A DNA stretch of 63,803 nucleotides, counting the filler, from Sphacelaria rigidula (Eukaryota): the NCBI GenBank assembly GCA_964200075.2. It is 6 parts of 6 records of this genome, joined end to end, with 100 filler letters (N's around TTAATTAATTAA, not from the genome) between each part and the next. Parts side by side here need not be neighbours in the genome. Positions count along the whole stretch, not along the records: positions 21,303 to 31,853 come from CAXNAA020006292.1; 5 more parts are not named here. One strand, 5' to 3'. Made by a program: the position numbers and the translations under genes. Shown piece by piece: positions 1 to 63,803 of this stretch. Within the stretch, counting starts at the first letter, position 1. Each line of letters opens with the position of its first letter. The notes below the pieces were generated by a model. It did not search any database. It worked only from the letters and a program-made list of their open reading frames with translations, and was not told the origin of the DNA.

Positions 1-1132
1 TACCGCACGCAGTTCCGTCCCTGATGACTAACATGAGAGAAGATGCGCAAGTTTTCGCCAACAACAAATAAACAAAGCACTACCCAACAACTGTCGTGTA
101 TCTATCCCTGTGCTCAACGCGTGCTCTATGCTGCAGGGTTGCTGTGGTAGTTGAGAATGAGTTGGATGGAGTTTGCATGTTCCTGTGAACGGGTGTTATT
201 TGGCGTGGTGGTCTGTAAGATAAGAATCAAGTGCCGCTTCGTGCCTTTCGACTGCATGTTTTCGATCGAAAAAAATGCTTTTTCAGTCGTTGTATTCTTC
301 TCCGCGCGCCGCTAATTAAAATTTTGAGTTGAAGACTTCGAGAAACATGAATGCGGTGGACCTATCAGACAGGCGAAAAAAATCCGACCGCACTTATTCG
401 ATCGAAGAAGAAAATGCTCAGACACGCCCTTAGACTTAATCTGTATAATCTGGACGAATCGCCCCTATATCCAGAGATATCCGGAGGGATATCGGATGCG
501 ATCTCGGATACGCATAGGATAGTCCAAATATCCGGATATGATCTTTCTTATGCGATAATTTTTTACCCAACATATCTATTTTCTATTGGGGCCATTTTCA
601 GACCCAACATCGAACTTTAGTTGCCAGCATAGCTTAACACTGTAGTGTTGTTGTGGAGCACTAAGCAGAGATATCAGCAGTTTAGTGGAAAGCAATCATA
701 CGCTTACTGTTTATTGCAGTTGTATCCAGCGAAGACACAGCACACATACTGACTCTGCACGTAGTAGGCTGCAGAGTCAAAACTGGTCAGGGGTTCTCCG
801 GGACTATTTCTAAGCAGAGTCCAAACATCCGCATGTTCATGGAAAAGGCGTTTTGTGTCGCGAGAAAAGAACTCTTCTGAACCCCAAATGTGGCATAGTC
901 CAACTCAGTCCACTTGCGGGGGGCCGATGTCTAAGGATTCACGGGAGGGGGTTTCTGGTTTTTTCGACTTTTCCGAAAAATTGGTATCTTTTTCTGAGTT
1001 CTTCCAAGAAAAATTTCCGACGCTAGATTTTATGGAGAAATCTGTAGTCAGGCGGGCTTTCATTGATGAGGGTTATCCCTTTTCCACAAATCACTTCTGG
1101 AAAAGTGATTGCTCCTACAATGACCAGTTTAA

Positions 1133-1230
1133 CCCTTAGACCGCGAGGTTAGTCTTCTGTTGAATCGGCATCAATTTCAAGTGAAAAAAAGTATGCATGA
1201 TCCAGAAAGACTAATTTCGCGGTCTAAGGG
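1133..1230. mobile_element. 98-bp piggyBac-type MITE
   Basis: TTAA at 1129-1132 and 1231-1234 flanks inverted termini CCCTTAGACCGCGA...TCGCGGTCTAAGGG, with imperfect pairing to about 27 bp. TTAA TSD plus CCC/GGG ends is the piggyBac signature. Confidence 0.85.
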
Positions 1231-3617
1231 TTAAGTCTCATCGAGATGCAGTTTTTGCCCGGATCGAAGCCCAGATATGCACACAGATTCAGAATCTCGG
1301 CGGTTTTGTAGGTGGTCGTTAGTCCAATCTCTGTACTGCTGTAGACAAGACGCAATAAGGCAACACAACAGCTACACACCGAGCCCCGAAAAAACCCGCA
1401 CAGACACCCGTCACTTACGCGCACCAGCTCTAGCGCTACTAGCCTGCGTTCGCAATTTTTGAAAAAAAAAAAAAAGACGGACCGTTCGAAAAACAATAGC
1501 CTCGTCAATGATGGCCCCTTACTGCACTGTATCCTTTTCATCTCCTTCAGTTTCCACAGTAATTCCGTTGGCGACTGCCGTTGTAGTCGTGGGTTGTGGG
1601 TATGCCACCATGACTTTATGGTTCGTTGTTCTGCAGTTGGCGTTGGCAGAGCTCAAATAGACCGATTTGAGCGAGAACACCCGACTCGCACTCCACAGAA
1701 GATGATGACGATACTTATTGAGAGGTGCACGAGTAGAGCACGCCTCAGCAAATGTTTTTCCCCTCGCGGGGGATCCCGAAAAGAACACACCGGGGACAGG
1801 TTGAGCGGGACGATACGCCGGAACACCTTGGACGATATCAACTGCTGTGTAGACCACCATAAAGATATGAGCACGTCGATAAATAGCCAAAACAATTCAA
1901 GAGCCTGTAGAATGGTTTGCATTGCTTATAGCTATCGATTGGACAAAGAATTTTTGGCAGAGCGCCAGACCGATAACGTTTTTGGAGGGCCGAAAAGGGA
2001 TACCCTTTGAGAGCGATTTCTGTCCGACCTCCAGGGCTGTATTGGATGAGAAAACCCCACTTTCACGACTCCGCAAGCGGTTACCTTTGTACAATGCTCT
2101 CAAAGATTATGCCGCACCCCAGCGAAGCTTGTGATCACGCCTATTCCCGTTGTGTGGAAGCTAAAGGTATATTTCAGAAATCTGACCGGGAAAAGATACC
2201 CGGGGATGTTATTTATCGTGTGTGTGGATCATTTTTCTTGGGGCTCACTTACCGCGCAATTTTGGGGCCGATACAGAACAGTTCCCCCGCATTACTCAAT
2301 AAATATACAGGGATATCTGCGGCGATCGTATAAGACTTGACACTCGGATCCAACTCCCCGTTTCGCGGGTGATTGTTTGAGGGGTGTAGCTCCTGCGGTT
2401 GAGATATGGAAGAAGCTTTGCGACTTGTTCGGCCTGATCGGGAAGAAGATGCCCACCAATCAATTTTTGTGGTTGCTGCAGACGCTCGGTGCCCCAAAAG
2501 CCCGTTCAAGTGAAAATCAGGATCATAACGGACTGTCTGCACCACTGTCTGTACAGCACGGTGCATGTGCCGTCTGTAGTACTGTTGGTATCACTTCCAC
2601 GACCGGTTCGACCCCCCCGCCCCGCGGAGATTGCGGGTTGCCCCGCGCCGTCACCCCCGCTTCGATAATAACTATAAATGAGCATCTANNNNNNNNNNGC
2701 CGTCTTTAGTACTGTTGGTATCACTTCCCCGCCCGGTTCCCCCCCCCCCCCCCCACAATCAGTCCCAGCGCCCGCTGCAAACACGCCCCCCTCATTTTTA
2801 TTCAAGCATATGCCACAAAAGAGTTTTATGTATCCGACACATCCAAAGAGAGCTTGGAAATCGCAGATCGAGCAGATCTACACCTCAACGGTGATCTGAC
2901 TAATGTCAGAGGTACAGACACCTCCGGACATGCGTTGTAATTGGTACCGAAAATACACTCTGCCTCTATCCCTCCACGGTGACGTATATGACAAAAAAAA
3001 TATGCTAGTTCCCCTATGTATTTTCACCTGCATTTATTTCATGGATACCAGCGATGCCTACTCGGCATGCCATAATCAGCTCACGCACAACAACATGAAA
3101 CAAACCGCCCAAGATTCCTTGTTGTGGACATCGAGATCTGATTTGTCCATATTGGGTGTGCTCGAGCTGGAGGCAATCGTGAGGTCATTACTTTCAAGAA
3201 AAAATAGGACGCTGCGTCGACTGTGCTTCCCTCTTGTGGTTCTTCCGCAACAATGGCTCTGTGGATCATGACGCGCCTGATCCGCTGATATCAGGGGACC
3301 TTCTCGAAAGGGATAAGTTGGTCAATGGGCAGCTAGCCGTTCGCTGTGCGTGGTTGACGGAATATACGGCTCACAAATCATTCGGTCGTACGAAAGCCAG
3401 TGCTTTTAGTCAGCACTTTGTGCTCAGCCGTCACCCGATGGTCCTCGAAGTCAGCTGGTGACGAACAAAAACGACTGAAGTCTCCGATCTAGCGGAGCCC
3501 TCGACGGAACGCTGTTTTCCCGACAGCGAGCGCGAGGCGACGCAATACCATAGATCTTCGCACCAGCTGTGATGTGCACAGATAACAACCAACGGTACCC
3601 CAATGTACCACATCTAC

Positions 3618-3623
<6 letters not shown>

Positions 3624-3651
<28 letters not shown>
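3624..3651. repeat. (AT)14 microsatellite
   Basis: Direct read of the sequence. Confidence 0.95.
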
Positions 3652-3654
<3 letters not shown>

Positions 3655-5350
3655 CGCTACAAGGGGGACATCAGCGCTCAGTATTTTTTTGGCAAAGTTT
3701 TACCACCGCCGATGCTGCGTGCTACCTGGGGTGAGAATGCCAGCAACATGCGTATAGCGGACCGCAGTCAAGGGCGCACACACCCAACCGGTGCATGCAT
3801 GTCCACGGGCAGTGCCATTGTATCTGTATGTAGTATCTGAACCGGTACCAAAGATGTCATTCAAAGATGCCGCGTATCTGCCTGCCACTTGGATCGTGAT
3901 GGAAATCCACGAGATGACAATCGTGCCTGCAATATACGGTACACTTGTCATTTCTCAAATCTAGCAAATGATGGGGCTCCTTTTGGAAATTGATCGTTTG
4001 CGCGAGAGCGGTTTCGCTAGACCTCCGCTGTTTATTTCGAGCGCCATTTTGCTGAACGTCATCTCACATCAGTGCATGTGCACTTGCGTGGCACTTGGAG
4101 GCGACCGCTTGTTCCTATCGAAAGTCGGCATCACAGATCCAGTCAGCGTGGTGATACATATGCAGTCAAGGTACAGCCCAAAGTTGGGAAGTTGAATGTG
4201 CTTTAGAGTAAATAACTTTGGACTGTGGATGCTCTTGTATTTAATTTGCTCTATTGACAAGATGCGTTCGCAGCCCTGCGATGTAAGTATTTATCAGCCA
4301 GTGTTTCCGCTTTGTTGACGTTGGGTACGTCTATCTTGTGGATAATGATCAGGGCTGGGTGGGTCCCTCGGGATTCCTTAGCGTGTCACATTAAAGGAAT
4401 CAACCGATGACGCCTGGATCATGCAAATATCTTTGCAGTGAAACGTCCTTTATGTCGAGGTTCATGGTGCTCTCTTGCTGTCGACTAGGACACACCATGA
4501 TTCGAGAACTCATCATCGTGTACCCCCAATGTTCAGATGCCAACTGACGCTACCAACCATTTTTTTCGGTGTTGAAAAGTTGGAGATCTAGCATGTTGCT
4601 ACCTGGTAGTCATCAAACAGATGTTAGTGTCCACATCGTGCGGGACCACCATGAGCTGATTTCACCCGACAAAACAAACAAAAAATGAAGATCCCTCGAA
4701 CTTCGGATATCATTTTTTTTTTTTTTGGCATTCGGTGCAATGGGGTCCGGAACGACGAGCTCACAAATAGCATTTCATTATACGAAAAATGGAAGATTGG
4801 CAGATGAACATGAAGCAAATGTATGCGCAAAGAAGTCGACGATTGGCAGATGAACATCGTGTGTGTGTGTGTGGCGGTGGAGGGAACCAAGACCGGTGAT
4901 AAGTTGCAGTCTCACTCGTCACATACGACGTATCAGCCTGTACCGTCCCCCAAACGCTATCAGCACTTTGATATTTATCTAATGCACAAGTTTCGGTTGT
5001 TTATGTAGTCACTTGTTGCTCATTAAACGGTGCAGTTCGGCCTGACAATAGAGTAAGTCACGTGCACATACCTGAGCCGAAAACGCGGGATATTCGTCAT
5101 TTTTTGCAAAAAAAAATACCGAGGCGTCAACGGGTGTACACATATGCGGAGATGAAAACATGTGAATGGTCACACGAAACACTGTGCATCCTGTGCGCAC
5201 GTGAGCAGAGTCCACATGGGGGGGAAAGTCGTCAAACCTCATCTCGGTAATTAGTGCATGCATGTAAATAGCGGCGAAATCCGTAGATATTCCACGGGAA
5301 CAAGCCAAGAATTGAAAACTAGAATCTCCCTTGCCATACGAAAAATACAG

Positions 5351-7558
5351 ATGTGGAGAGCGGCAAGCTACTGCCAGAGTCCGGCATTGGACACGATAGC
5401 AACCGAGCATCGATGGGAGCAACAAGCGGGGGTGGGGGGGCGAGAGCTGGTGCAGGAGGTCCTGGAACATGGCCCAGTCAAGTATCCATGTGCGGGCTGT
5501 TCTCCATAGAGTTTTATCGACCTTACTTTGATGTCGATACGTGTCAGGTCAAGCGCCGGCTGCTGCAAGCAGTTTGGCCCCGGCAGTCAGGCACGCCGTT
5601 TCTCAGTGACGAGGAAGATCCGTCCGGTCTTCCGGACTTATACGGGCCTGTATGGGTGAGAGCTTTGCCCCGATGTATGTTTTAGCGCGTGCACATTGGT
5701 GTGTAGTGGCATGATTTTGCATTATTCCGCGCTGGTCTCCTCCGCTCATATATCTTCAAGACAGTGTTGTTGTTGTTTTGTTGTCTTCACATTCAAAATC
5801 GTTCCGATATCTGCGCAGTACTCTGTACTGGGCATCTGATGCGGACGCCTTCCCCAGTGGTCACAGGCTGACTACGCCGGAATTTGGTCAAGGAAAATCA
5901 AGACATTAAACACCGTTTTTGATGATTTCCACAAGAACTGATGGAAAGAAGAGCGCTCCAGAACAGTTCTGTACACCTGTACACCAATGTGAAAACGCCT
6001 TCTACTGTAGTGTACTATAGACAGGTCCGTACCATCTTTACACGTCCAAATTTCATGGACTTTTTTCGTGTGATATTTTTGTTTGTTTGTGCGACTGTCA
6101 CTTATCAGGTATCTGCCACTCTAGTGTTCGAGCTTGCGGTGGTGGCAAACGCGTCGCGCCAGGCGGGGGCGAGCGAGTTTGATGACGTTTTCAGGAGCGT
6201 GTACTTCGTGCTTTTCTATCTTCTCGTCGGTGCTTTGGGACTTTGGGTCTTCTTCAAGATGCATGACGCAGCGCTCTCTGCGCCCGAGGTGTGTCGAAAC
6301 TTGAACCGTGAATTAGTCAGTATAGATATGTGTATATATTTCACATCCCCGTGATGTGTCGTCGTTTGCTTTGCAACAGGCGTCGAAAGGGCGCGCGCGC
6401 GGGGGGGGAGGCGGGGGAGGGGGGGTAGCATGTGTCGATTTCGAAATATTTTCCGCCGCCCACGAATGAAGATTATTTTCCATTTTTGTCTCTACTAGGA
6501 AGATATGGCGGGCCCAATTCACTATTTAGGTGCCTAGTCGAAATGACGTTCAATTGAAATGATCGAGATACGATGGCCTCAAGTGAGTGGGATAGCCCAC
6601 TGTAAATCAGGAGAAGCCTACTGACGGCAAATCAAGCGGAGGAAGGATCAAACTGCTTCTTGTGACAAACAAAGCTAGAAATCTGGGAAACCGCCAGTTT
6701 GGACCTTCTGCGTCGTTTTACCCCCTCAAAGAGAGCTAGGTGGATGTTTTTGACACCTTGGAATGCCTTGCTCTACTCGTTGGGACGGTTCTAGCACAAC
6801 TGTGCATTTTTGCGATGGCCGCTGTTTTTTTCTTGGCGAAACTTGCGTTTTTCTTGATTTTTTTATGGAGTCGACCGGTCTCCGAGAAAAAATGAGCGGT
6901 CTCCGAAAACAAATGCAAATTCGGTCAAGAAAAACGGTTTTGTACAATGTGTTCGTTTGTCTTCTCTTCTCTTTTTTTTTCCTAGCCTACTCTGTTTGAC
7001 ACTTTCGGCTTATTTCTTCACTTTTTTTCAGCGAGTATTTCACTCTTGTCATCATGTCCGATGCGTCTGTCATGTGACCACGGCTGGATCCCTTGAGGAT
7101 CAGTTAAAGTGCGCCAATCAATCAATCAATGGGAGAAACGAAATGAACGCCCAAATGTTGGAGGTGCCAGGAGTAGGAATGGTATTCCGTTTAAAAAGGG
7201 ATACGTGATCAGTGGTCGAATGACTGAGACAAGCAAAAAGTGAGTACGCCCCCCCCCCACCCCCACCCCGTCCCCGCGCGCGCTGCATCTGTTTTTGCCC
7301 ATCTGCAATTCCTGACAGGCAATCAGTGTGTACGGGTACTCTCTCACGTCTTTCGTGGTGACCGCTCCGCTCTGTCTCATCGGCTACTTGATTCGATGGT
7401 TGTCGCTGGGTGCAGCCAGTGCTTGCGCGGCACTGTTCGTCTTCCGCAGCTCTTGGCCTCGGTTGAAAGACAAGACCCCAGATAAATCCACCATGGTTTT
7501 CGTGGGAGCTGTGGTTGTGTACCACTTCTTGTGGTTCGTGTTCATTGCATTGTCTTGA
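5351..7558 (+). CDS. Yip1-domain Golgi membrane protein (YIPF1/YIPF2-like), 5' exon(s) unresolved
   Basis: Exons 5351-5655, 6109-6288 and 7319-7558 with GT-AG introns in matching phase. Motifs FYRPYFDVDT, PDLYGPVW|VSATLVF and AISVYGYSL plus several hydrophobic helices; stop TGA at 7556-7558. Confidence 0.88.
6725..6950 (+). repeat. dispersed repeat (second copy at about 24385-24620), probable DNA-transposon end
   Basis: Shares CCCT(C/A)AAAGAGAGC...TTTGACACCTTGGAATGCCTTGCTCTACT and GCGGTCTCCGA with the scaffold-3 copy; both start just after TA. Confidence 0.6.
6990..7130 (+). mobile_element. 3' end of (AATC)n-tailed non-LTR retroelement
   Basis: GTGACCACGGCTGGATCC...CAGTTAAAGTGCGCC followed by (AATC)n. 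The same terminus recurs at about 12000, 24900, 45710, 47600 and 60091. Confidence 0.75.
7132..7262 (+). mobile_element. diverged 3' end of poly(C)-tailed LINE, family 1
   Basis: Aligns with the reverse complement of 33192-33320 (GGAGGT..AGGAGTAGGAA..AAAGGGAT.CGTG..GAGTACG) and ends in a C tract. Lies in a YIPF intron. Confidence 0.7.
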
Positions 7559-9313
7559 TGGTGTGTTGCATGTCGGAAGAGGGGAAGCCCACGGCGTTCA
7601 AAGATCTCAGCATTCTTGATATGTGCGCAGATTTTGTTGGTGACCGAGCACGAGAGTGATAAGCTGTCTTTTTTCGCAGTCGTGAACGGTTGTGCGGTTT
7701 TATGTATATGGACGTATTCCCCCGGGGGGGAAGGAGGGTTCGTGTGGTTCTAGTCGTGTACGGTTTTGCGTGTGCTGTTGGACCGACTGATTTCGCGAAA
7801 TGTGTTGCTTTCATCCTACGTCGATCGCTTCCAAATTCGTGTCTGCATTGCTTGTATTTCCAAGTTTCGTTGTTTTGGCTAAGCCATCCAGTGTTGCTGC
7901 TAAATTGTGAGGGTGGGTAAGACTGGAACAGAGGATGTTTAAAGGGGGGCCGACCGGCCGAATGCCCTCCGGCTTTTGCGTGTAGATGTTGGTGTCGCCA
8001 ATGCTGTTGTGTGTAGTGTTCCTCTGTGCTTCCAGGAACTGTTGGTGTGTTCTCGGTCACCATGCGATGGAATGAGCGCATATAAGTGCTTTTTCGAGAG
8101 ATGGAAGCTTATGGTGACTGCATTTTCGAGTCTGCTTGGTGGTAGTGTTTTCTACGCAGATCGCGATGCTGTGGAGTAAATGGGGGTTCCCAACGTCGAT
8201 TTCATGATTTTGGATGATGTATTTCGAGGATCAGGTTACCCACCGATCATCCAATAAACACGAAGTCATTACATGACTTGTCCAATTTCGATGCATTTTT
8301 CGGTCACATGCGGTACGAATGGTTCGCACCGTTCGCTCAAATGCGTCCTTTTACTTCGCTTTTACCGCAGTGCTCGCTTGTTGGTTGGGTACACGGTGAA
8401 GTCCCCATGTACAGATCGATAGTACAGGTGGATTTGTGCGTTCCACCACGACGTGGTGTACATTCTTTTCGGTCTCAATTTCGCTGTGGTGAATGGACCT
8501 AGTGATCACTTATTGCGGCCAGAGAAGAGAAGCTATACCCTGCGGAGGAAGGTCCGTACCGCACGACGCACGCCTCTGTTGGGCGTCTGGATAGGAAGTT
8601 AACTATTTCATGTAATGTGTATTTCGAATTTTTCAAAATTTTAGCGGTATGTATTCTCATCAGCACATGTGCGTCCCTCATCTGATTCTCGCTGAGGACG
8701 TCACGGACATCCCGCACCCAGTGACAACCTGGTGGTATCCCTGCTGGGTTTTGTATGGCTGAGGAATCAACACTGGAAACAAGTAGTCCATGTACATTTC
8801 CCGATGAGTCACGTGTGCCGACGCGAACCTTCGCTCATTTCAGCATGCGAACGATAGATAGCTTGTGCAGTGGATGTAAATATTCCTCCAGCTTCTTTGC
8901 AGTCGAAGGGATGGAACGGGGTCGTCGAAGCGTGATGCGTGACTTGTCGGTCGTGTGTGAGACACTCCGTTTTGAAGTACATGTGTGTTCGGCCTCAAGG
9001 TGCGCCAATAGATACATGAATGCATCGCTGAGCAGTAACACACACGAGAAACAATGAACAAACGCGTTCGGGGAGGTTGTATGGAGGCGTCGGCGATGGA
9101 ACATGAAAAACCGAACGATCTACTTCAAAAATTAGATGATGACAAACAAATCGTTCACGTCAAAAATTAAATTTTACGACAAGGAAGGGGGTAGGGGTCT
9201 CGATATTCTTGTGCAGCTCGACCCCGTCCACCTGTGGGAGCTGACGAAGCTCGGCGCGATACTTTCATTTGCTCTACTTATCACATGCCGTACTACCCCT
9301 AGAGCACATCAGT

Positions 9314-9388
9314 ATGGGAATCACCGGACTACTCCCGCTTCTCAAGCCGGTGACAAAAGATACCCATGTCAGGGAACTCAAGGGCCTG
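9314..9388 (+). CDS. EXO1: first exon of exonuclease 1-like (XPG/Rad2 family) nuclease; remainder not found in this scaffold
   Basis: MGITGLLPLLKPVTKDTHVRELKGL followed by a GTGAGT donor. Matches the XPG-N start MGIxGLLxxLK...H(V/I)xxxxG typical of EXO1. Confidence 0.7.
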
Positions 9389-10399
9389 GTGAGTGTGATA
9401 AAAGGAAGACCCCTTTATTCTGTACTGTTGCCTTGCCATGAACGCTCCTGCTGGGATAGGGATCGCAACGGCGCTGTGGCTTTGTCATGGGTGCACGCAA
9501 CCAGATTGCAGGTCTGTATGTACGTGATCTGCCTAGGTTCTGTCGTATATATTCGTCTTTCGACGTTATGCTAGTCAGCGCGGGCTTCGATTGGAGGCGA
9601 CGTGTGCAGTACGATGTTGCTGTATGATGGATGAAAGACACATCGAAACGACAACAGGGTGCTGTGTGTCCGGGGAGCAGGAGCCTTCGGGGGGAAGCTC
9701 GAAACCCGGGTGGTGCACCCATCTTTTTGTCCATTTGGCAAGCGGGGTCTTTTCATGCTTTGCTCGTTTTCTTTCACGCACCGCAGAGGCTTGCATAGAA
9801 AGAATGCGACCGCGTTTTCGATCCTCCATTTCCCTTCGAAACTGCTGCAAGTCATAGGTAACTGGGTATAACACCCCCTTGATGAAAGTTGTCCGACTCG
9901 ACCTCCTGGACACCTGCGGCGGCCACGCGGGAAGCGAGATATTCCGACGATACGTCCTTGCGGTACCTACAGTACAACGCAGCAGTATCAGTATATCACG
10001 TCCCGCTACAAAGCGAAGGAAACTCTGCATAATCCATTCAAGTCTCATCACCTGTTCGCGTCGACACACCCAAGATATGACGTCGCATGCACATTGAGCA
10101 GAAGGCCCCGGGTTCGCATCCCGGCCTCAATCAACACGGCAAACACAAATAAATCCCTGGAAGTTGAGCGTGTACCAAGGAGGTCGTCAAATTTTCCGAG
10201 CCTCCTCAAAACTGGCCAGTGACAAGCAAGCAGCGATGAAAAACTCGCGGGAAAGTCTTGTGCGGAGATCGTTGGCTTGGCAACCTAGCACGGGCAAGAG
10301 ACATGCGAAAAAGGATCCACATAATCTTATTGCTAGCCGGCAAGAAAGGTCACCTCTACTTCTAGAGCCTGCTGCCATCAAAGACGCACGACGAGGCTC

Positions 10400-10551
10400 A
10401 AGGGGGAGGGGGGGGGGGAGGGGGGCACTCATGATCATGCATGCCATAGTCGTCTGACCGTTGACCTCGCATCCCTACAAAGCCAGGGCGGAGCACGCCG
10501 GGTTTTCGCCGGCCCAGGCTCGCACTTAATCGCCAAGCGCGAAGCGCCGTG
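10400..10551 (-). mobile_element. 3' end of poly(C)-tailed LINE, family 2
   Basis: Reverse complement reads TTTGTAGGGATGCGAGGTCAACGGTCAGACGACTATGGCATGCATGATCATGAGTG then a C tract. Other copies at 13575-13612, 21303-21375, 33648-33750 and 43880-44035. Confidence 0.75.
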
Positions 10552-10651
10552 NNNNNNNNNNNNNNNNNNNNNNNNNNNNNNNNNNNNNNNNNNNNTTAAT
10601 TAATTAANNNNNNNNNNNNNNNNNNNNNNNNNNNNNNNNNNNNNNNNNNNN
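10552..10651. other. artificial scaffold linker N44-TTAATTAATTAA-N44
   Basis: 100-nt spacer with stops in all six frames. Confidence 0.99.
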
Positions 10652-10731
10652 TGCTCCGTCTCGAAAGGGATGCGTGGTCAATGGTCAAACGACTAAGGCA
10701 AGCAACAAATGAGTACGCTCCCTCCCCCCCT
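10652..10731 (+). mobile_element. 3' end of poly(C)-tailed LINE, family 1
   Basis: TGCTCCGTCTCGAAAGGGATGCGTGGTCAATGGTCAAACGACTAAGGCAAGCAACAAATGAGTACG followed by a C-rich tail. Confidence 0.8.
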
Positions 10732-10946
10732 ATCGTAGGATGACCCCTGGGCACGTAGATGCGTGTTCTGCGCTATAGTTGATGTGTTACGTGTGAGGAC
10801 AAAAATGGAAATTGTTCTTTGCGGATTTCATTCTCAACGGATTCGCGGCCTACCCCACCTGCAAAAAGGCTGCGCCACCGAAGGGTCGCGCCCCATGGAA
10901 TTACAGGTGGGAAATAATATGTTATTTTTATTTATATCATATAACA

Positions 10947-11240
10947 GAAGGTGGGGAAGATGTATGTATGATTCACGCTGCATAAAATGAAAAGTGGGAA
11001 AGATGTCGAATGGAAATTGGACACCACGTATGCTTGATTCACCTTGTATGAATAGATGGTGGGAAACATCTACACATGATTCATGCTGCTTGAACGGAAA
11101 TTGGGAACCATGTACGCGTGATTCATCTCGTATGAATGGAAGGTGGAGAATGTGTGCCTACGGTTCATGCAGAATGAATGAAAATTGGGAAACATATTCC
11201 CATCATTCCCACCATGCGAATGGAAGGTAGGAAGCATGCA
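10947..11240. repeat. degenerate 42-bp tandem repeat (about 6-7 units)
   Basis: Units such as GGAAATTGGGAACCATGTACGCGTGATTCATCTCGTATGAAT; 14-aa periodicity in ORF 10994-11230. Confidence 0.75.
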
Positions 11241-11779
11241 CCTTCCACGGTGTACCGCACGAATCACGAACTGGGGATGTGTGCCCTCCAAGTAGTGCCG
11301 TGCGAACCACGAGCCCAAAACATGTACAAATCAAAACTTGTGTACGAATCGTATGATTGATTCGTCCAAACCATGCTGTTGTACCCTGCATCTGGAAAGC
11401 CATGTAGGGGGAGCAAAAATGCACAACACAAAGGTATAGGACGCTACGTATTCACCCGCCGTCGGCATTCCCTCCGCCCCATCTCGCCTCAATGATGTTC
11501 CTTTGGTACTACACTCAAAACTGTTGGCTTGCGGAATCGGGGTGACCGATAGCCCAAACAGTGTCCCAACAACCACTGCCGATTACATCTCTCTTTGCTT
11601 CGTACGCCATTGCCGATTCCTGTGTCATCGCATAATTACTTGCCTTATTCAATACAGGACCAGGTGGGGGACGCTTTGAGCATGTTTGTCGAGACAGCAG
11701 ACCGTTCGGGTCGTGGCAGTGAACAGGCACCAGCCGATAGTTATCCTGCGTCACTCTGCCGGTCCAGAATTTCGGTGGC

Positions 11780-12050
11780 CATCTCTTTTCTTCTCTTCTA
11801 CTTCTTCTCCGTCCCTCTCCTTTCCTTCGATGTTTTTTTTTTCTGGTTTTCTATGCACTTCAATCCCTTGTTTGTTCTCTCTCGCTCTTTTTCTCTCTCT
11901 CTACATACATATATCCACTTTCTTCTACGACTGCTAGTGTTTCTGTTTTGTGTAACTTGGGTACATGTACCTTGTGAGCACGGCTGCGTCCCTCGGGGAT
12001 CAGTTAATGTGCTACAATCAACCAATCAATCGATCAACCAATCAATCCTT
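11780..12050 (+). mobile_element. 3' end of (AATC)n-tailed retroelement with pyrimidine-rich 3' UTR
   Basis: T/C-rich tract, then GTGAGCACGGCTG..GGGGATCAGTTAATGTGCTAC and an (AATC)-like tail. Confidence 0.7.
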
Positions 12051-13056
12051 AGAACGGCGGATGTCGTCACAGTATACCACTTCCAACACCTTTGTTTCTG
12101 TAGCTGGGCTCTCTATGGCCGTTATTCGAGGTCGCTGCTGACAGTGTCATGGAATAGGCTGTGAAGGGCACAGCGAAAAAAAACCACGAGCGATTCCTCC
12201 TTGTACTTGACGAGGGATGCCGTGAAAATTATGAGCACATCGTAGAATTTGATCTATTCGACCACTCTAACTTTAATTGAAAAGTTACATCCACACACAT
12301 GAGAAGGAGGTTCTGAACCGAGCGTGCATAGGAGAAAATCTCGCGACCAACAAAAGACAACACGCGACGGGGTTCATTGCTTACACCATCGCAGCTGCAT
12401 TGCGCGCGATAAACGAGTATAATACAGTGACTGCACTCACTACACCGCCGACAGAGAGGGCAAAGTATGTCCCCATGAGCGACATGGTTAGACTAGCATG
12501 TCTTATGGTGGGCAGTATTGCCCGTGCTGAAACCTGCTGCTCACCCCCAGCCGTGTCTCAAGAAACACGAGCATGCACCAGTTGTTCATGTGATGCGACT
12601 GCATGATTACAGATGAGTATATATGTGATGCACAACAAAACTTGTGGAGAGGAAGAGGGGCGCACAAAGTGCAAGCGAGCCGTGCATATCAAAGCCACAC
12701 GGCACCCCAAGTTAGCTCTGCACTATCTCTTGCAGTGTGTTCATCGGTGTGGTTTGCAGCTGTTGTGGGCGTGTAGAACACTACAGTACCTGTCTCCATT
12801 ATCTGCGGGCGATTCGCGGTTGTTGCGGAATAGATGTATGACGTCCCCTTATTGACACGCCATCCTAATTTCTATCTCTGTGTTTGGCTCGTTTCATTGT
12901 TTTGGTGAACCGGGCCGCCCCTCCGTTGGCTCAGTTGGTAGCCTCGAAACCTCCAATCTATTTTCAGGGTTATGAGAAAGACCGAAAGTTTTATCTGATC
13001 TATTGGATTCGGATCTCGGTGAAGTCATGACATCTGGGAGTTTTTTCTCACATCAT

Positions 13057-13305
13057 GCCCAACAGTGGAGAGCGACGATGTCGTGGGTACAATAATTTCG
13101 ACTTGATCATTGACGACGGAAAGGAACCGCTGACCCCTTCTCGTGATAAAAAAAGGCAAGCACCGCAGAAGGAGTGGGGTACAAAAAAAAACTAATGTCT
13201 TGACCTTCCTCCTGTGTGATCCCTGCTGATGCGCCAACATATATACAAGGATGTGGACTGGTGTCCAGAATATAAGGGGATGACAACACACAAACACATA
13301 CACAA
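13057..13305 (+). mobile_element. 3' end of (AC)n-tailed retroelement
   Basis: Aligns with the reverse complement of 56365-56610 (GGAGAGCGACGATGTCGTGGGTACA, TGACCTTCCTCCTGTGT) and ends in a CA-rich tail. Confidence 0.7.
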
Positions 13306-14227
13306 ATGTAGCATAACAATACGAAAGGGTGTGGGACAGCGCTTTCTCGAAACGCAACCCGAAATTCGTAGGCCAACTGTGTTTTTGTTTCTTGGGGAGC
13401 ATTTCATGAGCACTTCACCTTCAGGAGGTGATCGGCCTGGGACAGGTTTTTCATGGATCGAGGTTTTTCCACGCAGCCTTTGCCGCCCTTGTACACCGCG
13501 TTTTGGTCAACTACGACCACCTCATGTATACTCTCGTCTTCTTCTCTGGGCGCCAGGGGGATGGGAACGCGTGAGGGGCGGGAAGGGTGTACTCATGATC
13601 ATGCATGCCATAGGGCTATGCTTTACTCTTGTTTGAGGCTTCAACAATGCTGCGACCATGTGTATGAACCATGAGCATCTCGCACGAGCCATACTGTGGC
13701 TTTCCTGAACGATTAGCGCTGTCGTGCCTATGACTCTTTATCCTGTAGGAGCGGGAAAGTGATGGGCGCTGGCCATACTCGTGTTGTAAACCAGTTCAAA
13801 CAAGACCCAAGACAACCATTGAACGTATCCATACATAGCCTGACCCGGCTAGGTGATTTGATCGAGTTCACTTGGTCATGTATTCGGCGAGCATCAATGG
13901 CGTGTGCAAATAATTGCGTAGTCTTTCCGTCTCCAAGTGTGCACTTTTGTCACCATTCGTGGTATGCGGTTCAACACAAAAAGTCGCGGCAACCTAATTT
14001 ATCAAGAGATCGAAGCCAAAAAAAGCACATCGTACGAACCTGAGCAAGAGCTATCGTGATAATTATCGAGTGCTATTTGGAGGGCAGTGCAACCCTATTG
14101 ATCAACGTTTGAACCTCTCCGACCGTTTGTCGTTCGTCAGCTGTTGGTCCCCATGGGTCTGCATCTCGTACATGTATATCTGAAGCTCTATCGCTGCACA
14201 TGCCGAACCCCAATTCAACATGGAAAA

Positions 14228-15589
14228 TTAGAATTCGATCTTGACATCAATTTCGATTTTGTTTTGTTCAGACACGCCCTGATGAGGCACAACTGCACAA
14301 GATGAAGCAGCGGCGCTGCTCATGTGCGTCCGGCGCTCTACTGCGTTTGCAGTATATCTACATACCACGGATACATACAAAGTTCGGGCTGGTTTACGCG
14401 TCATTTCGTCCGCAGCGCACAGCGTTCGACAGGTGCACCTTTCGGCGCCACGCAGGGGTGGGAGGAAGTACTCTTTAGTACCCAGCAAATGCTTTCCCCA
14501 CCCCTCACTTTCGTGTAGTACAAACACTCTTGCGCATTCTCGAGACGAGCACATGCGACATCTCGATGCTTCCTCGTCGGGATCATTCACTGTATCGGGG
14601 TGGCTCCCTTGGTGACGTCTACTCTACAAGGGGAGAGGGGGCAGTACAGGCACAACCCACGCATTCCTACCATCTACGGCGGACTGCTGCCGAAATAGCC
14701 CCCCCCCGAACCGGCGAAAAACGTGCACGGAGGTGATGATCATACATGCCGTTAGAGCTGGTTTCGGGCTGCACGACGCGACTCATATGGGCGTTTTAGC
14801 TGATTTCAGACTGATACACGCCTGTCATGCGGGCGAAAGTGCTGCAAACGAGCCCAATAGTGGGATCGCAGCCGGTTTGTCGGACGGTCTCCGTTGCACT
14901 TTTTGTGGGAGGGCTATCTCGGCATTAGTCGGCGGGCGCCGTGTTACTTGGGGACACACTGCCGCAGTACGCTACAGTACAATCCCACGCCACCCCTGCC
15001 ACAAGGTGCCGTACTGCCTGTTCGGAATCGATCACCCCGCGAGTTCACGCCCATCGTCGGCGTTGCGGGTTAAATCATTTGTCTAAAGTTCTCGAGTTAT
15101 CGTGTTTTTCACGTACTCTACTACAGTACTGTACCGTGTAGTGTAATTCAAAATTGCTGGATATCTGGATATACGACAGTAGACGGATCGGGTCAAGCGA
15201 CCCCCATTCACCACCGTGTACAGAAAACAAGAAAACTTGGACGTAACATGGCGTTTTGCTTACATTCCATTTTCATCAGAGGATTGACGAATATGTTTCT
15301 GTTGCAATGCGTCCGTTATGCCCGCGAGAACGTCATGTTAGGTCGATCTAATTCATACCGGCGGAGCCCCACTACACTTGTAGTCTGGCGCAACTACATG
15401 CTCCAGAACTCACTTTGAATTACAGACACATCACTACAAGTACATAATCGTCCGCAAAATGCAAAAATGCAACAACAACAAAAAGGGTACTCACGTATAC
15501 GCCAACAGGAAGCGATTCAGCCCATCGTTACCATCATCTTTCTGTCCGTTGGATTTACTTAAGTCGATGAGCACAAAAGGTTGCGCCAT
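14228..15589 (-). CDS. hypothetical 107-aa protein, 4 coding exons
   Basis: Exons 15589-15495, 15298-15264, 14589-14509 and 14340-14228; all introns GT-AG with compatible phases (2,1,1). Translation MAQPFVLIDLSKSNGQKDDGNDGLNRFLLAYTNIFVNPLMKMELNDPDEEASRCRMCSSRECARVFVLHEIERRTHMSS...KIEF*. No family recognised. Confidence 0.5.
14682..14930. mobile_element. 249-bp MITE, GAC...GTC termini, 4-bp TSD GGCG
   Basis: Termini GACTGCTGCCGAAATAGCCC and GGGCTATCTCGGCATTAGTC; GGCG at 14678-14681 and 14931-14934. An inverted copy lies at 62478-62729. Confidence 0.85.
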
Positions 15590-15811
15590 GCTTGCTTTCC
15601 GAACTGCCTGCTGCTGTCGATACCCTGGTGCTGGATGAGCTGAAAGAGAGTTTGACACACAGGTGAGAACCGAACCACTTTGTAGAACCGAACTTATCTC
15701 ACCTCATCTGAATTTTGCGAAGAGACATTAGCTCAGGATACACTACAGCTGTACAGTACAGTCTATTCTCCTGACACCCGGCCGGCGTGAAAACGAGCAC
15801 ACTACATAGTA

Positions 15812-18800
15812 ATGGCGATGACTGACGTATATTGTGGGGTGAAAGAAAGACCTCCCGGAGGTGGAAGCAAAAGGCGAGGAAGGCAAGGAGCAGGAGCTTG
15901 TACTGATGGTGGCTGTGGTGGACGGTTATCCCAGGCACAGCGAGAGCAAGTAGTTCAGGCTAAGCGACTCGAGCGCGCCGAGCGCAAGCGAGCTCAGGCT
16001 GCCGAAGAACCAGAGGATGAGGAGGTCAGGCTGTTTATAGTGTCCAGTTTCTTGAAGTCGTATATTAAGACAAGGCATGGTGCAGTATACTCACTGACAA
16101 CAGGCACGGTAGGGTGTGCCCAACGATCCGAAGTATGCGTACCACAAGACACGGAACCAACACAACCATGGGCGCCCTGATAACACAGCGCTCTCCACAT
16201 TGCAGCACAACAGACAGTGAGGCACTACACAGTACAAGGTCTAACTGCACCCTGCGCGTTTTTCCCGCGTGCAGTGGAGTTTCGATAGCCTGCATCGGAG
16301 AACAGGCCACCTCGTGGTTCGCTGGGCATAACCGGCTGGGTTACCCTGTGCTGTAGGTGCCGCAGACGCGAATGGAGGCGTCGGTCGGCATGCTCGAGCA
16401 CGACGTGTAACCTGTATACGTACGGTATAGTGTTGCTTGTGTCCGTCGCTTGGTTGCTGTTGACAGCAACGAAGCAAATCTCAAACACTAGACCCCAAGG
16501 ATGTTCCGGTCCACGCACATGTTTGAGCACACCTATGCGCTTCGTATGCTGTGATGCAGGCATCCTCCATGTGGCAACTAAAATACTCGTTCCAGGATCC
16601 CGTAGGTGTGATCCGCATAACGGAGGATTGGTCTGGGGACGGAAATGGCATTGCGGGGTTGCAGTGGCTTGGGGGAGTTGTCCTGAGGTGAGAACAGTAG
16701 GTATGTTTGCCGCTCAGATACTCTACTCTCTGCAGCACCCGAAGTCAAGGCACATGTACGCCAAATATGCATTTACTTTCCATTCGATATATGGTGGATT
16801 GCCCCGCAGAATCGGTACTGTAACTGACAACTTCTTGTGTATGTACCTAACGAAGTGCTTCAGGACAGAATTTGCCACGACAAACGTGAAAAGCGCCTCG
16901 TGCTTCCCATGTGGTCATGGTTCCTAGTTTCTCGTGCGTCCTGATGACATGAAATGCCCCAGTGGCTCACGATCTTCAACAGTATGCATAAAGGCGTTGA
17001 TAACATTTATTTTTACATCTGGATATTTTGGAAACGGCAAAGCGTGAAGTCACCCCATGCCCAGCTGCTGCTTTCACCCCGCACGGGTACCCTTCACAGT
17101 CTTCCTGCGGCCCCGCTGCCCCCCATCCTTCGACCACCCGCATTGCTATTTCAGCCGTTACATGGATAGCAGGCAAATTTTCGCGGAGGATCACTTCGTG
17201 GGTCTGCGGGTAATTGAGGTGGGGGCGGGATGCGGGCTGACGAGTATCTATGCCGCGATGCGAGGGGCGGACGTGACCATAACTGACATGGATATTGGTG
17301 CGTAAGTGGTGTGTAATGTGGATTTTGTGGCAGATCGCTTGTTGTATGCACGTTTAAAGTGCCAGCTTCTACGTGAGAAAAACTCGTCGTGTTAAATCAA
17401 TCCTAGGCCAGCCGGTACATGGTGTGTTTAGTTGAGCAGTGGTTGGTTTCACGGTTCTGAGAGCTTTCTAGATCAGTTCACCTCGCGGTGAGTTGGATGC
17501 TGCGGTAGAGAGTGTGGTTGTTGACAAGCACGTCGACGTGAAGGTGTCGGCTACCACCCTACAAGCTATCACCTCATACATCGACTCATCACTCCACCCC
17601 GCGCGCGGTTCGCTTGTGACAATCTGCGTCAGCGACTACAGGTTGATTACACGGTACAAGAGCAGCTCTGCAGTGCCAAATAATCAATAAGCATCGAAAG
17701 AAAACACTCCCCGTAGTTCGTTCCACCACAGAGTTGAGACGGTTCATCGATCGGCTCTTCCATGCAGATAAATGCCTGGAGAATGTGGAGACGAACCTCG
17801 GCCCCGCCGGGATCGCCGACAAAGTATGCGTGAGGCGCTTAGTGTGGGCATCGGCAGAAGACTTGGCCATGTGCGAACCTCCATACGATATGGTGATCGC
17901 GGGCGATTGCCTCTACGAAGAGGCGTGCATTACGCCGCTGCTCAAGACAATGTGGGAGCTAGCGGGACCGGAGACGGATGTGAGCACGCTCATTTGCTTG
18001 ATGAACATGAGAGCAATACCCCTCGGTTATCTTCTGAGACTACAGAACCATAATTATTGGTAGCACTGGGAGTGTTCTCAATCCGGTTTTTACGTGCACG
18101 TATTGCTGGTTCATTTCACTTTTCACGCGCGCGTTCGCGAGGCCGGCAGGTGGCCAACGCTGTTGAATATTCGTTACTATTTTTGCACGCTTGCGTGACA
18201 GTGGCACTTGAGATATCGGGCAACTTTCCGGGCACGATTCCCACATTGTTTTTGTGGTGATATGTATTTGGAGCAATGCTACGGGAGGGGTGCACTTTTT
18301 TCGCGAACTTTTGTCTGGTTCAGGGGCTCCTAACGATTTTAGACGCACAAGAATATGGGTCAGAGCATTCCCGTTTGCAGATTTATTCGGGACATCCCCA
18401 GCGCATTGCAATAGCAATCCTGGCATACTCTCGCATATCTTCATAAGTCGTGTTTTGGATGAGATGAAGGGCCTCTAACAATTCTAACCTCAGAAAATAT
18501 TTGTGTACCCCTACCGTAGCATCACTGCTTGACGCACCCGCTCAGCCCTGCGTTTGTGCCACGTTTCCGCGTGGTTCTGCTTGTGGTTTCTCAGGTGCTA
18601 CTATGCGGAGTTGTCGGGCACGGGATCTTGAAAAGCTTCCTTGCGCAGGTAACCACATTGGCTCGCGAGCTCAGGTAGTATCAATTATTTGACGCTATAT
18701 GTGTGCGTTTTGGTGTAAATCTCGGTGAGGACGCTTGTGGTGACCACACCACGGGCTCATGGCTGAGTTTCTGGGTTTCGGGTCTTGCGAAAAGTAGCGA

Positions 18801-19760
18801 TGGCGTCGGGTTATCAACAAGGAACGAGAATATTGCGTAGCACCTTCTTACTCCTGCTCGAGGTGTGTCGCTTCGCGTCTACGCACACTCCATTATTTTC
18901 AAGCAGAGTCTCTCCAGCCAAAGGGCTTCCACTGCTGTCGAACGGATAAATATATCGACAACTTCCAATCTCCGAATAGAATAAGTCTAATTTTCCCGCT
19001 CTCACCAGCTGCTCTCGAGTTTTCAAAATTGACACCCGTCGTTATCGTCGGCTGATGATGGTAGCCTGAAAAAAAGCAAGGAGCCTTATCGCCTTTCCTC
19101 CCTCTCGCAGTCGGTCACTGAGCATTTTACATCTGATAGTGTTTTCATGAGATTAAGAGTAGAGGATACGATTGAGAGTAAAGAGTGGTCAATTAGTGAA
19201 TGAATCGTTTCAGTTCCGAAATGCCCGTCGACGAGGCCCAATATGCTTTCTGTTGTAGCTTGCCAATGGGGCCCTTGATATCCTTGAGGAGGATATCGAC
19301 GTGCAGCTTGAAGCACACGCCAGTGATGGAGGCAGAGAAGAACACACACGGAATGAAAAGTTGGCTTAGTTAAAGCGAATGATCAAAGCCAGTCTCAATC
19401 AGCGCTCTTCTCTCAATCTCACGAAAATTTTGTTGTGTCTCGTGCGTGCCTACCAATAATTAAACACAACATTTCCAGGTGGACTCGTACTTTACCCGCG
19501 AAACAATAGACACGTCCAAGATAGACACCCTAGCTGCTGGCCTCAGCCAGGCTCCTTCCGGACGCGACTCTGTTGAAGACAGCGCCGAAACACCGACGGC
19601 AGAAGAGCAAACACCGTCGGGGAATGGCGAAAACGCCTCGGGAAGAGCACGTGATTCAAAGTGTCCGGGACAGCGAGCGCTGTTGAGGTTGCGGAAGAAG
19701 CTGGAGGTCAAGGAGTGTGTGACTGCGAGCGTGGATGTCGGGGTGTTGCCTACACGATGA
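15812..19760 (+). CDS. class I SAM-dependent protein methyltransferase, Methyltransf_16 / METTL21-like, about 345 aa
   Basis: Exons 15812-16024, 16306-16347, 16596-16687, 17155-17297, 17768-17979, 18595-18648 and 19479-19760, with consistent phases. Motifs GIAGLQWLGGVVLSRY, VIEVGAGCGL (motif I), VTITD, LVW and VIAGDCLY (DxxY). The exon 2 donor (GTGCTG) is weak. Confidence 0.88.
19135..19434. mobile_element. diverged copy of the 291-bp AAC...GTT MITE, in the last methyltransferase intron
   Basis: Collinear with 20796-21086 along its full length; termini and TSD are eroded. Confidence 0.8.
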
Positions 19761-20504
19761 GGGACGAGTTGATTGACCGAGAAATCATCGGTCGACGATT
19801 GACGTTCACCGCGGTCGGTCTTCGGGACATTGATAGGAATGGAAGGGTGATTTCGGCGCAAACGTGGTGGTGATCGCAATATCCCTTGGCGTGTAGTGTA
19901 CATCATGTGCTTGTAAGTAACGTGTTGATACTCATTCGCGGACCGCTTTGTTCCACGATCACATGAAGTGGCGCGATCCATCGCAATGATGATGGCGATA
20001 GCGAGCACCGCAAGATAAAAAACAAGGCCGACGGTTGTATTGGCTGAAGAAACGCGTAGCCACCGAAGACCCCGCGTTTGACTGCGGCGCTGAGGGGTAT
20101 AACTCAGAAAGTGCTGTAAGTACTGCAACAGTTTGCTGCGGCGAATGATCTGCCCTGCTGCTGCACAGTCTGGCAGATTCACGAGCTTGTCATTGTGGCC
20201 ACCTTGCAACGTTGCACAGTTCTAACTAACCCTGCTGGTATTACGCGGCAACCGTGAGGACCATACTTCCCCCCTGGAAGGCCTGGTCCACACGACGTCA
20301 AACGCATGAAAAAAAAGCTCGTAGCAGGCCGTGATGCCGTTGTTTCGGAATGCTTTCCTACCATGTATTTCGTGTCGCATATTACGGGCACTAGCATCGT
20401 GCACAAATCGCCCTGTAACAAACGAGATCCACCGGGGTGTGGTGGACGATGTATGATGTACCTGCACCCAACGTAGATGGACATTTTGTTTTCCGTCGCA
20501 CTTT

Positions 20505-20785
20505 CGACCCCTCTTCCCGTGGATGAGTCCGTGGTCTCGAGGGATCAACCCATCTCTCCCCCGGTAAATGCCATGCATTTTGGCATGGCGTATTGGATCA
20601 GCAATCCCGCACGTTGTCGATTCTCTTCAAACACACCATTTTTGCCACTCACGTCCTCACGCTCTCAACGGCGGTGGAAATCAAATCATTATTATGAGGA
20701 AATGCCAAACGCATCGTATGGCGCAAATCGAACCCGCGTTGTTTCCACCCTCATGAAGTCGTACCATTAGACCACCGGCGCGCAG
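20505..20785 (-). mobile_element. tRNA-derived SINE-like repeat
   Basis: Minus strand has A-box TGGTCTAATGG and B-box-like GGTTCGATT. Body GCCAAAATGCATGGC...GGAGAGA.GG is shared with 50600-50700. Confidence 0.6.
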
Positions 20786-20795
20786 CGGAACACAT

Positions 20796-21086
20796 AACAG
20801 TGTTTTCGTGAGATTGAGAGTAGATAATACGATTGAGAGTGAAAAGCGGTCAACCAGTGAATGAATCGTTTCAGTTCCGAAATGCACTTCCACGAGGCCC
20901 AACATGCTTTCTGCAATAGCTGGCCCTTGATATCCCTGGGTAGGATATCGACGTGTAGCTGTAAGCACGCGCAAGTGATGGAGGTAAAGAAAAGCACACG
21001 GGGAATAAAAGAATGACTCACTTTAAGCGAATGATCAAAGCCACTCTCAATCGAAGATCTACTCTCAATCTCACGAAAACGTTGTT
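20796..21086. mobile_element. 291-bp MITE, AAC...GTT termini, 4-bp TSD ACAT
   Basis: TIRs AACAGTGTTTTCGTGAGATTGAGAGTAGA and TCTACTCTCAATCTCACGAAAACGTTGTT; ACAT at 20792-20795 and 21087-21090. Confidence 0.88.
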
Positions 21087-21202
21087 ACATATGATCGAAA
21101 CACTGGTTTTTGGAGCCAAGTGCAGCGATTGACTACGAGCTGGGCCAGCCAAGAGTAGAAGTGAATCTCGCTCAGGCGACGCACGGCGCGATATTAGGAG
21201 TT

Positions 21203-21302
21203 NNNNNNNNNNNNNNNNNNNNNNNNNNNNNNNNNNNNNNNNNNNNTTAATTAATTAANNNNNNNNNNNNNNNNNNNNNNNNNNNNNNNNNNNNNNNNNN
21301 NN
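21203..21302. other. artificial scaffold linker
   Basis: N44-TTAATTAATTAA-N44. Confidence 0.99.
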
Positions 21303-21375
21303 CGACTTTGTAGGGATGCGAGGTCAATGGTCTTATGACTATGGCATGCATGATCATGAGTACACCCCCCCCCCT
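21303..21375 (+). mobile_element. 3' end of poly(C)-tailed LINE, family 2
   Basis: CTTTGTAGGGATGCGAGGTCAATGGTCTTATGACTATGGCATGCATGATCATGAGTACA followed by a C tract. Confidence 0.78.
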
Positions 21376-23254
21376 CCGGCGGTCGTAGGAATTGTTTTTT
21401 CCACAGTAAGAAACACTCAATATACAGCCATTTTCGGGCGACTTGGGTGAAGTAGCGCCCATGACCGTTGGCCCTATCTGCCACCACAACACTGGACGCA
21501 AATTGGCGGTGAAGATAGATGCGCTAAGCTCGATTGAGGAAGCATTGCAGATCATTGGGGTATTTGTCTGGTCTTGTTCTTGTCGTGGAATGGTAATGTG
21601 CAATGTAGTGCCGAAACTCATGAATATAACTTGGCCTTAGCTCCGGAGGTATGCGAAGAATGAAATAATCATTCCCACGAATTGTTACTCTTTATTTTAC
21701 TTTTTCACTTTTTTACTTTTTTATATATACGTGGGATTTAGTAACCCTCCCCCCCCGAAAACACCCAGGATTGAAAAAGTCGGCGTAGGGCCTCGCAGTT
21801 TTTTTTAGCACCCCTGTACATACTAGAAAATATGTAGGTGTGTTTCACAAATGATGACGGATATCCCAGAGAGTGCACTACCCACATACATGCGTCAAAC
21901 CTCTTGACTCGCACCCCTACCTAATGCGCACCGTCTCTTTCCACCCGCTGTCGCTGGCACCTTTTCCACAAACCAGACGATCCTCCCCGACGGAGACACG
22001 ATCGAGCTCGACAAGGCCTTGGAGGATGTCGTGTCTGATGTCGCCGGAGTCGAGAGTGCCTAGCTGCTCGGCATGATGAGTCCAAGTCTTTTCGATCGTG
22101 AGTACCCGCCTAGTCTTGAATGTGTCGGTATCGTCCTCACGTGGTGCCTAGTAAATGGATACGTTTGGAAGCATCATCCCCATACGGGACAAAAGGACGT
22201 CCTGTTTGCGCCAGTTTCTAATTTGAAGTTGTTGAAATTCGCCCAACTGTACTGAAGCGCCCGATTTATCGACTGTAACCTGCCCTATTAACCTCTGCGA
22301 TCCCCCGTACCCTTCGCCGCTGCCCCCGATCAATCATTTCCGCAGGATCATGCAGAAGACGTGCAAGACGCATCTCTTCCATGTGTCGACGCTCGGCGTG
22401 ACATCAAATTGCACAGAGTCGGCGATTTGTGTACGCCACGTACTGTCCCTCAAGGAGGAGAGCAGGGATGTGGGGCAGGAGCGGTGGTCTTGGAGCCTAC
22501 CGAGACCCAGCGTCCGGTGTTCGTTGTACCATTGATTGCTGTTCAGCACAGCATGGTTTTTTGTTTTGGTTAGCCAGTTCCAAGTACTCCCGGTGTTTTG
22601 CAGCTGATTTGTCGATGCGGTAGTATTTGTTTTCCCGTGTTGATGGGTCAGTCCGTCGGCTCATGTTTCCAGTGCATTTTGGGAAATCCGATGCGGTTGG
22701 CGAGAGTCACTGGCAAAATCGATTTGCTGCAGCTCATAGACGGGAGGCGCTCCATTGGCTTCGTGCAAGAGAACTTGTTATGATCCGCTGCCATCGAGGG
22801 TGAGATCATGGAACAGAATCCAGGGTCCCACCACGTTTCGCGACTTTTCTCGGCACGAAAAGACGGGATATCAGCAGTCATATCACACGCGATGACTTGC
22901 GCTTTCAAAAACAACGACGGAAACTGCGGCGAAAGTTTTCAACAGAAACGTGATCTCAAGATATCCACGAGCCCCTAGTCCACACGAATGGTGGCATCAA
23001 CCGCAATTGCGAATGAATTCGGGCACAACCTGGCTAAATCGTATCTTATACTCGAACCGCACGACTCACTACTGTGGAGACCTCTTGAACGGTGCATTCT
23101 TCCACAAATGCGCGCCTGTGGGCCAGCGCGCAACATTGTCCAACATTATTCTGCCATTCCATTCAGGCAACGGGTGGCGGGAATGTTGCAACATGCTACA
23201 CCTGTAAACTTTTCGTCTCATCATCGGAACCGGCGCAGCGAGACAGTTATGAAA

Positions 23255-23452
23255 AAAACCTCACTCTCGATCGTACTTTCAACGCTCGATTTCACGGAAA
23301 CACTGTTGGATTTACCGGCAGGATTTTGCACCAATGTGCGAGGTAAGCGTTTTGTCGATTAATTATGCAGACACTCCCCGCCGCTGATAGCCATCCGAAG
23401 CCTACTCTCAATCGTATCATCTACTCTCAATCCCACGAAAACATTGCTGTTA
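23255..23452. repeat. two isolated TIR fragments of the 291-bp MITE family
   Basis: CACTCTCGATCG..TTTCACGGAAACACTGTT at about 23260-23307 and CTACTCTCAATCCCACGAAAACATTG at about 23420-23447. Confidence 0.55.
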
Positions 23453-24895
23453 CTCCTCGGCAGGTGCTAGAGCGCTTGCATGTACTGGGGACGGGCAACT
23501 GCTTCGACGTCAACGGACAGTGTTCTTCAGTGAGCGATCAGCTCTCGCGACATTTTTCACGGGTTCTGTGAAAAAATTGTCCACGAATTGTATACAACGT
23601 GGATTTTTCTGCCCAAGGTTGACGATCTCAAACGAGCGTTCGTCGTTGTATCCGTTGTAATATCGTGGCCTGATGTTCATTGCCACTTTTGATATTGCTC
23701 ATTGGGACGTAAATTCGAAAGAGCGTATTTACTTCGTTATTGTCGTGAAATGCCTCATAGGATGGTCCAGCAGGTGCAATTGTAACTATAGACGCCGGTT
23801 ATTAAATTCATTGATGAATTCTTCTTCGTTGACGGCGGATACGATGTTGTGTGGGTTGCGACGGGGCTTACCGAGCAGCTGCCGATACTGGTGTTCGAGA
23901 TGGGGGGAAGAGGGATAGGTTAGGCGTTCCTGTTGCAAGACGTATACCGTAAACGTGCGAACCTCGGCAGCACGTGCGATCATTGTGTGGAAGGTCAGAG
24001 TTCTTCCTGCTTTAGATCTAGACGTAAGATGAGACTGACTCCCGTCGGAAAATAAAAAAAATCGCTTGCTTCATAGTTTTGTTTGTGCACCCGCGTGTGA
24101 TGACTCAGGCTCGAGCCATACTGAATGGAATTGCAGCGGCTTTACCGCACTGCTGTCGGGTGAAGGCGTCGGGTACATTTCGAACACCGTTGTTACGTGC
24201 ATGCACCGAAGTATTTGCGCAGCAAAGCGTACAGCAAAAGACGCTGCTCCTTGCCCACAAGCAACGCACCACACCCGGATTTTTTTTATTAGTGGCAGCA
24301 CTCGGGTAGAGAGTCAACAACGTACCCGACTCTACCTCACTCTGACTAGAGTCATGAACATATCAACTTCACCCAAAACTTGTACGCCCTAAAAGAGAGC
24401 AAGGTTGGTTTGACACCTTGGAATGCCTTGCTCTACTGGTTGAGACGGTTCGAGCACACCTTGGTATTTTTCCGCCGTTGGCAATTTTTTTCTGGCCAAC
24501 CTTGCTTCTTCTCGGTCTCCGCTGCTTTTTCTCGTAGATCAGTCAAGTCCATACAAAGCTCGGATTTGTTGCTGGATTTGACCGATCTCTGTCTCCAGTG
24601 AGCGGTCTCCGAGAAACTGGTTGGCGTATGCATTGTAGGAAAATAACAAGCCCGGTCGCGTTGTGCTGTTGGGACAGCGAACCCCCCCCCCCGCCCAAGC
24701 ACCATTCCTTCTCCACCTTCCTTTCCTTCGCACGTAGACCAAATGCCGTGTATAGCCGCGACACATTCTTATGGCATTTTATTTTATGGCATCGGTCGGT
24801 ACATGGCCGAAAATCCGGCGAGACAGTTCAACCGACAGGTTTCAGGAGAGGGTGCAGCAATCTGGGCTAATGCTCGTGAGGAATCAAACAGAAAT

Positions 24896-25015
24896 TGATT
24901 GATTTGATTGATTGTCGCGCTTTGACGGACCCCAGGGATCATGATCCAGCCGTGGTCACACGATAGACGTACCCCAGACAGACCAAAATTGAAATACTCG
25001 CTGTGAAAAGAAAAA
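24896..25015 (-). mobile_element. 3' end of (AATC)n-tailed retroelement
   Basis: Reverse complement reads CAGCGAGTATTTCA...GTGACCACGGCTGGATC...GCGCGAC then (AATC)n; matches 7020-7130. Confidence 0.72.
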
Positions 25016-25602
25016 GAGGCCCCACCCATTTCCGCTACATCGATGTTGACGCGGTCAACAAAATGGGTGTGCTTGATAAAAATGAATATAGAAAATAGAA
25101 CACAAAAGGAACCGTCTCAGACCAAACTTCAAACCAAAAAAGAGGGAAAAATCCTGCCAGGAACTCCCGTGGAACAAAACCGAAGGAACAAATGCTTCGC
25201 CGATCTCTCGTTCAAACACAAGATGTATCTTCCTTTTTTTCTGTGATTTTTTGTCGCACATCGACCGACCTCCGAAGACCCCACCCATCTTCGCTCAGTC
25301 GCTTTTTAGTCGACAAAACAGAGGTGAAGGAAAATATGAAACCATTACAAAAGAAAACATGGATAAACGAACTGACTCGCAACGAAACGTAGCCAGCACC
25401 GAGACAAGATCGAAAACAAAACCTCGAAGGGAAATATATGCGTGAACAAACAAACGGAGTCAAATGACGTACAACCGCACCCCTCCGTGTGGGAAAAGTC
25501 AGGCAACGTCGATGAGGTCTGCATTGTCCCTCCGATGGCGGAAATCCATTGCGGCCCTCTCCTGCGCAAGCCCTTGCCCTCCCTCCCCCACTCCAACCCC
25601 GA

Positions 25603-25675
25603 TGCTCCGTCTCGAAAGGGATGCGTGGTCAATGGTCAAATGACTAAGGCAGGCAACAAATGAGTACGCCCCCCC
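25603..25675 (+). mobile_element. 73-bp poly(C)-tailed retroposon with 12-bp TSD
   Basis: CTCCAACCCCGA at 25591-25602 and 25676-25687 flanks TGCTCCGTCTCG...AAATGAGTACGCCCCCCC. Confidence 0.88.
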
Positions 25676-25689
25676 CTCCAACCCCGACG

Positions 25690-27600
25690 TGGCTGCTCGG
25701 ACTAGCTCTGCGCGGACACTGAGACTCTCCAAAGCCGTCGCCCTCAATCAGATATTCGCTCGCATCCGGGATTGATTGGGTCTCCGTCACGTCGGTGTCG
25801 GTAGGTAGGCCGGGTGATTCGAGCTTTGACTGTGCTGGAACTTCAACGGTCTCGGTACAAGCGGCTGCAGAGTTCTCGACCGAGGTGCCGTTCAGAACCT
25901 GCAGCAGCTCTGCCAGCTTCTTCTTCGCCTCGACGGCTCTCCCCAGCTCCTTCAAAACAGATACGCTGCTCTGCAGCATGCGCACCTCTTGGTGGTGCTC
26001 CTACACCGCCGCCACCCTGGCAACCTCTACCCGAAGTTGCGACGCTTGTTTCACGGCTCCCTGCATTGCGGTTATGATTTTATCGCGCTGTGCGGCGTAA
26101 ATGGCGACGCGTTTCTTTCCTCCGCGTTTTTCTCCTTCTTCTCCTTCAACAGGCTTCGGCGGCTCATCATGCCGCCGTCGTCGTCGAGGTTCTTCATTGC
26201 CTCTGGCGACTCAACGGCATTCACCGGCGGATCGTCGGCGCTGTCTCCCTCCGCGGGGGTGCCAGCTTCGGTCTAGGTAGAAACTCGCCGCTTCTTCCTA
26301 TCCGGCCCACTGAAGGTCAGCAGGTCGAATTCCTGCTCAGGGACTGCACTTTGCGGACCCCAGAAGGCATAGACGAGTAGATGAGGGGGAACCCAGTTCT
26401 TGGGCATCGCACGTGCCCCGCCGTCGGTTTTCCCACCCTGACTCACGTCCTCGCCGCCCTTCAACGACATGTCTGTCGAGTCACACTTTTTCCTCACCGT
26501 CTTCTGCGATTGCCGCTTCTTCCAATCCTCCATCGTTTTCTCTGCGTAACAATCCAAACATGCACCATAAGGCGCCCCATGAGATCCGGCATTTGTTGAC
26601 CGGAGGGAAGTTTGTGGCCAATCTTTACTTTGCTGCATGAGAGAATACGACAACGGCAGCGGCGTCAGTCAAACGTACACTTAGCGGTCAAGTTTATATG
26701 CGATAGGTCGGGAAGGTAGCAGCACATTTGTGCTTCACGGAAATAAAAGCGCACCAAGCGGCACCGTGACAAAATAAAATCGGAAATAAACTGCGACGGT
26801 GCGGTCGTACCCCGTCAGTGCCCTCCGCTGGTGATTGGTGTTCCCCCGCAGCCCAATCGTGGTCCCCTCATCGTACTGTGCTGCGGTGTATCGTCCGCAA
26901 CGAAACGGCTTTCGGGTACACCGTTCATGACGTCTTGCACACAAAAGCCCCTATGCAAACCGCTTCTTCCTGCGTACATTCTGACGACAGCATCGCCGCT
27001 GAACTCCGCCCTCCAGTGAAAGGTGCAAACATACTACAGTTGTCCACCTACGCCCACCGAATAAACTTCGAATTTGCGAACTCGCGATCAATAATGTGTT
27101 CTGAGATTGAGAGTAGAGCGTTGATTGAGAGTGGGTTTTATCATTCGTTTTTCTTGACCAATTTTTCATTATGTTCGTGCTTGTCTTTGCCTGTAATACT
27201 GGCGTGTGCGTTTAGCTACATGTCGATGTCCTACTGAGGGATATCAAGGGCTTCGGTGAGAAGCTACTACAAAAGGCGAATCGGGCCTCGCGGTACATTT
27301 CGGAGCCGAAACGATTCATTCATTTATTTACCGTTTCTCACTCTCGTATCTTTTACTCCCGATCCCACGAAAACATCGCAGATCCTCACCTGCCAATAAC
27401 GGCGACTAGGTCTTATTTGACCCCCTTCTTGATGGTTTCCCACGGATTCTTGACGGCAGAAGCTGTGTCGGTAAAAGTCTTGGTCTGCCGTTCCTTGTCT
27501 GTATACGTGGATGCGCGAGGGACGAGAGTTCAGGATGCCATCGCTTGCACGGCAATTTCGATAATTGCGCAGGTGTTTTCTCCCCCAATCGCGATCTGGT
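25690..27600 (-). pseudogene. decayed intron-containing gene, possibly a Myb/SANT-like transposon accessory protein
   Basis: Exon-like block at about 27600-27390 (TASAVKNPWETIKKGVK, ending in a GTGAGG donor) and a long block at about 26560-25690 (WVPPHLLVYAFWGP, then a charged coiled-coil-like region). Both carry in-frame stops and there is a frameshift. The family call is tentative. Confidence 0.4.
27090..27380. mobile_element. 291-bp MITE (inverted, diverged copy), 4-bp TSD GATC
   Basis: Reverse-complement match to 20796-21086 with the same 291-bp length; GATC at 27086-27089 and 27381-27384. Confidence 0.8.
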
Positions 27601-29589
27601 GAGATCGGCCCAACCTGACTGGTAATACTAGGATGATTCTGGAATGACTTTTTTTTGCACGAAGGGCAATTATGGCCGAGCGTTCAAGATCGGCACCCGG
27701 CAAACACTAAGGATCCGTTTAAAATCAGGCGAAGAACTGGGGGGGGAACGCCGTGATGCTGCTTGCACCCGTCAGCGTGGGGGCCGGCCAGCAGTGGCGG
27801 CGGCGGGAAGACACAACCAGCCACACTAAGATGGGGTTATACAGATACACCAGCATCGCAATGACCCCCTGGGGCGGCATTGTAACCCTCGCTGTTTGCT
27901 GGTCTGCTTGTCGCTTCGTTTCTATGCTGCTGTTGTATTTGCCCCGGCTCTACTTTAGTGTTCACTCCTGTACTGTAGGACGTAGGCTACAGGTGTGACT
28001 GGAGTCTGCGAGCCAATCATCGGCGTATTTTACTGCATAATTCACAACAAGGTCGCATTTCATTGGTGCTGGGTTCCGCTCGAAGTGTGCGCCTCATACT
28101 ATCCTTCACCAGTTACTGTTACTGACTTGTGCCGCGACTACGCAGACCTCTTTATCGTACTCAAGTAATATCCGAGATCCTCCGCATATTTTAAATCCTA
28201 CTGTTGCGGTGCAATTTATAAGTAACTCTGTAGTGAGTGTCACGAGTGCAGCACGGTCACCTCCCCGGCAGAATGCTCTATCAGCACGACCGTCTTCACG
28301 ATCGTGCGTACTCGCATTGTGTTGTAGCGTAGCAGGCGATTGCAATCGGCATTCAACAACCAACATGCGTGTGGGCACAAATCCAAACCCTCACCTGAGC
28401 TGAGCGTGGCGTGGCGTAGTGCCTCCACGTGAAGCCCGTACGGCTTTTGAACGTCGTTGCTGTCGAGCCACTTGATTTAGCCCCCCGCTGCACAGTTCAA
28501 AAATGTACTCGTCGTCTGATCATTGCGATCGGCTGCATTCATCGTGCGCTGTTTTTCACAGCCAGCGCGCTGTAGGCGATCGCGATGCCCTGGTGCGCCT
28601 TGAGGACGTTGGGGCTGATCGTATTGCTGTGGTACACATGTCCCCTGTCGTATGCCCACTGAATCAGGCTCGGGGAGGGTAGGATGATTGCGGCCGCCAT
28701 GTATTCCTTGGTATTGGTGGTGCTTCCTTGTGAATGAGCTGCTGTGGGCTGTGGTGTGCGTCGGTGGTTGTGGATGAGCGTGTGTGCGGCAAGCTGTAGT
28801 CGCTTGCTTCATCGTGCAGCGGATGACAGGATTCAGATTTGAATCTTAGCAAAAAACGCCCGTCCAAGACGCTGCAACTCTGTGTTTTTTTTTTAGTTGC
28901 TGTAAGAAGTGGCCGAACAAAAATTACGTCACGTTTTTGTCTGGACAAAAAGTGGGGGAAAATATTTATTCTGAGGGTGATTTTTGTTTATTATAGGAAG
29001 CGGCCTAACACTGTTGAAACTGACTGCCAGTTTTAGTGAGGAGGCAGGTTGATTGGGGGCATGATGTGGCTCTGGAGGTTGTTGGGTATTTTTTTTCTAA
29101 GATGAGAGGTGTTATGCGCATTCTAGCATTCTAGCAGATTCTTAACTGCCGACCCCCTTGCACTTTCCGACCTCCAGTTTACGGTACTCGTAGAACGAAC
29201 GGGTTATTATTCTTTGAGTTAGGGCCTTCATTATCGACAAATACACAAGATGGGAGAAGGTCTGAAATACGAATTTTCGAAAATTTCGGCATTCGCCTAC
29301 TGTAGGGCTCCTTATTATCTAGATCTACTGTTGCTGTTAGATATCTCATTACAGATGGTGCTGATCTCGTTGTTTGCTTGCCTTCGCCGGCAAAATACAG
29401 GACAGGATTATGCTACCTGCCCGTGTATGGCGTTCATAACTGTGGTAAACATATTTATCACAACCTCTCTGTGACACGGGGGGGCAGTCGGACAGGCTAG
29501 GGCGTCATCGACCGGCTCTCTCGGGATGCTGCAGCAGCACACATGAGTAAAAATACTGACTGTAGAAAGCCCCGTGCATAGATCACAGC

Positions 29590-30545
29590 ATGCTTGCTTT
29601 CTGTGAGTTGTATGCGCAGATACATCCAATCAAACCACTAGCTATACACTTTTCAGACGGTGCGGTTGCGTACCCTCGTAGCAGCACTGCAGGCAAGTAG
29701 GCAGCTACTGGATTGTTTCTGCTCTCGGCTTCGAAAGTGCGTATGTCTGCAAACGATGACCACCGTACTTGGCCCCAACACCTCCAACACTGCTGCCGGG
29801 GCACACACCGTCTAAGGAGACAGATACCACCAAACCGTGGTGCTTTTTACTCTACGACATAGCCCAGGGTGTCAGTAGCAAGGTTCTTGATTATTCTCGC
29901 ATGCTTGCGAGCGCCGCGGCGTGCGCCAAGGGCAGCTCTGCGGAGTATTGTGCTGGGGTCCGGAATATTAGGCATTCGCCAAACATGAAGGCTTGGCGAA
30001 AAAATCTCGCCGCTTCATTTTGGGAGAAGGTTCTAAAAGACCTGAGAAAACGCCTAAAATCACAACGATCTCCCAAAAAACTGTGTCGATAATAACGGTC
30101 CTTATACAATTACGTCAGAATTGAGCAGAGAGACGAGACTTTGGTCTGGACTAGCGGACAACGGACAACTGCTCCATCCGCATGGATCAGTAGCAGTCAT
30201 GTAGAAACTGTCAAGATCACGCCGCACACCAATGTACTGTTGCCTGCTGGACAATGTGAAGTTTCTCGCCTTTTCTAGTGTGAAGGAGTGGATTCGATCG
30301 GGTGTAAATCCTTGCGTAGAGGGCCTAGAGGCGCTTTCTGTCCGGACCGATTCGTCAAAAGGTTCCAAGAACTCTCCTGGAATGTTCTTATTGGATTTGA
30401 GCGTATGTTCACGGTCCCATCTCTTCTGGACGCCGTCACAGGATAGTTCGAAGACACAAACTACACCTTTGTCTTTATGCAGTATGTTGGCGAATCAGCC
30501 GGGGCCATACAGAAGGGCAACATTGATATTTTTGGAAAACCGAGC
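29590..30545 (-). pseudogene. possible decayed CACTA/CMC-type transposase fragment
   Basis: Minus-strand frames give FELSCDGV, KNIPGEFLEPFDE, RNFTL...D...GWSSCP, DFRRFL and YLPAVLLRG in the order expected for Transposase_21-like proteins, with stops and apparent deletions. Recognised by eye only. Confidence 0.35.
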
Positions 30546-31853
30546 CCACCCACACTGCAACAGTACGAGTAAGAGAAAGAAGGAGACGTAGCTCACAAAG
30601 TACACATTACGATCTCGTATGCACTGATCCTTCGCTAATGTCATGGTACAGTACATGAGGACCCCCATCACAGAGATGACAACCTCGAACCGGAGATCGC
30701 TAGGTGGTGGCGGCGACGACAACGGAGGTGGGTGCGGCAGTGGAATCATAGTACGTGGGTGCGTGTTTGACCACTTGGGTGCAATGCTTGTTGCGGCTGG
30801 GTTCGGTCCGAGAGGAGTGACCCAGGTCTGCCTGTTCGTGCAATCAGCTTCTATGAATTATATCCTCAATTAGTGTTATAGTGGTGAGAGAGAACGTGAG
30901 TTCCATGCAAGACGACCGTCGCAAGCCAACACATAAATCATGCCCACGCCATGTGCTCTTTGGTCCCTGCGGTTGGGCATCAACATCTTTGACGGTATTT
31001 TAAGGCTTGCGTACGAGCAGGATCTGACGTGTATTTACAACGACCAATTTCAATAAAAAAAATGCGGCGTTTCTGGCACAGGTTGTTGTTGGTCCAACAT
31101 TTGCCCTGTTCTGGCACTGGAAAAAACGGAAGGATACACATTACCTACACACCGAGCCCCGGAAAATCGCGGCACTCACAGCCCACACGCATCACCTCCT
31201 CCGTTAGCCCTTGCGCATCTTCTCCCAGCCGCCGTGTCGGAAAGGTGGCCGCGTGTGTGTTCCGGCGCGCGTCTGGCAGACACTTCTGTTTTTCGTTGAC
31301 TTCTGAAATGATTAGACCAAAAGCAACAGCACGACATGCTCCCATGGTTTTTGTTCGCGGGGTGATGGGGCTCTTAGTTGTCCATGTGTTGCTGTTTTCG
31401 GTTGCACACACCTTTACACGTGCCCTACTCTTATGTTGCCTTTCAAGCAAGCAGGCTGGCGATCCGTGCGGACATATTTTGAACAATTCCCTAAATGAAA
31501 TCTTGCTCCTTCGAGCTTTTGTTTGTGGGGAAGGTCACGCCTCGAGACACTAGAGAGTTTCGGGGGAAAAAATCAGAACTCAGGGATAAAAGCGAGAACG
31601 ACTCGATTGTTTACGCTTAAACCCCAGGTTTGTTTTATTTATTTTTACCACGTAGGTGTGGACCGTGGCCAACGTTTCAGGGTTTAGTCTTTTCTGTTCC
31701 GAATGCCACGTAGTCCGTCTCATGAGCTGAAAAGGTACAAGTCGCGCCGTGCTTTTCTGCGCTTGTACTCTGCGCCTAGCCATACGGTGTTACCCGTACA
31801 GCACGGGAGAGCATGTACAAAGCCGTGCTACACGATAGGTTGGGTGTTTAATT

Positions 31854-31953
31854 NNNNNNNNNNNNNNNNNNNNNNNNNNNNNNNNNNNNNNNNNNNNTTA
31901 ATTAATTAANNNNNNNNNNNNNNNNNNNNNNNNNNNNNNNNNNNNNNNNNNNN
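31854..31953. other. artificial scaffold linker
   Basis: N44-TTAATTAATTAA-N44. Confidence 0.99.
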
Positions 31954-33191
31954 GGTGTGGGGGCGGGCGGGGGTGGCGGGGGGCCGAGGGGCCTGCGGGG
32001 CGCGGGGGTCGGGGGGGGGGGGGGGCAACCGTGTCCGAAAAAATTATTTCGACAGACCAGATCTGAGCAGAGAGGTGATGAACCACAAGTCAGCGTCCAG
32101 AGAATCGGAGAATTGATGTGGTTTTGTCAGAGGTACCCGGAAAATATTGCCCAACGTACTGGGGTCCGAAAAATCAATCAACGGGAGAAAATCGCCTGTA
32201 GACGGGCTGAATCCTCCTATTCGTACAAATACGGATTGGTTGGCATAAAAAGTTGTCTTCTGTGGCTCACCTCCTACAGGTAGGGGTAACTCGAAGTAAA
32301 TTAAAACATTTTCGCGCGAAGCGCGATTATGGCCGAGCGTTTGAAAATCGCCACTGGGCAAAAATCGAGGACCCACCTGAAATCAGGGAAATAACTATCG
32401 AATGGGACATGTCCTTTACCACTGTGCTGCAGCACAAACATACTCATGCTCTGTCTTGTGTGTCGTAAGTGTCGCTGCGCTGTGGCGTCTTCAGGCCTTT
32501 GTGGAGACGGTTTGATCTCCGCTGGGAGTGCCCGAGTTGCTTTATACTGTAATTCCGTTCGTCTCTATGAAGAACAATGTTGTCGGCACGCAGTGCTCTC
32601 TACACACTGTTGAAACGTTCATGGTGTGTTGGCTGTTTCGTCTCGAGTCAAAGGAATAAGGCGCTCCCCAAACCCATCAGTTCTATACTGGAGTTCTCGC
32701 TGTGCTGTTGGGCATCTAAACACTCTACGACGATCACGTACTGCTGCATGCCGTGTTTCGGGCTGCACAGAATTGGGGTGAGATCAAGGTCCTGTCGGAA
32801 CAAAGAAAGGTTGAAACAAGCATCACATGACGGCTGTACAGCTGTCTGTTGAGTCTTCTCTGGTACTTCAATTTTAGTCGAGTGCTGTGATCGGGGGAGA
32901 CACGCCAGGCGGGTGCGTGCAGGTTGGGACAAACAAACTGAGCCAGCACGGAGCTGCTGTAGCCTCGTTTATTGCCGGTAGCAGCTGTCTGTGTCGCAGC
33001 GGCGCAATGTGTGGACCAATCAAAGCTGCTTTTTTACTTACATGCTTTTCATATCTCTCATCTGGTTGAAGAAAGGTCGCCGCATTGTGGTGTATTCAAA
33101 GACTCTGATCGGTCGAGAAACTTTGCAACTCATAAATCGTGCCCCTCTCTGTGGGCCCAGTGCCTCTCATTTGGGGTAGCCCATCTCCGGT

Positions 33192-33645
33192 GGGGAAGGG
33201 GGGGGTGTACTCATTTGTTGCTTGCCTTAGTCGTTTGACCATTGACAACGCATCCCTTTCGCACCGTTCCTACTCCTAAGAGAGACCTCCAACATCTCGG
33301 CGCTCATTGCGTTTCTTCTATGCACTACACACAAAACCGTCTACATATCTTATCACCGTCCTGTTTGTGCCCATCTATCTCGTAGTATAGCCATCGTTTT
33401 CTCCCTACTGTCTAATGCATCAAACGATTTCATGCTACCTTCGTTTACTTCTCGCATTTCCCACTCTAGTACGTCCCGTTCCTCCTTGTATACTTCACAT
33501 TATGCCACTATATTACTTCTACTTTCTATTGCTTTGCCACAGGGGCAATTCTGTGCATCTACGTCCTCCTCCACTCGACTATTGGTACATCTCTTTCTTT
33601 CTGGCAGGTCCAGGTCCCCCACCCGAAATCGCAGTTTCAAGGCTG
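33192..33645 (-). mobile_element. 5'-truncated poly(C)-tailed LINE (family 1) retaining the ORF2 C-terminus
   Basis: Minus strand translates LKLRFRVGDLDLPERK...QNCPCGKAIESRSNIVA*CEVYKEER (degenerate CCHC knuckle typical of LINE ORF2 ends). It runs on to GCVVNGQTTKASNK*, then GTACA and a C tract. Confidence 0.8.
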
Positions 33646-33647
33646 TA

Positions 33648-33750
33648 GGAGGGGTGGACTTACTCAAGATCTTGCATGCCGTAATTATGAGACCATTGAC
33701 CTTGCATCCCTACACACCGGGACGAAGCAAGCCGGGTTTTCCCCGGGCCG
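33648..33750 (-). mobile_element. 3' end of poly(C)-tailed LINE, family 2, abutting the family 1 copy
   Basis: GCATGCCGTA..GACCATTGACCTTGCATCCCTACA..GCCGGGTTTTC matches 10425-10510. Confidence 0.65.
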
Positions 33751-36700
33751 GGGGGGGGCGGGGGGAGGGGGGGCGGTATTTTTACTCGAAATAATTGGGT
33801 TGCCGAAATGACATTAGTTCACGTCTTTAAAATGTGTTTCTGACGTCAGACCAAGGACTTGGACTGTTTGCAAGACTTTGATACGATTTCACCGGAAGTA
33901 AGAATTGTTGAACTGACGTTGTCACAGAAAAACACCAGTAGGGCGGCCGAGTCTCGAAGTTTCCCGCAGACCGTGCCGTACCCTGTAGGGTGGTGTAGAA
34001 AACGGTCAGCTCACGACCCTAGTTATTAATTGCGTTGGAACACTGCTGAAGCTATTGAGCGGCTTGCAGGGCCGGCCCTTCATACCTCTTCAATACTGTT
34101 TTTTGGACAACATATAAACATGTTTTGCAAGGCCAAAAAAATGGAGCGGGAGGGGGGGGATATGATGAAACAACTGAGATATACGGCATCCCTCGCACCA
34201 AACTGCGCACAAGGCAAGTGCGGAAAATTCGCGGGAACTTCGCTGGGCCAAGGCGATGTGCAACAGTGAGAGTATCTCCCACGTTATCGTCAAATAAGGT
34301 GTCCACTTGAATCATATATTTTGTGCGTTGAAAGATGTGTGTCCAGACATATTGCGCCGTGTGCTGTGCACAGATCATTGCCAAAGTCGCGCAGCAACAT
34401 ACTATAAGGGAACCTTATTTTAGTTTTCCGGCCGCCCCTTGTGTCATCAAAGATCAAAAGACAAAGAAGTAGGACCAGCTGCTGTGAAACAACTGTTGAG
34501 AGGAGGCCAGAAGCCACACCGGCGAGCTCGCTGTTACCAATGCTATTTCCCCATCATGACGAGAGCGGCGCGGGTCCTTGGCCCTTGCCTATCATGAAAG
34601 CACACACCGACGATGCCATAGTACGGAACAAATATTTTAGCGCTATCCCGGGATCCTTCGGGCACGCCGTGCCGAACACGCATCGGGCACCACACCAGTG
34701 CAAGAGCCGCAGCATGCCTACGAACAGAGCTTGCTCATGCTCATTCGACGAATGCTGGACCAGCTTTCGCGGTGCCCCAAACCGCCGTGGTAGTGTTGCG
34801 TGGTGCTTTCGGTGCCCGCGCCCATGCTGCAAAGTTAAAAATTCCTCTTGAAGATTCAAGCGGTTTCGACCAGACAAAATCACTCGTGGAACAGAAATCG
34901 TCGCAGTAGTCATCCCAATCCCAACACACTAACACTCCAACACGATCACTGTTGTTTTGGCGCAGCATTGGCAAAATTCGTACAGCAATCCCATATCTGG
35001 AGCGCAGTACACTGCGGTCATAGCACTGGTGACTAATGGTGACTGGTGGTGATTGACGGATGCGTGCTGGGTCGGTGCGCTGCGTTCGACATGCTTTTGT
35101 TACCTTCATTTATTTTGGGTTAATTCAATCACTGATCACACATACCTTTCAAGGTGAAGGCACTTTGCACCCATCAGCACACCTAGCGTGGCGAATATGG
35201 GTTCTGTTCCACACAAAAAACGTCCCAAATGTTTCCGACCAGTCGCTTCCAATACTTGAAAAATATCGACCAAAGAGAGTGCCACGCGTGTCGCTTTTGT
35301 GTCAACTCACTCTGTGCCGCTGCTCTTGCGCTGTGCTGGGTGTGCCATCGGTGCTTTCACAAGTTTGCTCTGACTTGTGTGTGCTACGAACCATACCAAG
35401 CCTAAATGGAGATAGTATCACTCCGCCGGGAGTTGTTGATATTCTAACTTGCGTAGTGTTATGCTTCAACATGCACAGCTCGCTCACGGTTTTTTAGCTG
35501 CTTCTTCTCCGTAAGTTTCAGCGAAGTTGTCATGCATCGCAGACACACATACGTAGCCACTTAGCGAATCACATGGACTGTGGAGCATCCTCGAATTTTT
35601 AGAGACACGACGACAGCTGTAGGGGGGAGGCACAAGACTCGGCATGCTCGATACTACTGTACCCACAAGGAGCCACCCCAGCGTTACCCTATCGGTGTCG
35701 GTTGTGATGTACTCCACTCACCGTCTTACCGCCTTCCCGTCTTGTATTCGCCGCTTGTGATGCACTCACTCTCTCTCACTTCACGGGTTCATTTTGCGAA
35801 ATGCAGTTGCTATGCTTTCTGTGAGCTGTAAGCACTTGACTTGTTCATTTGTTCATTTGTTCATTCTGCCGCTTGTTGCGTGGTTTCTCGCAATTCTTCT
35901 GTTAGTTAGTTTGTTAGTTATACTGCACTGTACATGATGCTTACTTTCAAGTATTTACTGTTCACCTGGTTTTCCTTGAGTCCACAACTTGTACTCATGT
36001 GCGTGCGTGTACATTTTTCACTTGGGATCAGAGGGGTCAAACTATGAAGAAAAAAGATACCACACGCTGACAGTTCGATAACTGTGCTTGTCGGGAACAT
36101 TGTGGAATCCCGAATGGTTTATTTTGTTTGCCATGTGCGCCAACACCTCCTACGGTGTGAAGTAAAGTCGATCTCGGATAAAGAGTCAGAAGTGGCCTGT
36201 GTTGGAGGGAAATGGGTTGAGTGGTAACCCCAAATCAACGTTTGGAACTCAACCCCCCACACCTGTGCGGAGGTGCTCGGGCGCGGCGCCGCCTACACTC
36301 CCCTGTATTGAGTACTAGTGTACTACGTGTTGGAAAGGTTCAGTATACTGTAAGCGCAAGCAAGTAGGCACAGTTGAGTTATAACCTATGCAAGAAGACA
36401 ATATTTTAGGGGCAAGGATCGCTGGGACGAACTCTTTTTCCGCTACCGTTCGGCGACATTAACCACCCCAACATTACCGTAGTCTATATCCCGCACAACC
36501 GTAAGTAGAGTCTGGTGCCAAAGGCAATACGTGACGGCGAGTGCAATCATGTAGAGACACGGGAATGCGACAATGCACAATGCATTACACCCGCCCTTCC
36601 TGTTCCAATTCTACGGCCATGAACAACACGCCGAAATACATACCTCCTGTCCATGTATTCTTATACAGAAGTGTGTGCGTGTGGCACTCTTGACATTACC

Positions 36701-37910
36701 AGGTTGTAGTACGGATTAACTTCAGTGTTATCTCATGGCGTAGAATAACTAGCATATCCCTATGTATCGATACCGACATCAAATACGGTGTTTGAGGTCG
36801 TGAGCCCATTGAGAGTATGGTTCATGGTTAATTTCGGCAGTGCATCTACAAAAAAAGCACATTTATGCGTACATAGTAAGTCCAACCACGGATCCGCCTT
36901 CACGGTATCTGCAACTGCCCTGACAGTACCTGTCAGTCTGCAGGTGCACCTGGGTATGACCCCTCAGTTTGTTCTCATGCTGGTTGGGAAAACTAGATTG
37001 ATTGATTGTGCACATCGTGCATTCATACTCACCATACCCACCCGTTCCCGTTCACCCAAGGGAGGAAGCTTGAAAATATTCTGTCAAGAAAGTGACGCCC
37101 TCTTCCCAGTTATTTCAACGACGGTATCGTGCTACAGTATTCTGTATCTGGTACTATAGAACCTTCACTGATCCGAAGCGAAGACATGCACCCTGGGATC
37201 AAAGATCGGACTCTCCCGAATATTATTTTGTGAAAGAACGGTGAGGTCTATCGGGTCTAACAGCCACAATACTTCCATCATGAGGTAGGCCTTGCTGCTA
37301 CTGGCCGATCAACGCATCGTATATTGTCGACGGGAACCTCCTTCACTTGTTCTGTAGTGTGGATACAATTTGATCCAGTTGTTGTACCAACTATCAGCGC
37401 CTCCTTTCATCAATGCGGTCTCCTGGAATGTTGGAGCAGCCAAATATGTCTTGCCCATTATTTCTCATCTCTATCATGAGCGTGAAGTACCCGACTTGCT
37501 TTTCCTACAGTAAAGGTACATTCAGAAGAACCAGAATTGAAACCCAAGTTCCCGTGCGGAAAAAAAAAATGTAGAACCGTGAAAGCCGAAATGTCGTGGC
37601 GCCTGGTGTGGTCGGAGCCGTTATGTCAAAACGCGTATTCGCCGTAGTCTCCCTTTGTTACGTGACTGCCTGGCCAATGTTTTCTGCTGCGAAATGCGTC
37701 AACAAGTAGGATGCACGCCGTGACTGGAACGTTGCGGCCACCTTTCCGAAGTTCACTTAGCTTCGATCATTCATAGCGTTGGGGGATACTGATACTCAGT
37801 AAAGCCGTTGGACTTGACAGTAAGCCGTGGCCGTGGCTTTGTTCCTCGGTTGACTAACCTGACACTCGAGGCGGACTGTGCTCTACTGCGTTACTCTTCT
37901 GTTACTTCAG

Positions 37911-40900
37911 GTCGGAGAGAAATATGGTGCTGAACGAACTGGGCTCGGCGGTTGCTCTGTTACTTGTCATTGCAGACTTTTGTCATATTGACCTGCCTGC
38001 GGCCGTGCAGCTGAAGATCCAGCTCAACGCCCAAAAGTATCCTGCCGCTCTCGTCCGGTGGGTCAGGTCCCCCGCTACAAGTACTACAGTGTCACGGCAT
38101 ACGGTAGCATGCTGTAGAGGGTAGCTTAGGGTCTGGTACACTCGAGTTTCGTTCCATGAGGTCGCTGGAAGGTAAAGTGGAACCCTTACATGACACTTGT
38201 ACTTTTGCCATGAGCACGGCCCCTCAACCATCCCAGCATTTGGGGAGAGCTCTCAGCCGCGCTTAGTGCTATCTTACGTACAAGGAATCAAGTACTGAAA
38301 TATATTGCCATGGGTATACCGCGGAAAATTGCGGCATTGTAGCAGTGACAAAGCACATTATTTCCCGTCTCTCGCACCTCTCTCCGTCGAGTCAGGTGGC
38401 TGAGGAAATCCAATATAAGTCTACTGCGGTGTAGAGCTCTATTCGAGAGTTTTTGATAACACCCTGGCACTCATATCTGATGTTATAACACCCCTAAGCT
38501 CTTTATTTTTCGCCCTGTACCCGCCACGACCACCACGCACAGGGGTTCGGCACTCAAGTACGATGCATACAAGGAGCACACCGGCTATGCCAAGGGCTCC
38601 AACCAGGCAAGCCCCCCATATAGGCTGACGTTTTAATACATATCGAAATCAGCGCGTTTTGATGGAGCCAGTAAAGACATGTGAGCCATTTTTTTATCAT
38701 GTTCATGCACGCACCCTCAACCTCGAACCACGAGCTTGCGGACCAGGCGGCTGAGGCTTATTTATTAGCTGTCACCACGCAGAGTTGCTCCTTCATTTCA
38801 TGTCTGAAAATGCTAAACAAGGGATGCACTTGTTATTTACAGGGATGTGCACGCATTAAGAATAAATCCGCGGAGCGGATTATTACGGTGCGGTTTGTCA
38901 ATCCGCACCGCTCCATGGCATTTGTAGGGGGCGGATATCCGCTCAGTGACAATCCGTGATCTTTCCCACTGACGGATATCCGCTCCGCTCCGTACCATAA
39001 TCGAAAAATCCGCTCCGCAATAATCCGTGAATTTTCCGATGTACGGATATCCGCTCCGTATAGATTATAGCTGCGCGGTTGGAACCGTGAAACGCGATTT
39101 TCTACGGTGTGGTTTTATCCACTCCGTAGGTAATCCGTGCGTCCTCCGTCGCATAACTTACGGGTCGAACCGCTAGGAAGACACGGAATTCCACGGACGA
39201 AATTGTTCTGAATGCCGGATAACTTATAAATCGAATAAAAAAAAACATCGTTCTGTGTGAGCAATTCGCCGATACGGTTCTGAAATTGTGCTCCGTACTT
39301 CATCCGTGCGTTCTCCGTAGCATCACTCAGATCAAACCGCTGAAAAGCCATAAAATCCCACAGATGAATTGTTCCGATTGCCGGGTGAGTTGGAATTCGA
39401 AGTACAGAAATACTCGAGGGTCAGAACCTGGGGCTGGGCAGTCTCAGGACCCCCGAAAACCGGTTAGCCCGTAAGTCGTTCAATGATGAGCGCAGATGTG
39501 ATTTTATCTTGGAATGTGGAGGGGATGCCTAGTAGATCCCCAAACTTTGGCATCAAATGTCCACTAGGATAAGCGGTGGCACGCGAAAACACTTTCGAAT
39601 ATCCCCGACCACGAAAACACAACGAAAATCTCCCTTTTCAGTTGAAAGCTACTGTGCTGCTATTGACGCCATTCTTGAGGAATGTATTCCATGCTCTTTG
39701 TTGTGGTGGATGGCCGTAGTCCTGAGTCTAGCGCTGCTGCTGTTGCGCGTCTGCCACCCCGGCCCCCGTTACCCTGTCCTGTAGGGTGCCATTCAAAATT
39801 CAAGTATGTACTGTTCATTATTCTCAATTGATTTTTTATCATTTTCTCCAGGGATTCGACCTTACATGTGCGCTATTTAATCCGCCGTCCCCCCTGTCCA
39901 GCAGCTGGAAGTGAAAGCATAACAACTCCTCTCGTACTTTTTGGAATCATCCGCGGATATCCGTACATTTTTCGTGGATAACCGTATCGTTTTCACGGAT
40001 TACTGCGACGGTGCACCGCGGGGAATTGCCGCGGTTTATTCCACTGAGGGGGGCAAACCGCTCCGTGAAATAATTCATGCAAGGGATATCCGCTTCGCAA
40101 TAATCCGTGCAATTGTAGCGGGTGGATATCCGCTCCGTGAAAGTCCGTGAGTTTTCTCTCTGACAGATATCCGCTCCGCTCCGTACCATATTCGAAAAAT
40201 CCGTACCGCACCGTGACATTTTCTTTGGCGGATATCCGCTCCACAATAATCCGTGACATTTTCATTGGCGGATATCCGCTCCGTCACAATCCGTAATTTT
40301 CCACTCAGACGGATATTCGCTCCGTGAGGCTTCGAAAAACAAAACTCCGCACCGCGGGGCGGATTGTCCGCCGTACACATCCCTGGTCATTTATTGGTAG
40401 TGTTGCCAAAAAGTCGGACTTGTTTTCAATTCTCGTGGTTTTGTGTTCCTGAAGTCTCGGCGAGATTCTTGTGTGCTACAAATGGTACCCACACAACGGA
40501 TGCTTGATACTCTCCAGTGCATTTCATTTCCGTTAGTCTGTGCTTCAAGTGTGTAGCTCCGAGTCGGGAAAGTTGTCGCCATGTCTGTTACACCCCCCCC
40601 CCCCCACCCCCCCCCCCCCCCCCCCTGTCCCTTTCCCTCCCGCCTCTTCCATCACGCCCAGACAGATGCTGNNNNNNNNNNTTTTTCTTTTTTGTTTTCT
40701 TCGTGTTTGGTTGTCCCATCCGGTACGTTGTTCCCCTTCTCCTTTCCTCCCCCCCCCCCCCCCCCCCCCCCTCCCCGGGCTGATGTTTTCATTGAACAGG
40801 TGACGACAAATGGAGCAACAGGTGACAATCATTTGGCTAGCCACAACGGACGACCGTGGAGCGCGTACACGTTCGAGGAACTCAGGACCCAACTTGAGCA

Positions 40901-41468
40901 ATTCGCTCAAGACAGGTGTTACACGACACGCGTCTTTTCCCCATGCAGATCGATACATCTGTGCTTTTTAACGTGACTTCTTCTCGTGTAGATGGCGCCG
41001 CAAGCCATGTTGTAATGATTTTCTGCTTGACGGCGTGTTTGCAGCTTGAGCCATTTTACGCCTCCCGTTTCTTTTGTTTCTCACCGTTTTGAAATTGTGG
41101 AGATTTTTCCCTACAAAAGTAACACGAGAATCATTTTGCAAGTTGATGTGGTGCGGTCCGAAGAGTATGCATAATGTCACACATGAATGATGGATGGTCT
41201 GTCTTTATCACAGGCATTTGACGCTTCTGTAAACGTCCATAATGTATATAGCCCTCGCTCTTAGAGTGATCCATTTGGACCACTTGTGATGCACGTCGTG
41301 ACAAATCCATCAAGGGGCTGGGAGAAATTTCACACGCCAAGGAACTTATGTCTGGCGTTGAGCGGCGAGGCGGGTGAGCTATGCGAGCTTTTCCAGTTTA
41401 AAGACGAGGATGACTGCACAAATGGCCTGCAGAGTTGGACGAAAGATTCACGAGATCAAGTCGCACAG
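37911..41468 (+). CDS. DCTPP1: dCTP pyrophosphatase 1-like (MazG-like all-alpha NTP pyrophosphatase), tandem-domain, partial
   Basis: Exons 37911-38057 (NELGSAV..ADFCHIDLPAAVQLKIQLNAQKYPAALVR), 38543-38606 (GSALKY..), 40800-40915 (TFEELRTQLEQFAQDR) and 41315-41468 (GWEKFHTPRNLCLALSGEAGELCELFQF). Phases are consistent using a GC donor at 38607. The 5' and 3' exons were not resolved. Confidence 0.85.
38840..40385. mobile_element. non-autonomous hAT element, 1546 bp
   Basis: TIRs CAGGGATGTGCACG and CGTACACATCCCTG (Ac-like CAGGGATG); 8-bp TSD GTTATTTA (38832-38839) and GTCATTTA (40386-40393); about 10 subterminal GGATATCCGC motifs clustered at both ends. Confidence 0.88.
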
Positions 41469-42503
41469 GTATGCTTGGTGCTTGTATGATACTGACTGGG
41501 AGTAGACTACAACTTCATCTATTGTAGTTCGGGTTGCGTGTATCAAGTGCATGAAGTTGCCGTGGAACGGATCCGTGTGAGAGCCAGCCGCGTGTTGATA
41601 TTTCAGTAAGACTCAATCTAGTTGTATATCAGAAAGCTGGGAACGTACCCATCCACACTTCACATGGGCACATGTACCCGGAAACCGGTAATCCCGTTTG
41701 TTTCGACTGACATCTGTGCTCTATGTTCTTATACAACAATTCTCGTAAGCGGCGACTTATTCTCGGTATGATACACCAGTCATAAGTAGGAGCTTGCACG
41801 GTAGTTAATGTCGTGCAACAAAAGTATAGCACCTAGTGGCGCTGTTGTCCGAATGAGATGGCTTGTGTGCCTGTTATATTTGTTCACCGGGATTCGTGGG
41901 ACTCTCCCCATGCCTCACGTTCTATTTTTCGTATCTCAAGCACTGCGCTATCAGCTGATACCGGTGTACGAATGGACGCTGTACGTGTGGCGGCTTGAAC
42001 ATAGATTGCTCTGCTTCGCATCGCACCTCCAATTTTCCTATCCTTTCTTACATTGGAATGGAATGGAAAAAGGATAGAACAGACAGACCCCCTCACGGTA
42101 ATTTTCCTTTTCGATCATATGGAAGCTTTAATCACGGTGAGGTGTACGCTCTACTAGTTGAAGTTATGTTCCGCAGTTTCAATTATCTCGAGCTCAGACA
42201 GGAGGTCATCGCGGGAATAGGGTTGGGCACCGTTAGCTTCAACAGCTCGCTTCACGGGCGATGCGGCGCATGGGAGAAAACTGCATGACGCATGACATTC
42301 GTCACAGCACACGTTACATGCGTTTTTTGCTAAATAGATTCATGTATCAACGAGACCAGGGCGAGTTGGTGCAGTTTTCTCTAGACACGGGTCCCACTCT
42401 GTGCGCATCGGTCTTGAAACACACATGCTCGTCTATGGGTTCGACACTGCGTACCAACCGCGACGTTACGCCTTCGGTGGTACTACCTGCTCACTGCACA
42501 GCG

Positions 42504-42603
42504 NNNNNNNNNNNNNNNNNNNNNNNNNNNNNNNNNNNNNNNNNNNNTTAATTAATTAANNNNNNNNNNNNNNNNNNNNNNNNNNNNNNNNNNNNNNNNN
42601 NNN
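42504..42603. other. artificial scaffold linker
   Basis: N44-TTAATTAATTAA-N44. Confidence 0.99.
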
Positions 42604-42667
42604 TACTCATTTGCTGCTTGCCTTAGTCGTCTGACCATTGACCACGCATCCCTTTCGAGACGGAGCA
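42604..42667 (-). mobile_element. short family 1 poly(C)-LINE end
   Basis: Reverse complement starts TGCTCCGTCTCGAAAGGGATGCG and runs to AAATGAGTA at the scaffold edge. Confidence 0.8.
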
Positions 42668-43879
42668 CTGGTCCCGAGGAAAGGGGAGGGGTCCAACTTA
42701 CGACGAAACAAAATGCATGAAGGACAACTTTGTTTTTCAGTAGGGTGTTGATCGCTGTTTTTTCGTTGCGTGCAGAAAACAGCGACCGAATTCCTTCATT
42801 TATATGTAATTATGTGTGTACTTATGTATGATTCTTCTGGATATTTCGATATGCACCGATAGGGGAGACCACCGCGAACTAAAGTCAAATGAACAGCATT
42901 CCATACAAATATATCATCCTTGTTTTTAAACTGCACTGTGCTCCACCTCTATGCCGGTGGACTGCCGAAGAAAATCGAGCAAAATGCGAGCTTTCTTGTG
43001 GATCATTCTCTGTACGTATAAATGTACTACAAACGGCGCCCTCGGCAAGAGTGCAAGGGCGTCATGATCATGGTATTTTTCTCGGACCCGCAGTCAAAAG
43101 GTTGGGCATAAATTGACACGCTGCTCAACACAGTGAAAGAATGCTCTATATCACTATAGGCAACATGTCTACGAATGTCCGACCCTACACAATCCTACTC
43201 CTAGGAATGAGAGTCGTGATTGTCGCCGGCGATGGTTTGTGCATCGTGCTGTGATGCGAGTTATCTCTGGCAAACATAAATATCGTACGGTGCTACTTTT
43301 GGGTCAACTCTCTCTACATCCATTTTGTCGTGGTGGTGTACCCCTCCCTCAATACACCATGTTTTTTTTCTTATGTTCGCATGCAGTGAGCCGCCAACCC
43401 CTCTGTTGCAGCTGCGCAGAAATTCTCCAACTGCTGCCCCCCCCCTCCCCCGCCATTTCTGGTCCGGCGAGAACCCGGCGTCGTCCGTCCCGGCTTTGTA
43501 GGGTCGGACCCCCGATGGGGTCGGCGTCGGTTGGCGATGACGCTACAAAACAAGTCACTCTTTGCGTAAGCTAGGCAACCAGGTCACCGATTGTTTTTGC
43601 GCGCTTGTGTCTTTTTGCGGTAACCATGATGGTAGTCGAGCTAGACCATGTTGTGTGGCGTGGAAGAACCTCAACTCCTCACAATGAAGATGATCGCACT
43701 GCGTCGTGTTTACATGGTGAGACACCCACGAGGCAGTGTATAAGCCGTGGCTGTCTCTGGAAGTGGTGATACCAGAAAATAAAGCAGCTCATTGTAGGCT
43801 GTCATCCAAATGCAAGATAATCAGCACGGTTCGAGTCGAACACTCTTAGTAGGTTGCAGCTCACCCCTCACTCGACTCG

Positions 43880-44035
43880 CCGAACACACCACGGCGTTTC
43901 GCGCTTGGGGATTGATCGCGAGCCTTGTCCAGCAAAACCCGGCGTGCTCCATCCCGACTTTGTAGGAATGCGAGGTCAGCGTTGATCTTATTGCTACGGC
44001 ATGCAATTTCATGGTCTCCCCTCCCCTCCCCCTCT
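43880..44035 (+). mobile_element. diverged family 2 poly(C)-LINE end
   Basis: CACGGCGTTTCGCGCTTGG..AAAACCCGGCGTGCTCC..CTTTGTAGGAATGCGAGGTCA followed by a C-rich tail; matches the reverse complement of 10420-10551. Confidence 0.7.
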
Positions 44036-44182
44036 CCGTAGTTTTTGCATCCCCATCTGATACCCTATCGTGCGATCTGTCACTCGCCAGTCTAATTCTA
44101 CCTTGCATCCCGTGCGGTTATCCTGTCTTTGACGTGGTGTTGCACTACCTATTGGATCCGTGTCTGCTTGTCTTGAATCCAG

Positions 44183-45350
44183 ACAACGGGAATGTTTTGG
44201 CGGAAGTGGTGGACACCGCCGCCGGGAATGCTCGAACTGACCCGCTTGGAACGAGAGAAGAGGGGAGGTTCGGTGATTTGTTCGTGAAGGCTTCGGTCGA
44301 GCTGCCATCGGGTGAGAAGAGTTCATGCAGAGATACATTGCGAACAGTAGACCGGGACAGGATGAACAAAACAGCTTGTGATATGTTGCGCTGGATGACG
44401 TGTGAACAAATGAGAGCCCTATTTGCCTCACCGGGGGTACTGCTTCCTCTGTCCCATGAGTAAAGTTACCTAAACTTGTACGGGCCCTTAACGATGTCTG
44501 ATCGTTTTTTTTTAAATAACTCTACGGTGTTTTTTGGGTTAAGGGAATGTGCTTATAATTTGCAGCTCGTGCTTGAATCATGCTGCCGAAGGGCTGCAGA
44601 AAAGTAGTCGGCCCCAAAATGGCCGTTTTTTGCCCCTTTCCAAGGGGGAAAAAAGTGTCGATGTAAAAAACAAAAACATAATCGCGTGACGCTTCCTGGC
44701 AGGAAGCCCCAGTGAAGGCGGAGGCAATTAAAACATATTTAAAAAAGAAATCGACACTTTTTTTCCCCTCGGAAAGGGGCAAAAAACGGCCATTTTTGGG
44801 CCGACCACTTTTTTTGCAGCCTTTCGGCGGCATGGTTCAAGCACGAGCTGCAAAATGTGAACACATTTTCTTAACTCAAAAACACCGTAGGGTTCATTTG
44901 GAAAAAAAAACACGATCGGACATCGTTAAGGGCCCGTACAAATCTAGGTACCTTTACTTATAGGATAGAGGAAGTATATGTAGTTGGCGTGTGTGTCACA
45001 CGAAAGACGTATTATTCGGGGATGCTATTCCACAGTCGAAGAGGTGGTGGAGTTAGTCGTGCGGGGGTACGATTTCAAAGGTATCGGTAATGTATGACAA
45101 GTGCCAGGAGCTCATTACATAGGTGTACTATTTAGGGGTGGTATACAACGTATGGCTGCCCGTAGGATCGTGCTACATGCTTCGTTCGCAGTTCGTTCGG
45201 CGGGTGTTTCGCCCACGTAGTTGTTTGGATTGACTGATCCACAATTGGTAGTTTGTCGTGCGTGGATACTGATCAGCTACGGATGCCGACGTGAGGGCAA
45301 GAAACAGACGTACCCGAGATATATGCATGACAATTGCCAAAGAACGTTTG
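44183..45350 (+). CDS. three phase-compatible exons of an unknown protein (gene or pseudogene)
   Basis: Exons 44183-44311, 45036-45080 and 45277-45350 with GT-AG borders give NGNVLAEVVD...VKASVELPSVEEVVELVVRGYDFKATDADVRARNRRTRDICMTIAKERL. No family recognised. Confidence 0.4.
44443..44974. mobile_element. 532-bp foldback MITE with Stowaway/mariner-like termini
   Basis: About 220-bp imperfect inverted arms starting CTTCCTCTGTCCCAT and ending ATAGGATAGAGGAAG; flanks are TG (left) and TA (right). A related end, TA|GTTCCTCCGTCCCAT, lies at 46453. Confidence 0.8.
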
Positions 45351-45707
45351 GTGAGAAGGGGAGGAACGACGAGAATGATGCATTTATCGTCATCTTTTAT
45401 CTTTTCACCTAGCCACTGCTTTAGATCGAATTCCCTGTCTGTTGTCCTTTCGTCGATCATGGGGGTTTGGATAGAACGAAGTCAGATGTTAAAACAGGGT
45501 ATGCCCTGTCTGACAATACTCGACTGGAAACCTCTGCCGTAGTATCTACGCTGAACTTTGCGCGACCGACGCGATCCGATCTCTGAAACTTACGGTATCT
45601 TGTTTGTTTGGTTAGGATCATCCCCTCAGCGATGGGTAATGTCCTATTTCTGCAGATCTGGGAAAACTTCCTCGTCGTGGACAGTTGTGATTCCCAAATC
45701 TGGTCTA

Positions 45708-45709
45708 TG

Positions 45710-45744
<35 letters not shown>

Positions 45745-46445
45745 CGCACTTTAACTGACCCCCCAGGGGTCCAGCCGTGGTCTCATGAGAGACGTACGTA
45801 CCCAAGAAAAACGAAACTGAAACACGCCCTGAAGAAAAGAGGGAACAGGGAAAAAAAATGAAAAGGCGAACAGCACGACATAGCAGACTAACTCGTATCC
45901 CGAACAAACAAGTGATAGTCCTCGCTCGTGGAAACATTATTTGCGTAGTTTGGCAGCTACATGCGGTGGCAAGGTCAACATCCAGGGTTCAGTCCGATCC
46001 CGGTCGCATCTCTACGCGAGGCGGCAGTCCCCACGGCCTCCATGGATCCGTACTTGCCCTGTTCCGAAACACCTTTCTCGTGAAGGATGTGCAGATTCGT
46101 TCCGTGTGCACAAAGTATGGCACACGGGCATCGTACCGGACTACCACGAGACCCGAAAGGCTAGTTTGGAGTACAAACCTCTCGATCGTCTCGACAACAG
46201 TCGGCGCAGATCGCGCCGTTCACCGACAAGAATCGACGACGGCTTTGTGTCCGTGTGATTGGCGTCATGGCTTGGTTTTGGTTTACTTGGTGATATTTGA
46301 AAATGAGTTGATCCACGCTGTTGCTGAATTTTGGGCAACGTCGTGGATTTTCGCAGGCATGCTCTGCACGATCTGTCAAACTACAAACGTCTTCGAGTCG
46401 TGGACGCGACATGCTATTTTGTCAAACACACCTCGGCATGCATCC
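45708..46445 (-). mobile_element. 5'-truncated (AATC)n-tailed LINE with decayed RTE-like ORF end
   Basis: (GATT)8 tail at about 45710-45742 with the conserved terminus. Minus frames contain STTRRRL*F...TLPK and ICADCCRDDREV, resembling the RTE C-terminal RRRLxF..RLPK..W.DC..DD pattern. Confidence 0.6.
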
Positions 46446-46452
46446 TCGTATA

Positions 46453-46690
46453 GTTCCTCCGTCCCATAGATGAGTAAAGGTAATTAAATTTGGACGGACC
46501 CTTAACCGTGTCAGACTCTTTTCCCAGTTTTGAAATGCATTATTTGGCGTGTTTTTGAGTTTAAACCGCCTTCCTTTTCATTTTTCGCAGATGTTGCTCA
46601 CCCCACGCCACCGAACGACCAAACGAATAATCTGCCCAAAAAATGGCCTCATTTCGCCCCTTTCCCGGGGGCAGAAAATGAAAACGCGGG
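46453..46690 (+). mobile_element. single arm of a Stowaway-like element
   Basis: TA then GTTCCTCCGTCCCATAGATGAGTAAAGG; collinear with 44443-44660. Confidence 0.6.
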
Positions 46691-46961
46691 GGAAGTGACA
46701 AAGATACGCACTCATGTTTCGTGTTAGCTTACTTCTTGTGCAGAGTCTTGCTAAGCCTCGCTCGAAAGCACTTTGTGTTTGTCGCATTTTTAGTCGTGCC
46801 CAACATATGAATGGCAACCTTCCGTCGAGTTTGGCAAACTCGGATTTGAAGTGGCCAGAATTTCACGTCGGAGTGCTTTTTCAACAGCTCCCTCTACGTG
46901 TTATCCTTCCAGATACCAGTTTTGGTTTTGTACACACAAGCCGTTGGCGTGAACGCTCTTT

Positions 46962-47384
46962 AACAGCGGATTCTCGAAAATGGGGTTGGTGAATAAATGA
47001 AGTTCGACTCAAGAGCCGTGCTTTCTCATACCTGAGTTCATGACAAATGACTTTCATATGGATGACCCCATCCCTCCTGACCTTCCTCGAATTATTTTGG
47101 GGCATTTTTAGCCCTCCGCTCCCCCAAAGGGTATGTGAGAAAGCACGATTTGTGAGCCAAAAAACGTCCTTTTTTCACCCGGAAATCGAGGCAAAAGTGT
47201 GCCTTCTCATATACGCTTTGGGAGAACGGAAGTCTAGGAATCCCTCGAAATAGTTTTAGGAAGGTCGGGAGGGGTGAGGTCGTCCGCATGAAAGTCATTT
47301 GTCATGAATTTAGGTCAGGGAAAGCACGGCTTTTTGAGTTGAACCTCGTTTTTTGTTCAGCCCTATTTTCGAGAATCCACCGTT
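46962..47384. mobile_element. 423-bp foldback MITE, AAC...GTT termini, 4-bp TSD CTTT
   Basis: About 190-bp imperfect inverted arms (AACAGCGGATTCTCGAAAA and TTTTCGAGAATCCACCGTT); CTTT at 46958-46961 and 47385-47388. Confidence 0.85.
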
Positions 47385-47479
47385 CTTTGTAAACCCAAAA
47401 GCCGTATCCCACGGAACAAAGGAAGTATCATATATACTACCACCAAGAGAAACTGGTATCCTTTTCCTCATTTGTTGCC

Positions 47480-47665
47480 TTCCGTAGACATTATTTGTTT
47501 CCTTAGTCTTCTCTGTTGTTCTGTCACACCTTTTCTGGTTCTTCTCTTTCCTTCAACGAGTGGTTCGGTTTCGTTTTGTCTCGAGTGCGTTCATCATGTG
47601 ACCACGGTTGGATCAGTGAAGGTGCGACAATCAATCAACCAGACCAAATCAAATCAAATCAAATC
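47480..47665 (+). mobile_element. 3' end of (AATC)n-tailed retroelement
   Basis: Pyrimidine-rich tract, then CATGTGACCACGGTTGGATCAGTGAAGGTGCGAC and an AATC/AAATC tail. Confidence 0.7.
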
Positions 47666-49214
47666 AGAGAATCGCCGGGTTTCTATTTCTCCACGGGTTG
47701 TTCTCAGCAAGGAAGATAAGGCATGTTGCTTCCACGAGCAAGTGGCCCGACGCTGGTTGGGGGCGAATTGGCCGAACGGTCCGCCGTTCAGGTCAAAGCT
47801 GCAGAATACTGCCGGGACGTGGTACCTGACCTGACCGAACAGAATGAAGAATCTAATATTTACGGCACTTTGTTTGTCGCTGACCCCTGAGCATTTTGAG
47901 TTTCTTCGCGAGACATGATGGAAAATTCGTGCTTTGGCTCCTTGTCCTTGTGTCTACTAAATAGCACGTGCTCCACAAAGCCAATCGACAACGGCCCCCT
48001 CCCTCACCACACTAACCGCCACGCCCCGCTCCCTTTTATCGCGTATGGCTTTCGCGGGCACCACCTATGTGTAACCGATCAGGACTTCTGGATGATCGGT
48101 CGATGTTTTTCCGATCAGTGCTCGGGCGACCTTCTCATCAAGGAACCAACGAGGGCACTGCCTAGGGTTCTCGTGTGATACTGCGGGGTGCTGCGATAGA
48201 CTGAAAACTACTTTTTTCTTCATCTAGCACGGGAAGAATATCCTGTGAAATGATCGGCCATTCTATGCTTTTAGGCCAGCTTTGATGTCTCACGCAAGTA
48301 TAGCAGTTAGTCCGAAATGGGGCGGGATTATCAACGTGACTGTTCTGGGTGCGTTATCGTTTTCTGTTGCAGTACATTTCTTGTATTGGCAGTGTGGTAC
48401 TACGATTGGGGTAGGGGTATCTCAGTCGAACCCCCCCCCCCCCCCCTGCTCCGCGATATTGCCCATAATAACAGAGCGGGTTTCGCATAAGCAGCGGGTG
48501 ATTTTGGCTAGCTTTGTTACCATGCCAAGGTGCATTGCTGCTCTGCATACTGCTGCTGGTGTGATCGCTCGTAGAAAAAAAATAAACCGCTTCTGCGGCT
48601 CCACCTGCGTAAAGAATGTGGCAGTCCTTTCACGATTCAGTAATTCAAAAACATCAGACCAGATACATCCATGCAGGTGCAATTTCAGATAACGCAGTCT
48701 ATATCTTGTGTTTGAACCTCGGCACTTTAGTAAGTTGTATTCCAACGCGTGACGGTTCAACAAAATATCGAATATTGGAACCATCCACTAAGTGCTTCTA
48801 CGGTAGGGGTGCACATCTTCCCCTGAGGCTTCGCACCTTCGTAGCCTCTCGATGACAAACATCTGGGCCTTAGTATGTAGCCTCAGGAAACGCTTGAACC
48901 AAAAAGTGCACGCCTACCGTAGAACTACTCCACTGTGAATCTTTGGATATTTGACCTTCGTTTTCAGGGATCGAACTACTCGACAGTGTGGGGCTGGTCA
49001 CAGTGTGAATACGAAGACTTGAATTCCCCCGGTTCTTATCCTCGATAAAAAGCTCCGTCCTCAATTTCGATGATTAGAGAGCGGATACGTGCTCTTTCAC
49101 AGTGTTTGCGTAATTGGTATTACAGTTCCTGAGCGCTTGTACCGTAATCAGAACGTCCTGAGCTTCACAGTTGTTACGTTCAGACGAAATCGGGATCCTG
49201 ACGCTGTCTGGTCA

Positions 49215-50140
49215 AAATGAATGGGGAAAATGAACAGGGAGGAAGAAACAAACAGAAACAAAACAGGAGAAATACGAGTGAAAAGGGTGGAAAAAAGAAA
49301 AAGAACGCAAGAGAAGAAGAGGACACAATAAGAAACGAGAGGGAAGCAAGGGAGAGAAAATGATAATAACACCACCCGAAGAAGCGCAACGCAACGCAAC
49401 GTAACGCAAACAAGGCAAGAAAGAAGCGAAATGAAGCAATGAAAGGGAATTGAACATAAGGAAACGAAAGGGAAACGCCGTAAGGCAAAGCAACGAAAAG
49501 CAACACAAACCAACGCAAAGCAAAAACAACCAAGGTAAAGGACCGGAAAGCACAGGGGAGCAAACGAAAGTAAAAGCAAAGCAAAGCAGAGCGAAAATAA
49601 ATCAAGGCAAGCGGCGGGAAAGGGAACAACACAGCGGGAAGCAAAGAACGGCAGAAGGAAGTAGGTAAAGCAAACAAAGCAAAACGAAGCAAGGCAAGGC
49701 AAGGCAAGACGAGGCAAAGTTAAGCTAAGCTGAGCTAAGTTCAGAAGAACGAGGGGGAGGAAAGGAAAGGAAATGGAAGGGAAGGGAAGGGAAGGGAAGG
49801 AAAGGAAACAAAACGAAACGAAACGAAACGAAACGATAAGGAAACGAAACGATAAGGAAACGGAAACGGAAAAAGAAATGGAAACGAAGGAAAAGGAAAT
49901 GAAAGAAAAGGAGAGGAAAGGGAGAAATATGCAGAGTAACGCAATGGAATACAGAGCAAAGCAAAGCAAAGTGGAGCAAGGCAAGGCGAAGAAACGCAAT
50001 GCAATGCGAAGCAAACCAAAGGGAAAATGCGAAGAAAAGGAACGGGAAGGGAAGGGAGGGAATCAACAGCAGAGCAGGGCGAACCGACCGAAGCAAAGCT
50101 AGATAAAGGGAAGGAAGGCAGGGGAAGGAAATAAAATAGC
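49215..50140. repeat. purine-rich mosaic of pentamer microsatellites (AAACG, AAGGG, AAGGC, AAAGC, AACGC)
   Basis: Direct read; the + strand is very T-poor. The long ORFs here are low-complexity artefacts. Confidence 0.9.
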
Positions 50141-50599
50141 GTGTGGTCAGTGCAAGGTTGCGAGAGCCCATGTCTCGAACGTTTGATGACCCCGTGACAT
50201 GAGTCTGAATAAAAAAATTGAGCTTAGAGAGTACCACCTACATGATAGTACAGGGAACTTATGAAAATTGGCACACTTATCGTATTTTACGAGAAGTATC
50301 AACAACGATACCATATTCACAGAAGCATATGGCAAGTTTGGCGTGTGTATGATTGATGTCGGTGTGTAATCAAGTCTTTCTCCCCGACCCGCGGTGGACA
50401 GACCGTAATTAATCATTCCTTCTATCATGGGTGCAGTTGTGCCGTTGGGATACCGTCGATGGCACACGTATATTCAGACCGCCCAATAGGTCATCTTGAT
50501 ACCTTGATACATCGTGCATAATAAAGTCTCGTATTGTAGAACATACGGCACTGTATCTGCGTGTACATGTGTGTGCTTCCGTCACTCTTACAGCCCCCC

Positions 50600-51380
50600 C
50601 ACCCCTTCTTCTTTCTTCGGAACGAGTCCGTAGTTTGAAGAGATCAACCCGTCTCTCCTCAGGAACGCGCCATGCATTTTGGCATTGTGGGTAAGATCAG
50701 CACTGCACCTCCTCAACGCTCATCAACATACAATTTATTTACTACTGACTGTTGACGTTTTTCAACCGGTAATTAGACACCACTCAGAATAAATCGAAGG
50801 GTCCCCCTTCTGGGAATCGATGTGTCTGGGCCTTACGGCACAGCCTCAGAACCCTCTTGGACTGAAACGGGCACCCCTACCTTTGCATTACCCCCTTCCC
50901 ACCAAGATGGTGCCAGCTGTACCAATTAGACCACCGGACGCGACGTCAGATTGACTGTTGTTGTGTACACAGATGAGATATGACCTCTTGTTTGTGAAAG
51001 CACTGCCATCAAAGGAACGGGCATAACTCCTCTCGGTGACGATCTGAGGCTACAGGATCAGAATCGTCATGTGGGTATTGTGCATAGTAAGGCCTGAATA
51101 CATGCTACTGGTAGCTCACATTTTCTTTACTCACGTTTTCAAACCAAGAGCCGACAGAATGAAACCGAATTTCATCTCTGTCGGGGATTGAATCGCATCC
51201 CTCAAAACGTAGATGATACCACCAGCTGTGCTAACTGGACCACCGGAGCACGGCGTCAAAGCGCCTGTTGTGTGTATGTACGATGTATGTCCTCACGTTT
51301 GTGAAAGCAGTATGTGAAGTACGCGTAACAACTCTCGGTTACGATCTGAGACTACAGAATCAGAATCACCATGTATGTGG
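50600..51380 (-). mobile_element. cluster of tRNA-derived SINE-like fragments with a duplicated head region
   Basis: A-box-like TGGTCTAATTGG (about 50925-50936) and TGGTCCAGTTAG with B-box-like GATTCAATCCC (51183-51245) on the minus strand. 50910-51075 and 51220-51378 are similar to each other, and the body at 50610-50700 matches 20520-20600. Confidence 0.55.
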
Positions 51381-52149
51381 TGAAAGACGGTAGAATGATA
51401 TATAGTTTGTCAAGGATCAACCCTTGAATGGCTGCTTTAAGCGTTCTGTACATCAAGGTGCTCACAATATATCACTTGGAAGTTCTCACAAGACAACACT
51501 GCAAGTCAAAATACACATTTGGTACTTCTCAAGATATGAAGCCCTGACTCACTGGTTAGCTTCTTTCTTGAGGACTCGTTTAACCGAAGCAGAAGATAGC
51601 TGGGCGTAGAGTAGTTGATCAAATCCCGAAGATGTGTTCAACTAGTTTCCACAGTGCAGCTGAGTTTTTCCACAGCGGCGGCTGCAGAACAGAGTGTGGT
51701 GGAAGAGTTTTCTGCAGAAAGCCTGTCTTCCGACCCACGAGATGTTCGAGTCATCACACAAACCCGACGCGTCACAAGCTACTTCAAGCTTCACAGCGTA
51801 CGCGTCGACTTTCGAACTTTAGCAGCTCCTATTGGGCTGTGTTCAACCGGATTCGATTATCGTATGCCTGCAAAGCCACGCCATTCAACATCCCGTAACG
51901 ACGACAGCGCACGTGTTTCTCCAGACGTATCTAAAGATTATGTAATAGCTGATTTCATTTTCCGTTCTACCTACAAATATTCACACAGAAACCTAATTCT
52001 CCTACCCGTCAGTCGTATCTTGTCTGAACTTGGAGAAGAATGAGAAAGTAACTTTACACTCCTTGTTTTTGTCTCATCACATAGTTTCTCTATGCCTTCA
52101 ACACCCGAGATGTTCCATACCCTACCCAAAAGTGCGTAGGGGGATACTA

Positions 52150-52620
52150 TATACCGTTTTGACCCTTGACATACAAACACCGATGTCGGTCGAGACCAGA
52201 AACGTATTGCAAAGACGCTCGCGCCCTACCCCAATAGTTAATGATACCTCCCTTACCCTGACACCCCGGGGAGAAGCCGTGTTATCTCCTCCTCAAACAC
52301 GTTCAGGAGGGGATGTTAACTTACGTTTTGACCGGGACGGAAGAGATATCACTTTAATTGCTACCTTTTGCCTGACTCATTTATGTGGCCCCCTACCCTT
52401 CACACTCCGGGGATGACATAACTCTCACCCCTCTCCGAATGCGCCGAGGGGGTTGTTTTTTACCGTTTCGACCCGTAACGTGAGGGCCAATATGTCTGAC
52501 TGGACCGGAAGGCTATCATCATATCCTGGCCATTTATGGAAAGGTCCCACTTCAATACCCCGGGGATGAAATCATTCAACCCCCGTCAAAAACGCTATCT
52601 AATATTTCGGCCCGAAGCAG
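52150..52620. repeat. degenerate 140-170 bp tandem repeat, about 3 units
   Basis: Recurrent TAC(C)GTTT(T/C)GACC and (C/T)CCGGGGA motifs, with units starting at about 52152, 52322 and 52461. Confidence 0.45.
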
Positions 52621-53153
52621 ACGAAAGAAGATGCCCTCGGGGCTAGCAGACGTATCACTACAACTGCAATGATCTACGTTTTCATGTATGATTACTTCTC
52701 ACCACTCCCAGCACGGGGATGGTCTTTCATCTCCTCTCCAAATACGCTCAGGGGGTGATATCTACCAGTTTTCGTCTCACAACCTACGGAAGACTGTACC
52801 CCAGGGGACGCGGGAGGCATCACTAGAATTCCTATTGCCGAGATGAAAACTTCGCAAGGTGGGTTATTGTCTACATCTCGCCACATTTTGACGGACATGA
52901 ATCGACCCCTCGGTCATCGTTGCTGGAATATTTATCTGGCGCTCGGACCGTCTGATGTAACCCAAAATCACAAACATTCGGTCCACCTCCGCTAGTTTAA
53001 TGTCATCGGATCAATTTCCAAGTTGAGAATTTCGATCAATCATCCTCACTATGTCGAATTTGGCCCATCACATGTACGACACTTTCTACGTTAGCCCCCC
53101 CCCCCAAAAGTGCATGGTTTTGGGAGGCAAAATCTTCACGTAAATCGAAACGG

Positions 53154-53253
53154 NNNNNNNNNNNNNNNNNNNNNNNNNNNNNNNNNNNNNNNNNNNNTTA
53201 ATTAATTAANNNNNNNNNNNNNNNNNNNNNNNNNNNNNNNNNNNNNNNNNNNN
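53154..53253. other. artificial scaffold linker
   Basis: N44-TTAATTAATTAA-N44. Confidence 0.99.
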
Positions 53254-55600
53254 GCCGGCTCCATAAACATGTCGGGGTCACGCTCCACCAAGCGTTCCAC
53301 CGCCTCATCACGCTCCTCGGACACCTGCCCCCCCGCCTCCTGGAGAGCATCAACCGACGAGCTCACTCTGCGACTGGCCGAAATAGTAGGCGTCTCGACA
53401 CTCGAACCGGGCGACGGCATTTACGTTTTTAGGGACTCTAACAGCCCATCATATGGATTGACTTCGAGTCCCCGAAGCGTCGGTAAGCCCAACAGAACGA
53501 CACCATCCGTCCCCGACATGATCGCAAACGATATCAGGTGTAATTTTGCTGGCCCCCAGGTAGTCCTGAACGTCAAGTGTAGGGAAATCGTACGCTCCGT
53601 GACATTTATACGTGGCCCCGATGCTGTGATGGCCTGCCGCGCCCCGAGCGAGAACGGAATGCGGATTTGCTCACCAGGGAGTAGACGCTCCAGCATCTCC
53701 ACAATCAGCACCGACACGCTCGTGAAATGGGCGCCTGGATCCAACACAGCGTTGACCGATATGGCTCCCCGCGCCCGTTGATCTGGAAGATATAATTCTA
53801 CAGGGATATATTTTTCTTGATCCTCGACCGGCACCTGCTCCGCCGACTGATTTGTCGTGATTCCCACTTGGCGCCACGGCTGCGCGTACGGTGCAGGCAT
53901 AGACGCCCCCACTGGGATCACCGGCACCGCCGGCGGGTACGAAGCCCCGCCCGCAGAACCAAATTGCAGCGGTACTCAACACGCGATCTTACAAATTGGG
54001 GATGGATCTTTTATTGGGGATGAGAAACCCGGCGGATTAAAATCTTCGTACCCACACCAAATCTTCGAAATATTGTTCCATTTATTCACCTACTGATAGC
54101 TATTGATAACTGCTACACGTCACAGAAATTTGGGTTTCGATAACCGAAATTTCGGGGTCCTAGGTGAGAAACCAATATCGGAACCATTTTGGCGTCCGTT
54201 CGGACACCCGGAATTCCCCAAAATTGTTTTTTCACCTCAAACCCCAACATTTTGATGATCGAAATTCAAATTTCTATGGCGTGTAGCAGTTGTCAATAGC
54301 TATCAGTAGGTGAATAAATGGAACAATATTTCGAAGATTTGGTGTGGATAGGAAGATTTTAATCCGCCGGGTTTCTCATCCCCAATAAAATATCCATCCC
54401 CAATTTGTAAGATCCCGTGTTACTCCGGCCGACGCAGCAGCGGATCCAAATTCCAGCTGAAATCCGGCCGGCTCAGCACCAGGCGTTTCGCCTTGCTCTG
54501 CTGCCGGCGGCGCCGGCACCGAGCCCGACACTAGAGTGGTCGGTCCCACCTGCACCATCCGTTGCGGAGCAGCAGCCCCTGTGGCTGAGCCGGACCCAGA
54601 ACTGGACCCCTGCTGACGCCCGTGCCCCTGCTGCTGCTGCTGCTGCTGCTGGGAACTCGACTGTACACCTCCACCGCTGGAGGATCCGCCTCCGCCACCA
54701 CCCCCATTACCTTTTCCTCCTTTGTGATTGCGAGGGCACGCGGCACTCGTCTGCCCATACTCCCTCTCGGTAGGCGTTGGGCACTTGCGTGCGTAGTGGC
54801 CTACCTGGCCACACTGAAAGCAAGTGATATTGACGGCAGCACTTCCTGCGGATTTTGATCCGCGGTTACGCGAGCTCGAAGACTGCGGCGACGAAGTGGA
54901 TAATTTCCCGAATACTTCAATCTTCCGCCATGCCTGAGCCTCAGCCACCACGGTATCCATAACTAAGTACGGGTCTGACTTCCAATTGGTTTCGTGCTGT
55001 AATTGCACACGTACGGCCTGTTTGAATTCCGCCGGTGCCAGACCCTGCATCACCGCTTTCGTGATCACCGCAGCGGGCCCTGGACATAATTTCCCATCGG
55101 AGGAACGATAAATCATCTCGACGTTGAGATTTTCCGAAAAATATGTCTCCAACTTTCCCATGATTGGCTTCACCCTCTCACGCATGGTCTTCCCCTTGTG
55201 GTTCATGGCGACAGCCTTCGCCACGGCCGCGGACGCCTGGGTTAGCTCTACCTCAGCGCCCGCCACATGCCCTGCATACTTCTTGATCGCTGCAGCCAAT
55301 TGCAGCGGCGTTGTTGTGTTCTTCTCATGGAGTCTTCTAGCAAAAACGCGTCGGAAACCACCTGATGCCTTCCCGCACCCCCCGCATTCGCATGCTCCAC
55401 CCGCTTCTTGTATTCCACGTATTTTGTATGAAACGAACGAGAAGCACACTCAGACTACAAATTCCCGTAACTGGGAGGCCGCAACTCTTCTTTCAGAACA
55501 ACTGGAGTTACGGTCGTCTCCGCTGGCTCTTCGGTCAGTACCTCTGTAGTCGACATTTCCGAGCGGACCTAATCGAAGGCTGCTGAACCTTCTCGAACTC
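53254..55600 (-). mobile_element. gag: Ty3/gypsy-type LTR retrotransposon gag-protease region, disrupted
   Basis: CCHC knuckle CFQCGQVGHYARKC and aspartic protease motif AVLDPGA...VVLLGLPTL. Interrupted by the MITE at 53978-54421, with stops/frameshifts; cut by the scaffold edge. Confidence 0.85.
53978..54421. mobile_element. 444-bp foldback MITE, AAC...GTT termini, 4-bp TSD ACTC
   Basis: About 150-bp near-perfect inverted arms; ACTC at 53974-53977 and 54422-54425. Removing the element plus one TSD restores the gag-pro frame (SAGVPLQFGSAGG). Confidence 0.92.
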
Positions 55601-56296
55601 CACAGTTCGCACCTGCCTTCGTCGCCGCACCACACAGCCGTGGGGTCCTATAAACTCCCGCTGCACGCAGCTCCGGCAAGTCTCCAGTCTGGATCAATCA
55701 CGGGCCAGCCACCTTTGCAGCTACACTCTAACGAGCGGTATTTTTAAACTTCGCCGATCCGGAAATGGCAGTATCATGCGACGAGTATTTCATTGCACCG
55801 TAAAGTCGAGTGTGGATTTGCATCGACCAAGCTCACGAGCCTCAATATGATTGGCCTACATACCCCCAAGAGTCATGCTACGATAGGGGGGGGGGGGGTG
55901 TTCGATTCCACGAAAAAATGGGCTCAGAGGTGCGTCAGACGACCCAACACACTCGCGGTGCGCTTGTGTGTGGGTAAAAGCGATATCAAACAGTAAGAAT
56001 GAGCGTTGCGCAAATCGGAAGCGAGCGCGTTCGAAGTCCTGTCGCTGCTATCAACGACGATTGCAAGTAGAAATTCGTGGAAGAAAACGGCCCAAAATAC
56101 CACCCCCCCTACCGTAGCATGACTCCCAAGTGATAGTTTTATACTACTTCACGACCCTCTAACTCGTGCATGGTTTTATCCTCGGCCAAGTCTTGAGTGA
56201 CGGTTCGCACCTGACTCTTCAAAGACACCATACATCACTGCATCATTGTTCAACCCACGTCTCAGGGGACTTTTTCAAATTGGCCCTTTACGAACA

Positions 56297-56306
56297 TGTG
56301 TGTGTG

Positions 56307-56370
<64 letters not shown>

Positions 56371-57900
56371 GTCTCATCTGTTCTGGACCCCAGTCTGCAT
56401 CTTCCGGTATATGTGGCGTCAGCCGAGATCATACACAGGAGGAAGGTCAACACAGGAGTTTTCCCGTTTTTTATTTTGTTTTAGCACCCCAACCTCCGTT
56501 TGCAGTGCTTGTTTTGCTTTTATCTCAAGAAGGGTTAGACGGTCCTTTACCTTGTCTACCGTGAAGTGTAAGTTTGTGTACCCACGACATCGTCGCTCTC
56601 CATTGTAGGACTTCATATGAGGGCAATATTTTACCGTACACCAACGACTTCAGAAAAGCCCCACCTTTCAGACCTTGAGATAGCGAGATTCCAGCCATCG
56701 TTAAATGACAGAGCATCCGTCCGTGAGCACACCAGGCCAGCCTCATCAGCCCATCCAACTGTGTATCCATCGCTCATTTTGTCTCCTCATCCGAAATAAT
56801 TTGCGCCTTTACAGGCCATCCGACTCTCCCGACCCAGGCATGGTTGGATTCCCGTAGTCTCATTAAAATCGACTTATGTTTCCCGGAACGTTATCACCTC
56901 GATACATGCTTCGGACTCTGGCTCCCAACCCAGACATGGGCGAGCCCACAAAACCAACCCAAACTTCTCGAAGAGTTCATTTGCTCGCACAATGTCCCGT
57001 CCCACTTCACGTGGTACAGACAGCCCTTCATGCATGACTACAGCGCCGTGACTCTAAGCATTACTCCTTCCATTTTCTGCCGCCCCCGCTAGAGACACAA
57101 AAACCGACCCATAGAAACCGACCCGATGGCCCCCCTTGCTGCTTGTTTCTTCCTTCTCGCTGGCACTTCCTCTCTTGCCTTTGCCAACTCCTACATTCCT
57201 GTATGATAAGCGTACCACTCAGCCATGCAACAGCCGTCGCTCTAAACCAATGTACAACACATTCCAGATCCGTTTACTGAAGGACCAAGCACAAATAGCG
57301 GCTACTGTTGTTCAAACCGTGGCAATTAATTTCATTTATGACAGAGTCTCCTCGAAAATGGGGTTCTCGATCGCGGTGGGGTTCAACCTGCCTCTGGAGT
57401 CGGGAATTCATGCCGAAATAGTTTGCAAAACGAAATGTTTTGGATAGTTTGTTTACGATAGAAGCTCAACAGGTGTGGCTAGGTGCACCCATTAATGCGG
57501 TGTACACGTGTGTCGATAAAGATGCCACCGGAGGAGCAACGGCGGAAAAAAAGATCCTCGCCCTTCTCCCTTGTGTGTTTTTGTTCGGTGATTCCCAATC
57601 GCTAGACAGATTGGCATCATCTTACCACCACATACCTAATGTTTCAACCCCTTCGTCAGCTCAAGAACGGCAGGTGGTCGTTGGACAATCCAAAAAAGAA
57701 CCGGGTTGCTAAATCTTGAGTGATGTATTCGTGTCGTATCTGTGGAGCTGACCAGTGCAAACATCGATTCCTTTCGGCCTCTATTTTTGGACAGGATGTG
57801 CCTCTGTGCGCCACAGAACACGTCGTCGAAAAACAGGGCGATGTTTCTGTCACCGCTATCCCCTTGTCGTGTACACATGTGCGAGCGATGGCCATTCCGT
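56297..57900 (-). mobile_element. decayed LINE with (AC)n tail
   Basis: (GT)n at 56297-56365 abuts the terminus shared with 13057-13305. Upstream on the minus strand, RQGDSGDRNIALFFDDV resembles the RT RQG..LSP.LF..DD motif. The 5' limit is approximate. Confidence 0.5.
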
Positions 57901-58139
57901 GAAGATACAATCGCTTGTGGGGAGTGTTATCGTTATTTTGGCCTATAATAGGCTTGGTACAAGGGCAGTCGTGCACATCCGGGCTGGGGGAATGTAGTAG
58001 ACAACCCGCGCCCATGGATAGTTTCGAACATGAAATTTCAAAACGAGAGACTCCATGTTTTTATTCTGCCCCCCTCCCCCCCTCCACTAAATGTCGGAGG
58101 TGTTTGAAGTAGGAACGGTACTCCATCTCAGAAAGGATG

Positions 58140-61100
58140 TGTCATGCGTCCCCAAAAAGGATGGAAAAAAGGATGGAAACATGCGCACAACCGTGAATTA
58201 CCAACGGTTGAATCGCGTCACTGTCGTCGGTAAACTTCCAATTCCCCGCATTGACGAAGTCTTAGACTCCTTAGGCGAAGGAAAAATAATCAGCACCTTC
58301 GACCTCGCTTCTGGATTTTTTCATAATGCTATTCACCCTGACACAGTCCCACTGGCGGCCTTTTGTACCTCGTCCGAACTCTACGAGTGGCTTCGAATGC
58401 AATAAGGCGCTGCCACTGCTCCGGGATGCTTTCAACGCTTAATGCAACGCGTCACCGAGGGCCTCGAGCACATCATCATGTACCTGGATGACGCTATCGG
58501 TGTCGATGCCTTACTTATTGCATATATCCGCACTCTACGAGAATTTCTCTCTCGCCTACGAACACACGATTTGAAACTGTCTCCATCCAAAGCTCGCCTG
58601 GGTGCGACTGACTTGGATTACCTGGGGCATTTCATTTCGCCAGCAGGCCTGCATCCGGATACAAACAAAGTCAAGGCGATGACTGACTTGCCGATGCCAA
58701 CTAACATTTCTCAACTTCGCTCATTGTGGGGCGGACTTTCCTACTACCGCAATTTTTTGCCGAATCTCTCGAAACGGATTTCCCCCTCACTGAGCTACTC
58801 AAGAAAGGGGTCGTGTTTTCCTTCACAACCGAAATGGAGAATATCACCTGCGAATTACTCAAGACGCTTTCCGAAAAGCCGGTACTCTGCTTTCCTCATT
58901 GGGAGGCAGTACAAGATGGCTCTCGCCTTTCCCAACTCCACACTGACGCCAGCACAAACGGATTTGGAGGAATTTTGAATCAACCTCAGGTTGATGGCTC
59001 CGTCCGACCCACCCTTTATATCAGCCGCGCTACCCTGCCCAACGAGGCCAATTGGAGCCCGCTAGAACTGGAAGGCGGAGTAATCACTTGGGCCATTAAG
59101 CGCCTTCGACAATATTTGTTTCATGTGCCCTTCGATATCCATACGGACCATGGGGCATTCGAACAACGCGCCAAGGTTGGCGAACACAACCCACGTGTAC
59201 AACGATGGTTGGAGTTTCTAACAGCGTACCAGTATACCATTAAGCACCGTCCAGGCAAAACCAACGGGAACGCTGATCTTCTGTCTCGCCTACCCCTGCC
59301 GCCTACGGCCGCAGATTCCAGCCCGGCTTGCCGTTTAACGGAACCCGATGAACCTGGAACTTACGCGATTAGACGTTTTTCGACGCCCGTTTATGCCCTC
59401 GACCTCCAGTGCCCAGACACTGGTATGCATATGGGAGGACCTCGCCCTCTACCATATGACGCCGTCTTGGGTGGATTAGCGCCCACTACCTCCGATTTTG
59501 TCGATTTCCGTACTTTCGGTACTCGCGCCAAGCTCTTCACGGAGACACCTTCGGTCACCCACGTAATCTCCGACAACACGCGCTCCCGGTCTGCCGCCCG
59601 CACCACCCCGAGTGCCCCGCCGCCACCGATAGCACCTGCACATTCCACGAGCCATGCAACACGGGTCCCACGGACCAGCACCCAACGCTCCTCGATCACT
59701 CTTGCAACGTGCACTACGCGCCGCGAACAATCTTCGCCGCACACTACTACAGCCCCGCCGCCTATAACGGCGCCACCAACATCTACCACTCCTGATCATG
59801 GAGCTGACGAGGTAGCTCCTGCTCCCGGGGCAGATATTCCTATTCCTTTTCCTTTTCCTATTCCCCCGCTGCCTACCCCACCATGTTTGGTCGACTCGCC
59901 AGCGGAAGGTCAACTACGCGAGTTTCTCGCCGGCTACTATCACCGCGATTGGGCTTGCGAACAAAACGCGGAACCGCTATGTCGCGCAGCCATCCGATAC
60001 TTACAACTCGACTGCCCAGTCCCTTTTCTATCCGCCCTTCTGGCCCCTGTTGGCACACTCCCACCACCAGTTATTTCTGACGTATACGAAGACCACGGCT
60101 GAACCCCGGGGGGTCAGTTAAAGTGCGACAATCAAAATCAAAATCATCAATCATCATACGAACTCGTGCGTAAAGGCACCCTTTTTACTACGGGTGAGGT
60201 GTACAACTACTCGTGCGTCGCGTCACGCCCTTGACAGGCGCAATTTCCGTCTCAACCACGGACACCACGCACGACTACTCGATGACGAACCGACGCGCAT
60301 ATATGTCCCATTATTAATGCGCCCCTGGGTTATGAAAGGCTGCCTCACAGACTTGTCATGGCACCTTGGCGTCACCCGCACCCTCGCGCTCCTGGAACGC
60401 TTCTGCTGGTGGGTTGGCATGGAAGTTTCCACCCGCTTCTGGATCGGCGATGCTTCAAATGCCAAGCCCGAAAGACTTCCCGGCAGACAGTACGCTGGCC
60501 CGTCATCTCTATGGGACTCCCCAACGAGCCAGACCACCTTGTGTCCTTTGACTACTTTGGTCCTCGTCCGACCACAGGTCGCGGCAACACCTACATCTTA
60601 CTCTTTACTGACCGCTTCAGCCGCCACGCGTCCATGTACGCGGTAACCGCCGCAGATTTCACTGCCGCCGGAACGGCTGAGATATTGGCCCACAACTACA
60701 TTAAGCACTACGGTTGCCCAAAGCGACTCCTTTCAGACAATAGTCGGCAATTTTGCTCAGATCTCTTTGATGAGCTTCACAAGCTCCTGGGCATCCGCCA
60801 AATTGCCACGAGCGCCTACCACCCGAGCGGTAACGGTGGTACCGAAAAAGTTAATCACACCATGGCCCAGATGCTCTCTAGTTGTCAATAACCGCCAAAA
60901 TGACTGGGACCTACATCTCTCGCACACCACGTTGTCCTACAACAACTCGGTTAACGCCGCCACAGGTCTTTCTCCGAATGAACTCTATCTTGGACGTTAC
61001 CCACGGCTACCCATCACCGTGTTTGAGCGACACACGTTCGACGGCCACCAAGGATTGGATCGGGATCAGATATCCTACCACGAGCAAGCGCATACACGAC

Positions 61101-62210
61101 AACGCAAAGCGTTTACTCTCGTGCGCGAACAACACGCGACCAACGCCTCGCGCCTAGAGAGATCTAACACTGCTCTCTACAACCTCATGCACAAACGCCC
61201 CAACTGGAAAGTTGGTGATTGGGTTTGGATCTACAACAGTTTGTCGATCATCCGCCAAGGCACCAGCAAGGCAGCCAACGAAATAATTTTGAAGATAAAA
61301 TTGTCCCTCAATTGGACAGGACCATTCAAGATCCTGACAGTCGGGCCATCGTCATCATCACCGGATGATAAGCCCGTTGGTGACAAACTGCTCTATCTCG
61401 ACTTGCCTCGCGACTTCCAGGGCAAGGACACCAAACCCCGCGTCTCCGTGCACAGATGCAGACCCTGCACGAACCCACATGATACAAGCGACATGCCCAA
61501 GTACCTGCCTGCCGGACTCACACAGCATGTTTTCGACAGCTACTCGACCAAGTCCCCGCCCTGCCACGTTACAACCGATGACGTGACGTAACAGTCCCTC
61601 CGATTGACCGTGTCCTCCAACTCCGGCCACCAGATCAATCGTGGCCGAGGTGGAAAAATCGCTGTCATGTATTATAAGACACACTGGCACGGTCTCCGGA
61701 GAGCGTCTTGGGAACGCGAATCCGACCTTCAATTGCACCACCGTGCAACCCTCCTGTACTGGACGCAATCCCAACATCAGCATCTTGCTCACAACAAGAA
61801 ATATCGCAACATGCGTCGTGGCGCAGCAGCCCGCGAACTTCATCGCGATTAAGGACTACGCCTCGTCGCCGATGGTTACGAAATTATACCCACCAACACT
61901 TGTAAGACGAAGTTTTTCGCAAACTAGCGAATACTGCCCAAGGGTAGCTACCTTTGGTTCAAAGATAGCGACAACCTCTGGTGGTTGGGTCAGACCCACT
62001 CCGCTAACCTGGTTTCGGGCGACACATACATTGTGCGCTTCATCAATGACCCTGGATCCGTACAGCTCAAGCTCCGGTCAGCACTATACACCACCAGCCC
62101 ATCTGCACCACGTGGATCCTGGTGCCTCCAGCGCCTCAAGTCCAAAGGACTTCGCCGCGGTCTCCAGCGCAACATCGACCACACCCACGACGTCCACGCC
62201 CCGCTTTGAA
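58140..62210 (+). mobile_element. pol: Ty3/gypsy pol pseudogene: RT, RNase H, integrase, chromodomain-like C-terminus
   Basis: VPKKDG..R..VNYQRLN, LPIPRIDEVLD, FDLASGF and YLDD (RT); LHTDAS, ELEGG, TDH and NADLLSRL (RNase H); HLGVTRTL..CFKCQARK, SFDYFGP, LLSDN, AYHPSGNGGTE (integrase); YKTHWHGL..SWERESDL. Multiple stops and frameshifts. Confidence 0.93.
60091..60155 (+). mobile_element. 65-bp (AATC)-tailed retroposon insertion with 7-bp TSD
   Basis: ATACGAA at 60084-60090 and 60156-60162. Removing it restores the pol frame (DVYELVRKG). Confidence 0.9.
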
Positions 62211-62460
62211 CCACGCTCCTTCGTCGCAACTGTTGCCCCTCACCCCCCTCCCCCTTTTCTGTAGCATTGTTTGCCCTCCCTTTCCCACTAGGATTCTCTT
62301 CTACGACATCACAACAGGGTGACCTACATCGGACGACGATCGAAGAATTACTGAAGACGGCCACCATTTACACCTGCTGGAGCCTTAGTATTCCCTTGCG
62401 GCTGGCGCTTGATCTCGTCGGATCACCGATTTTCAGATTTCTGATCTTGCAATTCTTGCA

Positions 62461-62840
62461 CTTTTGGACCCCCCCAGGACTAATGCCGAGATAGCCCCCA
62501 CCAAGAAGTGCACCGGAGACCGTCCGACAAACCGGCTGCGATCTCACTATTGGGCTCGTTTTTCAGCAATGTCGCCCACATGAGAGGCGTATAGCAGTCC
62601 GAAATAAGCTAAGACGGCCGAATGAGTCGCGTCGTGCAGCACGAAACCGGCTCTAACGGGATTTATGATCGTCCCTTCGGTGCACTTTCTTTACCGGTTT
62701 GAGGGGGGGGGGCTATCTCGGCAGCAGTCCCAGGTTGAAGCTCTGCTCCCTGTTGTACCTTTGGATTTCCCCAGGTTGAATCTCTGCCTCCTGTTGTAAC
62801 TTTGGAATCCTCCAGGTTAGAGCTCTGCTTGCTGTTGTAC
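62461..62840. repeat. three ~41-bp tandem units, the first split by a MITE
   Basis: CTTTGGA....CCAGGTT.A..TCTGC....TGTTGTA repeated three times once 62478-62733 is removed. Confidence 0.7.
62478..62729. mobile_element. 252-bp MITE, GAC...GTC termini, 4-bp TSD CCAG
   Basis: Reverse-complement copy of 14682-14930; CCAG at 62474-62477 and 62730-62733. Confidence 0.87.
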
Positions 62841-63160
62841 CTCCCTGTTTTCCCCCTTGGTTTTGCTAGGACGCCGGAGCAATTTGTGCTTCTTCGTTGA
62901 TCGCTAGCACGCAGAAGCAGTTTGTGCTTCCGCGTTTCGGAGCAGTTTTTCTGCTCCTCGAAGCAGTCTGTGATTCCATTCATTTGAGGTGTGGGAGTGG
63001 GTACGCGAGTGTTGGATATGGGAGTGTTGGGTACGGGAGTGTTTTCTCAGGTACGCTTCATTAGCCGCGCATGACTTTACGGGTATAGAAAAACCTTAGT
63101 TTTCGCTGTTTTGAGGATAGATCCTCGCAGCTGTAATAAAGGGTCGTTTGGGTGGGTTAG

Positions 63161-63600
63161 TGTCATGAGGACGCATATTAGTCTGTTATCATGCCACCTC
63201 AGGCCCGTTGATGAGTCGCTCTATATTTGCAATTGGGGTATCCTAAGGCTCAAAACTGCAGGTCTCTTCAGAGCTTGTATATGGTAGAGATGGTGACGGC
63301 TTGATTTGCACGATAGCAAATCAAGCCCCACCCCCTCTACTGCCCTCTCTCAGCAAGAAGTCTACCGCTGGTGAGACTGATATACTGAGTGTGATGTTGG
63401 ATTGATTGAGTGGATACTGGGAGGTCGAGATCAAGCAATAAAGAAGGAAGATACAACTTACGCGTGAGATATTTGTTACTTGAACACGTCTGTGTGACAC
63501 GGTGCTTCGTTCTTTGGGCCTGGCTGTTCGGTTCTGAGGACTGATCCCCTTACCTTGCCTAGTGAGCCTGTTCTTGCCATAACAGCACCGTAAGCTTATC
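63161..63600 (+). repeat. candidate 3' LTR of the gypsy element
   Basis: G-rich GGGTGGGTTAG immediately before TGTCATG, downstream of pol. There is no second LTR in the window and the end is undefined. Confidence 0.3.
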
Positions 63601-63632
63601 ATAGATTCGCGGTCAATGGTCCAACGACTAAG

Positions 63633-63803
63633 AACACGGGATCTTACAAATTGGGGATTATGACGCTAGCAGGTTTGCTAGGACTGCAGCGTTTAAATGC
63701 TGTTGAGGGACTCCCCAGCTTCACTGGCCTCAAGGTCTCAGTTGTCAGCCCTTACAACACCTTATCATTATCTCGGAGTGAAAACTCTACAGCCCTGCAC
63801 CAT
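63633..63803 (+). mobile_element. left end of an element sharing the 444-bp MITE TIR
   Basis: AACACGGGATCTTACAAATTGGGGAT (26 bp) is identical to the reverse complement of the MITE right end, then diverges. It sits directly after a poly(C)-LINE fragment (GGTCAATGGTCCAACGACTAAG). Confidence 0.7.

Follow-up and report, generated by a model that had tools for sequence, protein, structure and literature searches.

The window analysed here, 63,803 bases made up of six 10,551-bp pieces with the joiner N44-TTAATTAATTAA-N44, holds 12 fragments of two related repeat families, A and B, every piece carrying one or more, which agrees with an earlier note on this DNA that had counted about 11 fragments of two related families on all six scaffolds. 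The fragments were located with nhmmer and BLAST, and a 33-nt word of the terminus matched the window three times at up to three mismatches and never in 100 shuffles. Besides the window, the evidence comes from a few public contigs with relatives, from contigs of public runs (X1, X4, X5 and X6) aligned to the window, and from published papers. The features in the window are:

25603-25676, plus strand: short family-A copy; its 66-nt body comprises the last 22 ORF2 codons, the TGA stop and GTACG, and C8 follows
25591-25602: left copy of the 12-bp target-site duplication (TSD) CTCCAACCCCGA; alternatively 18 bp, starting at 25585
25676-25687: right copy of the 12-bp TSD; alternatively 18 bp, starting at 25670, with one mismatch
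33198-33648, minus strand: longest family-A copy of the window, with a broken ORF2 C-terminus and a degenerate CCHC motif; 8-bp deletion near its end; C8 tail at 33198-33205
33661-33750, minus strand: family-B copy, head-to-tail and directly upstream of the long A copy; C runs at 33751-33773 precede it
7131-7258, plus strand: diverged family-A 3' fragment with a C10 tail at 7249-7258; its 5' end adjoins a (CAAT)n-tailed repeat
10652-10730, plus strand: short family-A copy whose start, TGCTCC, is the exact start of piece 2; tail CTCCCTC7
10405-10551, minus strand: family-B copy that reaches the end of piece 1; tail C6TC11TC5 at 10405-10425
21303-21374, plus strand: piece 3 opens with this family-B 3' end, which has a C10 tail
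42604-42675, minus strand: short family-A copy; piece 5 opens at ...GAGTA and the tail is cut off; TGCTCC 5' end after a C-rich tract
43890-44037, plus strand: diverged copy of family B whose tail is rich in C and T; the family reaches further upstream (cf. the external locus L005)
43458-43504, plus strand: family-B internal fragment; C9TC5 lies about 11 nt upstream
13586-13615, minus strand: about 30 nt from the 3' end of family B; the C-rich tail is eroded
58091-58145, plus strand: old family-A fragment in piece 6; C6TC7 precedes it

Element ends coincide with contig breaks, as three of the six pieces begin inside copies and one ends inside a copy.

Translation of the minus strand at 33198-33709 gave a typical LINE ORF2 C-terminus in shifted frames; the long A copy of the window is frameshifted, and in its degenerate CCHC motif the H is replaced by N. 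A 48-residue piece of this C-terminus matched 16 proteins from public assemblies, several of which end in ...CVVNGQTTKASNK, and the closest named proteins were unnamed products of Ectocarpus sp. CCAP 1310/34 with 50-68% identity, which points to a brown alga or a near relative of these as the host. Relatives of family A were obtained from a scan of metagenome contigs (four loci, three of them useful) and of genome contigs (two matches), the same scan giving no match in viral contigs. Intact relatives have a CPCG..H....C motif, a protein end ...VVNGQTTKASNK and a TGA within AAATGAGTAC. One external contig (L001, 5,110 bp), found by a scan with an alignment of homologues, carries an intact ORF of 1426 amino acids with an Exo_endo_phos domain at residues 235-461 (E 6.7e-13), N-terminal to the reverse transcriptase (RT), an RVT_1 domain at residues 807-1056 (E 1.1e-30) and a CPCG-x8-H-x4-C motif at the C-terminus, and a second near-full-length copy (L006) has an ORF of 1382 amino acids. 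No second ORF (ORF1) was seen in the 711 nt upstream of the L001 ORF; as the contigs of both copies end inside the 5' region, this does not prove that ORF1 is missing. The best solved-structure relatives of the family-A RT in a PDB search were human L1 ORF2p and R2 proteins, and Atlas and PDB searches place the protein only as a non-LTR RT with an APE endonuclease. Family A is an autonomous APE-type LINE of more than 5 kb with apparently a single ORF that comprises endonuclease, RT and CCHC motif.

In L001 the ORF ends at 4992 with the TGA within AAATGAGTACG; GTACG comes next, C10 begins at 4998, and unrelated sequence follows. Coding sequence thus makes up the last 66 nt of family A and leaves next to no 3' UTR, only 5 nt ahead of the C run. 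Family-A copies of 74, 128, 450, more than 3,600 and more than 4,900 bp share this one end, GAGTAC plus a C run. The earlier note had assigned the fragments to non-LTR retroelements and had described the longest copy as an ORF2 C-terminus with a degenerate CCHC motif whose stop lies about 5 nt before the C tail; the intact ORF with APE endonuclease, RT and CCHC motif, the translation of the window copy (H to N, frameshifts) and the order TGA-GTACG-C10 in the intact relative bear this out.

A search of the window with the regular expression GAGT[AG]N0-8C>=6 returned six 3' ends in which GAGT[AG]C leads into six or more C without interruption, and three further, older 3' ends are eroded and C-rich without a long run, in line with the earlier description of preserved 3' ends as GAGT(A/G) followed by a C tract. 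Of 15 3' ends, eight from the window and seven external, 11 show at least seven consecutive C; the longest run per end has a median of 8, and C makes up a fraction of 0.59 of the 25 nt after the end. All five external A copies show a run of C7-C13 and then unrelated flank; none of the five continues past the run into shared sequence or a poly(A), a possibility that had been raised against the C tract as the true end. The tails after GAGTAC(G) read C10 in L001, C8 in L002, CCTC7TCCTCCC in L003, C9TC9 in L005 and C13 in L006. In the public-run contigs, loose ends behind 21374 open with 10-16 further C beyond the reference C10 (746 contigs in X1, 595 in X4, 118 in X5 and 65 in X6), so that many copies carry longer runs than those of the window.

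As a rule, LINEs end in poly(A) or in A/T-rich microsatellites. A C tail cannot be produced by ordinary polyadenylation and is therefore templated or otherwise made. It might be made without a template, either by the RT at initiation (terminal-transferase activity or reiterative copying) or by a cellular nucleotidyl transferase acting on the RNA, and both the differing run length between copies (C7 to C13, longer in the run contigs) and the 5-nt 3' UTR, with little room for a polyadenylation signal, would suit such an origin. Direct evidence for it was not found, however; interrupted tails such as CTCCCTC7 and C9TC9 resemble mutated templated runs or merged target sequence instead, and untemplated addition alone does not predict the C-rich upstream flanks described below, which leaves it a very improbable source of the run.

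Family B matches family A in the terminal ~65 nt and the C run only, with the core AGGGATGCGWGGTCAAYGGTC..GACTA.GGCA.GCA, and reaches at least 200 bp further upstream in sequence unrelated to A. In the ORF2-equivalent frame stop codons are present, and the TGA of family A is out of frame. A further seven B copies, which are older, come from a bacterial bin (G001) with evidently algal contigs in it; those that retain the 3' end show no more than short tails rich in C and T, which tells against the reading of a templated C run given below. A 3' end in common with a partner LINE, a SINE feature, is present in family B. A Pol III head of the tRNA, 7SL or 5S type was not found for B, whose full 5' part lies outside the view, or for the 74-bp unit; ARAGORN gave no tRNAs, and Rfam gave no match at gathering score in the window and none at E up to 10 in L001 4600-5110. 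Judged from these sequence features, family B is a non-coding, SINE-like partner of family A. That a non-coding family keeps the terminal sequence of the LINE points to selection at the nucleic-acid level, and it is the pattern that would be expected if the RT recognises that end. Folding of four 74-76-nt units gave z values of 0.1-0.7, no better than shuffles, and a candidate hairpin GGUCA/UGACU with a terminal helix UGCUC/GAGUA was 93.8% pairable, with a covariation that was matched by 203 of 500 shuffles. A hammerhead ribozyme was rejected on the absence of its core residues by eye, and an HDV-like fold for want of Rfam support.

On the 5' side, the 30 nt upstream of ten 5' ends have a mean C fraction of 0.47 on the element sense strand against a background of 0.25 (sd 9.4%), a mean that ten random 30-mers did not reach in any of 20,000 resamples, the 5' boundaries being alignment ends and hence approximate. 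Within these 30 nt a C run of at least four is found at eight of the ten 5' ends, and the flanks are C-rich, not pure (C)n. CCCCTCCCCTTTCCTC stands before the 5' end at 42667, and C7TC6GC9 before the B copy at 33750, whose tail is directly followed by the long A copy; the insertion site of the 25603 copy is CCCTCCCCCACTCCAACCCCGA, C-rich and not strictly (C)n. The C-rich target sites proposed earlier are thus supported by the composition of the upstream flanks.

The copy at 25603-25676 (73/74 bp) reads TGCTCCGTCTCGAAAGGG...AAATGAGTACG followed by C8 and is flanked by the perfect 12-bp direct repeat listed above; in a local alignment of its flanks the observed score was reached by none of 300 shuffles. 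The same alignment extends to 18 bp with one mismatch (25585-25602 and 25670-25687; CCCCCACTCCAACCCCGA upstream, CCCCCCCTCCAACCCCGA downstream). The perfect 12-bp TSD reported before is therefore present as described, but a TSD of 18 bp with one mismatch can be read equally well. In the 12-bp reading the repeat is perfect and C7-8 lies inside the insertion. In the 18-bp reading the duplication opens with a C5 that was in the target before insertion, seven of the eight C belong to the target duplication, and one C lies between GAGTACG and the TSD; as this leaves a single unambiguous tail C, the 25603 copy is no proof of a run carried by the RNA. Either reading puts a G-rich bottom strand at the nick. 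Exact TSDs of at least 8 bp were sought at seven ends, several of which have their 5' end out of view, and were found only at 25603; gapped alignment of the flanks of the six copies with both ends in view likewise singled out 25603, the other five giving p of about 0.3-0.5 against shuffles. Of the long TSDs expected earlier, one is clear, at 25603, but five of six testable copies have none above chance. The contigs of the full-length copies L001 and L006 and of the 5'-incomplete L002 end at the 5' side and offer neither a TSD nor a true 5' end. Two run contigs (record 20 of X5 and record 29 of X6) align from 25670 onward only, as an empty-site allele would, and are not evidence of one. The public runs deviate from the window by about 2-5%, so that polymorphic insertions are to be expected.

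From the shared 3' end, the C runs, the flanks and the TSD, we lean towards the reading that family A, family B and the 74-bp mini-copy spread through target-primed reverse transcription (TPRT) at C-rich sites, with a C run templated by the donor copy and priming from a G-rich nick; the pairing step, which the earlier note had proposed, the preference of the endonuclease and the presence of the C run on the RNA are the parts that we infer. Transcribed from the donor copy, the C run would play the part that a microsatellite tail plays in other LINEs: read-through transcription of a copy with a 3' C run would put the run on the RNA, and at the next site the nicked bottom strand, with its G-rich 3' end, would pair with it and prime cDNA synthesis. 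If the C run pairs with a G-rich primer, tail and target duplication merge, and if existing C tails are preferred as targets, head-to-tail arrays result. The C8 of the 25603 copy would be new at insertion, and the empty allele would then read ...CCCCCACTCCAACCCCGACGTGG.

The same data have to be weighed against site-specific insertion without an RNA tail, in which the RNA would be copied from ...GAGTACG(C) only, the bottom strand would be nicked at the edge of a pre-existing G run, and the C run would be duplicated target, i.e. the first part of the TSD. The 25603 copy fits this with its 18-bp TSD and one C left before the duplication, as do the C runs of at least four within 30 nt upstream of eight of the ten 5' ends, and microsatellite-targeting APE-type LINEs are likewise flanked by their target repeat in the part of the literature available to us (PMC3812793). 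It requires an extra C and a substitution in the sole TSD, however, where the 12-bp reading is perfect, and it requires that each of the five external A copies met a target with a run of C7-C13 and that runs reach 14-16 nt beyond C10 in hundreds of contigs, although such runs are rare elsewhere. We consider it unlikely and keep it mainly because the sole TSD can be read as 18 bp. In practice, a run carried by the RNA and a run taken from the target would converge, by analogy with microsatellite-specific LINEs.

The termini are abundant in the public-run contigs aligned to piece 3. Summed word depth in X1, which is not equal to copy number, was 3.6 million in the bin 21303-21654 with the B end and 2.8 million in the bin 25527-25878 with the A copy, against 1,915 and 1,300 in the neighbouring bins 25175-25526 and 25879-26230, and the ratios between terminus and neighbours were similar in X4, X5 and X6; the termini are a repeat about three orders of magnitude above their flanks. 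Twelve of the 15 joints listed (771 more exist) lead from the C run at 21367-21375 to 25602-25606, in 250 X1 and 171 X4 contigs, so that, judging from these, units starting with TGCTCC very often stand head-to-tail behind a C tail. A further joint, from 25676 back by 74 to 25603, was found in 48 X1, 43 X4, 2 X5 and 6 X6 contigs. The loose ends before 25603 are a mixture of C runs and the LINE's own upstream sequence (...GGAGTAGGAACGG).

For these arrays and much of the copy number, tandem duplication at the DNA level, i.e. a satellite born from the LINE 3' end, would account directly for the joints with an exact period of 74, seen in tens of contigs of X1 and of X4, and for a downstream unit that always begins at TGCTCC in the listed joints. 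Against it, single units are dispersed with different flanks (25603 with its TSD, 42667 and the external copy L009), the joints have C-run spacers of differing length, about 3 to 10 C, the many joints from a B tail to an A unit fit insertion or template jumping better, and Tandem Repeats Finder reported no such array in the window; we judge it improbable as the main source.

The short A copies begin at the same base (TGCTCC) at 25603, at 42667 and in L009 (from G001), and probably at 10652 as well, and no flank microhomology was found that would account for this fixed start. Variable 5' truncation, as the earlier note had it, holds for the longer A copies, which are truncated at varied places (128, 450 and ~345 bp), but not for the short copies with their common TGCTCC; simple 5' truncation does not explain that start. 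It might stem from RNA processing to a 74-nt form, from template jumping among short RNAs with C tails, from a single truncated master copy that was successful, or from tandem duplication at the DNA level. Template jumping is a property of the R2 reverse transcriptase.

A more far-reaching reading, which we put forward tentatively and as distinctly less probable than TPRT at C-rich sites in general, is that of a LINE/SINE system in which (C)n is both tail and landing site, the 66-nt coding piece plus a C run is the minimal mobile unit, and a G-run primer replaces the T-run of L1. Under it, the unit, its 5' end defined as TGCTCC, would multiply to thousands of copies, concatenated head-to-tail by template jumping or by serial insertion into tails.

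With regard to relatives, Malik and Eickbush in 1998 reportedly described the RTE clade by a single ORF and an unusually short 3' UTR that ends in a simple repeat. Family A shows these features (apparently a single ORF, a very short 3' UTR, a simple-repeat end), with its 5' regions incomplete; the homologues retrieved bear no clade names. According to the accessible part of a 2025 survey of Ectocarpus transposons (PMC12477816), LINEs of that genus fall into the clades CRE, RTE, RTE-X and unknown, RTE-X comprises seven families with 16,418 copies, and the most abundant Ectocarpus family is the ~600-bp non-autonomous RTEX-N1 (RTEX-N1_Ec32), whose 3' end is common with RTEX-1 and RTEX-2. As far as that part goes, the likeness to RTE-X extends to an abundant LINE with a non-autonomous partner that shares the 3' end only (RTEX-N1 there, family B here) and to one long ORF with EN and RT in both. 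By this comparison family A probably corresponds to curated brown-algal RTE-X elements, and RTE-X is the candidate clade. The CRE clade was ruled out by the APE-type endonuclease. Tail composition and target preference are absent from the main text of the survey, so far as accessible, and its Fig. 1C, on terminal motifs, and Supplementary Material 3, with notes on families, may already record a (C)n tail.

APE-type LINEs that target microsatellites include Waldo (ACAY), Mino (AC), Kibi (TC), Koshi (TTC) and Dong (TAA), and the accessible part of the review that treats them gives no LINE targeting a mononucleotide repeat (PMC3812793). On that basis, these elements may resemble ours in that tail and target are the same simple repeat and hard to separate, with copies in or beside the repeat; in contrast, here the repeat is mononucleotide C, the host is an alga and not an animal, and the targets are C-rich and not strictly (C)n. 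L1 endonuclease has the consensus nick 5'-TTTTT/AA-3', as given in the accessible part of PMC8565326. The likeness to L1 and Alu would lie in a homopolymer tail complementary to a homopolymer-rich primer strand, in 5'-truncated copies with variable TSDs and in trans-mobilised short partners, whereas here the tail is C instead of A, the ORF stop is 5 nt from the tail, and the short partner carries the 3' sequence of the LINE. Eel UnaL2/UnaSINE1 and the SINEs derived from CR1 and RTE show this 'stringent' pattern, in which a partner has the 3' sequence of its LINE. In the literature searched, no printed description of a C tail was found for brown-algal or other non-LTR elements; vertebrate L1 3' UTRs contain internal poly-C tracts, yet end in poly(A), as far as the accessible part of PMC5381506 describes them. 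A C-tailed LINE with partners is an unusual variant of a known mechanism and not fundamentally new.

The family is a natural test of the role of the tail in TPRT, be it pairing with the nicked strand, reiterative copying or recognition by protein, and the 74-bp unit with its fixed 5' end and arrays could provide an in vivo view of RNA processing or of template jumping. The weight of the finding would rise if the 74-nt unit is a defined RNA, and would fall if Repbase or the supplement of PMC12477816, a paper accessible to us in part, already records a (C)n tail. For the annotation of brown-algal genomes, the family is relevant through its ends at contig breaks and as the origin of part of the G/C homopolymers.

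The window (63 kb) contains 35 C/G runs of at least seven, few of them longer than 13, against 5.6 expected from composition. The earlier suggestion that the elements seed many of the G/C homopolymers can be upheld in part: six of the 35 runs lie directly on A or B ends, and a few more just upstream of copies, but A/T runs are as enriched as C/G runs (44 against 6.0 expected). If the tentative reading of (C)n as both tail and target is true, the family would rank among the main sources of the G/C homopolymers of brown-algal genomes. One long run of the window, the C11 at 24682, belongs to a bin whose depth is at baseline and is hence outside any abundant repeat.

The (CAAT)n microsatellite forms one terminus of a second dispersed repeat family in the window, of which the following copies were found:

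7021-7130, (CAAT)n-tailed repeat copy
11973-12047, (CAAT)n-tailed repeat copy
24898-25011, reverse strand, (CAAT)n-tailed repeat copy
45710-45841, reverse strand, (CAAT)n-tailed repeat copy
47544-47662, (CAAT)n-tailed repeat copy
60090-60153, (CAAT)n-tailed repeat copy

Such a terminus suggests a further non-LTR or SINE family, additional to those already described and ending in a microsatellite tail. The tail of one of these copies is adjoined by a family A fragment at 7131.

The motif TA(T/C)CGTAG(G/C)ATGAC follows the C run at several loci, both in the window and in L001, a public contig with a near-full-length family A copy:

10724-10745, window, C run then motif
55865-55898, window, reverse strand, C run then motif
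56103-56130, window, C run then motif
4998-5025, L001, C run then motif

Two of these ends are opposed (G13 ... C7) and bound a core of about 200 bp at 55898-56103. C run and motif together may represent the terminus of a different repeat that would serve as a landing site for the family A LINE. Segments 14681-14930 and 62478-62730 (reverse strand) share 85% identity across about 250 bp. Their homology reaches across an internal run of C9/C10 into the sequence on either side, and the part after the run resembles the CCGGCGAAAAC segment of family B. Amplification of a composite element as one unit may account for the pair. At 40593-40625 (C13AC19) and 40749-40771 (C23), C runs reach their greatest length in the window; these two tracts flank an N10 gap (40672-40681), and the end word GAGTAC is absent before both.

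Three of the six pieces begin inside a copy of family A or of its SINE-like partner, family B, and one ends inside such a copy:

10551/10652, piece end and next piece start, each within an A/B copy; the short family A unit begins at 10652
21303, piece start within an A/B copy
42604, piece start within an A/B copy; last base before the family A tail

These boundaries look like assembly breaks at an A/B repeat with its homopolymer.

When contigs of the public sequencing run X1 were aligned to the third piece (21303-31853), they fell into two depth classes. Contigs at a depth of about 1,000 differ from the window by 2-5%, and those at about 70 (records 7 and 8) are identical to it. This suggests that the single X1 sample holds two genotypes or related species. 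Immediately after the family B end, a further strongly repeated stretch (21655-23766) reached a summed word depth, which is not a copy number, of 0.2-0.6 million in X1. In the first ~200 nt of L006 (reverse strand), a second public contig with a near-full-length LINE, this element's 5' region contains two tandem copies of a ~97-bp unit, each closed by a T run.
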